Source: a virus (taxonomy: Duplodnaviria > Caudoviricetes). From it: a DNA stretch of 64,000 nt. The DNA is taken from the IMG/VR virus record IMGVR_UViG_3300008740_000001, positions 128,001 to 192,000 of that record. One strand, 5' to 3'. A program made the translations under genes and the position numbers. Below the pieces are notes generated by a model that was not told the DNA's origin, ran no database searches, and worked only from the letters and a program-made list of their open reading frames with translations. This document shows positions 1-64,000 of this stretch, piece by piece. Position 1 is the stretch's first letter, and the number at the start of each line of letters is the position of its first letter.

Positions 1-2
1 CA

Positions 3-461
3 GTTGTCGGCGTCCGCCAGCGACTGACGAAGGCAGACCGAGATAAGCTGTATGAGCAGGCAATTAACCCAATTGCCAAGTTCCCGTCAGAAGGAATTGT
101 GGTCTTCGGTCAGAAGACTCTGCAGGCTCGCGCATCGGCCCTTGACCGGATCAATGTCCGCCGCCTCATGATTCACCTTAAGAAAGAGGTTTCCAGACTC
201 GCTACACAGGTCTTGTTTGACCAGAACGTGGAAGCAACTTGGAACCGCTTCAAGGCCCTTGTCGAGCCGCTGCTAGCCAGCACCAAGGCACGCTTTGGTC
301 TGACGGAATACCGACTCATTCTTGATGAAACCACTACGACCCCGGATCTTATCGATCAGAACATTCTGTACGCCAAGATCTTACTGAAGCCGGCTAGAGC
401 AATTGAGTTCATCGCAATTGATTTCAACATCATGCCAACTGGTGCTTCTTTCGATGACTAA
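3..461 (+). CDS. Tail sheath protein, C-terminal part (runs off the window start)
   Basis: Frame is open from nt 3 (VVGVRQRLTKADRDKLYEQAINPIAKFPSEGIVVFGQKTLQ). FGQKT..LDRINVRRL and P.RAIEFI are typical of T4 gp18-like sheath C-termini. Confidence 0.93.
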   Translation, partial: VVGVRQRLTKADRDKLYEQAINPIAKFPSEGIVVFGQKTLQARASALDRINVRRLMIHLKKEVSRLATQVLFDQNVEATWNRFKALVEPLLASTKARFGLTEYRLILDETTTTPDLIDQNILYAKILLKPARAIEFIAIDFNIMPTGASFDD

Positions 462-525
462 AAAGTTGAGAAAAAACTATAAATTAATTTTAGAGACTAT
501 ATAATTGTAAAGGAGACATCACAAA

Positions 526-1194
526 ATGGGATTTTGGACTCAAAGTAAAAGCTCGCTCGGACGTGATCCGAAAAGAGGCTTTAGATTTACCGTACAGATT
601 ACTAACTTAGGAGGTAGCGATCCTGCTGCTGGGGGAGGTATTCTATGGTATGCGAAGACCGCCGATAAGCCCAGTTTCGAGGTTAGTAACACAGAGCATA
701 ACTATTTGAACCACAAGTTTAACTTTCCCGGTAGAACGTCGTGGTCTCCTGTAGAAATTAAGTTGGTCGATCCAACTGATCCAGATATGGCCGCGAGTCT
801 TTCTGATATTGTTACTGCAGCCGGATATCATCCGCCCGCAGATGTCAACGATCACACTTCTATGCAGAAGGCTTTGGCCACTGCAGCCCTAGGAGACGTG
901 ATTATCACTCAGATTGATTCTGACGGAAACGCTCTTGAAAAGTGGACCCTCTGGAACGCGTGGATCTCCAAAGTAAACTACGGTAGCTTGGATTATAGCT
1001 CCGATGACCTCACAGAGATGTCGATGGAAATCGTCTATGACTGGGCAACGCTCGAAACCCCCTCTACAGCAGGAAGCAACTATGCTGGAACGGAAGCCGC
1101 AGGCTCCCCGAACAAGCAGAAGTTCTGGGCTTCTGATGGTAGCACGGATGCCAACCCCGAAGATGGCGGTGGCCCCGGATTCGGCACATCATAA
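526..1194 (+). CDS. Tail tube protein (T4 gp19-like)
   Basis: Directly follows the sheath; motifs FPGRTSW, WTLWNAW, LDYSSDD...YDWA; AAGGAG SD upstream. Confidence 0.85.
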   Translation: MGFWTQSKSSLGRDPKRGFRFTVQITNLGGSDPAAGGGILWYAKTADKPSFEVSNTEHNYLNHKFNFPGRTSWSPVEIKLVDPTDPDMAASLSDIVTAAGYHPPADVNDHTSMQKALATAALGDVIITQIDSDGNALEKWTLWNAWISKVNYGSLDYSSDDLTEMSMEIVYDWATLETPSTAGSNYAGTEAAGSPNKQKFWASDGSTDANPEDGGGPGFGTS

Positions 1195-1232
1195 TAATTA
1201 ACGACAAAACGGAACGAAAAGAGAGGTGATAT

Positions 1233-2120
1233 TTGTCAAGAAATAATGAAGATCGGTTAACTCCAAAAACAGGAGCTAGCCAAGACGCAGGCACCGAAGT
1301 TCCACCACAGACGACAGCGAAGACGGACTCAACAAATGATGGGGCTTCCTTCGCTTTCGTTACTCCTACGGAGTTTGTGGAGCTTCCGTCGAAAGGTGAC
1401 TACTATCCAGAAGGACACATTTTACATGGCGTCGAAACAGTAGAAATAAGGCATATGACTGCCAAAGACGAAGATATTTTAACATCAAGAACTTTGCTCA
1501 GAAAGGGCGTGGCTCTTGATCGAATGCTTAAGAATATTCTAGTCGACAAGAGAATTAATCTAGACGACATGCTCGTTGGAGACAAGAATGCATTGATCGT
1601 CGCTGCCCGAAAGAGCGGCTACGGCGAGGAGTATGAAACAAAAGTAACTTGTCCCTCATGTGGAGAAGTTAGCCAACATGTGTTCGATCTTTCTACCTTG
1701 GAGGATATACCAGAGGTTCCCGTATGGGATGGTATGCCAAGTGTTACAAGAACGGGCAATAACTTTGACGTAGAACTGCCAAGAAGTGAAGCTGTTGTAC
1801 AGGTTCGCTTGATGACCGGTAAAGATGAAGCAGTCGCTGCTCGCCAAGCCCGCATGGCCAAGAAAGCCGGCTCAGAGCAAGAATTAACATTAACAGGCCA
1901 ATTTAAGCGATTTATCGTTTCGGTAAATGGCGACAGCAGTCCCAGAAACATTGCATATTTTGTGGATCACATGCCCGCAGGAGACTCAAGGTTTTTGAGG
2001 ACTATGTATAAAGCAGTCACACCAAACGTTGATATGGTTATGATGTATGACTGTAACTCTTGCGGATACGCATCAGACATGGAGGTTCCGTTTACAGCGG
2101 ACTTTTTTTGGCCTCAGTAA
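1233..2120 (+). CDS. Baseplate hub assembly / tail assembly chaperone (T4 gp26-like)
   Basis: VELPSKG.YY, MTAKDEDIL and two CxxC motifs; lies between tube and tape measure; TTG start after GAGGTG. Confidence 0.75.
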   Translation: MSRNNEDRLTPKTGASQDAGTEVPPQTTAKTDSTNDGASFAFVTPTEFVELPSKGDYYPEGHILHGVETVEIRHMTAKDEDILTSRTLLRKGVALDRMLKNILVDKRINLDDMLVGDKNALIVAARKSGYGEEYETKVTCPSCGEVSQHVFDLSTLEDIPEVPVWDGMPSVTRTGNNFDVELPRSEAVVQVRLMTGKDEAVAARQARMAKKAGSEQELTLTGQFKRFIVSVNGDSSPRNIAYFVDHMPAGDSRFLRTMYKAVTPNVDMVMMYDCNSCGYASDMEVPFTADFFWPQ

Positions 2121-2127
2121 TGAATAT

Positions 2128-2292
2128 ATGGCAGACGTGTATGAGCAATTCTTCTTCCTTAAATACAAGGGCGGATGGAGCTTCACGGAAGCATATAACT
2201 TGCCAGTAGGACTTCGAAAATGGTTTGTTGAAAGACTAGTACAGCAGTTAGAGGCCGAGCATAAAGCTATGAAAGACGCTTACAAAAAATAG
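2128..2292 (+). CDS. gp51-like tail assembly chaperone segment (possibly a frameshift extension of the upstream gene)
   Basis: YEQFFFLKY.GGWSF.EAYNLPV.LR.WF resembles gp51-type chaperones; frame is open from 2047; no SD before the ATG at 2128. Confidence 0.65.
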   Translation: MADVYEQFFFLKYKGGWSFTEAYNLPVGLRKWFVERLVQQLEAEHKAMKDAYKK

Positions 2293-2345
2293 GTCTCTCT
2301 CTCACACCTACCCTCACACCCACTACTAGTATTTCAACAACCATC

Positions 2346-2381
2346 AAAGCCGGGAGCAAACACTCCCGGCTTTATTTTTTT
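2346..2381 (+). terminator. Rho-independent terminator
   Basis: AAAGCCGGGAG-caaaca-CTCCCGGCTTT stem followed by ATTTTTTT. Confidence 0.85.
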
Positions 2382-2420
2382 AAATTACTAATTATAAATG
2401 CAAAAGGGGATTTATAGCCT

Positions 2421-2762
2421 ATGTCAAGCTTGAGCGAAGACAAACTTAGCGAAATTGTAATAGATTTCGGACACATGAGAAACCCGGAATTGAAAGAGGG
2501 GTTTTTGGAGTCTTTTGGCTTCATGGTCAAGAGTATTCTTAAGAGAATTTTTGGGGGCTCTGCTCCCAATCTATCTGTTCGCGGCCGACCTGTTGAGGTT
2601 GACGCTTTCGCCAAAGCCATTAAGTCAGAAACCAATTATTTAGCTATGTTGCGAGATTATGGCCTAGACGATCCCCGCTCTTATAGAAACAAGGCCAAAC
2701 TAAAAAGTAGTGTAAAAAATTTCGAGCGGAAAACGGGTGTTAAGTGGCCTTTTGAAGTTTAG
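2421..2762 (+). CDS. Hypothetical protein (tail module)
   Basis: 113-aa ORF preceded by the putative late motif TACTAATTATAAATG. Confidence 0.6.
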   Translation: MSSLSEDKLSEIVIDFGHMRNPELKEGFLESFGFMVKSILKRIFGGSAPNLSVRGRPVEVDAFAKAIKSETNYLAMLRDYGLDDPRSYRNKAKLKSSVKNFERKTGVKWPFEV

Positions 2763-2775
2763 GGGAACTTAGCTG

Positions 2776-5700
2776 ATGGCAGACGATCCAAAAACCAATG
2801 AAAAATTAACCAGAGCGATTGAGCAGCTTACTAAGCAGGTCGAGCGCAATACGGCTGGTTTTAATCGAGAGTTAAAAAAGTCGGGCCAACTCACTGAGAG
2901 TCTGGGGGATTCGTTTGAGGAAATCGCCAAGAGCCTCAAGAAGAAAAATGATATTCTAGAAAATACAATACTGTCGTTGACTAGAATAGGCGAAATTACT
3001 ACTGTGCAGGATCGTCGCGCCGCATATCGAGCCGAAGCCTTGCAGGCAGAATTGGACAGCATTAATAACCTTCTGGCAGCCGAAGAGAGCAAGCTTGAGG
3101 TAATGATCCAAGAAGGGACGATCTCAGAAGAGGCCCGCAAGAATTATGAGATTAAACTAGAAGCCCAGCGCGAGTCTGTACGGCTTCTTAAGGGTGAAGT
3201 TCAGCAAATGAATGCTGCAGCCAGTGCTGCAGATGATGTTGCTAAAGGTATGCTCGGCATCGCCGGCATTACCGACAAAATGCGCCTAGACGATAAGTTT
3301 GCTAATGCTGTCGGTGAAGCTGGAGGCTTAGTTCCGGTTTTGCAAGCCGTTGGGAAGCGCCTCATGGACAACACCACAAAGACCATGCTTCTTTCGTCGG
3401 CTTCTTCGCATGTTTCAGACGCAATCATGGGCCTCGCCATGGCAGCAATTAAACAAATGGTGTCTCTTGATAACCTCGAAGCGCAGATGCGCCGGATGAC
3501 TGGCGGCAACCACGAGTATTCTGAATCTATTAGAGAGGTATATTTGGCGAACCGGATCAACGGTGTTTCTGCTGAAGATGCAGCTAGCTCAGTTAATACG
3601 CTCTACACCGAAATGAGCACGTTCACACGATATAATAAGGCGACCCGTTCTGAATTAGCGAACACTGGTGCGCTCCTAGAAAGAATGGGTGTTAGCAATG
3701 AAGCGTTTGCAGGCGGCTTAGAGGTATCGACAAAGATGTTGGGCATGACAGCGATTGAATCTCGCGACACTCAGACCGATATTGCCAGATTTGCAACTGA
3801 ATTGGGCGTTGCTCCCGAAACAATGGCTGCTGGCTTCAAGAACGCCGGCCCAATTATGGCGAAATTCTCAATTAACGCCACTAAGGCCTTTAAGAACGTT
3901 GCCAAGGCAGCTAAGGCCACCGGTATCGAAATGGACCGGATCCTCGACTATACACAGCGATTTGACACCTTTGAGGGCGCCGCAGAGCAGGTTGGCTCTC
4001 TGAACGCAATGTTGGGTGGCGATTATATCAACGCTATGGACCTGATGGCCACAGAAGACCCTGCAGAGCGAATGAAAATGATTACAGACGCTATTCATGA
4101 TTCAGGCAAGGCTTTTGAGGAAATGAGCTATTATGAGAAGATCGCAATTGCGGAAGCTTCCGGGTTCCAAGATGTCGGAGAGCTAGCCAAGGCCATGTCT
4201 GGCGATATGGACACCCTAAACACGTCTACTGAAGAGCATGCTTTAACAGAAGAACAGTTGGCCGAAAATGCCAAAATTAATCAATCACTTCAGGAAAAGC
4301 TCGCAAACACAATGGCTGAACTGGCCCCTGCTATAATGGACGTGATGGATGGCCTTAACAAATTCATGGTTCCGATTATGAAGTTCGTCGCCATTGCTGG
4401 CCCGGTGCTGTTCCCAGCACTTTTGATGCTCAAGGGGCTAATGTGGGCAGTTCAGATTAAGACGGCCATGGCCACGGCTGCAACCGAATTCCGAATGATC
4501 GCTCAGCTTAAAGCATGGGCCGTTGACAAGCTAGAAACTGCTCAAATTTGGCTTATGATCAAAGCCGATGAAGCCAAAGCGGCTATAGATCGCATTCGGG
4601 CCGCCACCACCGGCGCTAGTACGGCTGCAACAGCGGCCAACACCGGAGCCCAGAATCTCAGCACAGCCGCTACCATTAGGGGTCGACTCGCCATAATCGG
4701 CCAGAACATTGCCCGGGGTGTAGCGGTCGCGGGTACAGCCGCATGGGCCGTCATTCAGGGAGTTTGGGCTATTGCCACCGGTGCAGGTACTGTTGCAACT
4801 CTTGGCGCCACCGTAGCAACGTGGGGATTGAATACTGCACTTATTACAGCGACCGGTGGTCTGATTTTGATTATTCCACTGATTATCGCCATTGCATACG
4901 GCTTGAAGAAAATGTGGGAACAGGGCGGCATTGCGAAGGGCATTGTTATCGCACTAGGAATCGCTGCTGGAGCCGCATTGGTTGCTGCTACTGGAGGTCT
5001 TATACTTCTGGTCCCACTGGTTATTGGATTATTCTTGGGTCTTAAGAAGGTATGGGATGGGCTTAAGGAAGGTGCGACATGGGCAAAGATTGTGGGCGGA
5101 ATATTACTTTACATTTTCGCAGCCCCCCTTGTTCCTCTTTTCTTGCTTTGGCAGTTCTGGGACAAGATTAAAGCCGGCTTCATTATTGGTGCGAAAGCGA
5201 TTTTCAACGCGCTAACATGGCCATTCCAAAAGGCCTATGATCTTGTAACTTCTATTTGGGATGGGATCACTGGATTCTTTACGTCAAAGATTGATACTAT
5301 CAAAGCTGTGTTTATGTCAATTGCATCGGTGGGCAAAACTATCGCAAACGTCTTTAAGTGGCCGTTCAACGCACTTATTGGAATTATCAACAAGTTTATC
5401 GGTTTTATTGAAGGTGTCTTTACTCTTAAGATTAGGGTGCCCAAGATTCTCCCGGGCCCTTCGAAGTTCCAGATTGGTCCTCCGAATATGGGAAGAATAC
5501 CCAAGTTGGCCAAGGGCACAGAAGCCTTTGCTGGCGGAATGGCCATGGTCGGTGAGAAGGGTCCAGAAATGGTAAACATGCCGGCCGGCACGAGCGTAAC
5601 GCCCGCTGAGAAGACCAAGAAATTTGTTGAGACGCTAGCACAAGTAGCGAACATGACTGCAAAGATCGCAGGCGCCATGGGGGTGCCCGGCGCTTCAGCG

Positions 5701-5862
5701 GTCGCGGGTGTAACAGAAAAGGTGACCAAAGCAGTCGGAGGTGGACAGCAAGAAAGTCCCCAGCCGGTTCAAGTAAATATTACTTTGGAACTAGATAAGA
5801 GAGTACTAGCAAGACACACAGAAGAGATTATGGTTGCCAAACTGAACCCGGCAAGCGCTTAA
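2776..5862 (+). CDS. Tail tape measure protein
   Basis: 1028 aa, Ala-rich and helical, with hydrophobic stretches and W-periodic repeats; C-terminal IPKLAKG...VGEKGPEMV; position in the tail operon. Confidence 0.88.
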   Translation: MADDPKTNEKLTRAIEQLTKQVERNTAGFNRELKKSGQLTESLGDSFEEIAKSLKKKNDILENTILSLTRIGEITTVQDRRAAYRAEALQAELDSINNLLAAEESKLEVMIQEGTISEEARKNYEIKLEAQRESVRLLKGEVQQMNAAASAADDVAKGMLGIAGITDKMRLDDKFANAVGEAGGLVPVLQAVGKRLMDNTTKTMLLSSASSHVSDAIMGLAMAAIKQMVSLDNLEAQMRRMTGGNHEYSESIREVYLANRINGVSAEDAASSVNTLYTEMSTFTRYNKATRSELANTGALLERMGVSNEAFAGGLEVSTKMLGMTAIESRDTQTDIARFATELGVAPETMAAGFKNAGPIMAKFSINATKAFKNVAKAAKATGIEMDRILDYTQRFDTFEGAAEQVGSLNAMLGGDYINAMDLMATEDPAERMKMITDAIHDSGKAFEEMSYYEKIAIAEASGFQDVGELAKAMSGDMDTLNTSTEEHALTEEQLAENAKINQSLQEKLANTMAELAPAIMDVMDGLNKFMVPIMKFVAIAGPVLFPALLMLKGLMWAVQIKTAMATAATEFRMIAQLKAWAVDKLETAQIWLMIKADEAKAAIDRIRAATTGASTAATAANTGAQNLSTAATIRGRLAIIGQNIARGVAVAGTAAWAVIQGVWAIATGAGTVATLGATVATWGLNTALITATGGLILIIPLIIAIAYGLKKMWEQGGIAKGIVIALGIAAGAALVAATGGLILLVPLVIGLFLGLKKVWDGLKEGATWAKIVGGILLYIFAAPLVPLFLLWQFWDKIKAGFIIGAKAIFNALTWPFQKAYDLVTSIWDGITGFFTSKIDTIKAVFMSIASVGKTIANVFKWPFNALIGIINKFIGFIEGVFTLKIRVPKILPGPSKFQIGPPNMGRIPKLAKGTEAFAGGMAMVGEKGPEMVNMPAGTSVTPAEKTKKFVETLAQVANMTAKIAGAMGVPGASAVAGVTEKVTKAVGGGQQESPQPVQVNITLELDKRVLARHTEEIMVAKLNPASA

Positions 5863-5875
5863 AGGAGGCAAGAAA

Positions 5876-6739
5876 ATGGGCTTTTTAGATGAATTAAATG
5901 ACTTGAACAGAGAGCGTACTTCGCTGTTTGATTCAAAATCAAAAGCAGGTCGAGATGCATCAGACACGTATGCTAACCTAAACCAGCTTTATATTGAATT
6001 TTATCATTTGCCTTCAGACAGAAGTGTTACGTTCAAGGCTTATATCACTGAATGGTCAGACAAATTTAGTTCCAACTATAACACCGAAAACGTGTATGGA
6101 AGAAACGACCCGATTCATACTTTTGAGGGAACATCGCGTGAAATCTCGCTTGCATGGGAATGCGCATCTTCCACTGCTCACGAAGCACAAGAAAATCTAG
6201 CCAGAGTGTCTTTGTTGGCGCAATTTTTGTACCCAGCATTTAAGATGCAGGAGTTTACTTTTGGCCCGGGCGCAGAAACCTTAAAAGTTGGAACAATGGC
6301 CAAAGCACCCTTAGTTAAGGTGCGTTTTGCGAACTTGATCTTGGACAGTAAGGGTGCCGCCGTCGACGCGGCAACGGGGATGTCTGATGTTAACGCAAAA
6401 ACGGGCGGTCTTCTGTGTGCTCTAGATGGCTTAAACATATCAACAGATCTGGAAGAAGGCGTAATTGACGCGACTGGCATTTCAACCCCTAAAACATTAA
6501 CACTGAGCACAACCCTGAAAGTCATTCACCAGCATACGCTAGGTTGGGATAATAGCAATAAAACATGGCTGGGTGAAGGAAATGCAGTTGCTTTCCCATA
6601 TAATGCTTGGGGAGCCGGCGCCGCTGAATTGTCGGGCATCGAAGATCGTTACGGCGTAGAAGAACCGGAGGATCCCGCTGCAGCACCATCTGATGAACTG
6701 CCAACTATGGACGCCTCGTCGCTGGAGCGGGTATCATGA
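5876..6739 (+). CDS. Baseplate / tail tube initiator-type protein
   Basis: Follows the tape measure; ENVYGRNDPIHTFEGTSREISL resembles gpU/tube-initiator family proteins. Confidence 0.6.
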   Translation: MGFLDELNDLNRERTSLFDSKSKAGRDASDTYANLNQLYIEFYHLPSDRSVTFKAYITEWSDKFSSNYNTENVYGRNDPIHTFEGTSREISLAWECASSTAHEAQENLARVSLLAQFLYPAFKMQEFTFGPGAETLKVGTMAKAPLVKVRFANLILDSKGAAVDAATGMSDVNAKTGGLLCALDGLNISTDLEEGVIDATGISTPKTLTLSTTLKVIHQHTLGWDNSNKTWLGEGNAVAFPYNAWGAGAAELSGIEDRYGVEEPEDPAAAPSDELPTMDASSLERVS

Positions 6740-7086
6740 GTAGATATTTTGGTAGACGAAGAAAAACAACGAAAGAGAAGATGCACAAAGAGCTTCTTGA
6801 TAAGCGCGGCGTCAAGCATATTAAGCATTATACGACACCCGTCCTCTCTCACCCAACGGTTGAGGAAAGAAGCAAGTACACGCAAGAACTACATGTTTGG
6901 TCAGTGGGAGATCGCTATTATAAGCTAGCCCACAAGCATTACGGAGATTCTAAATATTGGTGGGTCATAGCCCACTGGAACCTTAAGCCCACTGAGGGAC
7001 ACTTAAACTTGGGTGATGCAGTTCGAATCCCCGGCCCGATTAATGTGGTATTAAATATCCTTAAGAGGAACGGCGGTGGTTATTAA
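6736..7086 (+). CDS. LysM-like baseplate protein (P2 gpX / T4 gp53-like)
   Basis: GDRYYKLAHKHYGDSKYWWVIAHWN...GDAVRIP. Confidence 0.78.
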   Translation: MSRYFGRRRKTTKEKMHKELLDKRGVKHIKHYTTPVLSHPTVEERSKYTQELHVWSVGDRYYKLAHKHYGDSKYWWVIAHWNLKPTEGHLNLGDAVRIPGPINVVLNILKRNGGGY

Positions 7087-10000
7087 TGTCGCGGGGTTAT
7101 ACAGCGAAAGTACCAGCGAACTGGAGTTCCGACGTACTCGATCTTGTCAATAGTTTTGAGATCGAAGGCGCAACTATCTATTTTGATGATGCGAATAAAT
7201 TCTCGGCAGAAGACTTAGATATTATCTCTGGAGAGGCCATCGTCAAGAGTTTGTCTTATGACAGAGACTTTTCAGGCGAAGGCGATATGCCCGATGGACT
7301 ATACGAATATAAGGGCGAATCACAACGCCTAGGATCTGTGTTCAAAGATCTCGCCGGATGTATTGACGGCACTCAGAATTACTGCCTGTCGTATGAAGAT
7401 TTCGACGATATCGACAAAGATTATCTTTCTGACTGGATCGTCGATAATGTTTCCTCTGGAGATGATGCTTTACCTTTATCAAACGTCAAATCTGGAGATG
7501 ATATCTTTAAAAACACTTGGGGGAATGACCCCGACTATAAGATGTCCGAAAGATATAGCTGGTCTAAGACGCGCTGTGGAAGTATTACCTCTAGTGGCCG
7601 CGCCAGCGCAATGTCATCTAATACTGCCAAACTTCCGATGACATCCGGCGGTGTACAAGGCTCTTCCACCGCCCCCTCTATGCGTGAATATTCGGATCAG
7701 CTATTCGCAGATTCTCGATTCCTCTCACAGCGCATGCAATACATTTCGAAGGCCGTTACCGCATATGAAGAATTAGAGGATCTTGACGATGAAGCCGTAG
7801 AGGAGGGTATGGACCGCCTCGCGGAGTTGCAGGAGAAGGAAGAAGACGGCGATCTCACCCCCGAAGAAGCGGAAGAACTGGCGCGACTCCAAGGCGCGAT
7901 GACGCCATCCAACTTGAGCGATAGAGCTGATCAGCAGGCCGCAGTGGCCGCATTGGAAGAAAGTGGAGAGGCCGGCTCATATGCTGCAGCTATGCGAGCT
8001 ATGGAACAGTGTTTTATGATAAAGGATATTGTGACGATGGCTCAGGCGAACGTTCAAAGGAGTAGGGAAGGAAAAACTCAGTATCGTGTCGCAGACGGGC
8101 CGGCAGCACACATGGTACACGGAGAGATGGGCCAAACAGTTTCAAAATTAATGTTCGACCCGGCCTATTCTGCTTATTATTTTATGCCACCGAGCAAGTT
8201 GTCGTACTTGACCCCTTCAATAAAACTGTATCAAGTTTTGCATGAGGCAAACGCATCCGGGCCATCGCCCGAGACATCAGACTTGAATCCGCCGGTAGAC
8301 TTCCAAATACCATTCTTTCAACACATGACCCAGTATTCGATAGATCAGATCATGAACGGAGAAGAGGGTCGCGGCGGCATCATCGGCTTAAAGAGTTTTG
8401 ATTGGGTCTATCAGGGCTCAAATCCGGCTTCCTCTAGAAGAGATATTAAGGCGACCTTGATATTGGAGTGTCAATCGTTTGGGGAATTGGTTAGGGAAAG
8501 GACCGTAACCCTCCAAGGGCCAAACGGCGAGTTTACTCATCATTGGACCTATGCTGATTTGGCAATTCGAAGAAACCGCGACCACAGACAGGCACCCGAT
8601 GTGATATATCAGCAAACAAAAGTGGTAGTTGGTTGGGGTTTGGACGACGCGTCTGAAGAAATTAACACTCTTGGGTTTACAGAAGACGAGATCCGGGCAG
8701 TTAAGAACTCTCAAATGACAATGTTTTTGACATTAATTGATCACGGGTTTGATATCAGAGAGGATGGCACAGTAGAGATGAAAATTGAATATCGGGCCTA
8801 CATCGAAGGGGCGTTTACTTCACCGGAAGCCAATGTGTTGATTACAGATGATTTGTTAGAAAAACAGGCCGAACGAAAACGCTTGTTAGGTGAGATGCAG
8901 GCAGATATTAATGATCCGAACGGAAGATGTAGAACTGCAGATTTGCAGGAGTTAAAAAGAAGGTTTACTAATCAGATACATGAAGAGAAGGAGCAAGCAC
9001 ATCTTTCTCTCTTGAAGGGTCTAGAAGACGAAAATAGCATCTTTATTCGGACTATTGATATTGTAGAAATGATGCAATTTATGCAAAATCCTTTCGCGGG
9101 CTCTTCCGGGGCTAACGCTCAAACAGGAGCCAGCGGCAACCCTTCTGTTTCGGGGAACTCATCAGCCGACCAACTTAGGACAGCGGATGGAGTTGTCGCA
9201 GATTTGGAGTCTAAATTTAATTTTCCAGATCAAGCAGCCCACGGCAGTGCCGAAAGCCAAAGCACAAATGAGTTGTTGGAAAACGTATATACAGAAGAGG
9301 TCGACGGCGAATTTCAGGTACCTTACTTTTTCCTAGGAGATCTAATTCACGTTGCGCTTAAGAATATTTCCAAATCAGACACGGCGGATCCAAAGAAATT
9401 TAAAAATATGCGTTTATTGTTAGGGGCCCTCGAAATTAATGATTTTGAAAACTCAGATGTTAAGTATCAGATTAATATAGCGGACGTGCCCATTGCGGTT
9501 ACATATTTTTTGGAATGGTTCATGAACAGAATTCAAAAAAAGCAAGAAGTTGTTTGGTACCTTATGGACTTCATCAAAGATGTCATCAAAAATATGATTT
9601 ACAAAGTGCTTAATTCAGATGAGTGCTTCGCCGGCGCCGTAAGGCAAAAAGCCAACTTTCAGAACATCTATCTCGTGGGCAAAGGCAACGGTGGCGTTGA
9701 TAAGATACAGGAACTAATTGATACGCCCGCAGGCGCCGATACTGGCCTATATAAGCGTTTGTTCGTAGATGATGTGTCTAGCGACCAGTCGCCTATTTTA
9801 GAAGTTGACAAGTCGGACGAACAGATCGACGCCGCCGACATGTTTCACTACGTGCTCTTATACGCAGCAGATCCTACCCCGAGAAACCTGAATGGAAATT
9901 TCAGCGAAGATGTGGAAAAGGGTGTATATCATTTTCATATTGGTACCAACAAGGGTCTTGTCAAAAGGATCAAGTTTACTAAGACGGATCAGCCCGGCTT

Positions 10001-10415
10001 GAGAGAGGCGAGATACTTCAGTCAAGGTTATGACGGCTTATCACAATTGAGAGAGCCGTACAAGATAGATATTGAAATGTATGGTAATGCGAGAATCTTC
10101 CCGGGGCAGACAATTTACGTAGATCCGCAGGGATTGGGTTTTAATTTAGGCAGCCCTGCCAACGAGGGCTCAATGGCTTGGACGCTGGGTTTGGGCGGTT
10201 ATCACATGGTTATCAATGTTCAGCACACAATCGCCCGTGGAATATTTGATACTAGGGTTAATGCAGTGTGGGTGCTCCGAGGCGGCATGGGCGGAGAATC
10301 AACAGAGGCCGATGGTACCGAAACCCCGGCGCGCAATACATCAGCCTGTCAGGTCTTGAACAATTCGGGACTTCCGGCGAGCGGGTATGACCCAAGTAGC
10401 GAGGGAGGAGGGTAG
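7086..10415 (+). CDS. Baseplate hub protein (gpD/gp27-like) with a long acidic N-terminal extension
   Basis: Follows the LysM gene; C-terminal IEMYGNARIFPGQTIYV...GGYHMVINVQH is typical of hub proteins. Confidence 0.6.
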   Translation: MSRGYTAKVPANWSSDVLDLVNSFEIEGATIYFDDANKFSAEDLDIISGEAIVKSLSYDRDFSGEGDMPDGLYEYKGESQRLGSVFKDLAGCIDGTQNYCLSYEDFDDIDKDYLSDWIVDNVSSGDDALPLSNVKSGDDIFKNTWGNDPDYKMSERYSWSKTRCGSITSSGRASAMSSNTAKLPMTSGGVQGSSTAPSMREYSDQLFADSRFLSQRMQYISKAVTAYEELEDLDDEAVEEGMDRLAELQEKEEDGDLTPEEAEELARLQGAMTPSNLSDRADQQAAVAALEESGEAGSYAAAMRAMEQCFMIKDIVTMAQANVQRSREGKTQYRVADGPAAHMVHGEMGQTVSKLMFDPAYSAYYFMPPSKLSYLTPSIKLYQVLHEANASGPSPETSDLNPPVDFQIPFFQHMTQYSIDQIMNGEEGRGGIIGLKSFDWVYQGSNPASSRRDIKATLILECQSFGELVRERTVTLQGPNGEFTHHWTYADLAIRRNRDHRQAPDVIYQQTKVVVGWGLDDASEEINTLGFTEDEIRAVKNSQMTMFLTLIDHGFDIREDGTVEMKIEYRAYIEGAFTSPEANVLITDDLLEKQAERKRLLGEMQADINDPNGRCRTADLQELKRRFTNQIHEEKEQAHLSLLKGLEDENSIFIRTIDIVEMMQFMQNPFAGSSGANAQTGASGNPSVSGNSSADQLRTADGVVADLESKFNFPDQAAHGSAESQSTNELLENVYTEEVDGEFQVPYFFLGDLIHVALKNISKSDTADPKKFKNMRLLLGALEINDFENSDVKYQINIADVPIAVTYFLEWFMNRIQKKQEVVWYLMDFIKDVIKNMIYKVLNSDECFAGAVRQKANFQNIYLVGKGNGGVDKIQELIDTPAGADTGLYKRLFVDDVSSDQSPILEVDKSDEQIDAADMFHYVLLYAADPTPRNLNGNFSEDVEKGVYHFHIGTNKGLVKRIKFTKTDQPGLREARYFSQGYDGLSQLREPYKIDIEMYGNARIFPGQTIYVDPQGLGFNLGSPANEGSMAWTLGLGGYHMVINVQHTIARGIFDTRVNAVWVLRGGMGGESTEADGTETPARNTSACQVLNNSGLPASGYDPSSEGGG

Positions 10416-11693
10416 ATGAAAGCAACTGACAAAAATATGATGCGCGGCAAAAACGACTTGTCATCGGATCTTATTTACTATTATCGGCTTTTGTACTCTG
10501 TTGTTCATAGTGTTGGTTCTCCGTATAAAAAGATTGGCAAAAGCGTCAGAAACTTTGAAAACGGAGAAAGAGTAATGTATGGGCGAGTTGACAGGGAGTA
10601 TGTTGCCATTTTGCCAAAAGAAGAACTGCTAGTGGCTCCCTCGGGCCAGACAGGCACGCAATTAGTTAGGGTAATGCCCTTCGTAGCAGATGCATTTGAG
10701 GATTTTCAAAAGGCATTTCAGTCAGCACTGTACGCCAAAAAGATAAGTGGCAATGACGCTTTTTTGTCGACGCCAATGCCAAAGAAGGGGTACATGTCCC
10801 CTACTCAACAATATAAAGAATATCGTCGTGCCATGTTTAAGATATTTATAAAATACTTAGACGCCTTAGACTGCCACAAGAAGATAACAGATTTTGAGAG
10901 CTTTCAGATTTACTTTATGGACTTTGTTAGAAACACAACTGCCCGGGCCCCTTTTACCATAGAAGGGTTTCAAAGAAGCCACCTTGCACACCCGCACATG
11001 TCTGGACTTGTAATAGACTTAGCAGACACGCTAGATCCGGCAGACGACAAGGCAAAAGTTGAAAAGATTTTTGAAAGCCCCAATTACAGATTTTATGAAA
11101 ACGCCGCAATGCAGTTTGGGTTTTCTATTGACAAAAACTGTCCTTGGAGACTGGTTGCAGATTTGGGTAGCCCCGTTATGCTCACATACATGGAAAATAG
11201 AGGATTTTCTTCAGTTGACAGGGTATTAAGAAAGTGTTATGATAAGGCTTATATGAGCGGGTACAATATATTCAAAACTATGTTAGAAATGTATTATAAT
11301 AGTTATATCGATCTCAAGAAGCGAGTAGTCTTTCCGAAGCGTAACTCGAAAGGGGACTATATTAGTGCCTCACTAAAGAGGAGCCAAACTAGTCTTGCTG
11401 ATTTATCTTTTGAATATGGCGAATCATACTTTTTAGAAAAATATATCACCATTAGAAATTTAGAAGAAGGGGGAATGTTTAGTGAGCAGAAAGTGCAGCT
11501 TATGCTGAGTCGCTCGTTAGAGATGATCCAAATAAGCGGTACAGAGTCGGCATTAAAGTACATCAATGAACAACTTTCTGATACCACCAATCGCTCTGGC
11601 TCGCTTGCACAGCGGAAACACAGAAGAAAAAAGAAAAAAGAAGAAGAAAAAGCCTTGCAATCTCAACCAAAACCGGGTACAATGAAATACTAG
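10416..11693 (+). CDS. Hypothetical protein
   Basis: 425-aa ORF abutting the hub gene; no recognised motif. Confidence 0.6.
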   Translation: MKATDKNMMRGKNDLSSDLIYYYRLLYSVVHSVGSPYKKIGKSVRNFENGERVMYGRVDREYVAILPKEELLVAPSGQTGTQLVRVMPFVADAFEDFQKAFQSALYAKKISGNDAFLSTPMPKKGYMSPTQQYKEYRRAMFKIFIKYLDALDCHKKITDFESFQIYFMDFVRNTTARAPFTIEGFQRSHLAHPHMSGLVIDLADTLDPADDKAKVEKIFESPNYRFYENAAMQFGFSIDKNCPWRLVADLGSPVMLTYMENRGFSSVDRVLRKCYDKAYMSGYNIFKTMLEMYYNSYIDLKKRVVFPKRNSKGDYISASLKRSQTSLADLSFEYGESYFLEKYITIRNLEEGGMFSEQKVQLMLSRSLEMIQISGTESALKYINEQLSDTTNRSGSLAQRKHRRKKKKEEEKALQSQPKPGTMKY

Positions 11694-11704
11694 GTAGGTG
11701 TTCT

Positions 11705-12889
11705 TTGCTGTTTCAAGCACTAGATAACAAAAATGAATGTATTGGCGTATATGCCAACGGGGAGTTGATCTATGAACTCCCAGAGAATCTGACAAAAACG
11801 TGGGGATATTCCTCATTTCTTTCGGAACGAGAAATTGAATATGCTAGCCTATATTGCATGGGCAAGGACATATCAGAAGTGTGTCCCGAAGGATTAAGAG
11901 AGGAGTGGGCTTTGTCTTCTGAACGCATGCGCGCTTATCTGAAATCCTTTACAATTGCAAAGATATCCCTAGACGACAATTGTTTTTTCGACCTGATCCC
12001 GAAACGTCATTTAATGGAATTGTGCGAAGTTAAGAATAAGATAGCAGAGCATGTTTTCCAGACATATGAGAGGCCAAGGAATTATGAACATCTCTTGGCA
12101 GTCACGAAACTTGTGGAAGACATCGCGCAACAGCCGTTGAAAGTAAACTCCGCGAACATAAAACACCTCAGAGCCAGCTTGCAGGCTCGAAATTTTTTAA
12201 AGAAAATTCAACGATCATCGTCGTATTGTAAATATGTCGTCGACGGAACTAAAACCGGCAGGTTGACCGTAAGGCCAAACAGCTTTCCTATTTTGACAAT
12301 GAATAAAGATTTTCGCTCTGTCCTAGAGCCTCAAAATGATTGGTTTGTCGAATTAGATTACAATGCCGCCGAATTGCGAGTATTGTTGGCCTTGCTTGAA
12401 AAGGAACAGCCAAAAGGCGATATCCACAAGTGGAACTTGGAAAATGTGTTCAAAGGAATGAATACCAGATCTGGGGCGAAAAAGAGGGCCTTTGCTTGGC
12501 TGTATAACCCAAATTCAGAAGATACGCTTATGGATCACTTCTACGAAAGAAACGTGGTTGTGGATAAATTTTGGGACGGCTCTAACGTAAACACCTGTTT
12601 TGGCAGAACTATTCCGGCTGACTCCTTTCACGCACTAAACTATATTGTCCAAAGCACCTGTGCGGATATGGTCTTGGAGCAAGCATGCAAAATACATCGA
12701 TTGCTGGCTCATAAACGCTCCTCAATCGCGTTTGTGGTTCACGACAGTATAGTGCTCGACTTTGCGGACGAAGACCGTCAGACGCTAGCTGAGCTTGTTA
12801 GTGAATATTCCACTACAAGGTTAGGTCAGTTCATGGTAAACTTGAACGCAGGAAAAAACTTTGGCAACCTTAAACCATTGAGGACGTAA
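11705..12889 (+). CDS. Minimal family-A DNA polymerase-like protein
   Basis: TKTGRL, motif A LDYNAAELRVL, motif B RSGAKKRAFAWLY, motif C VHDS; only 394 aa. Confidence 0.82.
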   Translation: MLFQALDNKNECIGVYANGELIYELPENLTKTWGYSSFLSEREIEYASLYCMGKDISEVCPEGLREEWALSSERMRAYLKSFTIAKISLDDNCFFDLIPKRHLMELCEVKNKIAEHVFQTYERPRNYEHLLAVTKLVEDIAQQPLKVNSANIKHLRASLQARNFLKKIQRSSSYCKYVVDGTKTGRLTVRPNSFPILTMNKDFRSVLEPQNDWFVELDYNAAELRVLLALLEKEQPKGDIHKWNLENVFKGMNTRSGAKKRAFAWLYNPNSEDTLMDHFYERNVVVDKFWDGSNVNTCFGRTIPADSFHALNYIVQSTCADMVLEQACKIHRLLAHKRSSIAFVVHDSIVLDFADEDRQTLAELVSEYSTTRLGQFMVNLNAGKNFGNLKPLRT

Positions 12890-13735
12890 ATGGATAAAAT
12901 CATCGGCCTAGGCGCCGCCGGCTGCAATGTGGTCAAAGAATTTCAGAAATTCCCACAATATACTGGATATCAGCTTGACGTTGGCCTTAAAGGTCTAAAG
13001 AAAAATGGAATATATTCTATAGAACCGCAGGAAACCCCAGAAGCATACGAATCTGGTTGTCCTTCTGTTAAAAATTTTCTGAAAGAGGCGAAGCCTACAG
13101 TAAAGTTCGTACTTGCTGGATCTGGCAAAATTGCAGGTGCGACACTTTCAATTTTAGAGCAAATCAAGGATAGAGATATCCACGTTTTGTTTGTGAAGTC
13201 TGACGAGCGGCGCCTGAGTGAACACGCACGGCTTACTGAACGTGCAACTTTTGGAATCTTGCAGGAATACGCCAGATCGGGGCTTTTGGGCTCTATTGAA
13301 CTTGTTAGCAACAAAGCGGTCAGTGGTATTTTGGGGAAAGTTCCGGTTATGGGATATTATCCAGCGATTAACGAACTAATGATCAACACCATGCACATGA
13401 TTAACGTATTTGACAACTCAACTCCTATTATATCGGACTTTTCCCCGGTTTCAGAGATTAATAGAATTGCAACGTATGGGGTCTGCCCGTTCGAAGAAAA
13501 AAATAAAGAAAATTTGTTTTTTCCACTTGACAACGTTCGACAAATGAGGTATTATTTTGCTATAAATCAAAAACAATTAGAAGAAGACACAGAATTAAAC
13601 TATAAAATTAATGAGTTTTTGGACGACTCACAAGAAGAAGAAATCGACACTTCATACGGAATTTATTCTACAAATTATGAACAAAATTTTGTATACTATA
13701 AACTATACACTAACGCAATACAGGAGTACAAATGA
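12890..13735 (+). CDS. Divergent tubulin/FtsZ-family protein
   Basis: N-terminal IIGLGAAGCNVV (FtsZ T1 loop), then FVLAGSGKIAG at the signature-loop position; ~280 aa. Confidence 0.72.
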   Translation: MDKIIGLGAAGCNVVKEFQKFPQYTGYQLDVGLKGLKKNGIYSIEPQETPEAYESGCPSVKNFLKEAKPTVKFVLAGSGKIAGATLSILEQIKDRDIHVLFVKSDERRLSEHARLTERATFGILQEYARSGLLGSIELVSNKAVSGILGKVPVMGYYPAINELMINTMHMINVFDNSTPIISDFSPVSEINRIATYGVCPFEEKNKENLFFPLDNVRQMRYYFAINQKQLEEDTELNYKINEFLDDSQEEEIDTSYGIYSTNYEQNFVYYKLYTNAIQEYK

Positions 13736-14016
13736 AAGCGTATACGGGAACTTTTACCAAGGTGGATGGTAGCAAACGAACAATGAATTTTGTTCGCTTG
13801 ACAGACTTGCCAGACAGCTTCCTCGCCGCGCAAATTAAGGGGCGAAATCTCTCAGAAACACGAATTCGAGCCAAGGCTAGGATGGTTGCTGAGGGGAAGG
13901 AGACTGTATGGGATCTAGAGAAGAACACGTTTCGTATTTTTAACTGGAAAACGACCACCGGTGAGGTTACAGAAATCGAGATCGAAAATAAAAACTTTTT
14001 TGAAAATAATACTTGA
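13732..14016 (+). CDS. WYL_2/DUF2693-like SH3-fold protein
   Basis: FTKVDGSKRTM...VWDLEKNTFRIF pattern. Confidence 0.55.
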   Translation: MKAYTGTFTKVDGSKRTMNFVRLTDLPDSFLAAQIKGRNLSETRIRAKARMVAEGKETVWDLEKNTFRIFNWKTTTGEVTEIEIENKNFFENNT

Positions 14017-14041
14017 CTTTTATATAAAGCGGTGTTATATT
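14013..14041 (+). promoter_or_regulatory. Sigma70-type promoter for the SSB gene
   Basis: TTGACT-N17-TATATT with extended -10 TG. Confidence 0.8.
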
Positions 14042-14107
14042 TAATAACAGAGGATCGGAATATTTGCCGATTCTACTATAGCCAAGAGCAAAAAGGAGAA
14101 AAGACTA

Positions 14108-14848
14108 ATGGCAATTGATATGAAGGCTATGCGCGCCAAGTTAAGCGCACTCAAGAACGGGGGTCAGAGGAACACTTTCTGGCGCCCACAGGATGGGGAT
14201 CAGACGATCCGCATTGTTACCCCGGAAGACGGAGATCCCTTTAAGGACTACTTCTTCCACTATAACGTGGGCAACAATAGTGGGTTTTTGTGCCCAAAGA
14301 GAAACTACGGAGATGACTGCGCAGTTTGCAACTTTGTTCGTGCCCTTTATGATGAAGGCACGGAGGAATCTGTAAAGATGGCAAAGTCCCTCACAGCCCG
14401 TCAGCGTTTCTTCAGTCCCGTCGTTGTACGTGGCGAGGAGAAGGAAGGGGTCCGCATTTGGGGTTATGGCAAGACCGCATATGAGACTCTTCTGAATCTG
14501 GTCCTTAACCCAGATTACGGTGATATCACCGATGTTGATGAGGGCACAGATCTTTCCGTTAACTACGGAAAGCCCGCCGGAGCTTCGTTCCCGCAAACGA
14601 AGATCCAACCTCGCCGTCGCACTAGTGCACTTGCGGATTCACCAGAGTTCGTGGCTGAGTTACTCAGCAATATTCCTGAGTTTGAAAGTCTCTTTGAAAA
14701 GAAGAGCACACAGGATGTTGAAGGACTCCTAGACGCTTTTTTGTCTGACGATGAAGATGTTGAAGAGCGCTCTAGTGAAACTGTTCGCTACACTTCAAAG
14801 AGTGAAACCTCAAGTGTTGATGAAGCGTTTGACTCGCTTCTAGCTTAA
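14108..14848 (+). CDS. Single-stranded DNA-binding protein (T4 gp32-like)
   Basis: FWRP..G...IRI, H/C zinc ligands (FHY...CP...C.VC), acidic C-terminal tail; AAGGAG SD. Confidence 0.85.
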   Translation: MAIDMKAMRAKLSALKNGGQRNTFWRPQDGDQTIRIVTPEDGDPFKDYFFHYNVGNNSGFLCPKRNYGDDCAVCNFVRALYDEGTEESVKMAKSLTARQRFFSPVVVRGEEKEGVRIWGYGKTAYETLLNLVLNPDYGDITDVDEGTDLSVNYGKPAGASFPQTKIQPRRRTSALADSPEFVAELLSNIPEFESLFEKKSTQDVEGLLDAFLSDDEDVEERSSETVRYTSKSETSSVDEAFDSLLA

Positions 14849-14928
14849 CGACAGCGCCCACAGGGAGGCACAGGGTTATCAGGTGCCTCACCCTTTATAG
14901 TAAATAGTATTGTAATTACCAATTTTAT

Positions 14929-15004
<76 letters not shown>

Positions 15005-15026
15005 TTTTTTTAAGGCCGGAGATAAC

Positions 15027-15308
15027 ATGTTTAAGAAAATCGCAATTTTGATTATGCTCACCCTCACCGCCAGCAGTACTGCTATGGCTGCCGGGTTTGA
15101 AGCCGACACAAAGTTAACACGCGCTGAGGCAGTCAGTGGCTTGCACTTGCACCATCATCATCCACCTCCACCAAAGCCTCGTCCACATCGAGCACCGCCA
15201 CCGAAATACGTGGCACCAGTGGTTACTGCCGCAGTCGTCTTGGCTGTGGGAGCAATTATCCTTGTGGATTCGCTCAATCACCACCCAACACACGCTCACG
15301 TACATTAG
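15027..15308 (+). CDS. Secreted/membrane His-Pro-rich protein
   Basis: Signal peptide, HLHHHHPPPPKPRPH, C-terminal hydrophobic helix; GGAG SD. Confidence 0.6.
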   Translation: MFKKIAILIMLTLTASSTAMAAGFEADTKLTRAEAVSGLHLHHHHPPPPKPRPHRAPPPKYVAPVVTAAVVLAVGAIILVDSLNHHPTHAHVH

Positions 15309-15311
15309 GAA

Positions 15312-16439
15312 ATGCTTAGAATGGCGAAAAGAAAGAAGAGTGGCGCCGGCAAGATGTCTATTGCCGATATGCGTTCAATTATCAACAAAAAGGCTGGAAT
15401 GGAAGTCGCCCACAGCCTAGCCGGTGAGAATCCAACCGAAGTAAAAGATTGGATTCCCACCGGTTCTCGTTGGCTGGATTCAATTATTGCCCGGGGCAAA
15501 CGAGCCGGGATCCCCGTAGGCAAGGTCACGGAGATCGCAGGTCTCGAAGCTTCTGGCAAGTCTTTCTTGGCTGCACAAGTTGCCGCCAACGCGCAGAAGA
15601 TGGGCATCGACGTAATCTATTTTGATTCTGAGTCTGCCATCGACCCAATGTTTTTGACACGGGCAGGGTGTGATATTAATGATCTTCTATATGTTCAAGC
15701 CTCTTCTGTTGAGTTTGTTCTGGAGACTATCGAAGATTTGCTGGCCAATAATGAGAACAGGATGCTTTTCATCTGGGACTCTCTAGCACTGACGCCGGCT
15801 ATATCGGACGTTGAAGGCGACTTTAACCCACAATCTTCTATGGCTATGAAGGCGCGCATTCTCGCCAAGGGCATGAGTAAACTAACAGTTCCGATTGCCA
15901 ACTCGCAGTCGACGTTTTTGGTCCTGAATCAGCTTAAGTCTAATATTACGCGCTCACCATCTGAAGCCCTTGTTACGCCTTATATGACACCGGGCGGCAA
16001 GGCTATGATTTACGCCTATTCGCTTCGGATTTGGCTAACTCGCCGGAAGGCAAAAGCCAGCTTTATTACAGACGACAAGGGGTTCCGCATCGGTTCAGAA
16101 GTAAAGGTAAAGTTGGAGAAATCACGCTTTGGAACACAGGGCCGTCAGTGCAACTTCAAAATTTTGTGGGGCACGGAAGATGTTGGTGTGCAAGACCGGG
16201 AATCATGGTTTGAAGCCATCAAGGGATCAGAACATATCAAGCAGGCCGGCGCATGGTTTACACTAATGTACGCTGACGGCACCGAAGAACGTTTTCAGGC
16301 GTCAAAGTGGGCGAAAAAGCTAGAAAATGAGAAGTTCCTTGCTAGGGTAGAAGAGCTTATGGATATCGAAGTTGTGAGAAAATTCGATGCACGCGAAGGC
16401 ACTGCCGAAGAATTTTACGGGGAAAAAGAAGAAAATTAA
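15312..16439 (+). CDS. recA: RecA/UvsX recombinase
   Basis: Walker A GLEASGKS, YFDSE, IWDS, LNQ, TPGGKA..YAYSLRI. Confidence 0.93.
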   Translation: MLRMAKRKKSGAGKMSIADMRSIINKKAGMEVAHSLAGENPTEVKDWIPTGSRWLDSIIARGKRAGIPVGKVTEIAGLEASGKSFLAAQVAANAQKMGIDVIYFDSESAIDPMFLTRAGCDINDLLYVQASSVEFVLETIEDLLANNENRMLFIWDSLALTPAISDVEGDFNPQSSMAMKARILAKGMSKLTVPIANSQSTFLVLNQLKSNITRSPSEALVTPYMTPGGKAMIYAYSLRIWLTRRKAKASFITDDKGFRIGSEVKVKLEKSRFGTQGRQCNFKILWGTEDVGVQDRESWFEAIKGSEHIKQAGAWFTLMYADGTEERFQASKWAKKLENEKFLARVEELMDIEVVRKFDAREGTAEEFYGEKEEN

Positions 16440-16448
16440 AAAAAACAC

Positions 16449-16477
16449 TTGACTACTTATTGCAAAAGTGTTATATT
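16449..16477 (+). promoter_or_regulatory. Sigma70-type promoter
   Basis: TTGACT-N17-TATATT. Confidence 0.8.
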
Positions 16478-16498
16478 ATTAATACAAAAGGAGAAAAA

Positions 16499-16834
16499 AT
16501 GAGATTTTCATTAGTAGCACTGCTTGCGCTCCTAACTAGCGGCTGCGCAGCGCATGCCCATCGACCCGTTTCTACGGTATATGTGGCAACCCCGCCTCCC
16601 ACAACGAAGGTTGTGTATGTGGCGCCATCCCCGACAATCCGATACCACTACGTGTATACAAACAGTACTTGGGTCCGTCGCACAGGCGCACCACCTGCAG
16701 GATCGCGGTATCATGCTCATCCAAGGCACAGTCACAGTGTGATTGTTCACCGTTCAACCAGCCCTAGGGCTAGCCATGGACACCAACCTCGTGCAAAGAG
16801 CACAACGAAGGTTGTCCGCCGCTCTACACGATAA
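16499..16834 (+). CDS. Predicted lipoprotein, Pro/His/Arg-rich
   Basis: MRFSLVALLALLTSG-C lipobox; AAGGAG SD. Confidence 0.68.
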   Translation: MRFSLVALLALLTSGCAAHAHRPVSTVYVATPPPTTKVVYVAPSPTIRYHYVYTNSTWVRRTGAPPAGSRYHAHPRHSHSVIVHRSTSPRASHGHQPRAKSTTKVVRRSTR

Positions 16835-16847
16835 CCAAGAGGTGTAT

Positions 16848-17372
16848 ATGCGCCACATCAGCGCTCTTTTCACGGCAGCTATTTTTTCAGGTTGTACTTT
16901 CCATGCCGACGCAGACGGCTGGATTTCACCCGGATACCCAGAAGACACCGGTACGACAATTGTCGATACCAGCGGCCATTCTGGCAATCATTCTATGATC
17001 GTCGATACATACGCCGAATGCTGGCTTATGCAGAACAACACTAATGGAGAGTATGGTTGGTACTTTGAAGCAGTGGTGGACTACGCCAACCATCACTTGG
17101 AGGCAATTGACGAGGTGTGGGTTGATGTCTACGACGGCGGAGGCCTTCTATTTTCTCAACTGATGTACGACGAGGTTGACTACGAAGCTTGGCTCCGACC
17201 ACCTGCAGCAGCAACTTTCGGATATCAGACCGACGAGTTGGACGGTGTGTTCATGTACGCAAATGTTGAACAAAATGTAAACCTTAAGTGCAACTCTAAC
17301 ATCCCTTATGATGTGTATACTACGGTTTATGATATTTATGGGAATTACGAAACAACTGTAGAATATCTTTAA
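16848..17372 (+). CDS. Predicted acidic lipoprotein
   Basis: MRHISALFTAAIFSG-C lipobox; GAGGTG SD. Confidence 0.62.
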   Translation: MRHISALFTAAIFSGCTFHADADGWISPGYPEDTGTTIVDTSGHSGNHSMIVDTYAECWLMQNNTNGEYGWYFEAVVDYANHHLEAIDEVWVDVYDGGGLLFSQLMYDEVDYEAWLRPPAAATFGYQTDELDGVFMYANVEQNVNLKCNSNIPYDVYTTVYDIYGNYETTVEYL

Positions 17373-17380
17373 ACTACTGC

Positions 17381-17426
17381 TTGACTCAGGCCCCTGTATC
17401 TGTTATATTATATGATATAGGGGCCT
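17381..17426 (+). promoter_or_regulatory. Sigma70-type promoter whose -10 is enclosed by a 13-bp inverted repeat
   Basis: TTGACT-N17-TATATT; AGGCCCCTGTATC...GATATAGGGGCCT. Confidence 0.7.
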
Positions 17427-17448
17427 TTGTGTATATAAGGAGAAGACT

Positions 17449-17928
17449 GTGAATATCGGAATAGACTTTCATGATACAATTTCGTATGCACCCGAGTTTT
17501 TTAAAAAACTGATCAGAGATTGGCGCGGAAATGTTTATATTGTAACTGGTACCCCGCCTTCAAAGTCGAACGAACTAATCCGAGATTTAGAAAAATATGG
17601 TTTCACTCCAGATGATTTCAAAGGCATTCTTATGGGCTTTGAATACGACAAGAATAAAATGAACTTGTCACACTTCAGGAAGATGGCTAAACACAAACTA
17701 AAACTCTTGCAAGAAAACGATATTCGGGTTTATTTCGACGATAATCCTTTTTATGTAGACTATGTTAGAGACCACGGCATAGTCGCTATGCAGCCAATTT
17801 TGAATAAAGAGTACCTTGCACGCTTCGAAGAAGCCGACCCCTTTTTTACTTGTAACCTTCAAAAGATGCAATTCGATTATCTAGAGGATCTGGAAAATGA
17901 TACCATGGTCCGATCAAAACACGAATGA
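17449..17928 (+). CDS. HAD-superfamily phosphatase/nucleotidase-like protein
   Basis: Motif I IGIDFHDT, motif II VTG, motif IV YFDDNP. Confidence 0.7.
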   Translation: MNIGIDFHDTISYAPEFFKKLIRDWRGNVYIVTGTPPSKSNELIRDLEKYGFTPDDFKGILMGFEYDKNKMNLSHFRKMAKHKLKLLQENDIRVYFDDNPFYVDYVRDHGIVAMQPILNKEYLARFEEADPFFTCNLQKMQFDYLEDLENDTMVRSKHE

Positions 17929-18158
17929 GGCTTGTAGATTGCGAAACTCCAGAAGTAAAACACTTAAAGGTGGGAGACTTAGTAACCTTTGACCCAAAAC
18001 ACTGCGGCCCCGAGTGGGCCGAAAAGATTGCAATTATTCTCGATATTGACATGGATATGTTGACACTTTGGTGCGAATATGATATATTTGATAGACAACC
18101 ATGGTGGGCCGTAACCATATTAAGCAAGGCAACAAATGAAACGAGTATTGATTATTGA
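17925..18158 (+). CDS. Small SH3/KOW-like protein
   Basis: KVGDLV...IAIIL pattern shared with the cassette family. Confidence 0.5.
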   Translation: MRLVDCETPEVKHLKVGDLVTFDPKHCGPEWAEKIAIILDIDMDMLTLWCEYDIFDRQPWWAVTILSKATNETSIDY

Positions 18159-19101
18159 CGCACTAAATATGTTTTTTAGAGCGTACATTGTAGACCCAAG
18201 TCTTTCCACTAACGGCCAACCCATTGGTGGTCTTAAAGGCTTTCTTAAGATTTTGCAGAAGCAGATCCGCGAGACAAAGCCAGACGAAGTGGTGATTGCT
18301 TGGGACGGCCAAGGTGGTTCCCGCAAGCGTAAGTCGGTTAACAAGAATTACAAAGAAGGACGCAAGCCAATACGTTTGAATCGTTCCATTCGGAACATGA
18401 CCGAGAACGAAGAAATGGAAAACAAGGTGTGGCAACAAACACGCCTATTCGACTATCTAAACGAGATGCCGATCTCTCAGGTGGTCTTGCCAGAGGTGGA
18501 GGCTGATGACGTGATTGCCGCTGTAAAGATTCTCGATTATTATCGCGGCTGGCAAAAGGTTATCGTTTCCAGCGATAAAGACTTTCTGCAATTGTGCGAT
18601 CACGAAACCGTTTTGTTTCGTCCAATTCAGAAGGTGGTGATGAACCGAAATGATGTTGTGGAAGAATATGGAATCCACCCAGAGAATATGGCCCTCGCCC
18701 GCGCTATCGTTGGTGACAAGTCGGACAACTTGGCTGGCATTTCTGGCATTGGTTTGAAAACTGTTGCTAAGAGATTTCCATTTTTGGCAAACGAGGAAAA
18801 TTGTACAATCGATAACTTGATTGAACACTGCGAAAACCACGAAGAATCAAGCTTGAAGGTATACACTTCGATTGTTGAAAATAGAGAACTAATTGAGGAA
18901 AACTATAAGCTTATGCAGCTTTATGTTCCATCGATTTCCGTACAGGGAAGACAGAAGGTAAAGTACGCCGTAGAAAACTCCGAAAAGAGCTTTAATCAAA
19001 CAGAAATTAATGTTATGATGCTACAAGATGGTATGGGAGTCTGGGATTGGACGACCCTATTTACCACCATGAAACGAATCGTAGCAAACTCAAAGGAATA
19101 G
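18136..19101 (+). CDS. 5'-3' exonuclease / flap endonuclease (Pol I N-domain, T4 RNase H-like)
   Basis: LIIDALN, EADDVI, SSDKDFLQ, GDKSDNLAGISGIGLKT (H3TH). Confidence 0.92.
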   Translation: MKRVLIIDALNMFFRAYIVDPSLSTNGQPIGGLKGFLKILQKQIRETKPDEVVIAWDGQGGSRKRKSVNKNYKEGRKPIRLNRSIRNMTENEEMENKVWQQTRLFDYLNEMPISQVVLPEVEADDVIAAVKILDYYRGWQKVIVSSDKDFLQLCDHETVLFRPIQKVVMNRNDVVEEYGIHPENMALARAIVGDKSDNLAGISGIGLKTVAKRFPFLANEENCTIDNLIEHCENHEESSLKVYTSIVENRELIEENYKLMQLYVPSISVQGRQKVKYAVENSEKSFNQTEINVMMLQDGMGVWDWTTLFTTMKRIVANSKE

Positions 19102-19110
19102 GGGCGCCCA

Positions 19111-20469
19111 ATGGAAGAAAAGGTGGATTTCGGCCGCTACGGTAAGAGGTTTCAAGAGGGACTGTGCCAGCTGGTTTTGCAAGATAGGCCCTTTGCTGAT
19201 CGTATCACTGAAGTGCTGGATTTAAACTTTTTGGAACTGGCATATTTGCAGACTTTCGTTAAGAAGATTGTAGAATATCGTGACAAGTATGGTGTTCACC
19301 CCGAATACGAAACCATGCTTACGATCTTGCGAACCGAAATAGAAGACGAGCCAGAAGTTGTCCAAAAGCAAGTACGCAGCTTCTTTGCGCGCATTCACAA
19401 GTCCGACGTTGAAGGGCCAGAGTATATCAAAGAAATTTCTCTAGATTTTTGCAGGAAGCAGAAATTGAAAGAAGCTATGTTGGAATCTGTGAAGCTTCTG
19501 AAGTCATCCTCATATGATGAGATTTCGCAAGTTATCAACGAGGCTCTTAAGCTCGGATCTGACAATAATTTTGGATATGACTATGTTGCTGATTTCGAGG
19601 AACGCTTTAAGTTTAAGGCCCGGGATCCGATCTCAACAGGCTGGGCCGAGATCGACGCGATCTGTAAGACCGGTCTCGGCAAGGGCGAACTGGGCGTCGT
19701 CATTGCTCCCACGGGTACTGGAAAGTCGATGGTATTGGTACATTTAGGCGCGGAAGCCTTACGACAAGGCAAAACGGTAGTGCAGTATACATTGGAACTT
19801 CAGGACACAACCATCGCCACGCGCTATGATAGCTGCTTAACCAACATCCCACTAGATGAACTAGTGGGGTTCAAGGAAGAGATCTTTGAATTGGTTCAAG
19901 ATATCGAAGGGAAGTTAATTATTAAGGAATACCCGACAAAATCAGCCTCTCTTAAGACGATTAACAACCATCTCGATGGCCTGAAGAAGAGAGATATTGA
20001 TGTTGATGTGGTAATCGTTGATTATGCAGATCTTTTGCGACCAATTAATTCTCAAAGAGAGAAAAGAATGGAACTGGAGGCTATTTACGAAGGACTACGC
20101 GCAATTGCACAAGAGCGCAAATGCGCAGTATGGACGGCCTCGCAGACAAATCGCGGAGGTCTGAACGCAGAGGTGATTACAATGGAGTCAATTTCAGAGG
20201 CTTTTAACAAGTGTTTTGTTGCAGACTTTATTTTTTCGGTTTCTCGCACAGTGCAAGACAAGGCCACCAATAGTGGGCGAGTATTCATTGCAAAAAACAG
20301 AAATGGCCCTGATGGTTTGATTTATCCTATATACATGGATACTAGCAGAGTCAAGATAAAAGTATTTCCCAGCCAAAACGAAACCATTGAGGGCATCGCT
20401 GCCGTATCAGCTAAAGAACAGCAACAGTCTCTAAAGGACAAGTACAAAAAATTTAAAAGGAAAGATTAA
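19111..20469 (+). CDS. Replicative DnaB-family helicase (gp41-like)
   Basis: Walker A APTGTGKS, IIKEYPT, IVDYADL, TASQTNR, KNRNG. Confidence 0.92.
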   Translation: MEEKVDFGRYGKRFQEGLCQLVLQDRPFADRITEVLDLNFLELAYLQTFVKKIVEYRDKYGVHPEYETMLTILRTEIEDEPEVVQKQVRSFFARIHKSDVEGPEYIKEISLDFCRKQKLKEAMLESVKLLKSSSYDEISQVINEALKLGSDNNFGYDYVADFEERFKFKARDPISTGWAEIDAICKTGLGKGELGVVIAPTGTGKSMVLVHLGAEALRQGKTVVQYTLELQDTTIATRYDSCLTNIPLDELVGFKEEIFELVQDIEGKLIIKEYPTKSASLKTINNHLDGLKKRDIDVDVVIVDYADLLRPINSQREKRMELEAIYEGLRAIAQERKCAVWTASQTNRGGLNAEVITMESISEAFNKCFVADFIFSVSRTVQDKATNSGRVFIAKNRNGPDGLIYPIYMDTSRVKIKVFPSQNETIEGIAAVSAKEQQQSLKDKYKKFKRKD

Positions 20470-20473
20470 TACA

Positions 20474-22444
20474 ATGAGAGAGAACACAACAGTTAGAAAA
20501 TTCCGGCTCTCCGATACTTTTATCGAGCCGTACAAAACAGCAGAGGTGCCGTGGGGCCCTTTAGGTTATGTAACCTTTAAAAGAACCTATTCGCGGCGCC
20601 TAGATGAATTTGATTCAAGTGCCACGGGGACTGAAGAGTGGTGGCAGACATGTCGACGTGTCATAGAGGGCATGTTTACAATCCAGAAGCGCCATGTTTA
20701 TATGCTCGGATTAGAATGGAACGACGCCAAAGCCCAGCGAACGGCAAAAGACGCCTACGATAGACTCTTTAGTCTTAAGTGGACCCCTCCCGGCCGTGGC
20801 CTGTGGATGATGGGCACAGATTTCGTTGAAACTCGCACTGGCGCTGGCTTGTTCAACTGCGCATTTCGTTCCACCAAGGAACTCTCGTCAAAGGGTGGAT
20901 ACCTTTTTAAGTGGATTATGGACGCTTTGATGGTAGGCATTGGTGTGGGTTTCGACACGCTCGGCGCCGGTTCAGTTACGATCAAGGAGCCAACATGGAC
21001 AGACGAGATTTATCACATCGCAGATTCCAGAGAAGGTTGGGTCGAGAGTGTTGGCATACTCCTCAATGGTTACTTTTTCGGAGAAAAGGTACCAGAGTTT
21101 GACTATTCGCGAATCCGCCCTCTTGGCGCCAAGATACGCGGCTTTGGAGGCACCTCCTCCGGTCCCGCACCGCTCATCGAACTACACAATAATCTTAAAA
21201 TTATGTATTCAAACAGAATTGGGAAAACAATCACTTCTGTAGATATCGTGGATACAGAGAATCTTATTGGCCGCTGTGTTGTTGCTGGGAATGTCCGCCG
21301 GAGCGCAGCACTAGCGCTTGGCCAATATGATGATCGCGAATATCTTGAAATGAAGAACGACGAAGACGCTCTCTATCACCACCGATGGGGTTCAAACAAC
21401 TCTTTTGTGGCCGAAGTTGGTATGGACTATACTTGGCATGCCGAACAATCTCAAAAGAATGGTGAGCCGGGATACATCTGGCTTGATCAGGCACGCTCAA
21501 AGGGGCGCTTTAAGGATCCGAATCGGTATGACGACAAAAACATTATGGGGTTCAACCCATGCGTAGAGCAACAGCTTGAAGATGCGGAATTGTGCTGTTT
21601 GGTAGAAACATATCCAGCAAAGCACGACAGCTATGAAGATTATGTTAAAACGCTAAAGATTGCGTATCTATATGGCAAAACAGTAACCTTGGTGAACACA
21701 CACTGGCCAGAGACTAACGCAATCATGCTCAAAAACCGGCGCATCGGCCTCTCTCAAAGTGGCGTGATTCAGGCGTTCAACAAGCATGGTCGTCGACAAA
21801 TGTATAATTGGTGCGACCGGGCCTATGATCACGTACAGGATTTGGATGAGCAGTATTCCGACTGGTTGTGTATCCCCAGATCTGTACGTATGACTTCGAT
21901 TAAGCCATCAGGAACAGTATCTCTGCTGAACGGATCTACTCCCGGGATACACTTTCCAGAGGACGAATATTATATTCGGAGAATTAGATTTTCGAAAACT
22001 TCGGAATTAATTAAAACTTTGGAAGAAAACGGTTATAATGTAGAGGATGACAAGTATTCGCCTAATACTGTAGTCGTAGACTTTCCGGTACATGAGCCGT
22101 ATTTTCATAAAGGCAAGAGGGATGCTAGCATGTGGGAACAGCTTGAAATAGCTGCACAATATCAGCACTATTGGGCCGACAATTCGGTTTCAGTAACTGT
22201 ATCGTTTAAGCCCGAAGAGGGCCCGCAAATTAAGTCTGCGTTGGAAATGTATGAAACGCGACTCAAGGCTGTCTCGTTTTTGAAGTATGAAAAGACGGGC
22301 TATGTCCAAGCGCCCTACGAGCCAATATCTAAAAAGAAGTATGAAAAGTTAATGGCGAAAATTACCCCATTCCAGCGGGCCGAAACAACCGACGCAGGCG
22401 CCGGAACCAAATTCTGTGATGGGGATACTTGTGTGATCAATTAG
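20474..22444 (+). CDS. nrdJ: Class II (adenosylcobalamin-dependent) ribonucleotide reductase
   Basis: PPGRGLW, FNC, GNVRRSA, FNPCVEQ, TSIKPSGTVS, C-terminal FCDGDTC; monomeric RTPR type. Confidence 0.92.
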   Translation: MRENTTVRKFRLSDTFIEPYKTAEVPWGPLGYVTFKRTYSRRLDEFDSSATGTEEWWQTCRRVIEGMFTIQKRHVYMLGLEWNDAKAQRTAKDAYDRLFSLKWTPPGRGLWMMGTDFVETRTGAGLFNCAFRSTKELSSKGGYLFKWIMDALMVGIGVGFDTLGAGSVTIKEPTWTDEIYHIADSREGWVESVGILLNGYFFGEKVPEFDYSRIRPLGAKIRGFGGTSSGPAPLIELHNNLKIMYSNRIGKTITSVDIVDTENLIGRCVVAGNVRRSAALALGQYDDREYLEMKNDEDALYHHRWGSNNSFVAEVGMDYTWHAEQSQKNGEPGYIWLDQARSKGRFKDPNRYDDKNIMGFNPCVEQQLEDAELCCLVETYPAKHDSYEDYVKTLKIAYLYGKTVTLVNTHWPETNAIMLKNRRIGLSQSGVIQAFNKHGRRQMYNWCDRAYDHVQDLDEQYSDWLCIPRSVRMTSIKPSGTVSLLNGSTPGIHFPEDEYYIRRIRFSKTSELIKTLEENGYNVEDDKYSPNTVVVDFPVHEPYFHKGKRDASMWEQLEIAAQYQHYWADNSVSVTVSFKPEEGPQIKSALEMYETRLKAVSFLKYEKTGYVQAPYEPISKKKYEKLMAKITPFQRAETTDAGAGTKFCDGDTCVIN

Positions 22445-22453
22445 GAGTATATT

Positions 22454-22699
22454 TTGCGTCTTACAAAATTAAATCATCTTCTGGATGAGAGGCAGGCAAC
22501 TGGTAGGTGCCCAACGGGTAAACAGCACTGCTGGGTAGCGAGCGGGGAAGTCCGGTCGACCGCAGGAGGACACGTTGTATTGCATTTGCGTTGCAACAAC
22601 TGCAACAAGAGAGAAACGACCTTCTTAACCAACGAAGATTATAGAATACAAGAAACTGTTATCAACAATTCAATTAAAGAACACACCCATAGGAGTTGA
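22454..22699 (+). CDS. Hypothetical Cys-rich protein
   Basis: C..GKQHC...CNNC; TTG start after AGGAG. Confidence 0.5.
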   Translation: MRLTKLNHLLDERQATGRCPTGKQHCWVASGEVRSTAGGHVVLHLRCNNCNKRETTFLTNEDYRIQETVINNSIKEHTHRS

Positions 22700-22700
22700 G

Positions 22701-23018
22701 ATGAGTGATACAACCTTCATACCGTTCAACCGGTATATTTTAGTAAAGAGGCCTCCGCCTCTTGAGTCATCGGATTCAACAGGAATCCTTCTTCCAGACG
22801 AATACAAGAAAACACAGAGTCTTTATGAAACTGTGACTGTGGTGCGTACATCGCCAAACTGCGCCTTCAAAGACAGGATCAAGCCGGGATCTCAGATCGT
22901 GGTTCTTACAAATTTTTTGGAAGAAATCGAAATAGCTGGCGATATTATCACAGTTGTTCTCGAAAATCATGTTTTTGGCAAGTTGTCTTGCCACCTAGGT
23001 GAGCAGCATGGACAGTAA
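22701..23018 (+). CDS. groES: GroES/Cpn10-like co-chaperonin
   Basis: PFNRYILVKR...TGILLP...IKPGSQIV...LENHVFG follows the Cpn10 pattern. Confidence 0.65.
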   Translation: MSDTTFIPFNRYILVKRPPPLESSDSTGILLPDEYKKTQSLYETVTVVRTSPNCAFKDRIKPGSQIVVLTNFLEEIEIAGDIITVVLENHVFGKLSCHLGEQHGQ

Positions 23019-23226
23019 CCAACGTGCCTCGCTAGACGACAATCAGATGCTTTTTACGCTTTTGGCTGCGCTTGTCAAGCGTTCTGGCGGCGAGATTCGA
23101 ATTCCCGAAAACGAAATGGACGGGGTGACGAAGAAGGACATGGTGATGTTGTACTATGATCAAGAACAGAAAGAATTGATTTTGGCTACACATTTCCTCA
23201 CAAATAGAGAAGAGACAGAGCACTAG
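23008..23226 (+). CDS. Hypothetical protein
   Basis: Short ORF in a contiguous operon. Confidence 0.5.
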   Translation: MDSNQRASLDDNQMLFTLLAALVKRSGGEIRIPENEMDGVTKKDMVMLYYDQEQKELILATHFLTNREETEH

Positions 23227-23235
23227 GGAGTAAAA

Positions 23236-23799
23236 ATGAGTAATGATTTGCCTTTACCAAAGGCTCGAAATCTATATTTAGCAAAGCAGGTAGACCAAGC
23301 ATCTATGAATGCGCTGACAAAGGGCATTCTTGAAATTAATGATGACGATGAATATCTCAAAAAGCTATATGCAGTACATGACTTGGAATACAATCCAAAA
23401 CCTATAAAAATCTATATTGATTCTTATGGTGGGGCAGTGTACCAATGTTTTGGTTTGCTCGGCGTGATCGAGAAGAGCGGAACTCCCGTTCACACTATTG
23501 TCACGGGAGCAGCAATGTCTTGCGGATTTATGATTCTCATCAGTGGCCACCATAGGATGGGATATCCGCTATCTACCCCTCTTTATCATCAGGTTTCTTC
23601 TGGATTTTGGGGGAAGGTGCAGGACATAGAAGAAAAGCTAGAAGAGACCAAGAGATTGCAGAAAAAGATTGAAGAGATAACAATTTCTAAAACACAGATT
23701 TCAAAGAAAAAGTTAACTGATATTCTAAAGAAAAAGACCGATTGGTACATGACCGCAGAGGAGGCTTTGGGTTTAGGCGTTATTGATGAGATTGTCTGA
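23236..23799 (+). CDS. clpP: ClpP-family protease, copy 1
   Basis: YIDSYGG, AMSCG (Ser), YHQ (His), TDWYMTAEEAL (Asp). Confidence 0.88.
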   Translation: MSNDLPLPKARNLYLAKQVDQASMNALTKGILEINDDDEYLKKLYAVHDLEYNPKPIKIYIDSYGGAVYQCFGLLGVIEKSGTPVHTIVTGAAMSCGFMILISGHHRMGYPLSTPLYHQVSSGFWGKVQDIEEKLEETKRLQKKIEEITISKTQISKKKLTDILKKKTDWYMTAEEALGLGVIDEIV

Positions 23800-24634
23800 T
23801 AAGCACGTTTATCATTATGACAAGGTAATTGTTGGCAATTCTTTATCGGCATTATTATGCGGTTATCATACGGCCACACCGGTTCTTTCCTTGAATCCTC
23901 GACTGCCTCTGTTCTTTGAGAGATTCGAGCCAAATGTAAACTTGGAATTTTTGGGAATCAAAAACGAATCGCGTCAAATTCAAACCAATGTGGGTGAAGA
24001 AACTGTTGGAATAGAGAAAAGTAAAGTTTACCGCCGGCTCATTATGATTATGTCAATGGCCGGCCTGTTACCAATCGGCGCTAAAGCAAAATCGATGCGC
24101 CTCATGGAAGAAAAAAAGATAAGAGTAGTTTTGGACCATGCCAGAGCAGCCAACTTCGTTTGCGAGAATATAACAGTATTCGGAGATAATCTGTTAGAGC
24201 CAGAAATCCCTCCAGAACAATATATGGTTTTAGATTGGATGAATGTGCGCTCTGGCATGGTTCACCCTTATGACCGCATAAGTTCAGATTCAGACTTTGT
24301 TAACTGTATACATTTTTACCCTTCTAAGCGGATTGATGGCAGTCATTTGGACAAGAAAGACTTGGTGTGCGTATCATATCTCACAAGAGAGCAAATGGAG
24401 AATTACGAGTACTCAGACACTTATGCAAGATTCGAGATATCTGATCGCATGAAGGCTTTAGGCATTCGTGGAGCCCGCAATGGCAGGGATCCATCCAACC
24501 CAGAGAGATACAAATACTATGCGCTAAAGATCGAATCTGACCGACGAGAAGCAATGCGAGTGCCTCGTTCCGTCATCTTTGAACCAAAGGCAACCACGGA
24601 TTCATACTTGCAGTATTTGACAGAGAACTTGTGA
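23783..24634 (+). CDS. Hypothetical protein with Rossmann-like N-terminus
   Basis: YDKVIVGNSLSALL resembles a degenerate FAD-binding GxGxxG start. Confidence 0.45.
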   Translation: MMRLSDKHVYHYDKVIVGNSLSALLCGYHTATPVLSLNPRLPLFFERFEPNVNLEFLGIKNESRQIQTNVGEETVGIEKSKVYRRLIMIMSMAGLLPIGAKAKSMRLMEEKKIRVVLDHARAANFVCENITVFGDNLLEPEIPPEQYMVLDWMNVRSGMVHPYDRISSDSDFVNCIHFYPSKRIDGSHLDKKDLVCVSYLTREQMENYEYSDTYARFEISDRMKALGIRGARNGRDPSNPERYKYYALKIESDRREAMRVPRSVIFEPKATTDSYLQYLTENL

Positions 24635-25512
24635 GATTACGCCAAAGACACATCGCTGGCATCATCCCGGTGGCCGGCCGCGAAGATATTTTCGGTTTCG
24701 AATGGCCAGACTGTGTAATGCCTTTATCCGAAGATTATACTTGCGTCGAACGAAGTGTGCTTGAGTGCGCTTATGCTGGTTGTAAGACAATTTGGGTAAT
24801 TTGCAACGACGATGTGGCTCCCGTGTTAAAACACCGCATAGGCGAATATGTAAACGATCCAGTTTGGCAACATAGAAAAGACAAATATCCAAGTGATAGT
24901 CGCCGCATTATACCAGTCTTTTATGTCCCGACACATCCAAAAGATGTCAACAAGAGAGATTGTATGGCTTGGAGTATTATCTATGGTGCCCTAACTGCTT
25001 TTAAGATTGGTTCATCTCTTAGTAAATGGGTGGCTCCGTATCGATATTACGTGTCTTTTCCATACGGGATATATGATCCTTCTGTTATCCGAGAGCACAG
25101 AAATAGTATTAAAAAAGAAGAGGTTTTCGCCCTATCTTACGAGCAAAACACAGCAAAAGAGAATAAGTATTTGGGCTTTACCTTTGGGAAAGAAGAATGG
25201 CTAGAGTTTAGGCGGGTCATCCGCTCGGGAACGGGCATGTTCACGTCAGACAACATGGCAGAGGGCAAGTATCCCAGAACATTGTTGCCACTAGCTGAAA
25301 GATATTCCGCCAAAAATTTTTCACTTAGTAAAGTTCTGGCAGCCCTACAACCTACAAATTTAGTCGAGATTGATAGTTATAACTCAATAGACAGTTGGCA
25401 GGATTACGTCGATTATATGGCGTCCGAAAATATTTTAAAAAAACCACATAACTACTTGACAAGTGGTAAGAAATTGAATACAATATATAAAGAAGATAAG
25501 GAGTCTCAATGA
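24631..25512 (+). CDS. Divergent sugar nucleotidyltransferase (NTP_transferase-like)
   Basis: IAGIIPVAG...PDCVMPL...SVLECAYAGCKTIWVI follows the RmlA/GlmU N-terminal layout. Confidence 0.55.
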   Translation: MRLRQRHIAGIIPVAGREDIFGFEWPDCVMPLSEDYTCVERSVLECAYAGCKTIWVICNDDVAPVLKHRIGEYVNDPVWQHRKDKYPSDSRRIIPVFYVPTHPKDVNKRDCMAWSIIYGALTAFKIGSSLSKWVAPYRYYVSFPYGIYDPSVIREHRNSIKKEEVFALSYEQNTAKENKYLGFTFGKEEWLEFRRVIRSGTGMFTSDNMAEGKYPRTLLPLAERYSAKNFSLSKVLAALQPTNLVEIDSYNSIDSWQDYVDYMASENILKKPHNYLTSGKKLNTIYKEDKESQ

Positions 25513-28500
25513 AAACAAACCCCAACAGGAAGAAGGGAAGTCTTCCCTTCGTAAACCTTCATGCTCACAGTGTGGCCGGATCGATCTTCGATGCGATTGG
25601 GTACCCGCAAGATCATATGGATTTCGCATATGAAAACGGGCTTAACGCCTTGGCACTCACAGATCATGGAAACATGAATGGATTGGCATATCAGGTCTTG
25701 CATGGTAAGAAAATGGCAGAAGAAGGAAGGGACTTCAAACCGATTTATGGTGTTGAGGCGTACTTCGTTCCGTCCCTTTCGCAATGGAGAACAGAGTATG
25801 AGAAGGTCATGGAGGATAAGAAGAAGGCACGCTCTTCTGCCAAGGGTCTTCAATCCGGCGCAACCGTAGAGGACTCTCATGAGTCGAAGCGAGCAATGAA
25901 TAACGTTCTAAAGCGCCGCAGTCATTTGGTCCTGTTGGCTCAAAACCAAGAGGGCTTGAATAATATTTTCAAACTTATTTCTGAAAGTTATAAGGCAGAA
26001 AACTTTTATCGATATCCGCGTATTGATTACGCGCTTCTGGAGAAATATAGTGATGGCATTATTGCCTCATCTGCATGTCTGGGAGGTATTTATGCCGGAG
26101 ATTACTGGCGTGCTAGCACCTATGACGAGGAGGGAAATCGCACCGGCGTCGACACTGATGCTGCTTTGGAATCCATGAGGGAAACGACGCAGCGTATGCA
26201 GTCGATTTTCGGAGATAGGTGGTACGGAGAACTGCAGTGGAACAACATCAAGGAACAGCATGAGTTGAACAACATGATCATTCAAATGGCTACAGAGTTT
26301 GACATGGACTTGATTTCTACGGCAGATAGTCATTATCCAAATCCCGATGCTTGGAAGGATCGTGAACTCTATAATCGCCTAGGCTGGCTTGGCAAGGGGC
26401 GCCCATCGTGGGCCGAAGAAGATTCGGATCTACCTGTGGATGTCGATGAGATCGGGTACGAACTATATCCCAAGAATGGTGATCAGATGTGGGATTCGTA
26501 TAGAAAGTACTCCAAGCACTGCAATGTAGAATACGATGATACTGTGGTTCGCAACTCTATTACAAACAGTTACGCCATTGCAGAGGAACGCATTGAGCGC
26601 TTCTTTCCCGATAACACAGTTAGGCTTCCAGACTTTGTTGTTCCGGTTGGAATGACCGCAACTCAAGCATTAGTAAAGTTGTCCATGGATGGCCTTAACG
26701 AACTTGGCTTGGCTGAAAATGAAGAGTATCTTGGAAGACTTAAGTCGGAACTAAAGGTCATCGATGATCGAGGCTTCTCAAAGTACTTCTTGACTATGAA
26801 GGCGATCTCTGATCGTGCTACTGAGACGATGCTCACCGGGCCCGGTCGAGGCTCCGCTGCTGGCTCATTGGTGGCGTATGCTTTGAAGATTACACAAGTT
26901 GATCCGATTAAACACGGCTTGTTGTTCTCTAGATTTCTGCGTTCAGACGCAACGGACTACCCAGATATTGATTACGATGTGGCCGATCCGATGGCCCTTA
27001 AGGAGCAGCTAATTGAAGAATGGGGAGAGGATACCGTTGCTCCAATCTCTAACTGGAACACGCTGCAGCTTCGCTCCTTGATCAAAGACATTTCCAAGCT
27101 GTATGGTGTCGAATTTACCGAGGTTAATAAGGTGACATCTACAATGATGTCAGAGGCAACACCTGCTGCAAAGCAAAAGCATGGAATCAAGGCCGGCGTA
27201 TACGCGCCAACTTGGCAAGAAGTTGTCGAGTTCAGTCCTACGTTGCGTGATTTTCTAAACAAGTATCCAGATATCCGCACACACGTTGAAACTTTGGTTG
27301 GACAAGTCCGCTCGTGTTCCCGGCATGCCGGTGGTGTAGTGGTAGCCGAAAATCTTGATCGGCATATGCCGCTGATCAACTCGGGAGGAGTTAGGCAGAC
27401 CCCGTGGTCTGAGGGACAGAATGTCAGGCACCTTGAGCCCATGGGGTTCATTAAATTTGATATTCTGGGTCTGGCTAGTCTTCGGATGATCGACGGAGCT
27501 ATTCGCCACGTTCTCAAGAGGCACCATAACATAGAACAGCCCACATTCTCAGATGTGAAGGACTTTTATAATAAGCATCTCCATCCTGACACAATTGACT
27601 TTGATGATCAGGCAGTATATGAAAATGTTTTTCATGCAGCAAAGTGGGCCGGCGTGTTTCAGTTTACAGAGACTGGCTCACAGAACTTCTGTGTACGTGC
27701 ACAGCCACGCAGCATTATTGATCTGTCTGCAATCACTTCGATCTTTCGACCGGGCCCACTCTCGGCCGGCGTGGATACTGATTATGTGGACGCAAAAACT
27801 TCCCCGCAGTATATTAAGTATGCGCACCCGCTCGTGCAAGAGGTCACCGAGGAAACTTATGGATTTCTGATCTTTCAAGAGCAGATTGCCCTCTTGGCAC
27901 ATAAGCTTGGCAAAGATTTGAGTCTGGATGAGGGCAACAAGTTGCGCAAACTCCTTACCAAGAAGGGCACTGGCAGTGCGGCCCGCGAGAAGAAGCGAAT
28001 TCACAAGAAGTTTGTAGACGGTTGCACCGAAAAGGGAATGAAGAAGGATGTGGCGCAGAGACTCTGGGAGACATTTGAGTACTTCTCGGGATATGGCTTC
28101 AACAAGTCGCATGCAGTTTCATATAGTATTCTATCGTTCCAGTGCGCATGGTTGCTGAACTACTACCCGTCTGAGTGGGTGGCAGCATTTCTTGACAAGG
28201 AGCCGGAGTCTCGCAAGGAAAAGGCAATTGGTATTGCCAAGAGTCTTGGCTTTGAGATTGAGCCGCTGAACGTCAACACATCTGGCAGGGTGTGGGAGAT
28301 TACGGAATCTGGTACAACACTAGTCCAGCCGTTTAACTCGATTAAGGGTCTTGGTGATGCTGCGATTGATCAGATTTTAAACAATAGACCGTTTAATAAC
28401 ATTGAAGAGTTTTTGTTTAACGAAGAGATCTCTTATTCTAAGCTGAACAAGAAGGCTCTGGACGTATTGATCAGAAGTGAGGCCTTGGATACTCTCATGG

Positions 28501-28988
28501 ATGAGCGCTTTACCGGGGCGAAGCACTTCTGGTCTGCGGTGGCTGTGGACCGACCGAAGAATAAGAAGAAGTTTCTAGAGAACGTTGAGCTTTATCGACC
28601 AGAGGGAGATTTTACAGAAGAAGAGAAGATCCAGTCTATTGTTGATTTGACAGGATCGTTCCCTATGAGTCGAGTCATCGACGAAGATGTGATGCAAAGG
28701 CTTGAGGAAAAGTGTATCCCGCCCATCGCGGAATACGATTCAGACTTGCAAGTAACTTGGTTCATTCCTCGCAAGGTTACAGCTAAGAAAACAAAGAACG
28801 GCAAGCTCTATTGGATTCTAGAAGTTATTGATTCAACCAATTCGCTTACCAAGATTCGTTGTTGGGGCGTAAAGCCGGAGCAAGATCGTATTCTTATGAA
28901 CCGGCCCTATCTTGCTAGGTTGGACCACAATCAACAGTGGGGGTTCAGCACGCGCTCTATTCGATACAATTTTCGACTACTGGGATAA
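25509..28988 (+). CDS. dnaE: DNA polymerase III alpha subunit
   Basis: PHP domain (HAHS, TDHG, YGVEAY), GRGSAAGSL, PDIDYD, KFDILGL, YGFNKSH, C-terminal OB fold. Confidence 0.96.
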   Translation: MKTNPNRKKGSLPFVNLHAHSVAGSIFDAIGYPQDHMDFAYENGLNALALTDHGNMNGLAYQVLHGKKMAEEGRDFKPIYGVEAYFVPSLSQWRTEYEKVMEDKKKARSSAKGLQSGATVEDSHESKRAMNNVLKRRSHLVLLAQNQEGLNNIFKLISESYKAENFYRYPRIDYALLEKYSDGIIASSACLGGIYAGDYWRASTYDEEGNRTGVDTDAALESMRETTQRMQSIFGDRWYGELQWNNIKEQHELNNMIIQMATEFDMDLISTADSHYPNPDAWKDRELYNRLGWLGKGRPSWAEEDSDLPVDVDEIGYELYPKNGDQMWDSYRKYSKHCNVEYDDTVVRNSITNSYAIAEERIERFFPDNTVRLPDFVVPVGMTATQALVKLSMDGLNELGLAENEEYLGRLKSELKVIDDRGFSKYFLTMKAISDRATETMLTGPGRGSAAGSLVAYALKITQVDPIKHGLLFSRFLRSDATDYPDIDYDVADPMALKEQLIEEWGEDTVAPISNWNTLQLRSLIKDISKLYGVEFTEVNKVTSTMMSEATPAAKQKHGIKAGVYAPTWQEVVEFSPTLRDFLNKYPDIRTHVETLVGQVRSCSRHAGGVVVAENLDRHMPLINSGGVRQTPWSEGQNVRHLEPMGFIKFDILGLASLRMIDGAIRHVLKRHHNIEQPTFSDVKDFYNKHLHPDTIDFDDQAVYENVFHAAKWAGVFQFTETGSQNFCVRAQPRSIIDLSAITSIFRPGPLSAGVDTDYVDAKTSPQYIKYAHPLVQEVTEETYGFLIFQEQIALLAHKLGKDLSLDEGNKLRKLLTKKGTGSAAREKKRIHKKFVDGCTEKGMKKDVAQRLWETFEYFSGYGFNKSHAVSYSILSFQCAWLLNYYPSEWVAAFLDKEPESRKEKAIGIAKSLGFEIEPLNVNTSGRVWEITESGTTLVQPFNSIKGLGDAAIDQILNNRPFNNIEEFLFNEEISYSKLNKKALDVLIRSEALDTLMDERFTGAKHFWSAVAVDRPKNKKKFLENVELYRPEGDFTEEEKIQSIVDLTGSFPMSRVIDEDVMQRLEEKCIPPIAEYDSDLQVTWFIPRKVTAKKTKNGKLYWILEVIDSTNSLTKIRCWGVKPEQDRILMNRPYLARLDHNQQWGFSTRSIRYNFRLLG

Positions 28989-29025
28989 GTTATGCTCTAA
29001 ATAAAGGTACGATTCTCTAAAAATT

Positions 29026-29040
29026 TACTATTTATAAATG
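29026..29040 (+). promoter_or_regulatory. Putative late promoter motif TACTATTTATAAATG
   Basis: Identical 15-mer at 43846-43860; variants at 2386 and 35622; all precede putative virion genes. Confidence 0.55.
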
Positions 29041-29062
29041 CGAACCTGCAGGAGTCCCAAAT

Positions 29063-29509
29063 ATGTTTTTAACAGAAGACCTTTTGAAGAAGCTGATTTC
29101 AGAAATCAGAGATGAATATTTAACACAATTACCATCCACAGCGGATGCACCCATAAGCGATACGGAAGCCTCAATGGATGCTTTCACTGCCGAACTGGAA
29201 GAGATTGAGATCGATCCCGGCGAAGGCGTGCACTTTATGGGCAAAGCTATGAATTATGATGAGTTTTTGGCAATTCTTGGAAACTACATAGCAACCAGAG
29301 AGCAGCGTCGTCACGGAGGCCAGCCTGATAAGTATCTCCGAAAGGAAATTAAGGCTGCTGTGAGAGACGCCCTTGTTAGAGTCCCCCAGATGATAGCTGA
29401 TGCTATCGCAGAAGTGCTCGAAGACCGTCTTGAAGATGACAGTTGGGAGTATGGCCCAGAATCTAGACGACCCATGACGCCCGAAGAGAAGGAGGATTGG
29501 GGATTATGA
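29063..29509 (+). CDS. Acidic putative head-packaged protein
   Basis: N-terminus MFLTEDLLKKLISE; preceded by the late motif. Confidence 0.55.
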   Translation: MFLTEDLLKKLISEIRDEYLTQLPSTADAPISDTEASMDAFTAELEEIEIDPGEGVHFMGKAMNYDEFLAILGNYIATREQRRHGGQPDKYLRKEIKAAVRDALVRVPQMIADAIAEVLEDRLEDDSWEYGPESRRPMTPEEKEDWGL

Positions 29510-30297
29510 AAATTACCAGAACAAGACTTAAGGAGATTCTCGCAGAGGAAATTACTCTTTATGAAAATTTCCGTGGCACTGCTGGTGGCTTACAATCACC
29601 GAGTGGGCTTACTCCGGAAGATATCGCCAATGAATTACTCCAGCAAGGAGTTAGCGACGAGGATGCCATAACGCAAGCAATCCTCGATGCCGGCGTCCAA
29701 GACGACAGCATACCAGATTTTGAAGATGCCGTTTGGGGAGAACTTGACAAGGCACAGAATTTACCAGAGTCACTAGAAGCTGCAGCCGGCCTGATGTCAC
29801 AAGCAGGTGTGTATACCAAACACCCCAAGGTACAGCAGCGACTGATGCGCGTGGTTCAGCAAGCGCGAGAGGCCGGATTGACCGACGAGGAAATCTTAGA
29901 GTTGACGCAGGGCCTTCTTGGGGCGGATATGATGCAGACTGCTGAAGAGGCACCCGATGAGGTGGGACTCGAAGAAGAACGCTTTATGGGCGGCCAAATC
30001 GATATCGAGCCTTTGTCCGACGAAGAGCAAGCTGCATCGACCGAGGCGTATTATGAGTTGTTTAACGTTCTCTTAGGCTCCAATCTTCCCGGCGACAAAC
30101 CTTCGGAGAAGCTAAAGTATGCGCTCCGCTGGATTGCAAAATTTGAACAGAGTGGAGAGGAGGATAGAGCATATCGAGCCAAGCTTGATGATGCGCCTGC
30201 GATGGGCCGCTTCGTTCGTGGACTCAAAGAGGTAGAAGGGCGCAAGGAACAATTAATTGATATTATTACGGAAGTGGTTCGAGATGAAATTTACTAA
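29506..30297 (+). CDS. Acidic putative head-packaged protein
   Basis: N-terminus MKITRTRLKEILAEE; GGAGG SD. Confidence 0.6.
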   Translation: MKITRTRLKEILAEEITLYENFRGTAGGLQSPSGLTPEDIANELLQQGVSDEDAITQAILDAGVQDDSIPDFEDAVWGELDKAQNLPESLEAAAGLMSQAGVYTKHPKVQQRLMRVVQQAREAGLTDEEILELTQGLLGADMMQTAEEAPDEVGLEEERFMGGQIDIEPLSDEEQAASTEAYYELFNVLLGSNLPGDKPSEKLKYALRWIAKFEQSGEEDRAYRAKLDDAPAMGRFVRGLKEVEGRKEQLIDIITEVVRDEIY

Positions 30298-30691
30298 ATC
30301 GGACATAAGAGAAATCATCGCGGAAGAAATCGACAATATGCTGGCCGAAAGTCATGACGAAGAAAATGAAGGAGCTATGGCAGTTAACCAGCTGAACCAG
30401 ATTGGACAAATGTCTGCAGAGTTGGGAGATATGATTTCCGATGCTACAGACTTGGAAGAATGGGCAGAAGCGAAGATAACAAAGGCTCACGATTATCTCA
30501 ATACGGTATTGAATCATCTCGCCTCCTCACAGGAGCTTCACTCTCAAATCCCCGAAGAGCCAGATCCACTGAAGGCAGATGATGGTGCTGTGGAACCAGA
30601 TGCGGTTGAACCCCTGCGCTTAAAGACACCTACGCGTCAGAAAATTAATAGACTTAGAAGAAACTTGGCAACTGGGGATTGGTCAAGATGA
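30284..30691 (+). CDS. Putative head-packaged protein
   Basis: N-terminus MKFTKSDIREIIAEE; core EGAMAVNQL...LEEWAEAKITKAHDYL is a pattern I recognise from myovirus hypotheticals. Confidence 0.6.
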   Translation: MKFTKSDIREIIAEEIDNMLAESHDEENEGAMAVNQLNQIGQMSAELGDMISDATDLEEWAEAKITKAHDYLNTVLNHLASSQELHSQIPEEPDPLKADDGAVEPDAVEPLRLKTPTRQKINRLRRNLATGDWSR

Positions 30692-31644
30692 GGGTCTCCA
30701 TGTCGCAACTGCAGAAGATTATTAAAGAAGAGCTTGACGAGGCCACCGCTCTGGGTACCTCTTGGGCGGACAAGATGGCTCGGGAGTATGGCGCATCGAG
30801 TCGCAAAGAAAAAGAGCGCGGCCGGAAGAGAAAAAAGGGCGACAAAGAAAAAGTCAAGGAAGAAGTCGAGGAACCGACCAGCTTTGCTCCAACAGCGGCA
30901 GAAGAGGCTCAAAAGATCAACGATCAAACTGGCTTGACTTATGTTACTGATCAATCGTATTGGGAGAGCATGGGTGTGAAGACGGGTGAAGACTTGGCAA
31001 GAACGGTTTTGTTTCAAACATATTCAGATACATACAAAGAATTATACGGGCACCGGCCCAGAGGCATGCCGTGGAAAGAAATGACACCTCAAGAGATTCA
31101 AGACGCTCAGGCTGCACTTGACGATGAGTGGATGGAACATCGCCATCATGATGATCAAGCTTGGAAAGACGACGATCCCGAATATATTGCACGCGCCAAA
31201 GAAATAGAAGCAGAATACGAAGCAGAGAAAGAAGCAGCCGCCAGCGCCGCCGAAGAAGAGAGAATGAAAACTCCCGAACAAGGCGAAGAGTTTCCCAAAC
31301 GCGCCGGGATGGGCAAAAGAATGAAGGAGACTAGCACAAGGAGAGGCACAGTGAAGATTACAACAGCAAAGTTAGACGAGATTATCAAAGAAGAGACAGA
31401 CTCGGCCATTAAAGAATGGGAAAATACCCGAGATTACCGCGAGGGCCTATATTCCGGCTTGGGCGAACCAGAACATGAAATGAGCGACGAGGGCAACAAT
31501 GTATTTGTAACCTCTGGTGATACGCCACCAGAGAGAGAAGGTTACCTTGAAGCGCGCATTATTGATGCGGTAACACTTTTGAAGCAGGGACACTCTGAAG
31601 AGGCGTTAGAAGAATTGATGAACGCCTTGACAACCAAGTTATAA
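30688..31644 (+). CDS. Putative head-packaged protein with an internal second leader motif
   Basis: N-terminus MRVSMSQLQKIIKEE; internal VKITTAKLDEIIKEE at 31351. Confidence 0.6.
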   Translation: MRVSMSQLQKIIKEELDEATALGTSWADKMAREYGASSRKEKERGRKRKKGDKEKVKEEVEEPTSFAPTAAEEAQKINDQTGLTYVTDQSYWESMGVKTGEDLARTVLFQTYSDTYKELYGHRPRGMPWKEMTPQEIQDAQAALDDEWMEHRHHDDQAWKDDDPEYIARAKEIEAEYEAEKEAAASAAEEERMKTPEQGEEFPKRAGMGKRMKETSTRRGTVKITTAKLDEIIKEETDSAIKEWENTRDYREGLYSGLGEPEHEMSDEGNNVFVTSGDTPPEREGYLEARIIDAVTLLKQGHSEEALEELMNALTTKL

Positions 31645-31655
31645 TCTGTTATATT
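31627..31655 (+). promoter_or_regulatory. Sigma70-type promoter
   Basis: TTGACA-N17-TATATT. Confidence 0.78.
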
Positions 31656-31661
31656 ATATAA

Positions 31662-31925
31662 GTGAAATACAAAGTAGGCGACATTGTACTAGTCGAGTCT
31701 TTTGCTGGGCCCCAAGTGCGTGTCCGACTAAAGACACGGATCATAAAGCCAAACAATGGCTGGGGTGCAGACGGCTGGGATGCTGTGATAATTTACAAGA
31801 AAGATGTAGACGCTCTCATTAGCAGTGGTGTGCCGTATAAGCGCGGCAGCAAACCCACTACTTTTGTATTTGATGAAGACATCATCAAAAAGGTGATAAA
31901 AAAAAGACGCACAAAGCGTAAATAA
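31662..31925 (+). CDS. Small SH3-like protein
   Basis: MKYKVGDIVLV N-terminus. Confidence 0.5.
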   Translation: MKYKVGDIVLVESFAGPQVRVRLKTRIIKPNNGWGADGWDAVIIYKKDVDALISSGVPYKRGSKPTTFVFDEDIIKKVIKKRRTKRK

Positions 31926-31979
31926 ATGTGGACAAACTACGATAAATGTAGTATATTAATAGAATAGCAAGGAGAAAAA

Positions 31980-32252
31980 ATGCTAAATCTAAATGATGAC
32001 AAGAGGGCCAAGATTGTTGAATTCATTCGGTCACTTAAGGCTCTTGAAGATGCGATGGAACCATATAAGGAACAGCGACGAGAATTGCGCTCTGAGTTTA
32101 AGCAACAGGGTTGGCTAAACGTTGATGAGCAGCGTCTGGCTGTAAAGGCTTACCGTCTCATGCGCACTGACGTTAATTTGGACGACCTGTACGATGTCTA
32201 TGAGACTCTTGTCAAGCCGCCCACTCTGCCTGCAGCGACGAGCGGAGAATAG
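31980..32252 (+). CDS. GapR/DUF2312- or T4 DsbA-like dsDNA-binding protein
   Basis: IVEFIRSLKALED...RRELRSEFKQQGW three-helix pattern; AAGGAG SD. Confidence 0.5.
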   Translation: MLNLNDDKRAKIVEFIRSLKALEDAMEPYKEQRRELRSEFKQQGWLNVDEQRLAVKAYRLMRTDVNLDDLYDVYETLVKPPTLPAATSGE

Positions 32253-32714
32253 ATGTTACTTGAATACTACAAAGTCAGAGGGGATGCCGTATCTCCAACC
32301 CGCGCAAACCCCTCAGATGCAGGCTTAGATATTTATTTTTGCCCAGAAGATTCGATCCTTACTGGGAAGTGGCTTGAGCCCGGGGAATCTGGCCTTTTCC
32401 AGACCGGTCTCAAGTTTGGTGTGCCTCATGGATATATGCTAGAAGTAAAGAACCGATCAGGAAACGCTGCCAAGCGGCATCTTCTGGTCGGCGCATGCGT
32501 AATTGATTCTGGTTATGATGGTGAGGTGTTTGTTAACCTACACAACGTGGGCCATGACCGGCAGCTTATTGAGAAGAACATGAAGATTGCACAAGTAGTT
32601 CTTGTGCCCGTGGTCCATTTCCGGACAGCCGAGGTACAGCAGGATAGCCTGTATGCAGATTATCCTATTACGATCAGCGGCCGAGGAGATGGGGCCTTGG
32701 GGAGCACCGGATGA
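32253..32714 (+). CDS. dut: dUTPase (trimeric)
   Basis: SDAGLD, RSG, VIDSGYDGE, KIAQ, RGDGALGSTG. Confidence 0.95.
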   Translation: MLLEYYKVRGDAVSPTRANPSDAGLDIYFCPEDSILTGKWLEPGESGLFQTGLKFGVPHGYMLEVKNRSGNAAKRHLLVGACVIDSGYDGEVFVNLHNVGHDRQLIEKNMKIAQVVLVPVVHFRTAEVQQDSLYADYPITISGRGDGALGSTG

Positions 32715-33202
32715 ACGATTCAACATTGAAATTGATGTTTTCGAGCAAAAAGGGCACATGGTCGACTCCTCAAAAATTTTTCGACAAACTAAATTGGAGA
32801 TTTGGGCCTTTTACATTGGATCCCTGCGCAGATTGCGTGAGTGCCAAGTGTGAACTTTATTATACAGAAGCGGATGATGGGCTATCCAAGGACTGGGCGG
32901 GACACACAGTATATGTGAATCCGCCATATGGTCGTGGAATTGACAAGTGGATCAAGAAGGGCTTTGAAGAGGGCAAAAAGGATGACACAAGAGTTGTGAT
33001 GTTGATTCCGGCCCGTACAGATACAAAATATTGGCACGATTATGTGATGAAAGCTGCAAGAGTCTACTTTGTGAAGGGTCGTCTTAAGTTCGGAGACAGC
33101 ACTAACTGTGCTCCCTTCCCATCAGCAGTGGTAGTTTTTGATGGCTTGGCGAAGAAATATGATTATGGACCCCTTCAGGTGTTTGCAGGGATGAATCGAT
33201 AG
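32711..33202 (+). CDS. Phage-type DNA N6-adenine methyltransferase
   Basis: WSTPQ, LDPCA, catalytic NPPY, LIPARTDTKYWHDY, GRLKFG. Confidence 0.9.
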   Translation: MNDSTLKLMFSSKKGTWSTPQKFFDKLNWRFGPFTLDPCADCVSAKCELYYTEADDGLSKDWAGHTVYVNPPYGRGIDKWIKKGFEEGKKDDTRVVMLIPARTDTKYWHDYVMKAARVYFVKGRLKFGDSTNCAPFPSAVVVFDGLAKKYDYGPLQVFAGMNR

Positions 33203-33211
33203 AGGTAAAAG

Positions 33212-33439
33212 ATGACATTAGAAGAAAAAATGATTAACAGCTTGTTGGCTCGATACCAAGCACAGAAGCAAGAAGCGGCAGCAATGATAGAGCTTTACAT
33301 CAAGAAAGCAGTTGGTGTTGGGGAGCATTCTCAAATTCTCGATGAAATTGATAAGTGGGTTGCTCTTGCTACTGAGGCGGACGATAAGCACGAAACGTTG
33401 TTATCGATGATAAACGTGGAAATTGTTGATGAACCGTAA
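33212..33439 (+). CDS. Hypothetical protein
   Basis: Helical ORF containing AVGVGEH; GAGGT SD. Confidence 0.55.
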   Translation: MTLEEKMINSLLARYQAQKQEAAAMIELYIKKAVGVGEHSQILDEIDKWVALATEADDKHETLLSMINVEIVDEP

Positions 33440-33716
33440 AGACCGAAGAGCCCAGTCAGCCAAATACAGAAAAACAGTAAAGAAGGCCAAGGGCGCCGAG
33501 ACACCAATCGGTGCCAAGATGTTGCTTTTCGGCCTTATTCCCGAAGAGTGCACTGCCTGCAGCGCGGCATTTGACAAAACAGATCGAGAAATGGTCATGT
33601 CGTGGAACGTCGTTGTGCGCGAAGAAGAAGAAAAAGTAAACTTATATTGCCCACCTTGCTGGCAGCAGGCGTTGGACGTTATTAATGGATTTTACGATAG
33701 AGTAGAGGAAGAATGA
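33429..33716 (+). CDS. Hypothetical zinc-ribbon protein
   Basis: CTAC...CPPC. Confidence 0.55.
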   Translation: MNRKDRRAQSAKYRKTVKKAKGAETPIGAKMLLFGLIPEECTACSAAFDKTDREMVMSWNVVVREEEEKVNLYCPPCWQQALDVINGFYDRVEEE

Positions 33717-34741
33717 AGCAGGCTCTCTCATATGACGATATCTTATTGGTTCCGCATTATAGCGACATTTCAAGCCGGAAGATGATCGACATCTCAAACT
33801 CCCTAGACAAAAGCTTAAAACTAGAACTACCAGTGATTGCTAGCCCAATGGACACGGTGAGTAGTTTTGAAATGGCCACCGCTATCACGAAATTTGGCGG
33901 AGCAGCCATTATTCACAGATATATGGATGCCTTGGAACAGGTTAGAATTGTTGGAGATTTAAAAAATCAATTCGGCTCTATCGTTGGTGCCGCAATCGGC
34001 ACCGGTTCTGATGCGAAACTCCGATCCCAGATGCTAGCCGCCGTTGGCGTGGATATCTTGTGCATCGATGTTGCGCACGGCCATCACGCACTGGTAGAGG
34101 AGACAATCAAGGAAATTAGGCAGATCCCGTCTGTTTCCAACATACACATTATGGCTGGAAACGTGGCCACCCCCCAAGGCGTAGCAGATTTACACGCATG
34201 GGGGGCCGACTCTATCCGCGTCGGCATTGGCGGCGGCTCGATTTGTTCAACTAGGCTTCAAACGGGCCATGGTATACCAACGTTGCAGTCTATTATGGAT
34301 TGCGCCGCAGTTGCCGATGACCTCGGTGCGAAGCTAATTGCTGATGGTGGTATCAGAAATTCGGGTGATATAGTAAAGTCCTATGCAGCCGGCGCCGACT
34401 TTGTTATGATTGGTTCGTTACTGGCTGGCACCACGGAAGCACCGGGCAAAATCATAACGATGAACGGAAATAAATACAAAGAGTATAGAGGAATGGCGTC
34501 AGCCGAAGCACAGATGGATTGGCGTGGCCGAACCGCCTCTTTAGAGGGCGTCTCTACGATGATACCATATAGGGGCTCCGTCGAGCCAATCTTGGAACAA
34601 ATCGAAAACGGCATACGAAGCGGCTTTTCTTATTCAGGTGCCAGAACGTTCTCAGAATTTCAAAACGCCAGCACCATGATCCGCCAAACTTCAGCCGGCC
34701 AGTTGGAGAGTTCAACGCACATCCGAGTGCGATATGGATAA
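33713..34741 (+). CDS. IMP dehydrogenase / GMP reductase family (no CBS domain)
   Basis: SPMDTV, DVAHGH, AGNV, RVGIGGGSICSTR, IADGGI, YRGMAS, SYSG. Confidence 0.9.
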   Translation: MKQALSYDDILLVPHYSDISSRKMIDISNSLDKSLKLELPVIASPMDTVSSFEMATAITKFGGAAIIHRYMDALEQVRIVGDLKNQFGSIVGAAIGTGSDAKLRSQMLAAVGVDILCIDVAHGHHALVEETIKEIRQIPSVSNIHIMAGNVATPQGVADLHAWGADSIRVGIGGGSICSTRLQTGHGIPTLQSIMDCAAVADDLGAKLIADGGIRNSGDIVKSYAAGADFVMIGSLLAGTTEAPGKIITMNGNKYKEYRGMASAEAQMDWRGRTASLEGVSTMIPYRGSVEPILEQIENGIRSGFSYSGARTFSEFQNASTMIRQTSAGQLESSTHIRVRYG

Positions 34742-35060
34742 TGTTAAAAACGAAAAAAAGATCATTTTTTATGATACAGAGAAAAGACACGCAAACTTAA
34801 AAGTGAGGTTGCAGCATGATAGTCTTTCCCAATCTGCTTTCTTCAGGATGATGATCACTGGATATTTAGAAAACAATGCAGGCATTTTAGAATATATGGA
34901 TGAATACAAGGCAAATAACAATGTTCAGTCGAAGGCTCACCGAAAGGCGTCTAAGAAGAACATAGAGGCTGGCAAGGTATTAGAAAATGCTTTGGGCCTA
35001 GGTAACGAAGAAGTAGAGAACATATTTGATTTAATTGAACAGGAGCATCCGGAATTATGA
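34734..35060 (+). CDS. Putative ribbon-helix-helix DNA-binding protein
   Basis: KKIIFY strand followed by two helices (EKRHANLKVRL, SQSAFFRMMI). Confidence 0.4.
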   Translation: MDNVKNEKKIIFYDTEKRHANLKVRLQHDSLSQSAFFRMMITGYLENNAGILEYMDEYKANNNVQSKAHRKASKKNIEAGKVLENALGLGNEEVENIFDLIEQEHPEL

Positions 35061-35335
35061 AAACAATAAAAAACAATATCGGAAGAGTAGTTTTACAAAA
35101 CAAGGACGGGGTAACCAGATATGGCGTAATTACATTTCAGAGAATGCGTGAAGATTGGATGTACTATACCGTTTACTGGATTAGCAGTGTACCGTCTGAT
35201 TCACCATGGATCTCACAAATTGAGTGGCGATGCGATAAGGTCAAGATCATTGATGAGAAAACTCATCTAGCTGATCTACAGAGTGCCATCAACTTTCGTA
35301 ATTCGCGCAAATTCAAGGAGGCGATGATGCCATGA
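35057..35335 (+). CDS. Hypothetical protein
   Basis: Beta-rich small ORF in the operon. Confidence 0.5.
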   Translation: MKTIKNNIGRVVLQNKDGVTRYGVITFQRMREDWMYYTVYWISSVPSDSPWISQIEWRCDKVKIIDEKTHLADLQSAINFRNSRKFKEAMMP

Positions 35336-35592
35336 AGAAACGACAAAATGCGGCGCCCTGCGGTGCGTGGATGAAGCTGATAGAGTGTGATAAGATATGC
35401 CACAAGGAAGACTGCCGATTATGGCAGAATTATCCAGAAGACAGAAACTGCACTAATGTGACGGTTTACGAGCACGGACCATTAACTTTGGCAGAAACAG
35501 CAAAAAGGGTTGGGTTGTCACTATCTAGAATTAAACAGATTGAACAAAAGGCCTTGGAGAAGTTGAAGAAAAATAAGAATTTCGATTTTTAG
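35332..35592 (+). CDS. Stand-alone sigma-70 region 4 HTH protein with Cys-rich N-terminus
   Basis: PLTLAETAKRVGLSLSRIKQIEQKALEKL aligns with sigma70 region 4.2 ([28 protein letters not shown]). Confidence 0.8.
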   Translation: MKKRQNAAPCGAWMKLIECDKICHKEDCRLWQNYPEDRNCTNVTVYEHGPLTLAETAKRVGLSLSRIKQIEQKALEKLKKNKNFDF

Positions 35593-35705
35593 ACCACATT
35601 AAAGCATTTAAAAAAAGTGGATACTATTTATTAATGTTGATTTTGGTACAAAACCAAAAATGATTTAATTCATCAATTTTTTAAAATATGGGAGATTTGT
35701 AAAAG

Positions 35706-36308
35706 ATGAGCAAAAAGACACTTTTAAATGAAACACAGGTTAGGCGCTTCATGAAGTTGGCCAATGTTGGCACACTGTCAGACGGTTTCGTCGACGGACT
35801 TGAAGAGGCAGGATATTTTAGACCGGTAGCTGAGCAAGGCGAGGATGAGTTGGGCGAACTGCCCGGCGACGAGGGTCCTGTTGAGGACGAAGTTGCCCTC
35901 GATGCGGAAGTTCCGGTTGAAGATGAGTTGGGCGACGATCTTGGAGGCGAAGAGGATCTTGGGCTGGACGATGCAGCCGGCGGAGCCGAGTTACCTCCCG
36001 AAGTTGTTGCACAAGTTGAGGACGCCCTTGCTAGCGCTTTAGGCGCAATGGAGCAAGAGCTTGAAGCCGCAATCCCCGAGTTGGACCTTTCGGTTGAGAG
36101 GGAAGGCGAAGAGGAATTGGGCGGCGAGGAAGACCTAGGTGGTGACGAAGAGTTGGCAGACCTAGGCGGTGAAGAAGAGTTGGCCCCCGAGGATGACCTT
36201 GGTGGCGATGACTTAGGTGGCGACGAAGAGTTGGCCCCCGAAGATGAGCTTGTCGAGCGTATTGCTCGTAAGGTTGCCCTTAGATTGCGTAACGCAGTCA
36301 AAAAGTGA
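35706..36308 (+). CDS. Highly acidic low-complexity protein, putative scaffold/core protein
   Basis: MSKKTLLNETQVRRFMKLA leader, D/E/G-rich repeats, basic C-terminal helix; late motif at 35622. Confidence 0.6.
   Translation: MSKKTLLNETQVRRFMKLANVGTLSDGFVDGLEEAGYFRPVAEQGEDELGELPGDEGPVEDEVALDAEVPVEDELGDDLGGEEDLGLDDAAGGAELPPEVVAQVEDALASALGAMEQELEAAIPELDLSVEREGEEELGGEEDLGGDEELADLGGEEELAPEDDLGGDDLGGDEELAPEDELVERIARKVALRLRNAVKK
36109..36250 (+). repeat. Imperfect coding tandem repeats (LGG[E/D][E/D][E/D]L units)
   Basis: GAAGAGTTGGCCCCCGA occurs twice and (C/T)TAGGTGG/CTAGGCGG units recur. Confidence 0.7.
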
Positions 36309-36336
36309 TTTAATCCCTCCCATATGTGACCTGCTC

Positions 36337-36366
36337 CAAAGGCCGCTTCTGCGGCCTTTGTTTTTA
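36337..36366 (+). terminator. Rho-independent terminator
   Basis: CAAAGGCCGC-ttct-GCGGCCTTTG followed by TTTTTAT. Confidence 0.88.
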
Positions 36367-36430
36367 TGTGTGAAAACTTTTCTAAAAACTAGTTATAATA
36401 TACAGACATTTATAAATAAGCGAGGTGTAT

Positions 36431-37099
36431 ATGAATGGAAAAAAGCCACATTTTGAAGAGGAATCTTCGGATAAAAACGAGGCTGAAAACAGCAAGATAA
36501 TCGTTTTAGCCCAGCGTCCACCCTCAGACAATGCGACCTCTCGCAAGGTCAGGCTTTTCGGAGAAGTGACAGAAGAGAAGTCTGAAGAACTAATTGGCGA
36601 AATGTTGTCAATGGCAGATGAAGCCGAAGAGATGGTGCCTAAAAATCCTGAAGATCCAGAATGCAAAGAAACAGAACGAGTGGTTCACGGGATTGACTTT
36701 TTAATTTCAACATACGGCGGCAACGCGGATGACATGTTTGGTATTTATGATATGATGAAACACGTTCAGCAGCAGTGCCCTATTTCTACGTATGGAATTG
36801 GTAAAGTTATGTCCGCAGGAGTGCTCTTGTTAGCCGCCGGAACGAAGGGAGAACGCAGAATTGGAAAAAATTGTAGAGTGATGTTGCATCATGTGGCCGG
36901 AGGCCTTGAGGGTTCTTTACCTTCGATGGAGACAGACCTCGAATCTTTGAAGGTTATGGAAAAAAGATATTTGGAAATTATGGTTGAGGAAACCAAGTTT
37001 ACAAAAAGATCGCTACAAAAACTGCTAGATAAGAAAGTAAACGTCTATTTAAATGCAGAGGAAGCGATTAAGCAAGGTATCGCGGATAAGTATATTTAA
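36431..37099 (+). CDS. clpP: ClpP-family protease, copy 2
   Basis: ISTYGG, VMSAG (Ser), MLHH (His); the third triad position reads VNVYLNAEEA (Asn). Confidence 0.85.
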   Translation: MNGKKPHFEEESSDKNEAENSKIIVLAQRPPSDNATSRKVRLFGEVTEEKSEELIGEMLSMADEAEEMVPKNPEDPECKETERVVHGIDFLISTYGGNADDMFGIYDMMKHVQQQCPISTYGIGKVMSAGVLLLAAGTKGERRIGKNCRVMLHHVAGGLEGSLPSMETDLESLKVMEKRYLEIMVEETKFTKRSLQKLLDKKVNVYLNAEEAIKQGIADKYI

Positions 37100-37113
37100 G
37101 AGAGAAACAGAAC

Positions 37114-37737
37114 ATGGCTAAAATAAGAGGTTTCCATGCGGAACTTATAAAAGAAAGGTATCGTAAAATTTTAGAGAAAAAGGGCTATAAGTTCTTTGAC
37201 AAGAATTTGCCGTACAATGTCAACATAATAGGCGTTCGAAATTCTGATGGAAAGGCGAACGTGTTTGATGATATGATTTTGGTAATTTATCGTGACAGCT
37301 ATAAGAGGTGGCTTGTCGAGACCTATCAGATTACAACCGATCCCGGCCTTTATTATTTAAAAAAGCCAATGAATGTTAACGGCACAGCAATCTTGTGCCC
37401 AGACCAGTATCGCAGCGCATATCAGATTGACAAGCATCGCGGTAAATATGACGCACTTTGCCAGCGCGGCGCAGAGGTTACTGTTTGGCGCGACACTAAC
37501 CGGGATTCCAAGCATGATATGATCGACGAAAGTAAGATCACTGGCTGGTTTGGTATCAATATCCACAAGGCCGGCAAAGAATCGACTCGTGTTGATAAAT
37601 GGTCCGCCGGCTGTCAGGTTTTCAAAAACGATAGTGATTTCAAACAGTTCATGTCGGTAATGCACGAAGCAGCCAAGCGGCTAGGAAATGGATTCACTTA
37701 TACATTGATCGAAAGTGACGATCTAGAAGAGGATTAA
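37114..37737 (+). CDS. YkuD/L,D-transpeptidase-like cell wall enzyme, candidate endolysin
   Basis: GINIH-x12-WSAGCQV resembles the H-x(14-17)-SxGC catalytic motif; no signal peptide. Confidence 0.5.
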   Translation: MAKIRGFHAELIKERYRKILEKKGYKFFDKNLPYNVNIIGVRNSDGKANVFDDMILVIYRDSYKRWLVETYQITTDPGLYYLKKPMNVNGTAILCPDQYRSAYQIDKHRGKYDALCQRGAEVTVWRDTNRDSKHDMIDESKITGWFGINIHKAGKESTRVDKWSAGCQVFKNDSDFKQFMSVMHEAAKRLGNGFTYTLIESDDLEED

Positions 37738-37738
37738 A

Positions 37739-39418
37739 ATGTCAGATTTTGACAAACTAGTAGAAAGTTTTTTAAAGCCACGAAGCACATTAGACTTTGG
37801 AACTTTAACATCGTTAGTAGAGGAGGTCCTTGACGAATGGCCATTACGGCAATTAAACGAAGAGGACATACCAGATGGGTCTTCCGGTGGGCGCTTCAGT
37901 GTGCACATCCCCATCCCCAAATTAGTCCCCACGGAAGCGTGGGGAGATCCCAGTTCGATGGCTCGCCAAGATATCGACAAGGTTTTCTCGGCAATTCGCC
38001 GTCAGGGATCGATTAAGGATCGCATTGCACATGTTAATTCTTTTCTAGATCCCGAACAGGCCCTAAAGAAAGCCCCCGGTGGAAAAGTAAACACCCTGCT
38101 TAGCATGATGCAGATCATTGAGTCTTTGCAAGCTACACTAAATGACTTCAACGAATCCTCTGCTGGGTTCGTTTTTGAAGGTTTTATGGCTGCGCTGACA
38201 CAGGGCCGACAGGAGGCCGGCCGCGTCGGCGGCACCCTGCCAATTGAAGATTTCATTACCAGTGATAACCGAAATGTAAGTTTGAAGCTGCTGAGTCCTA
38301 AGACTGCAATTCATGGCAGCTTTACCAACTTAGTTGACTATCTTTTTATTCGTGGAGGATCGGGGGTTGATTCTATTGACTATCTGGTTGCCTACAAAGA
38401 TAAGGAGGGAGATGATGTTTCACGTCTAGGAATTTGGGAATTTAAAATCAATCGTAAAAACCTCGTACCCATGCTGTCCAATTCAGGTAAGAAGAATGAA
38501 GGATTGCTGGGCGATCAGGCCGAAGCCTTGAAGACACACATCGCCAACTGGCAGGACTCTCCAGAGTGGCGCGTCGGCATGGCCAATATTCTGGAACAGA
38601 CCCCGGGCTATACATGGCAACGAGGCATGTTCAACAAGAACCTTGACTCTGCAGGAGCATTCGACGCCGGCGAGTCAGTTGAGGTTGGCGATGAAGAAGC
38701 TGATGACAAGATCAGTCCGTTCGATGCTATGGTCGGACGCGGTGAAACAACTTTAAAAATAAGACAGTTAGCAAACACAGCAGGCTTTGAACATTCTAGA
38801 GAAAACGGTCCAGATTTCGATGCATGGTGGGCAAGCATACCCTATGAAGAGAAATTGAATGCAGGTTTCGCGTCAAAGAGCACTAAGATGACCGACGCTG
38901 CCCGCGCAAGGTCGGATAAGAAGTATGGCGAGAGGCTACGCCCGGACTTCGATAGGGGGGTCAAGAAGGCAGAGGATACAATGGCTGGTAACGACGAAAT
39001 GGAGCAGGCGCCAGTTAGCGAATCTTATTTTGGCGAATTTCATGAAAGAGAAAAGCGGCTGATGGCTGAAGAGAACGCTTTGATGGAAAGCAACAAGGAT
39101 GGCACCGAGGCCGGTTCACAGTGGGGCTTGTCTGGCACTCACATTGTTTCATTATCGTCCGTACTAGAAACAGATTTTTACGGGCAACTCAATTTGTCTA
39201 GCAAGAATATCGAAGCAGTTGCTAAGATCTACATTGAAAAGCTCGGCAAAGACATGATTACTTTGTTACAGACAACCAAGGAATTTGCAGAGAACATCGG
39301 AGTTTACTTTACAGCAGAAGACCGCACAAGGGGCGCGGAAGCTAGTCGCCAAGCGCAGGACCAAGGTACCGCGATTGTTACGGCCCTCGCACAACGCCCA
39401 GAAGAAGACTCGGAATAA
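37739..39418 (+). CDS. Putative virion protein with a nuclease-like core
   Basis: Leader LVES/LVEE/LNEE; GFVFEGFMAAL...IEDF...SLKLL pattern. Confidence 0.5.
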   Translation: MSDFDKLVESFLKPRSTLDFGTLTSLVEEVLDEWPLRQLNEEDIPDGSSGGRFSVHIPIPKLVPTEAWGDPSSMARQDIDKVFSAIRRQGSIKDRIAHVNSFLDPEQALKKAPGGKVNTLLSMMQIIESLQATLNDFNESSAGFVFEGFMAALTQGRQEAGRVGGTLPIEDFITSDNRNVSLKLLSPKTAIHGSFTNLVDYLFIRGGSGVDSIDYLVAYKDKEGDDVSRLGIWEFKINRKNLVPMLSNSGKKNEGLLGDQAEALKTHIANWQDSPEWRVGMANILEQTPGYTWQRGMFNKNLDSAGAFDAGESVEVGDEEADDKISPFDAMVGRGETTLKIRQLANTAGFEHSRENGPDFDAWWASIPYEEKLNAGFASKSTKMTDAARARSDKKYGERLRPDFDRGVKKAEDTMAGNDEMEQAPVSESYFGEFHEREKRLMAEENALMESNKDGTEAGSQWGLSGTHIVSLSSVLETDFYGQLNLSSKNIEAVAKIYIEKLGKDMITLLQTTKEFAENIGVYFTAEDRTRGAEASRQAQDQGTAIVTALAQRPEEDSE

Positions 39419-39433
39419 TTTTAATAAACTTAG

Positions 39434-39531
39434 TTGCAAGTCATACAATACTAGGTTATAATAAAAGCAGACACTTCAAGTGATTAAAACAATAAAAAAT
39501 ACTTGAAAGTCGACTGATAACGTGTTATATT
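39434..39531 (+). promoter_or_regulatory. Tandem sigma70-type promoters for groEL
   Basis: TTGCAA-N17-TATAAT (39434) and TTGAAA-N17-TATATT (39503). Confidence 0.7.
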
Positions 39532-39552
39532 AAATTAAACTCGGAGGACTGA

Positions 39553-41130
39553 TTGTCAACGTTTAAATATGATTCAAATACTTCTCTTCACCAGAAGATC
39601 TTAAGAGGAGTTAATACTCTGGCCGACAATGTGGCCACAACTCTTGGACCCAAGGGACGCAATGTAATCTTGAAAGAAAAAGACAAGGCGCCATTCATCA
39701 CCAAAGATGGAGTAACAGTGGCCAGATTCGTCCATTTAGAAGACGCTTTTGAAGATGCGGCTGCACAAGTGATCAAGCAAGCCGCAATTGAAACAAACAC
39801 TCATGCTGGCGATGGCACCACCACCGCTACCGTTCTATCGCGTGATATGCTCATGGAAGCGCAGAAGTATCTCATGGCAGGGTGCAGTCCTGTTGAACTC
39901 AAGCGCGGCATGGACAAGGCTTCTAGGGCGGCTATTGAGCATCTTAGGGAGGCAGCAACTCCTGTCAAGACGATCAATGATGTAGAACAGATTGCAACAA
40001 TCTCCGCAAACAATGACAAGTTCATAGGTAAGCTTATTGCCACCGCCGTTGATAAGGTGGGCAACGATGGCTCGATTACGATTGAGGAGTCTCGAACGAT
40101 GGAAACTCATGTTGATATCATGGAGGGCTTTCGGTTTGATTCAGGTTATCGCGCCAACGCCTTTGTTACTGATGAGCGCCGAGCCACAATGAACTATAAC
40201 GATCCTTTGATCTTGGTGACAGACTATAAGATTGAAATGGTAGATGATATCTTACCAACACTTGAATTGGTTGCCAGAGAATCACGCCCGCTTATTATTG
40301 TTGCTGATGATATCGAAGGTCAAGCTCTCGCCGCACTCATCATGAATACGATGCGCGGGACCATGAAGGTTTCGGCAATCAAGGCGCCGAGATACGGCCA
40401 AGAGCGCCGAGATATACTGGGAGATCTGGCTCTGTCTGTGGGCGCCACAATGATTAGTCGCGCTTCAGGACTGAAACTCCGTGACGTTAAATTAACTCAC
40501 TTGGGCGCCGCCAAGACTGCTGAAAGTAGCAAGACCCACACCACCATTGTTGGCGGGCATGCCGATTACGCTGGAATTGAAACAAAGATCCAGTCCTTAA
40601 AGGCCGAGATGGAAGCAACCGAATCCCTTCCGGTATGCAAGACCATACAGGAGCGAATTACAAGACTCTCAAGCGGCGTCGGCGTTATCTATGTAGGTGC
40701 TCCCACACAGGTTGAGATGATCGAGAAGAAGCACAGAATTGAAGATGCGCTGGAAGCTGTCAAATCAGCACAGGTCGATGGCATCGTCACCGGAGGCGGC
40801 ACTGCTCTCCTTCGCGTTGCCAACGAGATCGCAGGCCAAATTGAGGTAGACAATGACGATCAGCGCCTAGGCGTTGACATTGTGCTGAAGGCGATGACTG
40901 CTCCTATTAGGCAAATGGCTCTTAATGCAGGGGTATCTCCAGATTTGATCGTAGAAAAGGTAACGTCTGCCTCGTATACACACGGCTACGACTTCAGAAG
41001 TTTGAAGCAGGTTGATATGATGCAGAGTGGGATTATTGATCCCGTGAAAGTGACCACCACTGCGCTGCAAAATGCAGTTTCGGCTACGGGCACGCTCATA
41101 ACAACAAATTATGCCATTATTCAACGTTGA
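39553..41130 (+). CDS. groEL: Chaperonin GroEL/Cpn60
   Basis: TLGPKGRNV, ITKDGVTVA, AGDGTTTATV, GGGTALL, GIIDPVKV; no GGM tail; TTG start after GGAGG. Confidence 0.95.
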   Translation: MSTFKYDSNTSLHQKILRGVNTLADNVATTLGPKGRNVILKEKDKAPFITKDGVTVARFVHLEDAFEDAAAQVIKQAAIETNTHAGDGTTTATVLSRDMLMEAQKYLMAGCSPVELKRGMDKASRAAIEHLREAATPVKTINDVEQIATISANNDKFIGKLIATAVDKVGNDGSITIEESRTMETHVDIMEGFRFDSGYRANAFVTDERRATMNYNDPLILVTDYKIEMVDDILPTLELVARESRPLIIVADDIEGQALAALIMNTMRGTMKVSAIKAPRYGQERRDILGDLALSVGATMISRASGLKLRDVKLTHLGAAKTAESSKTHTTIVGGHADYAGIETKIQSLKAEMEATESLPVCKTIQERITRLSSGVGVIYVGAPTQVEMIEKKHRIEDALEAVKSAQVDGIVTGGGTALLRVANEIAGQIEVDNDDQRLGVDIVLKAMTAPIRQMALNAGVSPDLIVEKVTSASYTHGYDFRSLKQVDMMQSGIIDPVKVTTTALQNAVSATGTLITTNYAIIQR

Positions 41131-41158
41131 ATCGTTTCAGAAGACTACTTAAAGTGCC

Positions 41159-41455
41159 ATGCCAGATTTTAATGATCCAAATAACAAAGAAATCGAAATA
41201 GATCTTGTCCAATTGGGCGCCCAACTCCAGCGTTTAGTTGACGCAGTTGAGGTTGTCAAAGACCGGCAAGAACAGATGGCTGAAGACATAGGAAAGATAA
41301 AAGAGGCTGTGTACAATCCCGACCAAGGTCTCTACGCACGTCTAAAATCTTTAGAGGCTTGGAAGGAAACTAGCACGCGCTTAACGTGGATTATTGTTAC
41401 CACTCTTGCTGGCCTTGCAACCGCCACTTTGTGGAATATGGTTATTAATCAATAA
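41159..41455 (+). CDS. XhlA/holin-like membrane protein
   Basis: Coiled-coil N-terminus and a single C-terminal TM helix (LTWIIVTTLAGLATATLW). Confidence 0.5.
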   Translation: MPDFNDPNNKEIEIDLVQLGAQLQRLVDAVEVVKDRQEQMAEDIGKIKEAVYNPDQGLYARLKSLEAWKETSTRLTWIIVTTLAGLATATLWNMVINQ

Positions 41456-41461
41456 AAAGGC

Positions 41462-41490
41462 TTGACGCCTTGTTAACAATGTGTTATATT
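41462..41490 (+). promoter_or_regulatory. Sigma70-type promoter
   Basis: TTGACG-N17-TATATT. Confidence 0.78.
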
Positions 41491-41507
41491 AAATATTAGG
41501 AGTATAT

Positions 41508-41918
41508 ATGTCAACAAAACAACAAAGAGTCAATGTACAGTACTCGGTAAAACTGGAAGAAGTTCCTAAGTTGGTGTTGGAGTTACTTAGAGAAGTCCAT
41601 TCTAACTTGGAGCAAGCCATCCCAGCCGATTGGTTTGAGGCAATTCAAACTCAGGCGACAGATTATCAGAATTATTCATATGGAGCATCGAAGATCAACG
41701 AACTTAGGCTTTTGTTAGCAGAGGCCGATTACCGCTTGTCTGATTGTCAGGCAATGCTTACGGGATTGGCCCAGCTAGAAGCCTCTGGAGACGCAGCCCA
41801 GCCTGAGCTACCAGACATCGAGAATCGAGTTTCGGATCTAGAAGCCGCTACTGCGGTAACGGCTGAATATACGCAGCCGGGCGAGTTGGAAACCCACTCT
41901 GGTGATCTCAATGAATAG
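41508..41918 (+). CDS. Hypothetical protein
   Basis: AGGAG SD; helical ORF. Confidence 0.55.
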   Translation: MSTKQQRVNVQYSVKLEEVPKLVLELLREVHSNLEQAIPADWFEAIQTQATDYQNYSYGASKINELRLLLAEADYRLSDCQAMLTGLAQLEASGDAAQPELPDIENRVSDLEAATAVTAEYTQPGELETHSGDLNE

Positions 41919-42201
41919 ACCACAGTGGACCACGGGTGATTTAGTATACATTCCCTCGAAGACTAGCTTAGTGAGCCTGACTCAAACTGCTGAAACGGGC
42001 ATGCAGTCGGTCGAGACGTTTAAAGAGCTAGCGGTACCAGCAACAGTCTTGGTCACGGGCTATTCTACGCGCCACGATATGTACGAGGTGGTTTTTCAGG
42101 GTGCAAAGTGGCTTGTGGGGACCAAGGACACCTATCCCGCCCCAGAAATTAACAAGATTAAGGAACAGCATGATGGCAGCACAAATTGTCAAGTTCGTTG
42201 A
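41911..42201 (+). CDS. Small SH3-like protein
   Basis: WTTGDLVYI N-terminal strand. Confidence 0.5.
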   Translation: MNRPQWTTGDLVYIPSKTSLVSLTQTAETGMQSVETFKELAVPATVLVTGYSTRHDMYEVVFQGAKWLVGTKDTYPAPEINKIKEQHDGSTNCQVR

Positions 42202-42469
42202 AATAGTACAGAATCATTCGGCAGTGGGGGACAGTTATAATCTGCGTGAAGTGTTCATCAACCCAAACCATATCGTATATATCCGAGATGAGCCGCATAT
42301 GAAGCAAAGGCTAGCAGAGGGTAAGCTTGAAGGAATTGATCCGAGACAAGAGTTTACTCGGATTCATCTTAATCGAGGCAATTCGGGCCTAGACATCACA
42401 GTTGTTGGGGATGTAGCTGCTGTTAATGAGAAGATTCGACCCGGCCAGCAAGAATTGTTGCGAGGGTAG
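42170..42469 (+). CDS. Hypothetical protein (weak FlbD-like pattern)
   Basis: VFINPNHIVYI...V.GDVAAVNEKI. Confidence 0.45.
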   Translation: MMAAQIVKFVEIVQNHSAVGDSYNLREVFINPNHIVYIRDEPHMKQRLAEGKLEGIDPRQEFTRIHLNRGNSGLDITVVGDVAAVNEKIRPGQQELLRG

Positions 42470-42470
42470 T

Positions 42471-42764
42471 GTGCTATATCACTATCATATATATGCAAAA
42501 GCCAAGTGTCCATACTGCGTAAAGGCAATTAACCTGTTACACGAGATGGGCTACGAGTTTGTATTAACATTAGTTGATAACTCCCCCGAATACTATCACA
42601 AGCTTAAACAGAAGTATGAACATCCGACTGTGCCAATGATAGTAGAGCGCTCCGTCGCGGGCGATGAGTGGTTTATTGGCGGTTGGTCGGATCTAGAAAA
42701 ACATTTTGCGGATTACCTAAATGACGATAGCGATACAGAAGTCTCCCCTAACATACCCGTATGA
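42471..42764 (+). CDS. Glutaredoxin
   Basis: CPYC, TVPMI, FIGGWSDL. Confidence 0.9.
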   Translation: MLYHYHIYAKAKCPYCVKAINLLHEMGYEFVLTLVDNSPEYYHKLKQKYEHPTVPMIVERSVAGDEWFIGGWSDLEKHFADYLNDDSDTEVSPNIPV

Positions 42765-43497
42765 TCGCCCCCGCGTGGGCACTTTGTTATCCGAATATAT
42801 TCCGACAGGCACAGCTAATATCATAACCCCATTTCTGGGTGGTGGCTCGCTAGAACTTTCGTTGGCCCATAGGGGCTACAGGGTCACTGGATGCACTGAT
42901 TTTCGATTACTGTATGACTTTTGGAAGTGCGTGCAAACAGATCCTGAAAGGGTCTATGAGATGGCAAAGAACTTTCATCCTTTTGAGGATAGCAAGTTAT
43001 TTTACGCACTCCAAAAGAAAGTGTATCAGCCGCATGATGAATTTCTCAGATCGGCTATTTTCTGTGTTTTGAATCTGTGCACAATAGAAGGCACTGCCAC
43101 GTCCGGAGTGTTGGAAAAAAACACGCCTAGATTTAATGATTTGCGACTGATGCAGCTGGCCCAATATGCGTGTGAGAACTTTCAGGTCCGGTTTAGCCAT
43201 TATGAAGAAACAATTTCTGCCACGGCAGAGCTTGCTAACACATATTTAATAGCTGCTCCTCCGCCACTAATATTGGGTGGGATGCCTGCAGCAGTCACAG
43301 TGCCAGAAAAGCCACAAATAGATCATATGAAGTTGTTTGAGTTATTGTCAAGCAGGAACAACTGGCTTCTCTTATATGATTATCACGAAAAGCTTAGTAA
43401 ACTCTACAAAGATCACAAGATCATTCTATTGAATGACGGCTACCGCGTTGTAACAAATCCACAGAAAGCAACGGGAGCCCTGATTGTTGGATCCTAG
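42721..43497 (+). CDS. Degenerate Dam (D12-class) adenine methylase homologue
   Basis: Motif I-like ITPFLGGGS retained; APPP at the DPPY position; C-terminal DH..L...WLL.YD...LY. Confidence 0.65.
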   Translation: MTIAIQKSPLTYPYDRPRVGTLLSEYIPTGTANIITPFLGGGSLELSLAHRGYRVTGCTDFRLLYDFWKCVQTDPERVYEMAKNFHPFEDSKLFYALQKKVYQPHDEFLRSAIFCVLNLCTIEGTATSGVLEKNTPRFNDLRLMQLAQYACENFQVRFSHYEETISATAELANTYLIAAPPPLILGGMPAAVTVPEKPQIDHMKLFELLSSRNNWLLLYDYHEKLSKLYKDHKIILLNDGYRVVTNPQKATGALIVGS

Positions 43498-43834
43498 AAT
43501 AATTTATGGTATGCTGTGCTTTGTCGCAGGCCACACAATAGCGTGGTTCCAAATCAATTCTCAGTTTGTATGGGGCTGGTGGAAAGACCGGCCCTTATTG
43601 GCAGTTTGCCTCTACTCGATTCCAGCCGGCATTTGTTTCTGGCATGGAGCCAAATTCATTTTTGAAGCTACGGATGAACTCTGGAGCGCTCGCTTCTTGG
43701 CGTTCACGGCATCTTATGTAAGTTTTCCGTTATTGACATGGTATATGTTGGGCGAGTCTTTTTTTACGCCAAAGACAATCGTTTGTAGTTTGTTGGCATT
43801 GACCATTGTATTACTTCAGGTCTTTTGGCGATAG
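43484..43834 (+). CDS. Small 4-TM membrane protein (DMT/SMR-like)
   Basis: Four hydrophobic helices in 116 aa; LGE loop. Confidence 0.55.
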   Translation: MLDPRIIYGMLCFVAGHTIAWFQINSQFVWGWWKDRPLLAVCLYSIPAGICFWHGAKFIFEATDELWSARFLAFTASYVSFPLLTWYMLGESFFTPKTIVCSLLALTIVLLQVFWR

Positions 43835-43845
43835 TTGACAAATTG

Positions 43846-43860
43846 TACTATTTATAAATG
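43846..43860 (+). promoter_or_regulatory. Putative late promoter motif TACTATTTATAAATG
   Basis: Identical to 29026-29040. Confidence 0.55.
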
Positions 43861-43885
43861 CAGATTTATATCGGAGTTGCATTAG

Positions 43886-46800
43886 ATGAAAAGTATGAAG
43901 AAGATCCTCGCTGAGTTTCGCGAGTATACCCAAAAAGTAAACTCTCTTGAGAAAGTAATCGAAGCCAGAAAAGCGAAACAAAAGCAACTGGGCGAAGATC
44001 GAGAAATTCTAGATGAAATTAGTTCGCAGTCCGCTGAGAAGATTTATGATTGGATGCGTGACACCGATGGCATGCCTTATGATTTCGAGGAGTTGTTTGA
44101 CGGCGCCATGCGGGTTTACTTTCCGCTAGCCTCCGATGACCAGATGAAGCTGGCTAAGGTAGTAAAAGAACTGAAATCGGCAAACTGGGGAGTTCCAGAG
44201 ATCGATATCGGCTATGGTCCACACAAGGCTTTCGAGACAAAAAAGGTAAAGCAAAAACTCCAGCGCCTTGCTGCAGATGGCGGCGGCGAATACGAAATTG
44301 AAGTCGATGTTGCTGACTTACGACTGGTGAGAAAGACGCAAAAAGTGATTCCTGCGGGCCCAAGAGCCGGCGAGACAGTTGAAAAGAAAGAAGAAACCAC
44401 TATGAGCAAGGCAATCGCTCGCTTAGTAAAAGGCGGCCAGCTTGATAAGGGAATGTATGAGTGGTGGCAAGCTAAGCAGGTTTTGTACACTCGCGATGGC
44501 CAACACAAGCAGATTGAAAAGGCTTTCAGCGGTGAAGATGGTTCGTCATATTCGGTGGTCGTTTCACGTCATCCGATTGATGTACTCCGCATGTCTGACA
44601 TCAGTAACATTCGCTCATGTCACTCTGAAGGCAGCGAATACTTCCACTGTGCGATTGCAGAAGCCAAGGGTCACGGCCCTATCGCGTATCTGGTGAAGAC
44701 GGAGGATCTGGAGAATCACTTGATGGACAAAGCGGACGATAGGAATCCGGTTCAGCAGCTTGGTCATGACCTCACATATTTAGACAGAGATGAATACCGA
44801 GAAAAGATCACAACAGAATATGATTTGGATTCCGTTCAGGGCCGCATGTTATACTTGGAAACATGGGCGCACACTACAGAGGGTGCAAGATGGCTAGCTA
44901 TGTTCGAACGAGATGTGAAAATGGCGTCTAAGCCAGATCAATTTCGTACTCAGAAATATCAGGCTATGACAATAAGGCTGGGCATTTTTGATGGAGGCGA
45001 GGCATTACGCGCCTATCACAAGTGGTGGAAATCAGACCGCGCACCCGGTGGGGTTGCAATTCATCTTGGTATGAACCAGCCTCCACCCGGCGTCTCAGAA
45101 AAAGATTGGAAAGAAGCATATGACGCGGTTTATAACAAGCCGGAAGAAAAGGATACCGGACTTAAGCCCTTATCGAATTTCGATGATCAAGAACTGTTCC
45201 GAGACAGAGACAGGAGAATTCAAGGCATCGGTGCAGCAGCACGAGTGCGCCTTCGCAAGTTTGAAGAGCCTATGCGATTCGGCACCTTTGCTGTGCCCGA
45301 GGTTCGTGTGTATGGCGCAAATGTGCCCGGCTTTGTTGATTCTGTCAAGGAATGGGCGGTCGAAGGTCAGCGTGATCAGTTCGTTGGTGACGATGGAGAC
45401 TTGGCATTTCCCCGCCGAGCAGATTTAACTCGACGCGGGGGCTCTTATGGAGATAATAGGGATGGAGATATCCTCAATAGGTTCTTTCGGAAAATGGCCA
45501 GCGCCGACGACGACGATAGCTGGCGGGAACCATACGATCCACATCAAGACGTATACAAAGACGACGACGATGAAGAGAACGAAATGGAACAGCGCTGGGA
45601 AGAATATGAGCGAGAAACAGAAGAGCTTAACGAGCATGCAAACAATACTCTTAAGCATTGTTACGCTAGCGGTCATGTTGACGGTGATGAAGAGCCCTAT
45701 GTCCATGCTGATGGCGGAGTTGAATATGAAATTGATCTAGGCTGGAAGAATTATGTTGAGGAAGATGGCAAGTATTATCCGGCCGACGCGAATGAAAACA
45801 TTATAGATGGCTTCGAGATCCCAAAGAGTTGGGGTGGAGACTGGGCAATCCGAAACGCTTTTGATGGCGCCCTTACAGATCCGGTGGATTATTACCCAGA
45901 GGAAACGGATTGGGAAATTGATTCCGGTGGAGATGGAGTGACTCTTCGCGTTCGCCATCGAATCTCCTGCGATGAATGTACCAATCCGCAGGAATTTGAG
46001 TACTTCATTGATATGATGGAGTCTGATATTGACGCCAACTATCGAGAAAATCTAGAGAAGATTCGCCGTAGCTTGGTCGAGGCAGAATATCTTGCCCCTA
46101 ACGATTGGGATAATTTAGAAGATGACTTTTCCGAAATGGAAGAATCGCTGAAGAACTGGAGTGTCATTGGGGTTGGCGATGAAGATGGAGAGGTGATTTT
46201 CTCACTTAATCCTGTTGATAGTCTCCCGGGCAGCAATAAGCTATTCACTGGCATCAAGTGGCCATATCCTTCTGGCTCACACATGTCGAACTTAACCACC
46301 TTACAGGGCTTGTTTGGTGGAACAACGGCAACTTTTGGAATCGAAAGGTATGTAAGCCTCAGTCCAAACGCTAACGAAAGAGGGGGATACTCCAGTGGGC
46401 AACAGGGACGAGGCGGCATGTTGTTCGCAAAGCGATTCAGGGGCTTGCAGCAAGCAGCCAATGAATATGCAAAACGTCAGCTAGATTTAGATTTTGGTCC
46501 AGAATACGAGAGAAAGGCGGATCCTTTAGTTGGCCTAGCCAAGAATATTGAACTGGGCATTACGCTGGGAACAAACGCTGCGAGCTATACTGAGTCAGAC
46601 GAGACGCTAGAGCTAGCCTTTCACATGAGGGTCAAGGTGTTCTCAGATCACACATCTGATGAGATTGAGGCCGCCTTTAATTTTGTGAAATATATTGATG
46701 CCAACATGTCTCTTCTAAAAGAGGTAGTTGTTGCTGCTTTTGACGACGAGATCATAGCATGGCACGAACAGCGTAAGGCTGACGAACGTGCGATGACAGA

Positions 46801-48136
46801 CGGCACAAAAATGAAACAACACGCTCGACAGATTAGGTTGCGATGGGATGAAGCCGCCTACGCGGGCAACCAAACTGCCGAAGCTCTCATTATCTTAGTT
46901 GATTGGATAGAACAAAACTTTGAAAAGATGAAGACTGAAGCAGAAAGATGGGTGGCGACAGATACACTTAGAGAACAAGCTGCGTCTCCCCGTGCAGGCA
47001 TATGGGACCTTGATAAAGATTTGCCTCACGAATGGACCCAGAGAGTCAAACGCCAGATGGTGAACTTAGGCGCTACTTTTAGTCAAAAAGAAGCATACAA
47101 TCCTAATTATCTAAAAGGCAGTCCCAATCCAGAGATTAGCTCTGATGAGTATGCGGCTAGCCGAGGTATCGATAGCGATGCAGAGATCAATGATGTGCCA
47201 GAATTGAAAGAAGAAATTTATAAGAGACTAGATAAAATTGTTATGAAGAAAAAAATAAAGTCACACCTCGAAGAGAAGTTCAGGCTTCGAAAAGATGAGC
47301 AGAGGGAAAAAGTAAAGTCTGAGCTGCAGAAAAAGCTCAGACTTCAGAAGGAAAAGCAGAAGCAAGATGTCCGGCAGCTGATCAAGAGTAAACTTACTGA
47401 GCTTGACACCGGATACACGCAGCGTACTTATAAAATTACGATGCGAATCGCTATGGCAAAAGAGCACGGCGGCAAGCGCGACGAGACGGAGAACGAGATC
47501 CGTGGCGTCCTCGGCGTGGGTACGGTAAAAATTCTTCCGGGTACCACTAGGCAGGACGGCAGCAACTACTACGCCGATGTTTTGGTCAAGTTCTCACTCC
47601 TTGGAAAACATTCAGTGACTCAATACATTCGAAGCCAACTACTTCCCTCAATGCGCAGTATCGAGGGCCTTAGTGTGTTGCGGATGGATCGTTATGAGGA
47701 AGTAAACCCTCAATCACCGATAGCAGAAACCACTTCAACAAGATTTGCCTATTCCTCCGACGCGCCTGACCGGTCCTCGGTGCGACCAACGCCTACGCCA
47801 ACAATCGATCAGATCGCCCAAGATTGGATGACAACCGGAGAAGATCGAATGGGGATCAATGTAAGTAATTTGGCAGCACAGGTGAGACAAGAGACGATGA
47901 TTCCCGTGGAAGAGTTAATGAGATATTTGGGTACGAATTATTATAGCGCGACCATGACAGAGTTCGAGGATGCTAAAGAAAAATTGATTAATTATGGCCC
48001 CAAAGAGCCTGTTATGATAGCTGTGGGCCGAAATGGTCGAGTTAAGATAATTTCGGGCGACGACATCGTAATGGCTGCAAAAGACATAGGCTTAGAAGAG
48101 TTGCCAGTTGTGTTCAGCCTGCAGTTACAAGTTTAA
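43886..48136 (+). CDS. Large multidomain putative virion protein with C-terminal ParB-like domain
   Basis: 1416 aa; leader MKSMKKILAEFREY; C-terminus YGPKEPVMIAVG...IISGDD..MAAKDIGLEELPV. Confidence 0.65.
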   Translation: MKSMKKILAEFREYTQKVNSLEKVIEARKAKQKQLGEDREILDEISSQSAEKIYDWMRDTDGMPYDFEELFDGAMRVYFPLASDDQMKLAKVVKELKSANWGVPEIDIGYGPHKAFETKKVKQKLQRLAADGGGEYEIEVDVADLRLVRKTQKVIPAGPRAGETVEKKEETTMSKAIARLVKGGQLDKGMYEWWQAKQVLYTRDGQHKQIEKAFSGEDGSSYSVVVSRHPIDVLRMSDISNIRSCHSEGSEYFHCAIAEAKGHGPIAYLVKTEDLENHLMDKADDRNPVQQLGHDLTYLDRDEYREKITTEYDLDSVQGRMLYLETWAHTTEGARWLAMFERDVKMASKPDQFRTQKYQAMTIRLGIFDGGEALRAYHKWWKSDRAPGGVAIHLGMNQPPPGVSEKDWKEAYDAVYNKPEEKDTGLKPLSNFDDQELFRDRDRRIQGIGAAARVRLRKFEEPMRFGTFAVPEVRVYGANVPGFVDSVKEWAVEGQRDQFVGDDGDLAFPRRADLTRRGGSYGDNRDGDILNRFFRKMASADDDDSWREPYDPHQDVYKDDDDEENEMEQRWEEYERETEELNEHANNTLKHCYASGHVDGDEEPYVHADGGVEYEIDLGWKNYVEEDGKYYPADANENIIDGFEIPKSWGGDWAIRNAFDGALTDPVDYYPEETDWEIDSGGDGVTLRVRHRISCDECTNPQEFEYFIDMMESDIDANYRENLEKIRRSLVEAEYLAPNDWDNLEDDFSEMEESLKNWSVIGVGDEDGEVIFSLNPVDSLPGSNKLFTGIKWPYPSGSHMSNLTTLQGLFGGTTATFGIERYVSLSPNANERGGYSSGQQGRGGMLFAKRFRGLQQAANEYAKRQLDLDFGPEYERKADPLVGLAKNIELGITLGTNAASYTESDETLELAFHMRVKVFSDHTSDEIEAAFNFVKYIDANMSLLKEVVVAAFDDEIIAWHEQRKADERAMTDGTKMKQHARQIRLRWDEAAYAGNQTAEALIILVDWIEQNFEKMKTEAERWVATDTLREQAASPRAGIWDLDKDLPHEWTQRVKRQMVNLGATFSQKEAYNPNYLKGSPNPEISSDEYAASRGIDSDAEINDVPELKEEIYKRLDKIVMKKKIKSHLEEKFRLRKDEQREKVKSELQKKLRLQKEKQKQDVRQLIKSKLTELDTGYTQRTYKITMRIAMAKEHGGKRDETENEIRGVLGVGTVKILPGTTRQDGSNYYADVLVKFSLLGKHSVTQYIRSQLLPSMRSIEGLSVLRMDRYEEVNPQSPIAETTSTRFAYSSDAPDRSSVRPTPTPTIDQIAQDWMTTGEDRMGINVSNLAAQVRQETMIPVEELMRYLGTNYYSATMTEFEDAKEKLINYGPKEPVMIAVGRNGRVKIISGDDIVMAAKDIGLEELPVVFSLQLQV

Positions 48137-48214
48137 AGTTTTTTACCTATTCTCCTGAAAAACCGTTTTAAGCTCATAGTTACTTATGGGTAAAGAGGCT
48201 TTTGTCTCGATGGT

Positions 48215-49045
48215 GTGAGGGAGGATCTATTTTTGAAATGGGTAAAATATTTCGTAAGAACAATAGTGTTGTCACTTCTAGCAGTGTTGGTTCTGCCAGT
48301 TGCAATACAAAACGACGGCCCGGGCCGCGTAATCGAAAGTGCGAGAGAGAGAACGTTTGAGACGGTAGAACAGACTACACGAGATCTTACAACAGCACAG
48401 ATAGCAAGCTTGAGTCGATCACAGTTGGTGTCTAGAAGGACCGCTGTAAAAGTGTGGTGCGCAAACCCACTCAGCGATGACGTGCGCGGCAGCGGAACAT
48501 ATGTAAAATACAAGGGACGATACTTGGTCATCACGGCAGCACACGTCGTCTCGCCATCCTTTCTTCCGCCAGAATTGCAAAGCGCAAATGAGATATCTGT
48601 AGAGCCATCTTCGGGCCAGACTTTTGGCGCTGAAGTTGTCTATGTGGATAAGGATCAGGATATTGCTATATTGTTACTGCCAAATCGCTTACCGGATATG
48701 ATTCCCGTGAAGCTTGACTTGGCCAGTCCGTTTGATGTGAAGATCGGAGATCCAATTGTTTATACCGGCTCGCCTTCGCATCATGATAATTTAACTATTT
48801 TTGGCAGAGTCGCAGGAAATACCGATGGAGGCGACTTCTTAATGCATTCATACGCATGGCCCGGCGCTTCCGGCGCAGGAGTCTTCGATTCCCGAGGTCG
48901 CTTAGTAGGCGTATTATATGGCATAGATATGGGTGTCGGCCCCGGAGGTATTCCAACAATGGTCGAGGATATAGTATACTTTACTCCTATTTGGAGAATC
49001 GCTCAAGATTTATTGAACACTAAGTTGGAGGAACAAGGTAAATAG
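48215..49045 (+). CDS. Membrane-anchored trypsin-like serine protease
   Basis: GSG, ITAAHV (His), DIAIL (Asp), PGASGAGV (Ser); N-terminal TM segment. Confidence 0.9.
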   Translation: MREDLFLKWVKYFVRTIVLSLLAVLVLPVAIQNDGPGRVIESARERTFETVEQTTRDLTTAQIASLSRSQLVSRRTAVKVWCANPLSDDVRGSGTYVKYKGRYLVITAAHVVSPSFLPPELQSANEISVEPSSGQTFGAEVVYVDKDQDIAILLLPNRLPDMIPVKLDLASPFDVKIGDPIVYTGSPSHHDNLTIFGRVAGNTDGGDFLMHSYAWPGASGAGVFDSRGRLVGVLYGIDMGVGPGGIPTMVEDIVYFTPIWRIAQDLLNTKLEEQGK

Positions 49046-49062
49046 CTAGGAGGTGTGAGACC

Positions 49063-50097
49063 GTGAAAAATATCATAAAATCAATTTTGTTCGCTATGTT
49101 GGCTGGGGTTACGACTACCGGCTGCATGCAGCCCGATTATGCCATAGTAGGCAAGGGCGAAACAGTATACGTAGAAGTACCGGGTGACGAGGTGATCGTC
49201 GAGGTAGAAGTGCCGGTGTATATTGAAGTAGAAGTGCCGGGTGAAACTGAGTACGGGGAGATATGGGTTGATCACTTTACTCAGCCTCTCAGTGTTGACG
49301 GAGTAGACATACTTTGGGTCATCGATACTTCTGGCTCAATGTATCGGTACGAAGATGAACTAATGGCGGGGATCGAAGCAATGCTCGGAGCCTTGCCGGA
49401 ATCAGGCTGGCGATTGGCCATGATTTCTAACGACCCCAGCAAAGCATTGATCGAAGCACAATTTCCACTAGTGCCCGGAGATGATATTGACGACGCGACC
49501 GACATGTATAATGCAATGGGTCGCGGAGGATTTGAAGAAGGCTTCGACGCAGTGTACGAATACATCGTTAATAATTCTTATGCAGCGACTTGGATGCGAA
49601 CCGATGCGGCCCTACTAGTCGTGTTTGTATCAGACGAAGAAGAACAGAGCAACCAATATATGATCAATGTCAGTGACTTTACATCATGGTATGGTAGCTT
49701 GCGCGGCGGTTCTGCATTTACCTCTAGTATAGTAAATGTTGAGGCTGCAGACTCCGTGTGTCCTGCACCGCCTTCCACTATAAACATTGGACATCGCTAT
49801 ATGGAAGCCACCAATCATTTTGGCGGCATTATTGTGGATATCTGCGCCGAGGACTGGTCACCGGGGGTTACAGACGCTTCCGCGCAAATAGAACCTCATG
49901 AGTTTTGGGAGCTTACCCATGTGCCTGCGCACGAAGCCACTATCCGTGTCTTTCATGATGGAGTGCTGAATTGGGATTGGTACTATGAAGCTTCAGACAA
50001 TACGGTTCAATTTACCGTTGTTCCATCGGGGAACGTGTTAGTTGAGATCGCTTATCATTATGAGCCCGAGGAAGAAGACACGGGAGATACTGGGTAA
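49063..50097 (+). CDS. vWA-domain lipoprotein
   Basis: Lipobox-like TTG-C; MIDAS DTSGS; VSDEEEQS; VEVP repeats; DTGDTG tail. Confidence 0.8.
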   Translation: MKNIIKSILFAMLAGVTTTGCMQPDYAIVGKGETVYVEVPGDEVIVEVEVPVYIEVEVPGETEYGEIWVDHFTQPLSVDGVDILWVIDTSGSMYRYEDELMAGIEAMLGALPESGWRLAMISNDPSKALIEAQFPLVPGDDIDDATDMYNAMGRGGFEEGFDAVYEYIVNNSYAATWMRTDAALLVVFVSDEEEQSNQYMINVSDFTSWYGSLRGGSAFTSSIVNVEAADSVCPAPPSTINIGHRYMEATNHFGGIIVDICAEDWSPGVTDASAQIEPHEFWELTHVPAHEATIRVFHDGVLNWDWYYEASDNTVQFTVVPSGNVLVEIAYHYEPEEEDTGDTG

Positions 50098-50117
50098 ACC
50101 ACTAGTTACACAATGTC

Positions 50118-50405
50118 ATGGAATTCTTTGTCCTCACTACTCTCTTTGGAGCCGGCGCACTTTACTGTTTGGCTTTGTTCTTGATGGCCAAGGAGCGTGA
50201 TCGTCGTGTCGAAACTTTGTTAACGAGTTATGCAAGAGATCTGGACGAGGTATATGCTCGCTATAATCACCCAGTAGTCATTGATAAAAATAACGTCATA
50301 AACGTGGATTTTACCGAAGTAGAGCCGTCAGATATAGAGTCCGCTTTAAAATACAAGCTGGTATATGACGAAGTTCTAGGCATCTACTATAAGACGCCGA
50401 GATAA
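50118..50405 (+). CDS. Membrane-anchored hypothetical protein
   Basis: N-terminal TM helix. Confidence 0.5.
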   Translation: MEFFVLTTLFGAGALYCLALFLMAKERDRRVETLLTSYARDLDEVYARYNHPVVIDKNNVINVDFTEVEPSDIESALKYKLVYDEVLGIYYKTPR

Positions 50406-50454
50406 AGATTAACCGTTTAGCGTACTATTTATTGCTGTACTTTGGGAGATTATT

Positions 50455-50682
50455 ATGTTACAATGGTTAAGAGTAGATTCCAAAAGAATCCTGAAACTAG
50501 AATCTGAAGTTGAGGATCTAAAAAAAGAAGTGGACTATCTCAGGAATCAGAATAAAGCGATGCTGGAGTACATCGAAAATATTAGTAAGTACGAAAAGCA
50601 ATTGATAAACACAATAGAACAATTAACACAAGAATTATCAGGTAAATTAAATGATGCCGCAGGAGAAAAGTATGTCGGATGA
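50455..50682 (+). CDS. Coiled-coil hypothetical protein
   Basis: Heptad pattern; GGGAG SD. Confidence 0.5.
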   Translation: MLQWLRVDSKRILKLESEVEDLKKEVDYLRNQNKAMLEYIENISKYEKQLINTIEQLTQELSGKLNDAAGEKYVG

Positions 50683-51019
50683 GCCGAAATCAACAGAGGA
50701 TGAGGTGCCCACCGATCCTGAAGATCTTAAACCAAAGCGCCCCTCCAAACGCGCTCCCGAGGGAATTCGTATGTTTACTGTGTGTAGGCAAAGCGACGAA
50801 ACCGGAATTTCTGGAGAGGGCGTGGTGATCGAAGGCGTAACTTTCGCCACGGGACACACGGTTATTCACTGGCTAACACCGGCTCCTCGCGGGTCTATCG
50901 CTTTCTTTGATGCTTACGATGATTTCATCAAGATACACGTCACTAGTCACCCGTCCAACAATACGATCATCACTTTCGAAGACGGGGAGCAAACTCTGTA
51001 TGAAGGGAAGGAGTTGTAG
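50672..51019 (+). CDS. Conserved phage hypothetical protein
   Basis: DETGISGEGVVIEGV.F..G..VIHW pattern; AGGAG SD. Confidence 0.6.
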   Translation: MSDEPKSTEDEVPTDPEDLKPKRPSKRAPEGIRMFTVCRQSDETGISGEGVVIEGVTFATGHTVIHWLTPAPRGSIAFFDAYDDFIKIHVTSHPSNNTIITFEDGEQTLYEGKEL

Positions 51020-52429
51020 ATGGCATACGGCTTTCGACATGGCCACCTTGATATTTCCGGTTCAGTGGCTTCCGATGACATATCCTACATGGACGACTCG
51101 GATACCCTCATCGACTTTGGCAGTGACAGGATCAAGCTTAAGACGAACAATACTAGCCGACTAGAGGTTGGAAACAATCGAATATCGATTAAAGACCAGC
51201 TAGTTGTTGGCTCAGTTGACGTAGGTACATGGGCGCTAACTCCCCCAAGCGAAGATGTTCTTCACGTTCAAGATGGTACGGTCGTTTTTCAACGGAATAG
51301 TGCAGATGCTTTTGGCCTGACTCTAGCTTTTAACAAAAGTCGCAATGCCACAGACGGCTCCAACACCATTGTTCAAGACAACGACGCGATTGGATATATT
51401 CACTTTATGGGAAATGATGGCGCAGGGTACGAAGAACTAGCCTGCATCCAAGCGTCAGTCGATGGCACCCCCGGCAGCGATGACATGCCCGGTCGCCTTG
51501 AATTCAGCACCACACCAGATGGAGACAACGAGGTTGTCGAGAGAATGAGGATTGATTCAACAGGTAAGGTTGGAATTGGTACGACTAACCCGACTAACAA
51601 ACTTCACGTATACGGTAATTCATCAAACGAATATGTCGCGCTTATTGATAACGACCAATCTGGTCAAGGACATGTCCTAAAGATTTCTTCAGATGGAGTG
51701 GGCACTGACACTGATATTTTCTTAGCGGAATCTGGAAACGGCACAGTATTCAAAATCAGAGGTGATGGAAGGGTTGGTATCGGTGTAGCCACCCCCGGCT
51801 CGACATTATCTGTAGATGATGAAATAGCCGTTGGCGAAAAACTGATTCACAGAGGAGATCCTGACACATACCTCCAGTTTCCGGGGCAAAATCAAATAAA
51901 CTTGGTTGCTAATGGACACTCTTTCCTAAAGTATGACGGCAACATTAAAATAAATAACGCAAATCGAGATCGCGACACACAAATCATGGCGGACGATGGC
52001 GCAGTTGTATTGCATGTTGACGCTGGAGATAACACAGTTGGTATCGCAACGACTTCCCCGAAGTCTACTTTGTCTGTCGCTGGCTCACTAGCAATAAACG
52101 TTACTGGTATAAACTCTAGCAATGATCCCGGCACCACGTATTCAATGGCGGCTACCGACTGTGTATTGCTGATCAACACTCGCGCCGCCAACGAGGGCGG
52201 GATTGACAGCGCGATAACAGTAACCTTGCCGGCGGCCGCAAGTTTCCCCGGCAGAGTGGTTACGATCAAGGATGCGGCAGGCAACGCAGACAATAATGCC
52301 ATCACCATTTCCCGTGCTGGAAGTGACACGATCAATGGAATCGATCAGACTGTTACTTTATCTACGCCATCTAGTTATAAGACACTTATATCGGACGGCG
52401 TGGATTCATGGCAGGAAATTGGAAGCTAA
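51020..52429 (+). CDS. Tail fibre / virion fibre-like protein
   Basis: Repeated G.VGIGT..P units and C-terminal TLPAA...IKD..GNA..NAITI..AGSDTI. Confidence 0.7.
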   Translation: MAYGFRHGHLDISGSVASDDISYMDDSDTLIDFGSDRIKLKTNNTSRLEVGNNRISIKDQLVVGSVDVGTWALTPPSEDVLHVQDGTVVFQRNSADAFGLTLAFNKSRNATDGSNTIVQDNDAIGYIHFMGNDGAGYEELACIQASVDGTPGSDDMPGRLEFSTTPDGDNEVVERMRIDSTGKVGIGTTNPTNKLHVYGNSSNEYVALIDNDQSGQGHVLKISSDGVGTDTDIFLAESGNGTVFKIRGDGRVGIGVATPGSTLSVDDEIAVGEKLIHRGDPDTYLQFPGQNQINLVANGHSFLKYDGNIKINNANRDRDTQIMADDGAVVLHVDAGDNTVGIATTSPKSTLSVAGSLAINVTGINSSNDPGTTYSMAATDCVLLINTRAANEGGIDSAITVTLPAAASFPGRVVTIKDAAGNADNNAITISRAGSDTINGIDQTVTLSTPSSYKTLISDGVDSWQEIGS

Positions 52430-52446
52430 CAAGGATACTTATAGAT

Positions 52447-53406
52447 ATGGAAGACTGGAATGATTTTAAGCGCATGATACGAGAGGTGGCGGAACCTACC
52501 CCCTTCAAGAGCGCAGCACAAAAGAGATATAAGAAGCTAAGAAAGAAGAACGATATTTACTCGTCACCGGCTGGACACAAGAATCTGAGCAGTGGAAGTC
52601 CGTTTAGCGGAAAAACCCAACGAGCCGGAACTGACAGGCTGCGCTTCGAAGAAGAAGTTGATCCAAGCAGTATCGACTTGTCTAGCTTTGAAATTCAGGA
52701 TGATTTGGAACGAAACTTGTGGTCTGCGAAAGATGAACTTAAACCACTGATGCGCGAGTATATGCTGAAGATCGCACTAGACTTTATCGAAAGTTTGGAT
52801 ATCCCAGTCAAGGTTACTGATATAAGGCTGACTGGTTCTATCGCAAATTTTAACTGGTCAAAGTATTCTGATGTTGATCTTCACATTATTGTAGACTTTT
52901 CAGATTATGGCGACGAGGAAGAACTTGTGCGAGGCTATTTCGATGGCAAGCGCATTGTCTGGAACAACAATCATGATATTAAATTAGCTGGCTATGATGT
53001 CGAACTTTACGTTGAAGGCGACGACGATGTGCATATTTCAACCGGCATGTATTCGGTTATTCACAACAAGTGGTTAACGAAGCCAACAAAAGAAGAGAAG
53101 GCTATAGAGTATGACTTGATCCGACAGAAGGCTGCTGGCTTAATGGATATGATCGAAGCTGCACAAGAAACCTTGCAGCGCAAAGATTACAAAGCCGCAC
53201 ATTTGTTTTCTGAAAAACTAAAAGAGAAGATTCGCAATATGAGAAAGTGCGGCTTGGAAAAGGCTGGCGCCTACTCCGTTGAGAACTTGTCTTTCAAGGT
53301 ACTAAGAAGAAACGGATACCTAGGCATGCTATCGGATGTTAAGAATAAGGCGTATGATGGACTGCACACGCACGATCCCCAAGGGGGCATAGTGATTAAG
53401 GTGTGA
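52447..53406 (+). CDS. Pol-beta-superfamily nucleotidyltransferase
   Basis: LTGSIANFNWSKYSDVDLH (GS...DxD) and a downstream acidic VELYVE. Confidence 0.75.
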   Translation: MEDWNDFKRMIREVAEPTPFKSAAQKRYKKLRKKNDIYSSPAGHKNLSSGSPFSGKTQRAGTDRLRFEEEVDPSSIDLSSFEIQDDLERNLWSAKDELKPLMREYMLKIALDFIESLDIPVKVTDIRLTGSIANFNWSKYSDVDLHIIVDFSDYGDEEELVRGYFDGKRIVWNNNHDIKLAGYDVELYVEGDDDVHISTGMYSVIHNKWLTKPTKEEKAIEYDLIRQKAAGLMDMIEAAQETLQRKDYKAAHLFSEKLKEKIRNMRKCGLEKAGAYSVENLSFKVLRRNGYLGMLSDVKNKAYDGLHTHDPQGGIVIKV

Positions 53407-53678
53407 GGTATAGCTATAAAATTGGCGACTTAGTAGAGATTCGGCACCCTTACGGTAGTGAGGAGTGCAGCTATACGATAGGGCTAATTTTAGCTGTCAA
53501 TAGAATACCTATTGAGTCGCCTCTTAATTCCGAGCGTACAAAATATAAAATTTATTGGTTGACAAGTGCCGGAAAATATGTTAAAAATTGGATAGACGCT
53601 GAAAAGATTTCACTGATTGTTGCCGTGGAGGGCAACGAAGCAAGATACGCACAATATAGAGCAAAAGATGAGCGATGA
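53403..53678 (+). CDS. Small SH3-like protein
   Basis: YKIGDLVEI...IGLI...YKIYW. Confidence 0.5.
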   Translation: MRYSYKIGDLVEIRHPYGSEECSYTIGLILAVNRIPIESPLNSERTKYKIYWLTSAGKYVKNWIDAEKISLIVAVEGNEARYAQYRAKDER

Positions 53679-54006
53679 ATTTACAGTAGATGATAGACTC
53701 CTGACAATACAATTCTTGGGCGTACTACACACATGGCTGCAAGAGACGAAAGCAGAAAAAGAAAGAGAATTGGAACTATTGCAGTTGCAAGAGGGAATAG
53801 TAAAGATCATGTTCGCAAGAATTTCAAGGCCGGAGGATTTCCACACCGAAGAAGTCATTGAGGCCGGCGAGAAAGTATTCTCAGAGAACTGGGAAGAAAT
53901 GCTAGAGCAAGAAATAAAGAAGCTGAATGAATCAGAGCCTCTCCCCGAAACCGAGAGGGACAACATTATTGATTTTTCAGCATGGAAAAAAAAGGATGAG
54001 GACTGA
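53668..54006 (+). CDS. Acidic hypothetical protein
   Basis: ORF ending NIIDFSAWKKK. Confidence 0.5.
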   Translation: MSDEFTVDDRLLTIQFLGVLHTWLQETKAEKERELELLQLQEGIVKIMFARISRPEDFHTEEVIEAGEKVFSENWEEMLEQEIKKLNESEPLPETERDNIIDFSAWKKKDED

Positions 54007-54239
54007 TGACAATTAGAATAGGCGACTTGGTAGAGCACTGTGAATATCCGGGCTACCGAGGTATAGTGAGAGAGGTTCTCGCAACACGCGGGAATGGCAA
54101 GGCTCGTACCATAAAGGTTAGTTGGTTCCCTCCCCTGTCTGATGCATCTCCTAAGCAACGCTGGCAAACAATGCACGTTGAAGGCACAACAAGCGTGTCG
54201 GTGTTGGATGTAAGGCAGATTTCAGCCTTGGGCACTTAA
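54006..54239 (+). CDS. Small SH3-like protein
   Basis: IRIGDLVEH...GIV...VSW. Confidence 0.55.
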   Translation: MTIRIGDLVEHCEYPGYRGIVREVLATRGNGKARTIKVSWFPPLSDASPKQRWQTMHVEGTTSVSVLDVRQISALGT

Positions 54240-54523
54240 TGATGGCTGGCATCGTCGGCGCCCTAGTACAACTTAAGAACTGGCAATCGTCAAAAGACGG
54301 GAAGTCTCAAAGTGGGATAATCCTCTCAAAGCCTTTGCCTGCATCGCGGTTGTATCATCATGACTTTCTGGATGGTTATCGTCCAGATTGGGATCGATTT
54401 GGGTTCATGGAGCCGCACCACCCGGCCAACACTATGGATAACATGGTGCTTGTTTATTGGCCAAGCAATTCAACTGAGCGTTGGCACTTGATGAAAGATT
54501 TAGAATTTTTAAGTATGCCGTGA
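54239..54523 (+). CDS. Small SH3-like protein
   Basis: VGALVQL...GII...VYWP...DLEFL. Confidence 0.5.
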   Translation: MMAGIVGALVQLKNWQSSKDGKSQSGIILSKPLPASRLYHHDFLDGYRPDWDRFGFMEPHHPANTMDNMVLVYWPSNSTERWHLMKDLEFLSMP

Positions 54524-54533
54524 TAGTTACTAT

Positions 54534-54830
54534 GTGGGTGACTGTGAGACTATCAAGCCAAAGAAGGGCGATTTAGTAAGGTGGATTTATGATTATGCTT
54601 TGTATGCAGCTGACGACAAAGGCAACGCTTGGCCTCACGATCCACAATATGAATACGGCGTGATCATGGAAGTTTCACACTCAGACCCACATGCCATAAT
54701 AGTTTTTAGTACAACGACTAAGATGTGGCATGTTGCTCATATGGTTGACGACGACATCGAAATCATCAGCGAGTCCAGAAACAAGGTGGTGATTCCCACC
54801 GCCGAGGAGATCAAGAAGTATGAAAAGTAA
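54534..54830 (+). CDS. Small SH3-like protein
   Basis: KKGDLVRW...GVIM...IEIISES. Confidence 0.55.
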   Translation: MGDCETIKPKKGDLVRWIYDYALYAADDKGNAWPHDPQYEYGVIMEVSHSDPHAIIVFSTTTKMWHVAHMVDDDIEIISESRNKVVIPTAEEIKKYEK

Positions 54831-54906
54831 ACTTTTCGACGAGATCAGGGGCGAGAATGAGTTAAAAACTTTGCGCCAAAATTTTCCTCTTTGGCAGACA
54901 GGTAGG

Positions 54907-54935
54907 TTGACATGAACGCACAGGCGGGTTATAAT
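54907..54935 (+). promoter_or_regulatory. Sigma70-type promoter
   Basis: TTGACA-N17-TATAAT, perfect consensus. Confidence 0.8.
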
Positions 54936-54941
54936 AATGGT

Positions 54942-55130
54942 ATGAATTGGGATAGAATCATAGAAGTGGGTGATTTGGTGAAGGTTGTGCCAAGCAGTTA
55001 TACGCTTAGGGATGAAATACTTACAGGCATCGTGATAAAAAAGATGAAAACCTGCGGGTTTTTTATCGTTTATCATAATGGTATTTATCACCAAAACGTC
55101 CACCTTGAAGAAATGGAGAAGTATCCTTAA
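54942..55130 (+). CDS. Small SH3-like protein
   Basis: IEVGDLVKV...GIVI. Confidence 0.5.
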   Translation: MNWDRIIEVGDLVKVVPSSYTLRDEILTGIVIKKMKTCGFFIVYHNGIYHQNVHLEEMEKYP

Positions 55131-55315
55131 TGTGGGAAGAAGTGTTTTACAAAGTAAAGTATCTAGACAAGAGCACAAACGCTTCTATGCAGGCACTCAT
55201 AAGTGCACCACCATCAAAAACTATTGAGAGAGTACGCGAAATATTATCAGAAGTATATCCTCGATGGGAAATCGAGAGCATTACGGTGACTCTATATACG
55301 CCGATAGACAAGTAA
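55130..55315 (+). CDS. Hypothetical protein
   Basis: Coupled ORF (TAATG) with GGAG upstream. Confidence 0.45.
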   Translation: MWEEVFYKVKYLDKSTNASMQALISAPPSKTIERVREILSEVYPRWEIESITVTLYTPIDK

Positions 55316-55342
55316 AATCGTTCCCGCGCCTCTACTTAGTGC

Positions 55343-55660
55343 GTGGGCGATTCAAACATAAAAAAGGGCGTGCTTGTGCGCCCTGTGGTATTTTTTAGTC
55401 AATGGCTGGGAGTAGTGTTGACCGACCCTGTGCAGTATGTGCCAACCGATAATGAACTGGAAATGGCCGGTTACGCGCCAACTCAAGAGTTTTATTGGGA
55501 AGGGGTCGAAGTTGTCAACGTATATTGGTTTACTGAGGGGATGGCCTCCGAAGAATTTATAGACTTTCTGGAGGTAGTGTCGCCACCTGTTGACCACCTC
55601 GATGACCCCGATTTTGCTGAAAAAATGTTCAATTTTTACTGGACAGACGACGATGATTAG
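55343..55660 (+). CDS. Small SH3-like protein
   Basis: IKKGVLVRP...GVVL...LEVVS. Confidence 0.5.
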   Translation: MGDSNIKKGVLVRPVVFFSQWLGVVLTDPVQYVPTDNELEMAGYAPTQEFYWEGVEVVNVYWFTEGMASEEFIDFLEVVSPPVDHLDDPDFAEKMFNFYWTDDDD

Positions 55661-55693
55661 GTTATAATATACTATGTAATCTAGGAGAGCTTT

Positions 55694-56182
55694 GTGAAAA
55701 TTGTTTTTTTGCATGGACTGGAATCAAGTCCCAACTCGGCAAAGGTAAAATTTCTGCGCGAACAAGGTCACGAGGTGCTGGCACCCCGTCTTGATCGAAA
55801 CGATTGGGAACAGTCTGTTATGGCGGCTCGTGATGCTATCACTGCTTTCCAACCCGATGTGGTCGTTGGCTCGTCTAGGGGCGGTGCTGTTGCTATGGTC
55901 GCAAGAGTCTCACCCATTCCAACAATCCTAATCGCACCTGCATGGAAGAAATACGCGCCTTGGGCCACCATCAGCGGGAGCACAGTGATTCTTCATTCTT
56001 CACAAGACTGGATTGTGCCCTTTGCAGACTCGGAAGAACTCGCCCGTACTTTCGGTGCTAAACTTTATGACGTTGGCGAGGACCATCGCATGAACGACCC
56101 AGAGGCACTTAGTGCCTTGGCTGTGGGCCTTGATTGGCAGGGACATGGCTGGTTTAGTAAAAATCTTCAAGATAACACTTGA
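55694..56182 (+). CDS. Alpha/beta hydrolase (YqiA/UPF0227-like esterase)
   Basis: FLHGLES, GSSRGG nucleophile elbow, HSSQD, DH. Confidence 0.88.
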   Translation: MKIVFLHGLESSPNSAKVKFLREQGHEVLAPRLDRNDWEQSVMAARDAITAFQPDVVVGSSRGGAVAMVARVSPIPTILIAPAWKKYAPWATISGSTVILHSSQDWIVPFADSEELARTFGAKLYDVGEDHRMNDPEALSALAVGLDWQGHGWFSKNLQDNT

Positions 56183-56207
56183 CATTTGAATCTATCTGAT
56201 ATATATT
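56179..56207 (+). promoter_or_regulatory. Sigma70-type promoter
   Basis: TTGACA-N17-TATATT. Confidence 0.78.
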
Positions 56208-56215
56208 ATAGGTGA

Positions 56216-56482
56216 GTGACAAAAGATATGTCTGACCAACTGATAAATCACGCTAGCGGATCGATGCCGCAGCTTACCCTTTTTGAGAGTGCCCAACTAG
56301 GACTAATGGCCTTCGTCGGAGGGCTAGCGATGGATGCCCAACTCGATGCCATTATCCCGACTATCCGCGAATCAGAGCGTTTGAAGTTGGATGGCACTGT
56401 AACCCAACATGAAGTAGCTTTGCTAGACGCCTTTATTGCACAGGCGCTGCGCGATCTGCCTCCCGTTGCAGAGGATGTATAA
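56216..56482 (+). CDS. Hypothetical protein
   Basis: First ORF after the promoter. Confidence 0.45.
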   Translation: MTKDMSDQLINHASGSMPQLTLFESAQLGLMAFVGGLAMDAQLDAIIPTIRESERLKLDGTVTQHEVALLDAFIAQALRDLPPVAEDV

Positions 56483-56757
56483 TGAAAACCGTTATTGTCG
56501 TTGACACTGACGATCCAAAGGGGATGGAGAGTACCCGGCGTATTGTGGACAACCTGTTGACCACCTATCATCACCGCAGTATTGAAGCCGGTGATCCATT
56601 CTCTGGCAAGATCCAGTTCATCAAGCACTTGCGAGCATATGTAAAGTTCTGTGAGGAAAACTGGCCCGATGACTGGCAAAATCAGATCGGCAACCTTAAG
56701 ACCTCGAAGGGATACGCGGATACCCTCAAACTTTTCCAACGTGCAGGTAACCTGTGA
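56482..56757 (+). CDS. Hypothetical protein
   Basis: GAGG SD, coupled ORF. Confidence 0.5.
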   Translation: MKTVIVVDTDDPKGMESTRRIVDNLLTTYHHRSIEAGDPFSGKIQFIKHLRAYVKFCEENWPDDWQNQIGNLKTSKGYADTLKLFQRAGNL

Positions 56758-56975
56758 GTCAGAGCCAGCACTACTATAATCCGCAAGTGGGCGATTTGGT
56801 GCGAATCATCGAGGGTACACACGATCCGAGCATGCCCGAAGATCGTATTGGTCTGATCGTGGAGATTCTGCAACAGGAACCGGGAGACGCCCCGCGCAGT
56901 CACGATACTTTTATGGTCAAGTTTGGCACCCGTACCTTGAAGTTCCACAAGATGTGGCTTGAAAAAGTCTCTTGA
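56754..56975 (+). CDS. Small SH3-like protein
   Basis: PQVGDLVRI...IGLIV...LEKVS. Confidence 0.55.
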   Translation: MSQSQHYYNPQVGDLVRIIEGTHDPSMPEDRIGLIVEILQQEPGDAPRSHDTFMVKFGTRTLKFHKMWLEKVS

Positions 56976-57026
56976 CATCTTTTTGACAAAAAACCCCTTG
57001 CACCTCGCGCTAGCCTGTGCTATATT
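56972..57026 (+). promoter_or_regulatory. Triple -35 promoter
   Basis: TTGACA(56972), TTGACA(56983), TTGCAC(56998)-N17-TATATT. Confidence 0.8.
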
Positions 57027-57051
57027 ATATACATGATTTACGGAGAGTGTC

Positions 57052-57384
57052 ATGTCTGATTTTTATGTGAGCCGAATCGACGTTCGGGCTGGTGATCCTA
57101 CTGCTGGCGAGCCCGCTGTTGTTGCAGAGGAGGTCGTCCTGACCCTCAAAGCGCCATATCATGCTGCGGAGCGTAGTTACCAAAAGTTCCGCGCTTTGGG
57201 CATTGAGAACATTGGGCTGTACGAGTATTCTTTGAACAAAAAGTCTTACGCGGCTAGCCTCAAAGCGCAGAAGCGCAGGAAGTTCAAGAAGATCACGCTG
57301 GCTGACGTGGCAAAGGATTTGCAAGAGTTTATGGAGGAAGGCAAGCCCGATGCCGATCAAGAAACACACACTGAAAAGGGGTGA
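57052..57384 (+). CDS. Hypothetical protein
   Basis: GGAG SD, first ORF after the promoter. Confidence 0.55.
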   Translation: MSDFYVSRIDVRAGDPTAGEPAVVAEEVVLTLKAPYHAAERSYQKFRALGIENIGLYEYSLNKKSYAASLKAQKRRKFKKITLADVAKDLQEFMEEGKPDADQETHTEKG

Positions 57385-57574
57385 TCTTGTTCGGCTTCGC
57401 ACAGGCTGGCCCGAACATTGGCGTTATGGAATCGTGTTGCGAGTGAACAACCACAACCCTGAATGGCCACACTGTGATATACACTTTTTTCAAACACCAA
57501 CATCAGAATCAAAACAATCTAACATCAATCAATATCTAACTGGACTGGAGAAGATAAATGAGCAACACATTTGA
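57350..57574 (+). CDS. Small SH3-like protein
   Basis: LKRGDLVRL...GIV...LEKINE. Confidence 0.55.
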   Translation: MPIKKHTLKRGDLVRLRTGWPEHWRYGIVLRVNNHNPEWPHCDIHFFQTPTSESKQSNINQYLTGLEKINEQHI

Positions 57575-57788
57575 AATCGGTGAGGCTGTCGTGGTCGATA
57601 CCCGCAACTATTTGCAACACACAGAAGGCATCGTGATTGACGCATCATCGTCGGTCGATGGGTGCAGCGAGGATATGTATACGGTCGAGGTCGAAAACCA
57701 CGGTACGCATTTCTTCTATGGGTCTGATCTCCGAGCGGCAGCACCGGATGAACCTGAAGAAGAACCGGAGTGGAGGATTGCACTGTGA
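57558..57788 (+). CDS. Small SH3-like protein
   Basis: FEIGEAVVV...GIVI...YTV...DL. Confidence 0.55.
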   Translation: MSNTFEIGEAVVVDTRNYLQHTEGIVIDASSSVDGCSEDMYTVEVENHGTHFFYGSDLRAAAPDEPEEEPEWRIAL

Positions 57789-58042
57789 AGTTGTCAAGCA
57801 AACAGATGCGCTCGCTCCACCAGCTTGTAAAGCACGAGGTGGAAACAATGGGCGCAGCGTGGAACATTGACGAGGAGGAGTACCAGCAGGACATTCGGGA
57901 AGTGTTGGGAGTGATCGAGGCTACGCAATCGCAAAGTAAACTTGTAGCTCAGGCTGCTGAGACAAGACGAGCCAGAGTTAGTGCAACGTCTGCACCCGAG
58001 CAGGTGTGGCCCAAACCAATAAATGATCCCGCCGACTGGTAG
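57770..58042 (+). CDS. Hypothetical protein
   Basis: Overlapping ORF; start uncertain. Confidence 0.45.
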   Translation: MEDCTVKLSSKQMRSLHQLVKHEVETMGAAWNIDEEEYQQDIREVLGVIEATQSQSKLVAQAAETRRARVSATSAPEQVWPKPINDPADW

Positions 58043-58055
58043 GAGGCAAAAGAAT

Positions 58056-58364
58056 ATGCCAATGTGGAAACTAAACGAGAAGGTTGTTTGTCGTGATGGG
58101 TTTGAAGCCAGCATCCAAGCAAATGAAGGTGCATACTGTACGCCAAGAGTCACAGATGCAGATAACTATACAGCAGTCGAGATCGGCTTTCCAAGCCAGC
58201 GAGAAGAACTGATTATAGAATGGGCCGAAGATCCTCACCGCCCGACCGAGACTGTGTATGGCTGGGTTCCTGTCGATAGGGCCTCGCTTATGATCGCCAA
58301 ACATGGAGGCATCGTATCTGGTGAGGTTCCACCCGGTGTCATTCGACTGGAGGCCAAAAAGTAA
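58056..58364 (+). CDS. Conserved phage hypothetical protein
   Basis: C.DGF..SIQA....YC.PR...VEIGFPS...YGWVP; AGGAGG SD. Confidence 0.6.
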   Translation: MPMWKLNEKVVCRDGFEASIQANEGAYCTPRVTDADNYTAVEIGFPSQREELIIEWAEDPHRPTETVYGWVPVDRASLMIAKHGGIVSGEVPPGVIRLEAKK

Positions 58365-58400
58365 ACTTTGGCATTTCTCAAAGTTGTGAGATTAGATTAT

Positions 58401-58485
58401 GGCGCGGTGGTGGAATCGGTATACACAGCAGACTTAAAATCTGCCGCTTTTTAGCTTGCGGGTTCGAGTCCCGCCCGCGCTACCA
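58401..58485 (+). tRNA. tRNA-Leu(TAA)
   Basis: Acceptor GGCGCGG/CCGCGCT, anticodon arm GCAGA-CTTAAAA-TCTGC, long variable arm, T arm GCGGG-TTCGAGT-CCCGC, encoded CCA. Confidence 0.95.
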
Positions 58486-58499
58486 TTTTTCGCTGCCCT

Positions 58500-58595
58500 G
58501 TTCAGCGGCGGGACTTGCGACCCGCCTTGAAGTGCAGACCGTCACTAGGAGCAGAGGCGAAGTCTACGGGCTTCGACCTAACCGCTGCTGCCACG
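58500..58595 (+). ncRNA. Candidate structured ncRNA downstream of tRNA-Leu
   Basis: Closing CAGCGG/CCGCTG, internal hairpins CGGG..CCCG, AGTG..CACT, and GAAGTC-TACG-GGCTTC (C-UACG-G tetraloop). Confidence 0.5.
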
Positions 58596-58660
58596 AATCG
58601 GTGCTGGGGGTTTCTTTTTATTCGCTTCTAGTTATTATAGTATAGCTTGGAGGCTTTATC

Positions 58661-58843
58661 ATGATTATCATTCCACTTGACAAACTTGAAAAACTACGAA
58701 TCGAACAAGGCAAGGAGAGGCCAACCGACCGGCCCGCGCTGCAGTTGCCCGTGCCGGAGCATATGCCAGAAGCAATACACAGCGGGTCGGTTGAGCCGAC
58801 CGAGGACGAAACCGGTGCTGCAATCATAGATTTCACCCTTTGA
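58661..58843 (+). CDS. Hypothetical protein
   Basis: GGAGG SD; stop codon lies inside the first TTGACA box. Confidence 0.55.
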   Translation: MIIIPLDKLEKLRIEQGKERPTDRPALQLPVPEHMPEAIHSGSVEPTEDETGAAIIDFTL

Positions 58844-58894
58844 CATTCTCTTGACAACTTGGCTATTGACGCCACACCTCTCGCATGTTATATT
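58840..58894 (+). promoter_or_regulatory. Triple -35 promoter
   Basis: TTGACA(58840), TTGACA(58851), TTGACG(58866)-N17-TATATT. Confidence 0.82.
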
Positions 58895-58900
58895 ATATAC

Positions 58901-59071
58901 ATGAAACGAAGAAAGACAAAGGCACCGAAGTCGCGCAACTGGCTTGCGGTACATGCACGAATGGACTTGGCCACTGGTGGCGAGCGCAAAGGCGCTGGAC
59001 CGCACGGAGGCCGGAAGCAGCGTTATAGCCGCAAGGTAAAGCACAAGGGGCGTACTAATGAAAGTCGGTGA
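58901..59071 (+). CDS. Small basic protein, ArfA-like C-terminus
   Basis: RN.LA...KGAG...YSRKVKHKG; ends NESR* in the cassette junction. Confidence 0.5.
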   Translation: MKRRKTKAPKSRNWLAVHARMDLATGGERKGAGPHGGRKQRYSRKVKHKGRTNESR

Positions 59072-59219
59072 TCTGATCATGTCGAAAGACGGATACCATA
59101 CTGCGCTAGTGGTGAGTATTGTCGGAGCCGCTGCTTTCAACCGCATCAAAGTGCTGGTTGTTGGCAGCGACACGCCCGAAATGTGCGATCCGAGAATGTG
59201 GGAGGTTATAAGTGGATAG
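59058..59219 (+). CDS. SH3-like cassette protein (not in the ORF track)
   Basis: MKVGDLIMSKDG...WEVISG*, 53 aa, translated by hand. Confidence 0.65.
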   Translation: MKVGDLIMSKDGYHTALVVSIVGAAAFNRIKVLVVGSDTPEMCDPRMWEVISG

Positions 59220-59340
59220 CCTGCCTCAAACTCCCTTGGTGGCTTTTCTTTACATCTTTGCCTTCATAGGTCTTGGCATATTGATTAGTCAGGCCAGTCA
59301 TATTTTATACGACATTTGGGAAGATTGGAGGAAGAAGTGA
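59212..59340 (+). CDS. Small single-TM protein (42 aa)
   Basis: GGAGG SD, GTG start; LVAFLYIFAFIGLGILI. Confidence 0.5.
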   Translation: MDSLPQTPLVAFLYIFAFIGLGILISQASHILYDIWEDWRKK

Positions 59341-59420
59341 GAAGTATATTGGTAACTATTGGAATCGTGGTAACGATTTTCGTGCTTTCGTTTGCTATTA
59401 CATTGGCGCTAACAGCATGA
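59337..59420 (+). CDS. Small hydrophobic peptide (27 aa)
   Basis: GGAGG SD, GTGA and ATGA couplings at both ends; MRSILVTIGIVVTIFVLSFAITLALTA. Confidence 0.45.
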   Translation: MRSILVTIGIVVTIFVLSFAITLALTA

Positions 59421-59617
59421 AAGTCGGTGATTTGGTGCGCCCAACAGACAGAAACCTTCTATCGGGAAGCCGACGAGTTGGCATTGTTGTGCATGTGGAT
59501 ACCGGATGGGATAACAAACAAGTAAGAGTAAAGTGGGACATCCCCTCGTGGATGGACGATGAGGGTTTGGCGTCTGAATCTCCCGAGAACCTAGAGGTGA
59601 TCAGTGAAAGTCGGTGA
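59417..59617 (+). CDS. SH3-like cassette protein
   Basis: MKVGDLV...LEVISESR*. Confidence 0.7.
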   Translation: MKVGDLVRPTDRNLLSGSRRVGIVVHVDTGWDNKQVRVKWDIPSWMDDEGLASESPENLEVISESR

Positions 59618-59765
59618 CTTGGTTCGACATTGGTTGACAGAACAACTCGGTATTATCCTCGATGTTGGGTTTCACAATATCAGGGTTCAGTGGCTAGATG
59701 AGATCGTCTTTGGTGTTGAAGAACTTGATCCTCGCAACGTGGAGGTGGTCAGTGAAGCCCGGTGA
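59604..59765 (+). CDS. SH3-like cassette protein (not in the ORF track)
   Basis: MKVGDLVRHW...VEVVSEAR*, 53 aa, translated by hand. Confidence 0.65.
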   Translation: MKVGDLVRHWLTEQLGIILDVGFHNIRVQWLDEIVFGVEELDPRNVEVVSEAR

Positions 59766-59940
59766 TCTGGTAAGGCATTCCGAGCCTGTGGACCGGGCTG
59801 AGTTTGATGCTGTTGGTGTTGTTGTTGAGATTCAAGAAGATTGGATGAAGAACTGGTCAAAAGTAAAAGTAATGTGGACCGGCCTTCAGGTTCCAGTATG
59901 GGAACCAATCCGCTGCGTCAAACTCTTTACATCCTCTTGA
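59752..59940 (+). CDS. SH3-like cassette protein
   Basis: MKPGDLVRH...VGVVV...VKVMW; GGAGG SD. Confidence 0.65.
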   Translation: MKPGDLVRHSEPVDRAEFDAVGVVVEIQEDWMKNWSKVKVMWTGLQVPVWEPIRCVKLFTSS

Positions 59941-59980
59941 CAAGATTCTTGTTGACAGCCACAAACCCTTGTGCTATAAT
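59926..59980 (+). promoter_or_regulatory. Triple -35 promoter
   Basis: TTTACA(59926), TTGACA(59937), TTGACA(59952)-N17-TATAAT. Confidence 0.8.
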
Positions 59981-60005
59981 ACATAGGTAAATCGGAGAAC
60001 ACACC

Positions 60006-60344
60006 ATGAATATCGAACTAACCGAAGATGAGATTATCATGATCCTTGACTGCATTGGAGCACGGATTGAGGATCTTCAAGAAACCTTGGCATGGACACC
60101 TGATTGCGGCGAATCTGCCGATCAGCTATCCGCATTGGCCGATCTGGATATGGACTTGCGCGAGCAGTCCAACCGGCGGGACGATGGCTGGAATGACGAA
60201 GTGACTGAAACCTTTACGACGAACCTAGTCCAGTCTGCCATCGACGACTGGCAATCAAAAGTAACCTCTAGCTCGAAGGCCGCCAGCAGGCGGCAGGCCC
60301 GGTGGCTAGGACTGAACCGAACAACCAACAAAGGGAATGAATAG
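60006..60344 (+). CDS. Hypothetical helical protein
   Basis: GGAG SD, first ORF after the promoter. Confidence 0.55.
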   Translation: MNIELTEDEIIMILDCIGARIEDLQETLAWTPDCGESADQLSALADLDMDLREQSNRRDDGWNDEVTETFTTNLVQSAIDDWQSKVTSSSKAASRRQARWLGLNRTTNKGNE

Positions 60345-60540
60345 CATGGCGATTTGCATCGAATGTGAAGAAGAATACAACGACAAGCGGAAAGCCTTGG
60401 GCTACCGCACTTGCTTGGACTGTGGAGGTCGAGCAGCAAACAGGACCATCCGGGCCCGAAACGCTGCCAGCTTGCGGGCTATGACCCCGAACCACTACGA
60501 AGGCAGCGTGGAGGATATGTTTGACAAGCGCCCCTCTTGA
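60337..60540 (+). CDS. C4 zinc-finger protein (TraR/DksA-like finger)
   Basis: CIEC-x15-CLDC with internal R...G. Confidence 0.5.
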   Translation: MNSMAICIECEEEYNDKRKALGYRTCLDCGGRAANRTIRARNAASLRAMTPNHYEGSVEDMFDKRPS

Positions 60541-60544
60541 AGCC

Positions 60545-60599
60545 TTGACATTTACTTGACAAGAAATGCCTTGCCATCTAGTGCAGGGCATGATATATT
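60545..60599 (+). promoter_or_regulatory. Triple -35 promoter
   Basis: TTGACA(60545), TTGACA(60556), TTGCCA(60571)-N17-TATATT. Confidence 0.82.
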
Positions 60600-60605
60600 A
60601 TATAC

Positions 60606-60890
60606 ATGAGCCAAAGGAGAAATCTCATGATGCCTGACTACGATCCAGATTTTCAAGTCTACACCGATATGGAGCAGTGTAACCGCTTTGAAGCCTCGTA
60701 CTTTGATCACGAGGCCGAGTTGGTTGTTGCAGCATCTACCCTTCTGGAGTCGAAAGGACCGGGCGGCTATGATGCTTCGCATACCGAGTTTTTGTCACAG
60801 TTTGGTTCAGGCACACTGGTGCTTCGTCGCACTAGCGAACAGTGCCCCGGCTGGTGGCGTGTTCACAACTTTATCCCGACGAGGTGGTAA
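60606..60890 (+). CDS. Hypothetical protein
   Basis: First ORF after the promoter; alternative start after AAGGAG. Confidence 0.5.
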   Translation: MSQRRNLMMPDYDPDFQVYTDMEQCNRFEASYFDHEAELVVAASTLLESKGPGGYDASHTEFLSQFGSGTLVLRRTSEQCPGWWRVHNFIPTRW

Positions 60891-61196
60891 ATGGAACTTT
60901 GGGTCATGACAGGTACATATAACGGCGAACATTTCGCCACAACCCACTTGACCGAAGTCGGAGCATTGAAATCAATGATCTTCGACGTACTCCAGTTTCT
61001 TGGCATCGAGGAAGAAGAACATGCGAGAGCAGATCCCGACGCAGCAGAAAAGCCAGACTTGGAGTGGAGCCCGCAAGTGATTGGAGAAATGGAAGTTGAT
61101 GAACTGCGGTCCCTAATGCGTAAGTACCACCAATACACTTGGGACAACTGCGAAGGGTACTCCATAGAAATATGCCGGTGCCAACTGGAAGCATGA
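60891..61196 (+). CDS. Hypothetical protein
   Basis: GAGGTG SD, coupled ORF. Confidence 0.55.
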   Translation: MELWVMTGTYNGEHFATTHLTEVGALKSMIFDVLQFLGIEEEEHARADPDAAEKPDLEWSPQVIGEMEVDELRSLMRKYHQYTWDNCEGYSIEICRCQLEA

Positions 61197-61423
61197 TTAG
61201 TAAACTTAGCCGACAACCACGGCGCAGCTTTGCGCCCCGACGCAGCAAGGCCCCGAGAATGGGGGATGTGGTGATCCATAAAGTTGATAAGTCTCTCGGT
61301 GTGGGTCTGGTTATGGAATGCTGGGGGATCGATTGCTTGGTTCAATGGGCCAAAACAATCGTGGAGCCAGATCCATGCTGGCATCGCCGCGTCAAGCTAG
61401 AGGTGATTAGTGAAAGTCGGTGA
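61193..61423 (+). CDS. SH3-like cassette protein
   Basis: RMGDVV...GLV...VQW...LEVISESR*. Confidence 0.6.
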   Translation: MISKLSRQPRRSFAPRRSKAPRMGDVVIHKVDKSLGVGLVMECWGIDCLVQWAKTIVEPDPCWHRRVKLEVISESR

Positions 61424-61607
61424 TTTGGTGATTATGCCGGGGTCGGGTATTGTTCCTGAAAGGCCAGCAATCGGCATTATAGTAACGCCCCGTGTCAACA
61501 GGGGAAAGACCCGCAGGACTGCCCGAATCGGTGTCATGTGGTCGGATGGCGATGGCGTGGATATGGAACCTTGTCACTGGCTGGAGGTGATTAGTGAAAG
61601 TCGGTGA
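61410..61607 (+). CDS. SH3-like cassette protein
   Basis: MKVGDLV...LEVISESR*. Confidence 0.7.
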   Translation: MKVGDLVIMPGSGIVPERPAIGIIVTPRVNRGKTRRTARIGVMWSDGDGVDMEPCHWLEVISESR

Positions 61608-61878
61608 TTTAGTGGTTCAAGGCAATCGAGTCTTGATGATAAAGGGCAGTAAGCGCAAGTCGAAAATGATTGGTGTTGTTGTAGCGATCCGTGACATGCC
61701 GCCCGCCCGACCGGAAGAAACTGAAGTGTTGAGACAAATGATGGCTATGCTAGGGCGTCAGGTTGATGTGCTTTGGCCTAATGGCCATGTGTCTAAAAAC
61801 TTTGCCGAGAACGGTTTAGAGGTTGTAACGTCCAAAGAAGAATGGCTGGAGGCTGTTAGTGACGTACAAGAAGGGTGA
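61594..61878 (+). CDS. SH3-like cassette protein
   Basis: MKVGDLV...GVVV...VLW...LEVV...EAVSD. Confidence 0.7.
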   Translation: MKVGDLVVQGNRVLMIKGSKRKSKMIGVVVAIRDMPPARPEETEVLRQMMAMLGRQVDVLWPNGHVSKNFAENGLEVVTSKEEWLEAVSDVQEG

Positions 61879-62065
61879 TTTGGTCGAAGTTAGGCGTATT
61901 CTGGGTGTGGGCGATGGGTTTCATCCACGGCGACGGGGCATAGTTCTGCAAACGACAGCGGCGATTTCTGACAACGATCCCAAAGGTGTTCTGGTGATGA
62001 TCAACGACGGAGTTGAGGCTAGCGAGTGGTATGCTTGGCAACTTGAAATGATTAGTGAAAAGTAA
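61859..62065 (+). CDS. SH3-like cassette protein
   Basis: MTYKKGDLV...GIV...LEMISEK*. Confidence 0.65.
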   Translation: MTYKKGDLVEVRRILGVGDGFHPRRRGIVLQTTAAISDNDPKGVLVMINDGVEASEWYAWQLEMISEK

Positions 62066-62119
62066 ACTTTGACATCTGAGTTTCTCCGCCGAGACTACTT
62101 ACAAGCGACGAGGTGAAAA

Positions 62120-62296
62120 ATGAAAGAAGTTGATGTAAAGCTGAACACCGGGCAGATTGAGATGATCGAAGAAGCCTTGCAGCTATTGCGAGTAACTTAT
62201 GACGGCAGCACTATCATTGGCAAGATCCGCCTGCGCGATGTGAAGTCGCTAGCAAGGAAGATGCACGAGGCGAAAGAGGACGCAGAAACGCCTTGA
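62120..62296 (+). CDS. Hypothetical protein (58 aa, not in the ORF track)
   Basis: GAGGTG SD; MKEVDVKLNTGQIEMIEEAL...; stop codon inside a TTGACA box. Confidence 0.55.
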   Translation: MKEVDVKLNTGQIEMIEEALQLLRVTYDGSTIIGKIRLRDVKSLARKMHEAKEDAETP

Positions 62297-62347
62297 CACA
62301 CTCTTGACAACTGAACTCTTGACAGGCTAGCCCGCAGATGGTATATT
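62293..62347 (+). promoter_or_regulatory. Triple -35 promoter
   Basis: TTGACA(62293), TTGACA(62304), TTGACA(62319)-N17-TATATT. Confidence 0.85.
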
Positions 62348-62353
62348 ATAGGC

Positions 62354-62584
62354 ATGATGATTGGTGATCTAGTGCTGGTTCATTGGGGCAACAGCGACTA
62401 TTCCGGCGCAGAGGGTGTCGATTGGGGTCGTTCCCCCGGCATCGTCATTGGCGAGGTCCGGTACTGGAATGAGGACGCCCGAGCCAGCAACTCGCCCGTG
62501 TGTGGCGATGTTGATCTATGGTTTCGTAACGAAAGAATCTCATACAATATCGGACGATGCGAGGTGATCAATGAAAGTGCCTAG
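62354..62584 (+). CDS. SH3-like cassette protein
   Basis: MMIGDLV...GIVI...EVINESA*. Confidence 0.7.
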   Translation: MMIGDLVLVHWGNSDYSGAEGVDWGRSPGIVIGEVRYWNEDARASNSPVCGDVDLWFRNERISYNIGRCEVINESA

Positions 62585-62753
62585 CCTAAAGATTGGTGAT
62601 CTGGTTGTTCGCACCTATGGAGAAGGACAAAGGCCGATGGCGCTCGTCGTTGGCCGGTTCAATGCGTTGATCGTAAAAGTAAAGTGGCTGGGCTCTGACA
62701 TGATCGAAGATGTGAACAGTCAATATCTGGAGGTAATCAATGAAAGTCGGTGA
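62571..62753 (+). CDS. SH3-like cassette protein
   Basis: MKVPSLKIGDLV...LEVINESR*. Confidence 0.7.
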   Translation: MKVPSLKIGDLVVRTYGEGQRPMALVVGRFNALIVKVKWLGSDMIEDVNSQYLEVINESR

Positions 62754-62937
62754 CTTGATAACTCTCACATATGAGGGTGAACCACTTGATGATCGGGCTG
62801 TGGGCATTGTTACCTGTATTGATCCCGAAGAACTTGGCGACGACGAAGAAGTTGAAGTATGGTGGATCGGTCATTTCACCGGCCACAGCAATCACTCAAC
62901 ATGGAATCTGGAGGTTATTAGTGATGCAAGTAGGTGA
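62740..62937 (+). CDS. SH3-like cassette protein
   Basis: MKVGDLI...LEVISDASR*. Confidence 0.7.
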   Translation: MKVGDLITLTYEGEPLDDRAVGIVTCIDPEELGDDEEVEVWWIGHFTGHSNHSTWNLEVISDASR

Positions 62938-63154
62938 CATAGTTCAGGGCGAAGCATGCAGCAACTTGGATGCTGTTGGCATCATTATATCGAAATCAAC
63001 ATCACCACCGTGGGCTGGAGGTCCAGACCGAATCGTGGTGTGCATAACAAAGAGCGCCGCGAACAATCATACAGACAAGTTTCAAGCAGGTAGTCACGCA
63101 TCAACAAAGGTCAGTTATAATCTTTGGAAGGTCATTAGTCATGCAAGTCGGTGA
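62924..63154 (+). CDS. SH3-like cassette protein
   Basis: MQVGDIV...KVISHASR*; probable true start is the ATG at 62924 after GGAGG. Confidence 0.68.
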   Translation: MQVGDIVQGEACSNLDAVGIIISKSTSPPWAGGPDRIVVCITKSAANNHTDKFQAGSHASTKVSYNLWKVISHASR

Positions 63155-63353
63155 TTTGGTGAGAAACTACATGACGGAACAACTGGGTACTGTTGTTGCT
63201 GAGTCGTGTCGCGTTACTGGTGGTAACGATACTGACGAGCCTCATAGTTTTCAAGTGCTGTGGACTACTACGGGCGATTTTGGAGGCGAAGTTGGGTCTA
63301 AAGAATGGACAGGCCCGACGTTTGTGGAGATATTGGATGATGATCGGTCTTGA
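63141..63353 (+). CDS. SH3-like cassette protein
   Basis: MQVGDLV...VEILDDDRS*. Confidence 0.68.
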   Translation: MQVGDLVRNYMTEQLGTVVAESCRVTGGNDTDEPHSFQVLWTTTGDFGGEVGSKEWTGPTFVEILDDDRS

Positions 63354-63404
63354 CATTTACTTGACAAAGAACCTCTTGACAGCGACCGAGGCATATGGTA
63401 TATT
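63350..63404 (+). promoter_or_regulatory. Triple -35 promoter
   Basis: TTGACA(63350), TTGACA(63361), TTGACA(63376)-N17-TATATT. Confidence 0.85.
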
Positions 63405-63428
63405 ATAGGCACAATCAAGGAGATCCCT

Positions 63429-63776
63429 GTGGGTTATAGATCAGAAGTTTTGCTAGCAGTCAGCGCGAAGGCTTACGCGCTGCTTACCACCAAAATCGCC
63501 AAAGGCGGGCCATTCGCGGAGTTGTTTAGTGATGAGTGCACATCGGACCAGCGCGATTATGACAACGATGGCAGCAAGATGTTTCTTTGGGGAAGTGTCA
63601 AGTGGTACGACAGTTATCCAGAGGTCGCTGCCGTCGAGCAGTTTATGTCAACTCTTGATGAAAACGATATGGAAGAAGAATACAAGTTTGTCCGTGTCGG
63701 TGAGGACATGGACGACAACGAAGGACGAGGCTGGGGTTTTGATGACATCTATATCACCCGCTCAATCAACTACTAA
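63429..63776 (+). CDS. Conserved phage hypothetical protein
   Basis: MGYRSEV...WGSVKWY...FVRVGE..DD.E; AAGGAG SD. Confidence 0.65.
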   Translation: MGYRSEVLLAVSAKAYALLTTKIAKGGPFAELFSDECTSDQRDYDNDGSKMFLWGSVKWYDSYPEVAAVEQFMSTLDENDMEEEYKFVRVGEDMDDNEGRGWGFDDIYITRSINY

Positions 63777-63969
63777 TCGAGGCTGTCACGCGAGACACCA
63801 ATAACTATAAGTGAGGGCTCATTGTCTCTAACGAGCCCATGCGTCAGGATAGGCTCACTAACTATGAGCATGGCGCGAACCCGCAAGGGAGTGATAGAGA
63901 GACTAGCGAGGGCAACGCGGCGAGAACAGCGCAGCCTGTGGTGTCCGTGATGGGCAACCTCGATTAGTA
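63771..63969 (+). ncRNA. Candidate ~200-nt structured ncRNA
   Basis: Perfect 12-bp terminal inverted repeat TACTAATCGAGG/CCTCGATTAGTA, nested stems TCACG/CGTGA and GACACCA/TGGTGTC, and three internal hairpins including CCC-GCAA-GGG. Confidence 0.55.
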
Positions 63970-64000
63970 AACTTTATAGCAACCAAAAACAGGATCATAA

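Follow-up and report, generated by a model that had tools for sequence, protein, structure and literature searches.

Paired TTGACA boxes at fixed offsets upstream of the -35 element define a promoter class in a clade of marine phages

Promoter modules that combine a host-type core with additional conserved upstream sequence have several described counterparts among phages. The PeSLs of T4-type phages (Arbiol et al. 2010, PMC2839356; Comeau et al. 2014, PMC4122927) are composite promoter-terminator cassettes and, like the modules described here, sigma-70-type early promoters followed by an SD and a start codon, present in many co-oriented copies that mark cassette boundaries. However, the modules have no upstream stem-loop terminator, and where PeSLs have an A/T-rich region before the -35, the modules have two invariant TTGACA boxes with an 11-bp period; the phages also differ, being T4-type in the case of PeSLs and, in the case of the modules, a marine clade of deep 'Far-T4' phages that have a DnaE polymerase. 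The T4 early 'uber' promoters (UP/-35/TGn/-10; Hinton 2010, PMC2988021) similarly share with the modules the -35, TGn and -10 elements plus extra conserved upstream information, and both are rated very strong promoters for the host polymerase, used (presumably, for the modules) immediately post infection. In T4 the upstream information consists of A-tract UP elements read by alpha-CTD, whereas in the modules it consists of two hexamers that contain G/C and equal the -35 consensus, and no factor of the Alt, ModA, AsiA or MotA type turned up here. Finally, the P41 region of Felix O1 (PMC3185647) has, as do the modules, a second perfect TTGACA(A) copy beside the -35 of a host-type phage promoter, but its boxes are 12 bp apart (N6) with one inside the spacer, as opposed to two boxes lying upstream of the third at 11 and 15 bp, and there are 2-3 copies per genome vs. 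13 here.

The window (the whole 64-kb stretch of DNA analyzed here) is part of a 203,859-bp virus record of an uncultured marine phage and contains, as an earlier sequence-only reading had claimed, six matches to TTGACA-N5-TTGACA with at most one mismatch (boxes 1 and 2; Table 1), all on the + strand and with no further match in the window; shuffling the window gave a mean of 0.49 matches, and 0 of 100 shuffles reached six. Direct reading bore out the rest of the claimed layout, i.e., a third hexamer (box 3) at +26 and an N17 spacer between it and the -10 (TATATT or TATAAT) in all six modules, with TTTACA as the one deviating box 1, and TGn precedes the -10 in 6/6. The paired element, C-TTGACA-T-TYW-C-TTGACA-A (19-20 bp), consists of two directly repeated 8-mers, 11 bp from start to start, and spans about -62 to -45. 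Of the six modules in the window, three have their predicted +1 on an ATG, making modules 2 and 5 candidates for leaderless mRNAs, and a relative (G001) shows an arrangement homologous to module 2. Six turned out to be an undercount for the genome, as the scan of the full record revealed 13 modules, every one on the + strand, between genome positions 184972 and 197928, in a 13-kb, GC-richer block of small genes that runs past the window end. Ten other complete or near-complete genomes of diverged relatives (G001-G005, G012, G013 and G015-G017; 172-203 kb) hold 4 to about 17 modules each, always as one block on one strand, and ClpP identity among the module-bearing genomes is only 47-53%. A scan of viral contigs returned 201 matches, 137 of which have TAnnnT at exactly N17 (chance 1/64, p about 1e-195). 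The triple-box layout is common to an entire clade of marine phages.

Table 1. Triple-box modules, single -35 promoters and the sigma-4 protein (window coordinates unless marked as genome).
Feature	Position	Strand	Details
Module 1	56971..57034	+	Box 1 56972-56977, box 2 56983-56988, box 3 TTGCAC 56998-57003; TGn and -10 TATATT 57021-57026; predicted +1 ~57033; then SD GGAG, ATG 57052
Module 2	58839..58902	+	Boxes 58840, 58851, 58866 (TTGACG); -10 58889-58894; predicted +1 = ATG 58901, basic 56-aa ORF MKRRKTK...; candidate leaderless mRNA
Module 3	59925..59988	+	Box 1 TTTACA 59926, box 2 59937, box 3 TTGACA 59952; -10 TATAAT 59975-59980; then SD, ATG 60006
Module 4	60544..60607	+	Boxes 60545, 60556, 60571 (TTGCCA); -10 60594-60599; predicted +1 at ATG 60606; in-frame ATG 60627 after AAGGAG
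Module 5	62292..62355	+	Boxes 62293, 62304, 62319 (TTGACA); -10 62342-62347; predicted +1 = ATG 62354, ORF MMIGDLV...; candidate leaderless mRNA
Module 6	63349..63412	+	Boxes 63350, 63361, 63376 (TTGACA); -10 63399-63404; SD AAGGAG, then GTG 63429
Seven modules just past the window end	genome 192253, 193105, 194161, 194667, 195672, 196593, 197912	+	
Single -35 promoter, contrast example	13987..14045	+	TTGACT-N17-TGTTATATT; A/T-rich, UP-like upstream region
Other single -35 promoters	16449, 17381, 25456, 31627, 39503, 41462		Same class
Sigma-70 region 4 protein	35332..35592	+	86 aa, Cys-rich N-terminus; candidate reader of -35-like boxes

The core of the 13 genome modules is uniform, TTGnnn-N17-TATAWT with TG at -15/-14 in 13/13, and the modules appear to fit the extended -10 class of sigma-70 promoters (-35, 17±1 spacer, TGn, -10). 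The same genome has 13 other good promoters (class A) with the same core, a mean of 79% A+T upstream, and no upstream boxes. Those listed in the sequence-only reading as having a single -35 (14013, 16449, 17381, 31627 and 41462) each do so, and the 25 nt upstream of these five are 56-92% A+T. The modules do not carry the A/T-rich A-tract that defines an UP element at -40 to -60; they are 65% A+T there, with invariant G and C positions, vs. 79% A+T with A-tracts at the same region of the single -35 promoters. As a promoter class, the triple-box modules stand apart from the single -35 promoters with their A/T-rich upstream region. The early block of one relative, G003, relies mostly on A/T-rich-upstream promoters and has only four triple-box modules, a mix that makes the two upstream elements look interchangeable.

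Conservation was assessed in 60 modules from six genomes, found symmetrically by a -10 anchor and any two of the three boxes. Perfect hexamers are far more frequent in the upstream boxes (51/60 for box 1 and 52/60 for box 2) than in box 3 (15/60; p about 1e-11), with TTGATC, TGGACA, TAGACA and TTGCNN all tolerated as box 3 beside intact boxes 1 and 2. The kind of variation differs as well (p = 2e-21): ACA at positions 4-6 is invariant in 120/120 upstream boxes, whose rare variants are confined to TTG (TTTACA, CTGACA, TTAACA), whereas box 3 decays in the usual sigma-70 pattern (T59 T51 G52 A48 C45 A25 of 60). Both within and between genomes, each box is preceded by a conserved C and followed by T or A, and the spacer between boxes 1 and 2 is a conserved, G-free TTYWC. 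Spacing is strict as well, with boxes 1 and 2 starting 11 bp apart in 60/60 modules as defined for the count and the box 3 to -10 spacer being N17 in 54 and N16 in 6. In a -10-anchored histogram that is independent of the box search, TTGAC peaks at -49, -38 and -23, and a minor class peaks at -48, -37 and -22, i.e., the three boxes shift jointly and are a rigid unit relative to the -10. Spacers 2 and 3, on the other hand, are nearly randomized (0.28-0.44 identity) and the modules are therefore not recent copies. Boxes 1 and 2 form a cis element under selection.

Alternatively, three consensus -35 hexamers in a row could represent three promoters in tandem, each working independently, as in T7 A1-A3. 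This is extremely unlikely, as TAnnnT lies 16-18 bp downstream of box 3 in 60/60 modules but of box 1 and of box 2 in only 1/60 each, and the best -10 partners of the two upstream boxes carry 3-5 mismatches to TATAAT. The sequence-only reading had named such independent promoters as an outcome that would contradict a regulator site; lacking a -10 partner, boxes 1 and 2 do not qualify as such.

It is also possible, albeit unlikely, that the upstream boxes are extra docking sites, or an antenna for RNA polymerase capture, on which region 4 of the host holoenzyme would sit transiently before the polymerase shifts to the productive register; such docking would speed up capture of the single incoming phage genome. 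Consistent with docking, the boxes agree with the extended -35 consensus down to its flanks (C-TTGACA-T/A), they occupy the place of the UP-like A-tracts of the other promoters, with which they appear interchangeable in G003, no extra factor would be needed (and none was found), and the Felix O1 P41 region also doubles TTGACA. Yet the conservation profile is the inverse of what reading by sigma-4 predicts, since ACA is fixed and TTG variable in the upstream boxes while the true -35, in modules and class A promoters alike, varies at positions 4-6. Further, each holoenzyme brings just a single region 4, there is no room for a second polymerase 11-26 bp upstream, non-productive registers would be expected to hinder the productive one by competition instead of aiding it, and simple capture does not require the invariant 11/15 geometry. 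The invariance of ACA in particular, unlike in a real -35, favors a dedicated regulator site over extra sigma-4 docking.

A different view of the same modules is that they are kept only as PeSL-like recombination cassettes, for homologous shuffling between co-infecting phages, with boxes 1 and 2 having no regulatory role of their own. A conserved early promoter with SD and ATG is indeed repeated between blocks of small ORFans in a hyperplastic region, as in the definition of PeSLs (PMC2839356; PMC4122927), and spacer identity is slightly higher within genomes than between them (0.42 vs. 0.37). Upstream genes also tend to end in the boxes. In five of the six window units the TGA of the upstream gene lies inside box 1 or box 2, as had been noted earlier (ORF ends at 56975, 58843, 59940 [box 2], 62296 and 63353), the exception being an ORF ending at 60540 that stops 5 nt before box 1 of module 4. 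Since the TGAs of the three boxes, at offsets 1, 12 and 27, close two of three frames, this pattern is partly mechanical; nonetheless, of 42 ORFs reading into modules in the six genomes, 27 end in box 1, which is above the mechanical prediction (p = 4e-5). Against the cassette explanation, the spacers are almost random while the boxes are invariant across genomes at about 50% protein identity, which points to base-specific purifying selection and not to homogenization of copies. Moreover, the stem-loop that defines PeSLs is missing (no systematic stem-loop terminator precedes the modules, with 16 terminator-like sites vs. 13.7 expected), and recombination requires identity but not specifically TTGACA at an 11-bp period. 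Hence, we consider recombination as the sole role of the modules very unlikely.

As to what might read the boxes, the phage encodes a free-standing sigma-4 protein that the sequence-only reading had singled out and that is genuine (Pfam Sigma70_r4, 42 bits vs. a cut-off of 24.1). The boxes could be an operator for this protein or a functional analogue, which would shut down the promoter class once the early phase is over, or else turn it on. Its bona fide Sigma70_r4 helix-turn-helix within only 86 aa and the presence of homologues in syntenic position in G002 and G004, and also in G012, G013 and G016, speak for such an operator. Nevertheless, the protein occurs in only 6 of the 11 module-bearing genomes and thus cannot be an obligatory partner of the boxes; by tblastn and HMM searches it is absent from G001, G003, G005, G015 and G017, which hold 4 to about 17 modules each. 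Its nearest solved structure is a sigma-28-type factor (E = 0.01), and a repressor reading TTGACA should keep box 3 perfect, which box 3 is not. We regard this operator explanation as highly doubtful.

The core of the pho box is TGTCA-N6-TGTCA. As the sequence-only reading pointed out, the reverse strand of the paired boxes reads TGTCAA-N5-TGTCAA and resembles this core; by direct reading, the core spacing is the same too, with an invariant TGT as in the pho box. The modules also share with OmpR/PhoB/PhoP-type sites two direct repeats at the 10-11-bp period typical of this family (11 bp here), implying a head-to-tail dimer, and an element placed just upstream of the -35 is one known architecture of the PhoP box (hexamer-N5-hexamer; PMC3335776). 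In contrast to PhoB sites, however, TGTCA lies on the opposite strand and the pair, at about -62 to -46, lies upstream of an intact -35, whereas classical pho boxes replace the -35 and have the opposite orientation to the module boxes; the spacer is likewise pyrimidine/purine-rich in modules and A/T-rich in OmpR/PhoB-type sites. The analogy holds as far as repeat geometry and TGTCA core are concerned, but no further. A search of six genomes (G000-G005) found no recognizable OmpR/PhoB (Trans_reg_C) or LuxR/GerE domain and no AsiA or Alt-type domain. In the bacterial genomes examined, the paired-box element did not emerge as a regulon motif, and a 19-base version of the pattern had 8 matches in 596 Gb of bacterial genomes, not far from the roughly 4 expected by chance, the true modules among them being phage-derived only; the triple-box module is therefore not a bacterial design.

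The suggestion that boxes 1 and 2 form a dedicated regulator site thus stands with respect to the selected element, its fixed geometry, the promoter class of its own and the non-sigma conservation profile, while the binder was not found. We favor, with roughly even confidence, the explanation that the paired boxes are a two-repeat, 11-bp-period putative site bound in tandem by a dedicated factor that is coupled to RNA polymerase. Each unit would be a composite early-promoter cassette for the host primary-sigma RNA polymerase, its core comprising box 3 as -35, the 17-bp spacer, TGn and TATAWT, followed by an ATG that is leaderless or comes after a 20-nt leader with SD, and the paired element would stand in for the A/T-rich, UP-like region of the other promoters of the phage. 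A dedicated protein may bind the boxes as a head-to-tail pair and, fixed beside sigma region 4 and alpha-CTD, set the activity of this promoter class, so that the small genes of the hypervariable early block would be gated together. We infer the early timing of this block from promoter type and gene content. As to the sign of regulation, activation or recruitment would be likelier than repression; since the core promoters are near consensus at the -35, 17-bp spacer, TGn and -10, an activator seems superfluous, and repression or other roles are possible too. The reader is presumably a protein other than sigma-4, either a host response regulator or an unrecognized phage protein. Just one protein family is encoded inside the block in 6/6 genomes, combining helical repeats with a Tudor/PWWP-like barrel, and it is not an obvious sequence-specific DNA binder. 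A bolder version, distinctly unlikely in our estimation, would be a '-35-mimic operator' through which a small free-standing sigma-region-4 protein or analogous phage factor switches the whole early block of the clade on or off, or boxes that tie the block to a host two-component signal, e.g., phosphate status.

If an unrelated factor reads the boxes, it would be a strange coincidence that they equal the extended -35 consensus of sigma-70 (tcTTGACat).

The early hypervariable block of these phages is driven by one stereotyped promoter design, in which the conserved element is more constrained than the -35 itself. Identification of its reader would reveal one of three things, i.e., a new phage route to the host RNA polymerase, a host signaling input into early expression of oceanic phages, or an unappreciated DNA-reading mode of the polymerase. 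In addition, the 75-bp module cleanly marks the early region of the clade and offers a compact, testable part for synthetic biology. The phages themselves are common: in IMG/VR, at least 598 viral-contig stretches encode close capsid relatives, and the nearest cultured relatives share at most 45-54% identity in the capsid protein, along part of its length.

The six promoter units noticed in the window, each with two further -35-like hexamers (boxes 1 and 2) at fixed offsets ahead of the true -35 (box 3), were all recovered, and the observation as a whole is confirmed and extended. Scanning the window for TTGACA-N5-TTGACA with at most one mismatch gave exactly these six matches, all on the + strand, against a mean of 0.49 matches in 100 shuffled windows, none of which had six. 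Direct reading bore out the third hexamer at +26 and the 17-bp spacer to a -10 of TATATT or TATAAT, and added that this -10 is TGn-extended. A full-genome scan, which the sequence-only reading had proposed, raised the count to 13, the other seven lying just past the window end, at intervals of 0.5-1.9 kb throughout. The virus record measures 203,859 bp at 45% G+C, and its 119-bp terminal repeat is probably a sign of circular assembly. The block of small genes that carries the modules has a G+C content of 51.4% vs. 44.6% in the rest of the genome, which suggests a compartment that evolves separately or is exchanged. Intrinsic terminators were not enriched between modules when the block was searched, so the 13 promoters would be read through co-directionally.

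Coordinates of the modules, of genes associated with them and of the repeat arrays in bacterial genomes
Feature	Coordinates	Remark
Module 1	window 56972	box 3 TTGCAC
Module 2	window 58840	box 3 TTGACG
Module 3	window 59926	box 3 TTGACA
Module 4	window 60545	box 3 TTGCCA
Module 5	window 62293	box 3 TTGACA
Module 6	window 63350	box 3 TTGACA
All 13 modules	genome 184972-197928	all + strand
Promoter block	genome 184000-199500	
280-aa protein	genome 195754-196596	only family encoded in the block in 6 of 6 genomes
MoxR-type AAA_5 ATPase, then DUF2201 protein	genome 196705-199301	DUF2201 protein VWA-like plus putative metallopeptidase
CCHC zinc-knuckle protein	L143:14766-15632	L143 offset: 15755 = genome 195754
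67-aa zinc-ribbon protein	window 60337-60540	CxxC-N15-CxxC
MKVGDLV...EVISESR genes	window 59058-63353	
tRNA-Leu(UAA)	window 58401-58640	within the early block; span includes the non-coding sequence behind it
60-aa ORF	window 58661	
TTGACAAG array, Planctomycetia MAG stretch	L148:6950-7110	
TTGACAAG array, Planctomycetia MAG stretch	L153:895-975	
TTGACAAG array, Planctomycetia MAG stretch	L149 60-185	reverse strand

The genome encodes a T4-type major capsid protein (Pfam Gp23, 199 bits) whose nearest cultured relatives, those of Flavobacterium phage immuto, Microcystis phage Mel-JY01 and Rhodothermus phage RM378, align with it over only part of its length, at 43-49% identity, together with a DnaE-type polymerase, DnaB, class II ribonucleotide reductase, GroEL, IMPDH/GuaC and ClpP. 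These features indicate that the phage is a member of a deep 'Far-T4' marine lineage. Megablast against the phage collection returned no close annotated relative. Capsid relatives are encoded in at least 598 viral-contig stretches (the best 80 of these at 61-70% identity), which points to an abundant clade. None of six genomes searched has psbA, and the period of the boxes is 11 bp, not 10; we therefore set aside a cyanophage host and, with it, the RpaB/HLR1 or cyanobacterial pho-box idea.

The module design is clade-wide. Among IMG/VR viruses, the pattern TTGACA-N5-TTGACA-N9-TTGA gave at least 201 matches on at least 119 stretches, and 137 of the 201 matches listed are followed by TAnnnT at exactly N17 (1/64 by chance). 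Ten further complete or near-complete genomes of 172-203 kb carry from 4 to about 17 copies each, in one block and on one strand; ClpP of the five relatives compared is 47-53% identical to that of the window. Bacterial genomes (596 Gb) returned eight matches to a 19-base version of this pattern vs. about four by chance, a level at which a host-native promoter design is rejected. Among these matches, true modules occur only in a WOR-3 MAG (GenBank CP070664.1, 'candidate division WOR-3 bacterium bin77 chromosome'), with at least eight in six dispersed places that adjoin N runs and ordinary cellular genes. They are accompanied by phage early genes, among them MKVGDLV...EVISESR genes and an AAA ATPase sharing 82% identity with its counterpart in G002, one of the module-bearing relatives. 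Given this dispersed, N-flanked placing with phage early genes, the modules in CP070664.1 probably stem from phage contigs that were placed in the MAG by binning or concatenation; as a pointer to the host, the MAG is weak at best.

Separately, TTGACAAG direct repeats, in 6-13 copies spaced mostly 11, 13 or 15 bp apart, occur in an orthologous intergenic region of three Planctomycetia MAGs, flanked by genes for a membrane protein and a secreted protein. From this arrangement, a bacterial factor evidently reads arrays of the hexamer. A regulon was rejected, since each genome has the array at this single orthologous locus only.

We compared the three boxes across 60 modules from six genomes, anchored on the -10 and selected by a symmetrical rule (any two of the three boxes with at most one mismatch). 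The perfect hexamer is present in 51 of 60 cases for box 1 and 52 for box 2, vs. 15 for box 3 (p ~1e-11). Positions 4-6 (ACA) do not vary in any of the 120 upstream boxes, the rare variants (TTTACA, CTGACA, TTAACA) falling in TTG, while box 3 decays in the manner classical for sigma-70 (T59 T51 G52 A48 C45 A25 of 60). Conservation extends to a C 5' of each box, a T 3' of box 1 and an A 3' of box 2; hence, the unit is two 8-mers, C-TTGACA-W, with an 11-bp period. Spacer 1 reads TTYWC, without G. Spacers 2 and 3 are near random (0.28-0.44 identity), and their likeness within a genome barely exceeds that between genomes, which argues for selection, rather than recent copying, as what maintains the boxes. 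With the -10 as sole anchor, TTGAC peaks at -49, -38 and -23 over all viral loci, and a minor class has it at -48, -37 and -22; that is, the minor class is displaced at all three positions, so the three boxes form a rigid unit. A -10 partner was found for one of 60 boxes 1, one of 60 boxes 2 and all 60 boxes 3. Boxes 1 and 2 are thus not promoters themselves, and we consider it extremely improbable that these -35-like hexamers act as independent promoters.

The modules also fit tightly between genes. As previously described, five of the six window units have the TGA of the upstream ORF inside box 1 or box 2. This is partly mechanical, because TTGACA contains TGA and, with three boxes, stops arise in two of the three frames. 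Across six genomes, box 1 supplies the stop for 27 of the 42 ORFs running into modules (one third expected; p = 4e-5), an excess showing that genes abut the module with zero spacing. Downstream, the predicted +1 (7 nt after the -10) is the A of an ATG at window 58901, 60606 and 62354, in half of the six window modules, which would make the mRNAs of several cassette-first genes leaderless; the other window modules have leaders of about 20 nt with AAGGAG or GGAG. The predicted +1 also falls on an ATG at genome 192315. Public RNA runs were searched for this DNA as a source of TSS or expression evidence, and none contains it. The ATG at 58901 opens a very basic 56-aa protein (MKRRKTK...), an arrangement conserved in the relative G001.

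Of the systems described so far, the PeSL of T4-type phages comes closest; it combines a stem-loop, an A/T-rich region, -35/-10, SD and ATG and occurs where the genome is hyperplastic (PMC2839356; PMC4122927). The modules resemble it in their composite promoter-SD-ATG design and in genomic setting, but they lack a stem-loop and the double box replaces the A/T-rich part. A pure PeSL-like recombination cassette would account for this likeness; with boxes that appear to be under selection between near-random spacers, we give it little credence.

The five promoters that the sequence-only reading placed in the replication region each have one -35, as it stated. In total, 13 further good promoters of this genome have in common the core cTTGACt-N14-TGTTATATTA, preceded by 25 nt that are 79% A+T, with A-tracts and UP-like, vs. 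65% A+T and fixed G and C positions upstream in the modules. The early block of the relative G003 has mostly the A/T-rich promoter type and only four triple-box modules. From this comparison, the double box stands where an UP element would be and may have a comparable role. The early promoters of T4, termed 'uber' promoters, are built as UP/-35/TGn/-10 (PMC2988021), an analogous design with a different upstream element. Felix O1 has two boxes N6 apart, one inside the spacer, a layout related but not identical to that of the modules. A full-text literature search turned up no account of phage early promoters with tandem -35 boxes upstream, nor of the Felix O1 layout. On sequence grounds, we regard the modules as sigma-70 promoter cassettes for early phage genes, novel in their upstream double box, which is under strong selection.

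What reads the double box is directly testable, and the cis evidence is unusually clean. We favor, at about even odds, a dedicated protein rather than region 4 of the transcribing polymerase, because of the non-sigma-like profile of boxes 1 and 2, their constraint exceeding that of the -35, the 11-bp direct repeat, the rigid spacing to the -35 and the class specificity. Such a protein would occupy the two boxes head to tail, as a pair in contact with the polymerase. The repeat geometry matches that of OmpR/PhoB/PhoP sites and, as had been pointed out, the reverse strand reads TGTCA-N6-TGTCA, a pho-box-like core, although orientation and position are opposite to those of classical pho boxes. 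Docking or capture of sigma region 4 by boxes 1 and 2, the other option raised, has in its favor that the boxes are an extended -35 consensus and that no factor was found; given the features just listed, we judge it unlikely.

The first of these options, a dedicated regulator, is therefore the part of the sequence-only reading that the cis evidence favors, whereas its named phage candidate is rejected as an obligatory partner. That candidate, the phage sigma-4 protein, is real (86 aa, Cys-rich N-terminus, Sigma70_r4 at 42 bits), but only six of the 11 module-bearing genomes encode it (G000, the genome of the window, and G002, G004, G012, G013 and G016; absent from G001, G003, G005, G015 and G017), so it cannot be the general reader. 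We consider an operator for this protein or an analogue improbable. A phage-encoded OmpR/PhoB-type regulator fared no better: neither its winged helix nor LuxR/GerE, AsiA or an Alt-type ADP-ribosyltransferase is encoded in the six genomes searched.

Families conserved in the block are the MoxR-type AAA ATPase, the DUF2201 VWA/metallopeptidase protein, the CCHC zinc-knuckle protein and the 280-aa protein. The ATPase and DUF2201 pair shares 48-67% identity among five genomes, and a triple-box module heads each gene. The AlphaFold model of the 280-aa protein (pLDDT 90) has helical repeats, then a C-terminal Tudor/PWWP/SH3-like barrel and a basic tail, without a significant PDB match; this predicted fold offers no support for sequence-specific dsDNA binding, and we set the protein aside as reader. 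The 67-aa zinc-ribbon protein recalls TraR/DksA-type polymerase-binding proteins; its sole Pfam match is weak (zf-POGZ, E = 0.011).

Finally, the block holds many paralogous genes of 50-95 aa with an MKVGDLV start and an EVISESR end, linked by overlapping stop/start junctions (GTGATTAGTGAAAGTCGGTGA); they match no Pfam family, and homologues are encoded by every relative and in the islands of the WOR-3 MAG. Some 130 nt of non-coding, G+C-rich sequence follow the tRNA-Leu(UAA) and end in the terminator-like GGGGGTTTCTTTTTATTC; past it, the 60-aa ORF has a short start region rich in A/T.

Follow-up and report, generated by a model that had tools for sequence, protein, structure and literature searches.

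Genome Setting

The DNA analyzed here (the window, 64,000 nucleotides in all) comes from an IMG/VR virus record of 203,859 bp, of which it covers bases 128001-192000; the record has direct terminal repeats. Its long open reading frames (ORFs) are all on the + strand, its GC content is about 46%, and its genes include those for a DnaE-type polymerase, GroEL, and tail proteins. The whole genome carries seven tRNAs and one tmRNA. When the trailers of these tRNAs were compared, only that of the tRNA-Leu(UAA) in the window proved to be GC-rich (59%) and strongly folded. This trailer holds the element described below (58495-58611, + strand, about 117 nt, the relatives being 120-215 nt long), whose parts are listed in Table 1.

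The element sits in the early region, in which triple-TTGACA promoters recur at about 56972, 58840, 59926, and onwards. These promoters are found in blocks of about 70 nt with three TTGACA-like boxes and a -10 sequence TATATTATA (58835-58904, 60540-60609, 62288-62357, and others), and gene-start junctions with the sequence GGAGGTGATnAGTGAAAGTCGGTGA are repeated through 59000-63200. An ORF of 60 codons with a GGAGG ribosome-binding site (58661-58843, + strand) lies downstream of the element, ahead of the next early promoter. No relative of this ORF was found in IMG/VR and, from its position, it would be expressed only by read-through of the U-rich run that follows the element.

A second tRNA cluster (tmRNA, Gly, Lys, Ile, Arg, and Asn) is located at 19.5-27 kb of the same genome. 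There, a non-coding, multi-hairpin stretch of about 170 nt directly follows tRNA-Lys (G000:C1:22201-22370, outside the window) and may be another passenger RNA of a tRNA array. The tRNA-Ile(UAU) is unusually long, 95 nt, both in this phage (G000:C1:23124-23218) and in the related phage G002 (L272:9042-9136), and the tRNA-Asp of G002 reaches 98 nt (L272:8358-8455) with a weak, tRNA-Sec-like Rfam score; these long tRNA-Ile(UAU) and tRNA-Asp may carry an intron or a long extra arm.

Table 1. Positions in the window of the upstream tRNA and of the predicted parts of the element
Feature	Position	Strand	Remarks
tRNA-Leu(UAA), CCA encoded	58401-58485	+	Found by ARAGORN; Rfam tRNA model, 58.6 bits; directly upstream of the element
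U-rich spacer UUUUUCGCUG	58486-58495	+	10 nt from CCA to fold; putative endonuclease entry site
S1, 5′ strand CCC	58496-58498	+	Pairs with 58607-09; two of three pairs changed on both sides, 100% paired
Bulge between S1 and S2	58499-58502	+	3-4 nt; UGUU here, GCU, GUUU, and GUU in the relatives
S2, 5′ strand CAGC(G)	58503-58507	+	Invariant in all four copies; 58503-06 pairs with 58603-06
H1 hairpin	58508-58525	+	Stem 58508-12/58521-25, loop 58513-20; GCG/CGC base invariant
Junction CUUGA	58526-58530	+	Conserved; CUUGA, CUUAA, and CUUGG(G) in the relatives
H2 hairpin	58531-58546	+	4-bp stem 58531-34/58543-46, 8-nt loop CAGACCGU; three of four pairs covary
H3, variable extended arm	58548-58592	+	In all members; sequence and length unrelated
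Junction ACGAAU	58593-58598	+	Conserved; ACGAAU, ACGAGA, and GCGAAAU in the relatives
Pseudoknot, 3′ strand CGGU	58599-58602	+	Pairs with ACCG of the H2 loop, 58538-41; three of four pairs changed on both sides
S2, 3′ strand GCUG, and S1, 3′ strand GGG	58603-06, 58607-09	+	Contiguous
U-rich run UUUCUUUUUA	58611-58620	+	Right after the closing helix; putative terminator in this phage

Relatives of the Element

BLAST searches of INPHARED phages with the element returned only tRNAs or noise, as did those with the copies L044 and L002 described below. For the ORF of 113 amino acids just upstream, IMG/VR yielded 24 relatives and marine metagenomes 300 (80 kept), all at identities of 70% or less, and no close relative of the phage is thus among them; tblastn with this ORF reached only distant cultured phages. 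In the trailers of near-identical tRNA-Leu genes from eight relatives, a ribosome-binding site and a gene follow within about 20 nt and the element is absent.

Relatives of the element were found by structure. A covariance model of the cloverleaf as it had first been drawn gave two weak matches of 13.9 and 13.5 bits. By eye, both of them share with the window two 5′ blocks with a hairpin in between (UCAGCGGCG, hairpin, CGCCUUGA) and the 3′ block ACGAAUCGGYGCUGGG, and both carry complementary pyrimidine and purine strands at their two ends. With the structure corrected, a single-sequence model (R2) retrieved from 357 kb the copies L044:1824-1966 (33.6 bits, E 1.5e-6) and L002:1901-2032 (19.5 bits). 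A three-sequence model (R3) then retrieved from 1.53 Mb a fourth copy with 37.3 bits and an E-value of 2.9e-6; it lies at L272:8271-8056, on the minus strand of G002, a complete phage record of 184 kb. The E-values of both searches come from a shortened calibration and are rough. R3 on a further 1.05 Mb gave no additional member.

In total, about 2.9 Mb of DNA from related marine phages contain four members. Nine complete genomes are covered, the one described here by R3 on the window and by a structural descriptor on the whole record, and the other eight (G001-G005, G007, G008, and G011) by R3. Two of the nine, this one and G002, have the element; the seven others do not, so the element is dispensable. 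These counts rest on cmsearch of whole fetched records, which replaced an insensitive screening of genome collections: the latter missed members that score 19.5 and 37.3 bits by direct cmsearch, and its negatives count little.

A structure-only descriptor, in which the stem sequences were free and only the CUURA junction was specified, found the three then-known members and one AT-rich chance match in 3.3 Mb on both strands; matches to a relaxed version were no commoner than in shuffles. Among exact-pattern scans of IMG/VR, one had no match, a looser one gave 119+ chance matches, and the others hit only the contig of L002. A 24-base pattern matched four times in 185,579 prokaryote species genomes, in each case by chance in a GC-rich genome.

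Secondary Structure

Comparison of the four copies shows the predicted fold to be a four-way junction in which a bipartite closing helix, S1 plus S2, surrounds the hairpins H1 and H2 and a variable arm, H3 (Table 1). S1 is longer, 7-8 bp, in L044 and L002. G58507 at the end of S2 can pair with U58602 or lengthen H1. The upper pairs of H1 covary by eye, GG:CC here against AA:UU in L044 and L002, although in the alignment only the fourth pair, in the upper stem, is scored in all four copies, L044 and L002 being gapped at the fifth; the G002 copy has an insertion of about 89 nt in this hairpin. The middle segment of each of the four copies folds into a single irregular hairpin of unrelated sequence, which makes H3 a variable arm. 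The loop of H2 pairs with a junction strand just before the closing helix, and this predicted pseudoknot reads ACCG:CGGU, GCUG:CGGC, GCUA:UAGU, and ACCA:UGGU across the four copies. The pseudoknot, S2, and S1 have their 3′ strands end to end, so that a single strand pairs first with the H2 loop, then in S2, and last in S1.

A sequence-only reading of this stretch had drawn a cloverleaf-like RNA closed by CAGCGG (58503-08) and CCGCTG (58582-87). This complementarity is present in the sequence, but it is not conserved as a closing stem: the real partner of the 5′ strand is GCUG at 58603-06, extended by CCC/GGG (58496-98/58607-09), while CCGCTG pairs with 58550-54 within the variable arm, and the cloverleaf as first drawn is 20 kcal/mol worse than the minimum free energy (MFE) fold. 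The topology of a closing helix with three arms thus stands; the closing helix had been mis-assigned and the pseudoknot missed. Two of the hairpins drawn there, CGGG-8 nt-CCCG and AGTG-8 nt-CACT, are H1 and H2, both conserved and covarying. The third, with a UACG loop, does exist as 10 bp with a bulged A, but as a lineage-specific tip of the variable arm 58548-92, and CTGCCA, which had been placed after the structure, is found at 58588-93, internal to the fold and not a CCA-like end.

An alternative fold with the T arm and acceptor of tRNA-Leu had also been proposed. GGCGGGACTT (58507-16) is indeed complementary to GAGTCCCGCC (58466-75) with one G-U pair; this pairing is peculiar to this phage and not conserved, H1 being GCGAA/UUCGC in L044 and L002, unlike that of the window. 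The stem of H1 in the window, GCGGG/CCCGC (58507-58526), is identical to the T stem of tRNA-Leu (58459-58476), an identity not seen in the other three members and probably due to chance or a local peculiarity.

Statistical and Comparative Support

Folding energy does not single the element out. The 140-nt stretch alone has an MFE of -51.9 kcal/mol on the + strand against -47.8 +/- 3.8 for shuffles (z -1.09), 27 out of 200 dinucleotide shuffles fold at least as well, and the minus strand gives a z of -1.41. Thermodynamics alone thus reveals no significant fold, and it is the comparison with the relatives that shows the element to be real. In favor of the conserved fold, enforcing its pairs in the window gives -45.8 instead of -51.9 kcal/mol, a cost of only 6 with the pseudoknot uncounted.

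All 20 conserved pairs form in the four sequences (78 cells, 100% paired) and 10 of them are changed on both sides, compared with 4.2 +/- 1.5 in column shuffles, none of which reached 10 in 500, although the alignment was fitted to a model with four of the five helices and the structure was taken from three of the four sequences, so that the pair counts are inflated except for the pseudoknot and the fourth sequence. When the partners are slid by 1-3 columns, pairing falls to 33-62% and at most one pair is changed on both sides. The pseudoknot helix was in none of the search models, and the fold including the pseudoknot had been fixed on three sequences before the G002 copy was found; this copy satisfies every pair and brings a new compensatory change in the pseudoknot, from G:C to A:U. 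The circularity is therefore limited. Moreover, RNAalifold unaided recovers S1, S2, H1, and H2, and the G-U pairs in S2 and the pseudoknot are compatible with the + strand only. As a comparative prediction, the fold is well supported for a family of four, a size at which conserved single-stranded bases and exact helix ends are poorly defined.

Genomic Context of the Four Copies

Each of the four copies is found within about 140 nt of a tRNA, in different arrangements. In the window, tRNA-Leu is followed by 10 nt, the element, and the U-rich run. In G002, the element fills a 218-nt gap in an array of seven genes (tmRNA, tRNA-Ile, -Asp, -Asn, the element, -Arg, -Leu, and -Thr), with 10 nt separating it from tRNA-Asn and 8 nt from tRNA-Arg, and is preceded by a spacer, UUUUCUCGUA, similar to that of the window; a U-rich 10-nt spacer is therefore common to both copies that directly follow a tRNA. 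In L044, a homologue of the 113-aa ORF precedes the element and tRNA-Lys follows after 28 nt. In L002, a promoter, tRNA-Lys, and tRNA-Met are followed at about 140 nt by the element and then by a promoter-like site.

The downstream neighbor is different in every locus, which argues against a cis-regulatory leader, and the presence of a tRNA downstream in two loci argues against termination as the conserved role. The U run at 58611-20 is not conserved, tRNAs coming next in L044 and G002. About 40 nt upstream of the L002 copy there is a terminator-like hairpin, UAUGGCAUGUGCCAUA, followed by U6 (L002:1846-1867), inside a hydrophobic mini-ORF of 23 codons between tRNA-Met and the element; this copy may therefore be poorly transcribed or have its own start.

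Comparison with Established RNA Classes

Rfam 15 gave nothing at E<=10 for the window copy (58486-58625), and for the three relatives only weak, sub-threshold chance matches, the best with 17.1 bits against a gathering threshold of 44.9, and no relevant family. A tRNA or tRNA-like gene can be rejected: ARAGORN calls only 58401-58485, the Rfam tRNA model is unscored at E<=10 on 58486-58625, and the arms do not fit, H2 having 4 bp with an 8-nt loop and H3 measuring 45 nt. A small ORF is rejected as well, since no frame is open across the three translated copies (window, L044, and L002); L044 and L002 have stops in every frame, and in L002 a TAA comes before the ‘ES.LG’ stretch that the copies share. 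Nor is there a conserved intrinsic terminator, a U run being present in the window and, spaced, in L002 and absent in L044 and G002; a simple terminator scan found none at 58490-58625.

The topology of HDV and theta ribozymes was sought with descriptors. In this nested double pseudoknot, a P1 of 6-7 bp has its 3′ strand directly behind P3 and P2 involves the 3′ end, and self-cleavage depends on a catalytic C in J4/2. A strict one had no solution in 58476-58640, compared with a mean of 23 in shuffles, and one in which a 30-nt insertion was allowed after P3 had 147 solutions against 377 in shuffles, that is, the motif is under-represented. The 3′ half of an HDV P1 would need the strand taken by the conserved CUUGA junction and by H2, which pairs with itself. 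The cleavage geometry of theta does not fit either: the fold begins 10 nt past CCA, and in the strict scan no P1 starts at 58481-58490.

Interpretation and Alternative Explanations

Judged by this comparative evidence, the element is a real, conserved, folded, and previously uncatalogued family of non-coding RNA. The new tRNA-associated RNA proposed in the sequence-only reading is thus borne out by a covarying family that lacks an Rfam match and adjoins tRNAs in four out of four loci; of the checks suggested there, covariation across related phages gave a structure conserved in four copies, and the Rfam search, in matching no family, fits a new RNA. Its other suggestion, a processing element or ribozyme, was not sustained, given the lack of an HDV-like topology, the lack of an Rfam ribozyme, and the variable distance to tRNA ends. 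The more specific reading, that 58495-58611 (+) is a discrete structured small RNA of a new, rare family located in tRNA and early regions of uncultured marine phages of about 200 kb, we consider fairly probable. Most likely, by analogy, it would be released from tRNA transcripts as a stable small RNA, working like the RNAs C and D of phage T4 and unrelated to them; that it is a discrete stable species we infer from its position only.

Other readings have to be weighed against this small RNA. [quoted passage not shown] In the window, UUUCUUUUU comes straight after S1/S2 and the next early promoter is 230 nt downstream, and in L002 there is a U-rich run 4 nt past the fold, with a promoter-like site (TTGACT-17-TACTAT) at about 20 nt. 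However, a same-strand tRNA follows the fold after 8 nt in G002 and after 28 nt in L044 without a U run, so transcription must read through there; termination would also leave the conserved H1, H2, junctions, and pseudoknot unexplained, and the simple terminator scan was negative. We regard such a role as unlikely for the family, although the closing helix and the UUUCUUUUU behind it may double as the end of the early transcript in this one phage. Very unlikely is processing of the tRNA transcript by self-cleavage, the element being a ribozyme of a new class or an aberrant one of the HDV/theta kind. The attraction of this idea lies in the position next to tRNAs, in a compact pseudoknotted fold with conserved junction bases, and in the theta ribozymes known 3′ of phage tRNAs including tRNA-Leu (PMC10879173). 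Against it stand the scarcity of HDV-like descriptor solutions given above, the covariation-supported H2 and pseudoknot, which are incompatible with an HDV P1 in need of the strand right after P3, the failure of all four copies to score with an Rfam ribozyme family at E<=10, and a distance to the tRNA that varies (10 nt after, 28 nt before, and about 140 nt after), while theta cuts within +/-5 nt.

A four-way junction with a loop-to-junction pseudoknot is also an aptamer-like architecture, and the window and L044 both have an internal copy of the 3′ strand of the closing helix (58582-87; GCUGGGA in L044) that could pair instead. A ligand-sensing riboswitch or attenuator of the downstream gene, here the ORF 58661-58843, with the closing helix as terminator stem, is nevertheless highly improbable: the downstream partner is in turn an orphan ORF, tRNA-Lys, a promoter, and tRNA-Arg, the orphan ORF is without a relative in IMG/VR, and no Rfam riboswitch matches. 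Least credible of all is that the hairpins arose by chance in a functionless GC-rich trailer or in what is left of a degenerate tRNA. The MFE z of only -1.1, the five relatives in which a gene starts right after a near-identical tRNA-Leu without the element, and the H1 stem shared with the T stem of the adjacent tRNA-Leu would all agree with it, but 20 out of 20 pairs are kept with compensatory changes in four homologues at different loci, neither ARAGORN nor the Rfam tRNA model calls the element, and the H1 of the relatives is unlike their tRNAs. Covariation has already largely refuted this reading, as the observed differences exclude recent copies without independent substitutions.

Finally, the element might belong to a functional class of RNA that uses phage tRNA arrays as a platform for expression and processing, being itself a new ribozyme class or an RNA that binds a protein or a ligand with high affinity, for example, a decoy for a host tRNA-targeting defense nuclease or for an RNA-processing enzyme. 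We hold this to be decidedly unlikely.

Relation to Known Phage RNAs and Proposed Mode of Production

That stable RNAs other than tRNAs occur in phage tRNA clusters has been known for fifty years. RNAs C and D of T4 (species 1 and 2 RNA; rnaC and rnaD) are non-tRNA genes of 119-139 nt, arranged head-to-tail with tRNA genes; in the T4 record, rnaD abuts tRNA-Arg and is followed by rnaC. Both are excised from tRNA precursor transcripts, and to our knowledge their role is still unexplained. The likeness to our element is that of a non-tRNA gene in a same-strand tRNA array, a trait of the G002, window, and L044 copies, whereas host range and phage lineage differ, and we know of no four-way junction with a pseudoknot in the T4 RNAs. 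Indeed, cmsearch with R2 on T4 69500-73500, filters off, did not match rnaC or rnaD and gave a single 2.2-bit match that barely touches the start of rnaC. The closest analogue of the family is thus functional, not evolutionary.

In its general plan, the predicted fold is like that of SAM-I-type aptamers: in the SAM-I riboswitch, a closing helix holds three arms and one hairpin loop pairs with a junction strand. Differences from riboswitch aptamers lie in the missing Rfam riboswitch match, in the lack of a conserved downstream gene or expression platform, and in the pseudoknot strand, which here is contiguous with the closing helix.

Like a theta ribozyme, the element is a structured RNA with a pseudoknot that directly follows a phage tRNA. 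Theta itself consists of a nested double pseudoknot of about 50-60 nt and cleaves within +/-5 nt of the tRNA end; theta ribozymes are found in gut phages, tRNA-Leu is among the tRNAs commonly associated with them, and CCA is encoded in only 4.5% of the associated tRNAs (PMC10879173). In contrast, the tRNA next to our element encodes CCA, the fold starts 10 nt later, and relatives also precede tRNAs or stand apart from them.

As a stable small RNA, the element would be made within early, tRNA-containing transcripts, which here would start at the triple-TTGACA promoter near 56972. Its 5′ end might be released by a cut in the U-rich spacer after the CCA of the upstream tRNA, made by tRNA-maturing enzymes, and, in loci with a tRNA downstream, its 3′ end by RNase P cutting at the 5′ end of that tRNA. 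Thanks to its closed ends and its pseudoknot, the RNA could then escape exonucleases and would accumulate as a stable species. Most speculatively, it may act in trans, likely through binding of a protein.

Implications

In experimental terms, the element is a compact RNA whose compensatory mutations are clear, and structure probing, cleavage assays, and pull-downs can all start from it. Annotators gain an explanation for a ‘gap’ in tRNA arrays and a reason to look for structured RNAs in other gaps of this kind. Probably, the family is a second RNA family, unrelated to the first, in the niche of T4 RNAs C and D, occurring in quite different phages (uncultured, about 200 kb, and marine), and unrelated families in the same niche would suggest that it is the niche, not a particular sequence, that recurs. 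If the tRNA arrays did serve as a platform for such a functional class, passenger RNAs, those named C and D in T4 included, would be a general and functionally important feature of phage tRNA clusters, and the element would be the first described member of its class.

What the first reader, a model, noticed from the sequence alone, without database searches (positions are those of the whole stretch)
58901..63353. Modular gene-cassette array stitched by a dual-coding 14-nt junction
Seen: at least 11 small (53-94 aa) genes share only their ends, an N-terminal M(K/Q)VGD(L/I)(V/I) strand and a C-terminal (L/V)EV(I/V)(S/N)(E/D/H)(S/A)SR-type end, around unrelated middles. The ends come from one DNA junction, consensus GAGGT(G/T/A)AT(T/C)A(G/A)TGAAAGTCGGTGA. 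It reads E-V-I-S-E-S-R-stop in frame n, and gives an SD (GAGG/GGAGG) plus GTG/ATG-AAA-GTC-GGT-GAy (M-K-V-G-D) in frame n+1. Nine overlaps are exactly 14 nt (next gene starting at 59058, 59604, 59752, 61410, 61594, 62571, 62740, 62924, 63141); one is 20 nt (61859). Inference: a crossover within this junction adds, removes or swaps a whole gene while rebuilding its SD, start, stop and the first and last strands of an SH3/KOW-like barrel. That would make a self-registering cassette-shuffling system producing a diversified family of small binders (e.g. anti-defence or host-takeover factors). Looser members lie at 53403-57788, 17925, 31662 and 41911. Small MKVGDL-type proteins do occur in phages; the junction-based architecture is what I cannot place.
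Basis: partly seen in the sequence, partly recalled or inferred. Interest (0 to 1): 0.85.

Follow-up and report, generated by a model that had tools for sequence, protein, structure and literature searches.

The report
Shuffled mini-gene cassettes in marine phage
An uncultured 204-kb marine phage carries about 26 small beta-barrel genes chained by a conserved overlapping stop/start sequence, and its relatives gain, lose and swap whole genes at that sequence, which is a coding-sequence version of the module shuffling known from T4-like phages.

Summary
Window 58901-63353 holds 13 small same-strand genes of one family (about 26 in the 203,859-bp virus genome). Most are joined by the junction GAGGTnATyA-(A/G)TGAAAGTCGGTGA with a 14-nt overlap. 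The upstream stop is the TGA inside the next gene's invariant Gly-Asp codons. The middles are not truly unrelated: they share a weak G-h-h-h / V-x-W pattern, and the model is an SH3-like five-strand barrel.

The exact junction occurs in at least 119 IMG/VR contigs. All 10 complete ones share a DnaE-type polymerase, so this is one clade of uncultured marine jumbo phages. The protein family has no Pfam model and about 1,200 clusters at 50% identity.

Cassette content differs among relatives. 18 of 25 homology breakpoints between near-identical contigs lie in the junction block, against 14% expected. Junction codons stay biased even in 297 genes that have no overlap.

Clean one-cassette indels are flanked by 20-25-nt junction repeats, one of them at window junction 59604 in a 99.97%-identical genome. 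An HNH gene was also captured at a junction.

Protein function is unknown. The closest known parallel is PeSL-mediated shuffling. The scan noted the same architecture earlier on other DNA (e1-5318884, e1-5337946).

The parts
59058..59219 (+). Family cassette, 53 aa (MKVGDLI...WEVISG). It is the first gene of a short operon. Its canonical start sequence is kept although the only upstream overlapping ORF is doubtful.
59417..59617 (+). Family cassette, 66 aa. Modelled as a five-strand SH3-like barrel. It has 73%-identical orthologues in contigs L141-L145.
59594..59617 (+). Canonical 24-nt junction: Glu-Val-Ile-Ser-Glu-Ser-Arg-stop in one frame, and SD plus GTG-Lys-Val-Gly-Asp in the next. A 163-nt one-cassette presence/absence polymorphism sits here in the 99.97%-identical scaffold L137, flanked by 25-nt repeats.
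59604..59765 (+). Family cassette, 53 aa
59752..59940 (+). Family cassette, 62 aa (VKPGDLV...). 14-nt overlap with the previous gene. Last gene of its operon, with a non-canonical tail.
59952..59980 (+). Consensus sigma-70-type promoter (TTGACA-17-TATAAT with TG) that starts the next short operon. Similar sites lie at 58866, 60571, 62319 and 63376.
60006..61196 (+). Four non-family small genes interrupting the array: 112, 67 (Cys-rich), 94 and 101 aa. No Pfam or PHROG match.
61259..61423 (+). Family cassette (MGDVV...LEVISESR). The ORF is open from 61139.
61410..61607 (+). Family cassette, 65 aa. The junction at 61400-61423 shares a 27-nt exact repeat with the junction at 61584-61607.
61594..61878 (+). 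Family cassette, 94 aa, with an insertion in the barrel
61859..62065 (+). Family cassette, 68 aa (VTYKKGDLV). Two extra N-terminal codons give a 20-nt overlap. The upstream stop is still the TGA across the Gly-Asp codons.
62354..62584 (+). Family cassette, 76 aa. Modelled as all-beta. Only 2 homologues were found among 5.8 billion proteins.
62571..62753 (+). Family cassette, 60 aa, with a doubled N-terminal motif (MKVPS-LKIGDLV). This looks like the relic of an imprecise join.
62740..62937 (+). Family cassette, 65 aa
62924..63154 (+). Family cassette, 76 aa (MQVGDIV). The junction variant uses GTA, which gives AGG for Arg in the upstream frame.
63141..63353 (+). Family cassette, 70 aa, the last of this operon
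53403..57574 (+). Looser members of the family, interspersed with other genes. They start at 53403, 54006, 54534, 56754 and 57350. A weak partial hit lies at 54239.
15312..16439 (+). Phage-encoded RecA-family recombinase, a candidate enzyme for recombination between junction copies

Best explanation
What it is. This is a hyper-variable early-gene region of an uncultured marine jumbo phage. It holds a large family of about 60-aa SH3-like barrel proteins, arranged as short operons driven by sigma-70-type promoters.

How the junction is built. Within an operon the genes are chained by one conserved sequence of about 35-45 nt, which does four jobs:
- It encodes the last strand of the upstream barrel (L-E-V-I-S).
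- It is an extended Shine-Dalgarno (GGAGGTGAT) for the next gene.
- It holds that gene's GTG or ATG start and its invariant K-V-G-D codons.
- It ends the upstream gene at the TGA formed across GGT-GAy. The upstream tail (ESR and similar) is therefore a by-product of whichever cassette lies downstream.

What it does. The block is repeated 15-25 times per genome and is shared by the whole phage clade. It therefore serves as a portable homology patch. Recombination between two copies deletes, inserts or replaces whole cassettes and leaves one intact junction, so every product is expression-ready. The enzyme may be the phage's RecA-like recombinase, or the events may arise by replication slippage or template switching.

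Shown: the anatomy, the clade-wide conservation, the codon bias beyond dual coding, and indels and swaps whose breakpoints lie in the block.

Inferred: translational coupling, the recombination enzyme, early expression, and a role as diversified small binders used in host takeover or counter-defence.
For: Anatomy and significance.

Family and fold:
- 26 paralogues in the genome.
- pLDDT 85 for a five-strand barrel, with LEVIS as the last strand.
- Best PDB matches are SH3-like barrels (PsaE, NdhS, PetP, KOW, Tudor) at TM 0.6-0.73.
- 1,224 clusters at 50% identity and no Pfam match.

Clade: the exact 24-nt junction is in at least 119 IMG/VR contigs. All 10 complete records carry the same DnaE-like polymerase, at 60-73% identity in the 185-193-kb records and 41% in one of 293 kb.

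Architecture over about 115 loci: of 941 family genes, 619 have the 14-nt overlap, 155 a 4-nt overlap, 26 a 1-nt overlap and 116 a gap.

DNA-level conservation beyond dual coding.

Recombination:
- 18 of 25 breakpoints lie in the block, against a 14% null.
- L015/L017: a 176-nt indel of one cassette, flanked by 20-nt repeats, with all ORFs intact.
- L154 against L156/L161: an indel of one 73-aa cassette. The upstream tail changes from SESR to SEAG with the new downstream partner.
- L137 against the window: a 163-nt cassette indel at junction 59604 in a genome with 4 SNPs per 12 kb, flanked by 25-nt repeats.
- L142/L143 against L141: an HNH endonuclease gene (phrog_2255, E 4e-25) inserted at a junction. 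It uses the junction's SD and start and begins MKVGD; the insert is flanked by 16-nt repeats, and identity jumps from 92% to 99.9% across the junction.
- L061 against G043: collinear arrays with cassette indels and identity from 69% to 95%.

Other support: a RecA-family gene is present. Strong sigma-70-like promoters sit at the operon starts.
Against: - Mosaic boundaries at gene edges are also expected from random illegitimate recombination followed by selection. Most gene edges in these arrays are junctions, so the 14% null (random positions) overstates the specific enrichment.
- The binomial p-values for codon bias ignore shared ancestry. Recent descent from overlapped genes, or constraints on the initiation region, could also keep these codons.
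- All comparisons rest on metagenome assemblies. A 25-35-nt repeat could in principle cause chimeric joins. The extra cassette of L137 is found on one scaffold only.
- Laying the available runs gave no usable evidence of variants, because only contigs were held and they break at the junctions.
- No recent tandem duplicates are seen in this genome: paralogues are 19-46% identical.
- No expression, coupling or function data exist.
Confidence: 0.7

Rival explanations
1. Passive paralogue array. The family grew by tandem duplication of a unit that already contained the overlap. The junction stays conserved only because of protein termini, SD and dual coding. Recombination is not guided by it, and breakpoints at junctions merely reflect survival of recombinants that keep genes whole.
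For: - The 14-nt core is almost fully fixed by the two peptide sequences (reasoning from the genetic code).
- L-x-V-I-S is kept as protein even in genes with no downstream partner.
- In one gene, ISESR is encoded by different codons.
- Gene-boundary mosaicism is general in phages (established knowledge).
Against: - The junction codons persist in 297 genes without the overlap.
- Indels are flanked by 16-25-nt perfect junction repeats and leave a single clean junction.
- No sloppy joints or gene fragments were seen at those events.
- Paralogues within a genome are old (19-46% identity), yet content differs between near-identical genomes.
Confidence: 0.22
2. Site-specific mobility. The junction is the recognition or insertion site of a dedicated enzyme, such as a homing endonuclease or an integrase, that moves the cassettes, as attC sites do in integrons.
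For: One HNH endonuclease gene sits exactly in a junction, flanked by duplicated junction sequence.
Against: - That HNH is a single event. It has no homologue in this genome or in the other 150 loci; its nearest relative is 47% identical and lies in an unrelated AT-rich virus.
- This genome has no tyrosine integrase, RecT or ERF.
- Breakpoints are spread over about 45 nt rather than falling at one position.
Confidence: 0.05
3. Not real genes. The repeat is a non-coding or regulatory DNA element, and the small ORFs are by-products.
For: None beyond the small ORF size and the absence of database annotation.
Against: - All copies are on the coding strand, at fixed frame relations.
- Conservation is at the protein level, with variable codons in the interiors.
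- There are confident barrel models.
- About 1,200 diverged protein clusters exist.
- Orthologues at 55-96% identity exist.
Confidence: 0.03

Closest known systems
PeSL (promoter-early stem-loop) mediated modular shuffling in hyperplastic regions of T4-like phages (Arbiol et al. 2010, PMC2839356; Comeau et al. 2014, PMC4122927)
   Same: - A short conserved motif is repeated many times between small, non-essential, mostly orphan early genes.
- Close relatives differ by insertion, deletion or replacement of the flanked gene, leaving one chimeric motif.
- The motif brings expression signals with it, so recombinants are viable.
   Different: - A PeSL is about 100 bp, intergenic, and made of a sigma-70 promoter plus a terminator stem-loop.
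- The motif here is about 35-45 nt and lies inside coding sequence, read in two frames. It carries SD, start and stop rather than a promoter and terminator.
- It is tied to one protein family, whose first and last structural elements it encodes.
- The phage is not T4-like: it has a DnaE-type polymerase.
- Mini-circles were not tested.
Conserved boundary or linker sequences in the modular evolution of lambdoid phages (Susskind and Botstein model; from my own knowledge, not checked here)
   Same: Short shared sequences at gene borders are proposed to guide homologous exchange of functionally equivalent modules.
   Different: Those join different, non-paralogous modules and occur once per border. 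Here one junction is reused 15-25 times per genome within one gene family.
Integron gene cassettes (attC and IntI; from my own knowledge)
   Same: There is an array of small, promoter-less, same-strand cassettes with a repeated element at each border. Content varies between relatives, and the cassettes draw on a large pool.
   Different: There is no tyrosine integrase and no structured attC. The repeat is coding, and exchange appears to rely on homology.
Ordinary co-directional stop/start overlaps (ATGA, TAATG) with translational coupling
   Same: The SD lies inside the upstream gene, and the start precedes the upstream stop. 155 of 941 family genes use the ordinary 4-nt form.
   Different: A 14-nt overlap at a fixed sequence, kept clade-wide and reused serially. 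The stop is built from the invariant Gly-Asp codons of the next gene.
SH3-like small beta-barrels (PsaE, NdhS, PetP, KOW, Tudor, Mib/HERC2)
   Same: Predicted five-strand barrel. The start resembles the KOW motif (G-D-x-V) from my own knowledge. TM is 0.6-0.73. The profile also picks up a protein with 13 repeats whose sequence looks Mib/HERC2-like; that identification is by eye from memory.
   Different: No significant sequence match to any Pfam family. Foldseek E-values are only 0.05-0.2. No functional inference is possible.

Membership tests
PeSL-type modular shuffling | A conserved motif repeated at the borders of small variable genes in a plastic region | tested here: met
   11 cores within 6 kb of this genome. 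619 junctions with the 14-nt overlap in about 115 loci.
PeSL-type modular shuffling | The motif is an intergenic sigma-70 early promoter plus a terminator stem-loop | tested here: not met
   The junction lies inside two overlapping reading frames and holds SD, start and stop. Promoter-like sites lie elsewhere, at the operon starts.
PeSL-type modular shuffling | Close relatives differ by indels or replacements whose ends lie in the motif, leaving a single motif | tested here: met
PeSL-type modular shuffling | Excised mini-circles that carry one motif | not testable with these tools
   Only assembled contigs of the runs were available.
PeSL-type modular shuffling | Host genome is a T4-like myovirus | tested here: not met
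   The replicative polymerase is DnaE/PolIII-alpha-like. The best cultured match is 29% identical, in Bacillus and Mycobacterium phages.
Integron cassette array | Tyrosine integrase (IntI) encoded beside the array | tested here: not met
   No PF00589 match in the complete genome; the control genomes all match.
Integron cassette array | Structured attC recombination site at each cassette border | not tested
   The border is a coding overlap. I did not look for an imperfect-palindrome site.
SH3-like / KOW small barrel | Five-strand beta-barrel fold | tested here: met
   AlphaFold2 pLDDT 85 with strands at 6-9, 22-28, 35-40, 51-54 and 59-63. Foldseek TM 0.6-0.73 to PsaE, NdhS, KOW and Tudor.
SH3-like / KOW small barrel | Sequence match to the KOW profile or another SH3-clan Pfam profile | tested here: not met
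   No Pfam family at E up to 1 for 10 members.
Translationally coupled overlapping genes | Same-strand overlap, with the SD and start inside the upstream gene | tested here: met
   GGAGGT lies 6 nt upstream of the start. GAG is at least 90% of the Glu codons there, against a 46% background.
Translationally coupled overlapping genes | Downstream translation depends on upstream translation | not testable with these tools
   This needs reporter assays.

The most novel reading that the evidence does not exclude
The junction is a selected 'universal adaptor'. Every cassette keeps the same roughly 40-nt 5' block, including an out-of-frame TGA that will terminate any upstream partner. That lets cassettes from a community-wide pool of more than 1,000 protein types be exchanged between co-infecting phages of the clade by short-homology recombination, always yielding an expressed, correctly terminated gene. 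This would be an integrase-free phage counterpart of integron cassettes, maintaining a diversified library of small SH3-like binders for host takeover or counter-defence. It would also offer a landing pad that selfish genes such as HNH endonucleases can exploit.
Probability: 0.3. Interest if true: 0.8.

Novelty: new variant of a known kind. Interest (0 to 1): 0.62.

Why it matters
- It shows how a phage lineage can keep a very large and fast-turning repertoire of accessory genes without paying the usual cost of illegitimate recombination. One short sequence, read in two frames, regenerates the ribosome site, start, stop and structural termini at every exchange.
- It extends motif-guided module shuffling, known from the intergenic PeSLs of T4-like phages, to a coding junction in an unrelated and uncultured clade of marine jumbo phages.
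- It defines a large unannotated protein family (about 1,200 clusters at 50% identity, no Pfam) that is probably expressed early.
- It gives a simple DNA signature, the 24-nt junction, for finding these arrays and this phage clade in metagenomes.
- The design principle of a self-terminating, self-initiating adaptor could be used for building gene libraries.

Tried and rejected
- **Cultured relatives.** blastn of the array and tblastn of one cassette against 50,697 phage records found nothing. The polymerase is at best 29% identical.
- **Family names.** Pfam gave nothing, PHROGs only weak hits, and BFVD and the ESM Atlas only unnamed viral proteins.
- **Read-level variants.** Only Logan contigs were available. 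They break at the junctions, and the 'joints' have 20-30-nt sides that come from other phages in the sample, so this is inconclusive.
- **Two apparent 155-nt insertions** in L154 and L161 turned out to be N-gap scaffold artefacts with duplicated ends, and were discarded.
- **A junction-homing HNH as the general mechanism.** Rejected: there is one event only, with no homologue in this genome or the other loci.
- **An integron-like or SSAP-driven mechanism.** No integrase, RecT or ERF is present.
- **Literature search for the peptide motifs.** It returned only accidental word matches.
- **The HMM-negative starts at 31662 and 41911** were not accepted as family members.
- **The 1,319-aa top hit of the profile search** is a repeat protein that looks Mib/HERC2-like by eye. 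I treat it as a fold-level resemblance, not as kin.

Full report
**Setting.** The window is bases 128001-192000 of a 203,859-bp IMG/VR virus record with terminal repeats, rated complete. All large ORFs lie on the + strand. PHROG matches give a tape-measure protein, a DnaB helicase, ribonucleotide reductase, a DnaE/PolIII-alpha-type polymerase, GroEL and tail fibres. No cultured relative exists: the polymerase is at most 29% identical to any of 50,697 phage records, and the array and one cassette find nothing there. The runs that hold the DNA are marine or seawater metagenomes.

**Observation.**
- The core (A/G)TGAAAGTCGGTGA occurs 7 times with up to 1 mismatch. Shuffles give 0.05 on average, and none reaches 7.
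- With up to 2 mismatches there are 11 copies between genome 187 and 193 kb and none on the other strand.
- An iterated HMM over all ORFs finds 26 family members in the genome. Thirteen lie in 58901-63353, more lie beyond the window end, and looser ones are at 17925 and 53403-57574.
- Eight 14-nt overlaps and the 20-nt overlap are exact. The ninth, at 59058, overlaps a doubtful non-family ORF.

The general rule is that the upstream stop is the TGA formed across the GGT-GAy codons of the next gene's Gly-Asp. These are the only invariant residues of the family. At 61859, two extra N-terminal codons move the overlap to 20 nt. One exception is 62571, which has a doubled N-terminal motif (MKVPS-LKIGDLV), so the upstream gene ends at a TAG instead.

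**The middles.** They are not unrelated.
- Alignments show G-(I/V)-(I/V)-V and V-x-V-x-W motifs.
- A profile made only from the middles of other genomes' members scores 7 of 17 local middles above all 340 shuffles.
- AlphaFold2 gives a five-strand barrel for the 59417 protein (pLDDT 85). Its strands start after MKVGD and end with LEVIS.
- Foldseek places it among SH3-like barrels (PsaE, NdhS, PetP, KOW, Tudor) at TM 0.6-0.73 but with weak E-values.
- A cassette with an undetectable middle (62354; only 2 homologues among 5.8 billion proteins) is also modelled as all-beta, with pLDDT 75.
- There is no Pfam match. The ESM Atlas and BFVD show only unnamed viral proteins.
- The family has 1,224 clusters at 50% identity, nearly all of 50-80 aa.

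**What the junction encodes.**
- The 14-nt core is almost fully fixed once both peptides are fixed. AGT is needed for Ser plus a GTG start, or AAT (Asn) with an ATG start. GAA and AGT follow from Lys-Val. GTC or GTA gives Arg. GGT gives the TGA.
- Upstream, CTG-GAG-GTG-ATC is both L-E-V-I and GGAGGTGATC. From my own knowledge, that is the complement of the 16S rRNA 3' tail. GAG is used for this Glu in at least 90% of cases, against a 46% background.
- The tail after Ser is a by-product of the overlap. When the downstream partner changes from VKVGD to VKPGD, the upstream protein changes from ...SESR to ...SEAG. Genes without a partner end differently.

**Distribution.** Of 40 records tested, 31 carry the same DnaE-like polymerase, including all 10 that are at least 90% complete. 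Identity is 60-73% in the genomes of 185-193 kb and 41-43% in larger ones of 235-293 kb. The junction is therefore a hallmark of one clade of uncultured marine jumbo phages. It is far better conserved than the surrounding DNA, where only the junctions match at 90% or more between genomes. Across about 115 loci, of 941 family genes, 619 have the 14-nt overlap, 155 a 4-nt overlap, 26 a 1-nt overlap and 116 a gap.

**Test 1: is cassette content fixed?** No.
- Relatives whose core proteins are 65-70% identical each carry 17-26 family genes, but almost none is orthologous to those here. Only 59417 has a 73% orthologue.
- Two arrays at intermediate distance are collinear but differ by cassette indels, with identity ranging from 69% to 95% from block to block.
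- Near-identical strains mostly keep the order, but see test 2.

**Test 2: where are the breakpoints?** I looked at internal ends of matches at least 93% identical and at least 400 nt long. Of 25 such ends, 18 lie within -16..+30 nt of a junction start in both partners. Random positions within 1.5 kb give 14%. They cluster at the 5' edge of GGAGGT and just after GAT-TTG-GT.

Clean events:
- L015 against L017, 99.5-100% identical: a 176-nt indel of exactly one 59-aa cassette between 20-nt repeats, with all ORFs intact.
- L154 against L156/L161, about 96-99% identical: an indel of one 73-aa cassette.
- ENA scaffold L137 against this window, 99.97% identical (4 SNPs in 12 kb): L137 has an extra 58-aa cassette inserted exactly at junction 59604, flanked by 25-nt perfect repeats. 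Its interior is absent from the rest of this genome. Contig L139 has the window's form.
- L142/L143 against L141: a 117-aa HNH endonuclease gene (phrog_2255, E 4e-25) lies in a junction, flanked by 16-nt repeats. It uses the junction's SD and ATG and begins MKVGD. Identity jumps from 92% to 99.9% across the junction.

Breakpoints away from junctions also exist, for example a 216-nt indel in L058/L091 and a 252-nt tandem duplication in L159.

**Test 3: are synonymous sites more conserved than dual coding requires?** Yes. In the 297 family genes without a 14-nt overlap, the junction codons still dominate:

| Position | Codon | Observed | Interior background |
|---|---|---|---|
| Lys2 | AAA | 83% | 51% |
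| Val3 | GTC | 63% | 21% |
| Gly4 | GGT | 75% | 30% (34% at another conserved Gly) |
| Leu6 | TTG + TTA | 66% | 36% |
| Val7 | GTA | 48% | 18% |

The p-values ignore shared ancestry, but the effects are large.

**Context.**
- Near-consensus sigma-70-type promoters stand at each operon start: 58866, 59952, 60571, 62319 and 63376.
- The same three-TTGACA promoter is seen in a relative.
- The genome encodes a RecA-family protein but no RecT, ERF or tyrosine integrase.
- Within this genome, junction copies share exact repeats of 16-27 nt.

**Interpretation.** The best reading has two parts.
- The junction is kept by several stacked constraints: the barrel termini, the SD and start, and the stop.
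- Being repeated and shared across the clade, it is the preferred site at which whole cassettes are lost, gained or replaced, with the expression signals regenerated each time.

This matches the logic of PeSL-mediated shuffling in T4-like phages. It differs in being a coding, two-frame, translation-level motif, tied to one protein family, in an unrelated phage lineage.

The main rival is a passive paralogue array in which gene-boundary mosaics are filtered by selection. It is weakened by the long flanking repeats, the clean joints and the codon bias outside overlaps, but it is not excluded. A dedicated site-specific enzyme is unlikely.

**Limits.**
- All evidence comes from metagenome assemblies.
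- The extra cassette in L137 is on one scaffold only.
- The available runs could not show variants.
- Two apparent insertions proved to be scaffold artefacts.
- Protein function, early expression and translational coupling are inferred.
- I found no paper describing this family or junction in the searchable library.
- Earlier notes of this scan describe the same architecture in other genomes.

Noticed in passing
window 58401-58485: tRNA-Leu (anticodon TAA) sits in the gap just upstream of the array. Contig depth in the laid runs peaks there, so the sequence is shared with other organisms in the samples.
   Followed up: partly
window 59952-59980, 62319-62347, 63376-63404; L153:3250-3320: Near-consensus sigma-70-type promoters with an extended -10 stand at each operon start. 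In relative L153 the same region shows three tandem TTGACA boxes. This agrees with another first-reader note on this stretch.
   Followed up: partly
L142:299-652: A 117-aa HNH endonuclease gene is inserted exactly in a junction and begins with the family's MKVGD. Its nearest relative (47% identity, 153 aa, with an extra N-terminal Cys-rich part) lies in an unrelated AT-rich viral contig, L152.
   Followed up: yes
window 54534-54830: This family member contains E-I-I-S-E-S-R internally, encoded by codons different from the junction's (AGC GAG TCC AGA), and then runs on for 17 more residues. It may be an old junction relic or protein-level selection on the tail.
   Followed up: no
window 62571-62753: This cassette has a doubled N-terminal motif (MKVPS then LKIGDLV). 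It looks like the scar of an imprecise join at a junction.
   Followed up: no
window 60337-60540: A 67-aa Cys-rich (zinc-finger-like) protein is the best conserved small gene of the region, at 74-79% identity in relatives G002 and G003. It has no Pfam or PHROG match.
   Followed up: no
window 15312-16439: A RecA-family recombinase gene lies in the replication module (124 bits to PF00154).
   Followed up: partly
proteins P0171, P0200: Metagenomic proteins of 132 and 143 aa consist of two family domains fused in frame, so cassette fusions occur naturally.
   Followed up: no
L159:3346-4085: A 252-nt tandem duplication creates an extra 80-aa gene relative to otherwise roughly 97-99%-identical contigs. 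Its borders are not at a junction.
   Followed up: no
window 59212-59340: A 42-aa hydrophobic ORF overlaps the end of the 59058 cassette by 8 nt. It resembles the 'membrane peptide before an MKVG protein' pattern noted elsewhere in the scan.
   Followed up: no
window 39553-41130: A phage-encoded GroEL-type chaperonin (phrog_5725, E 4e-138).
   Followed up: no
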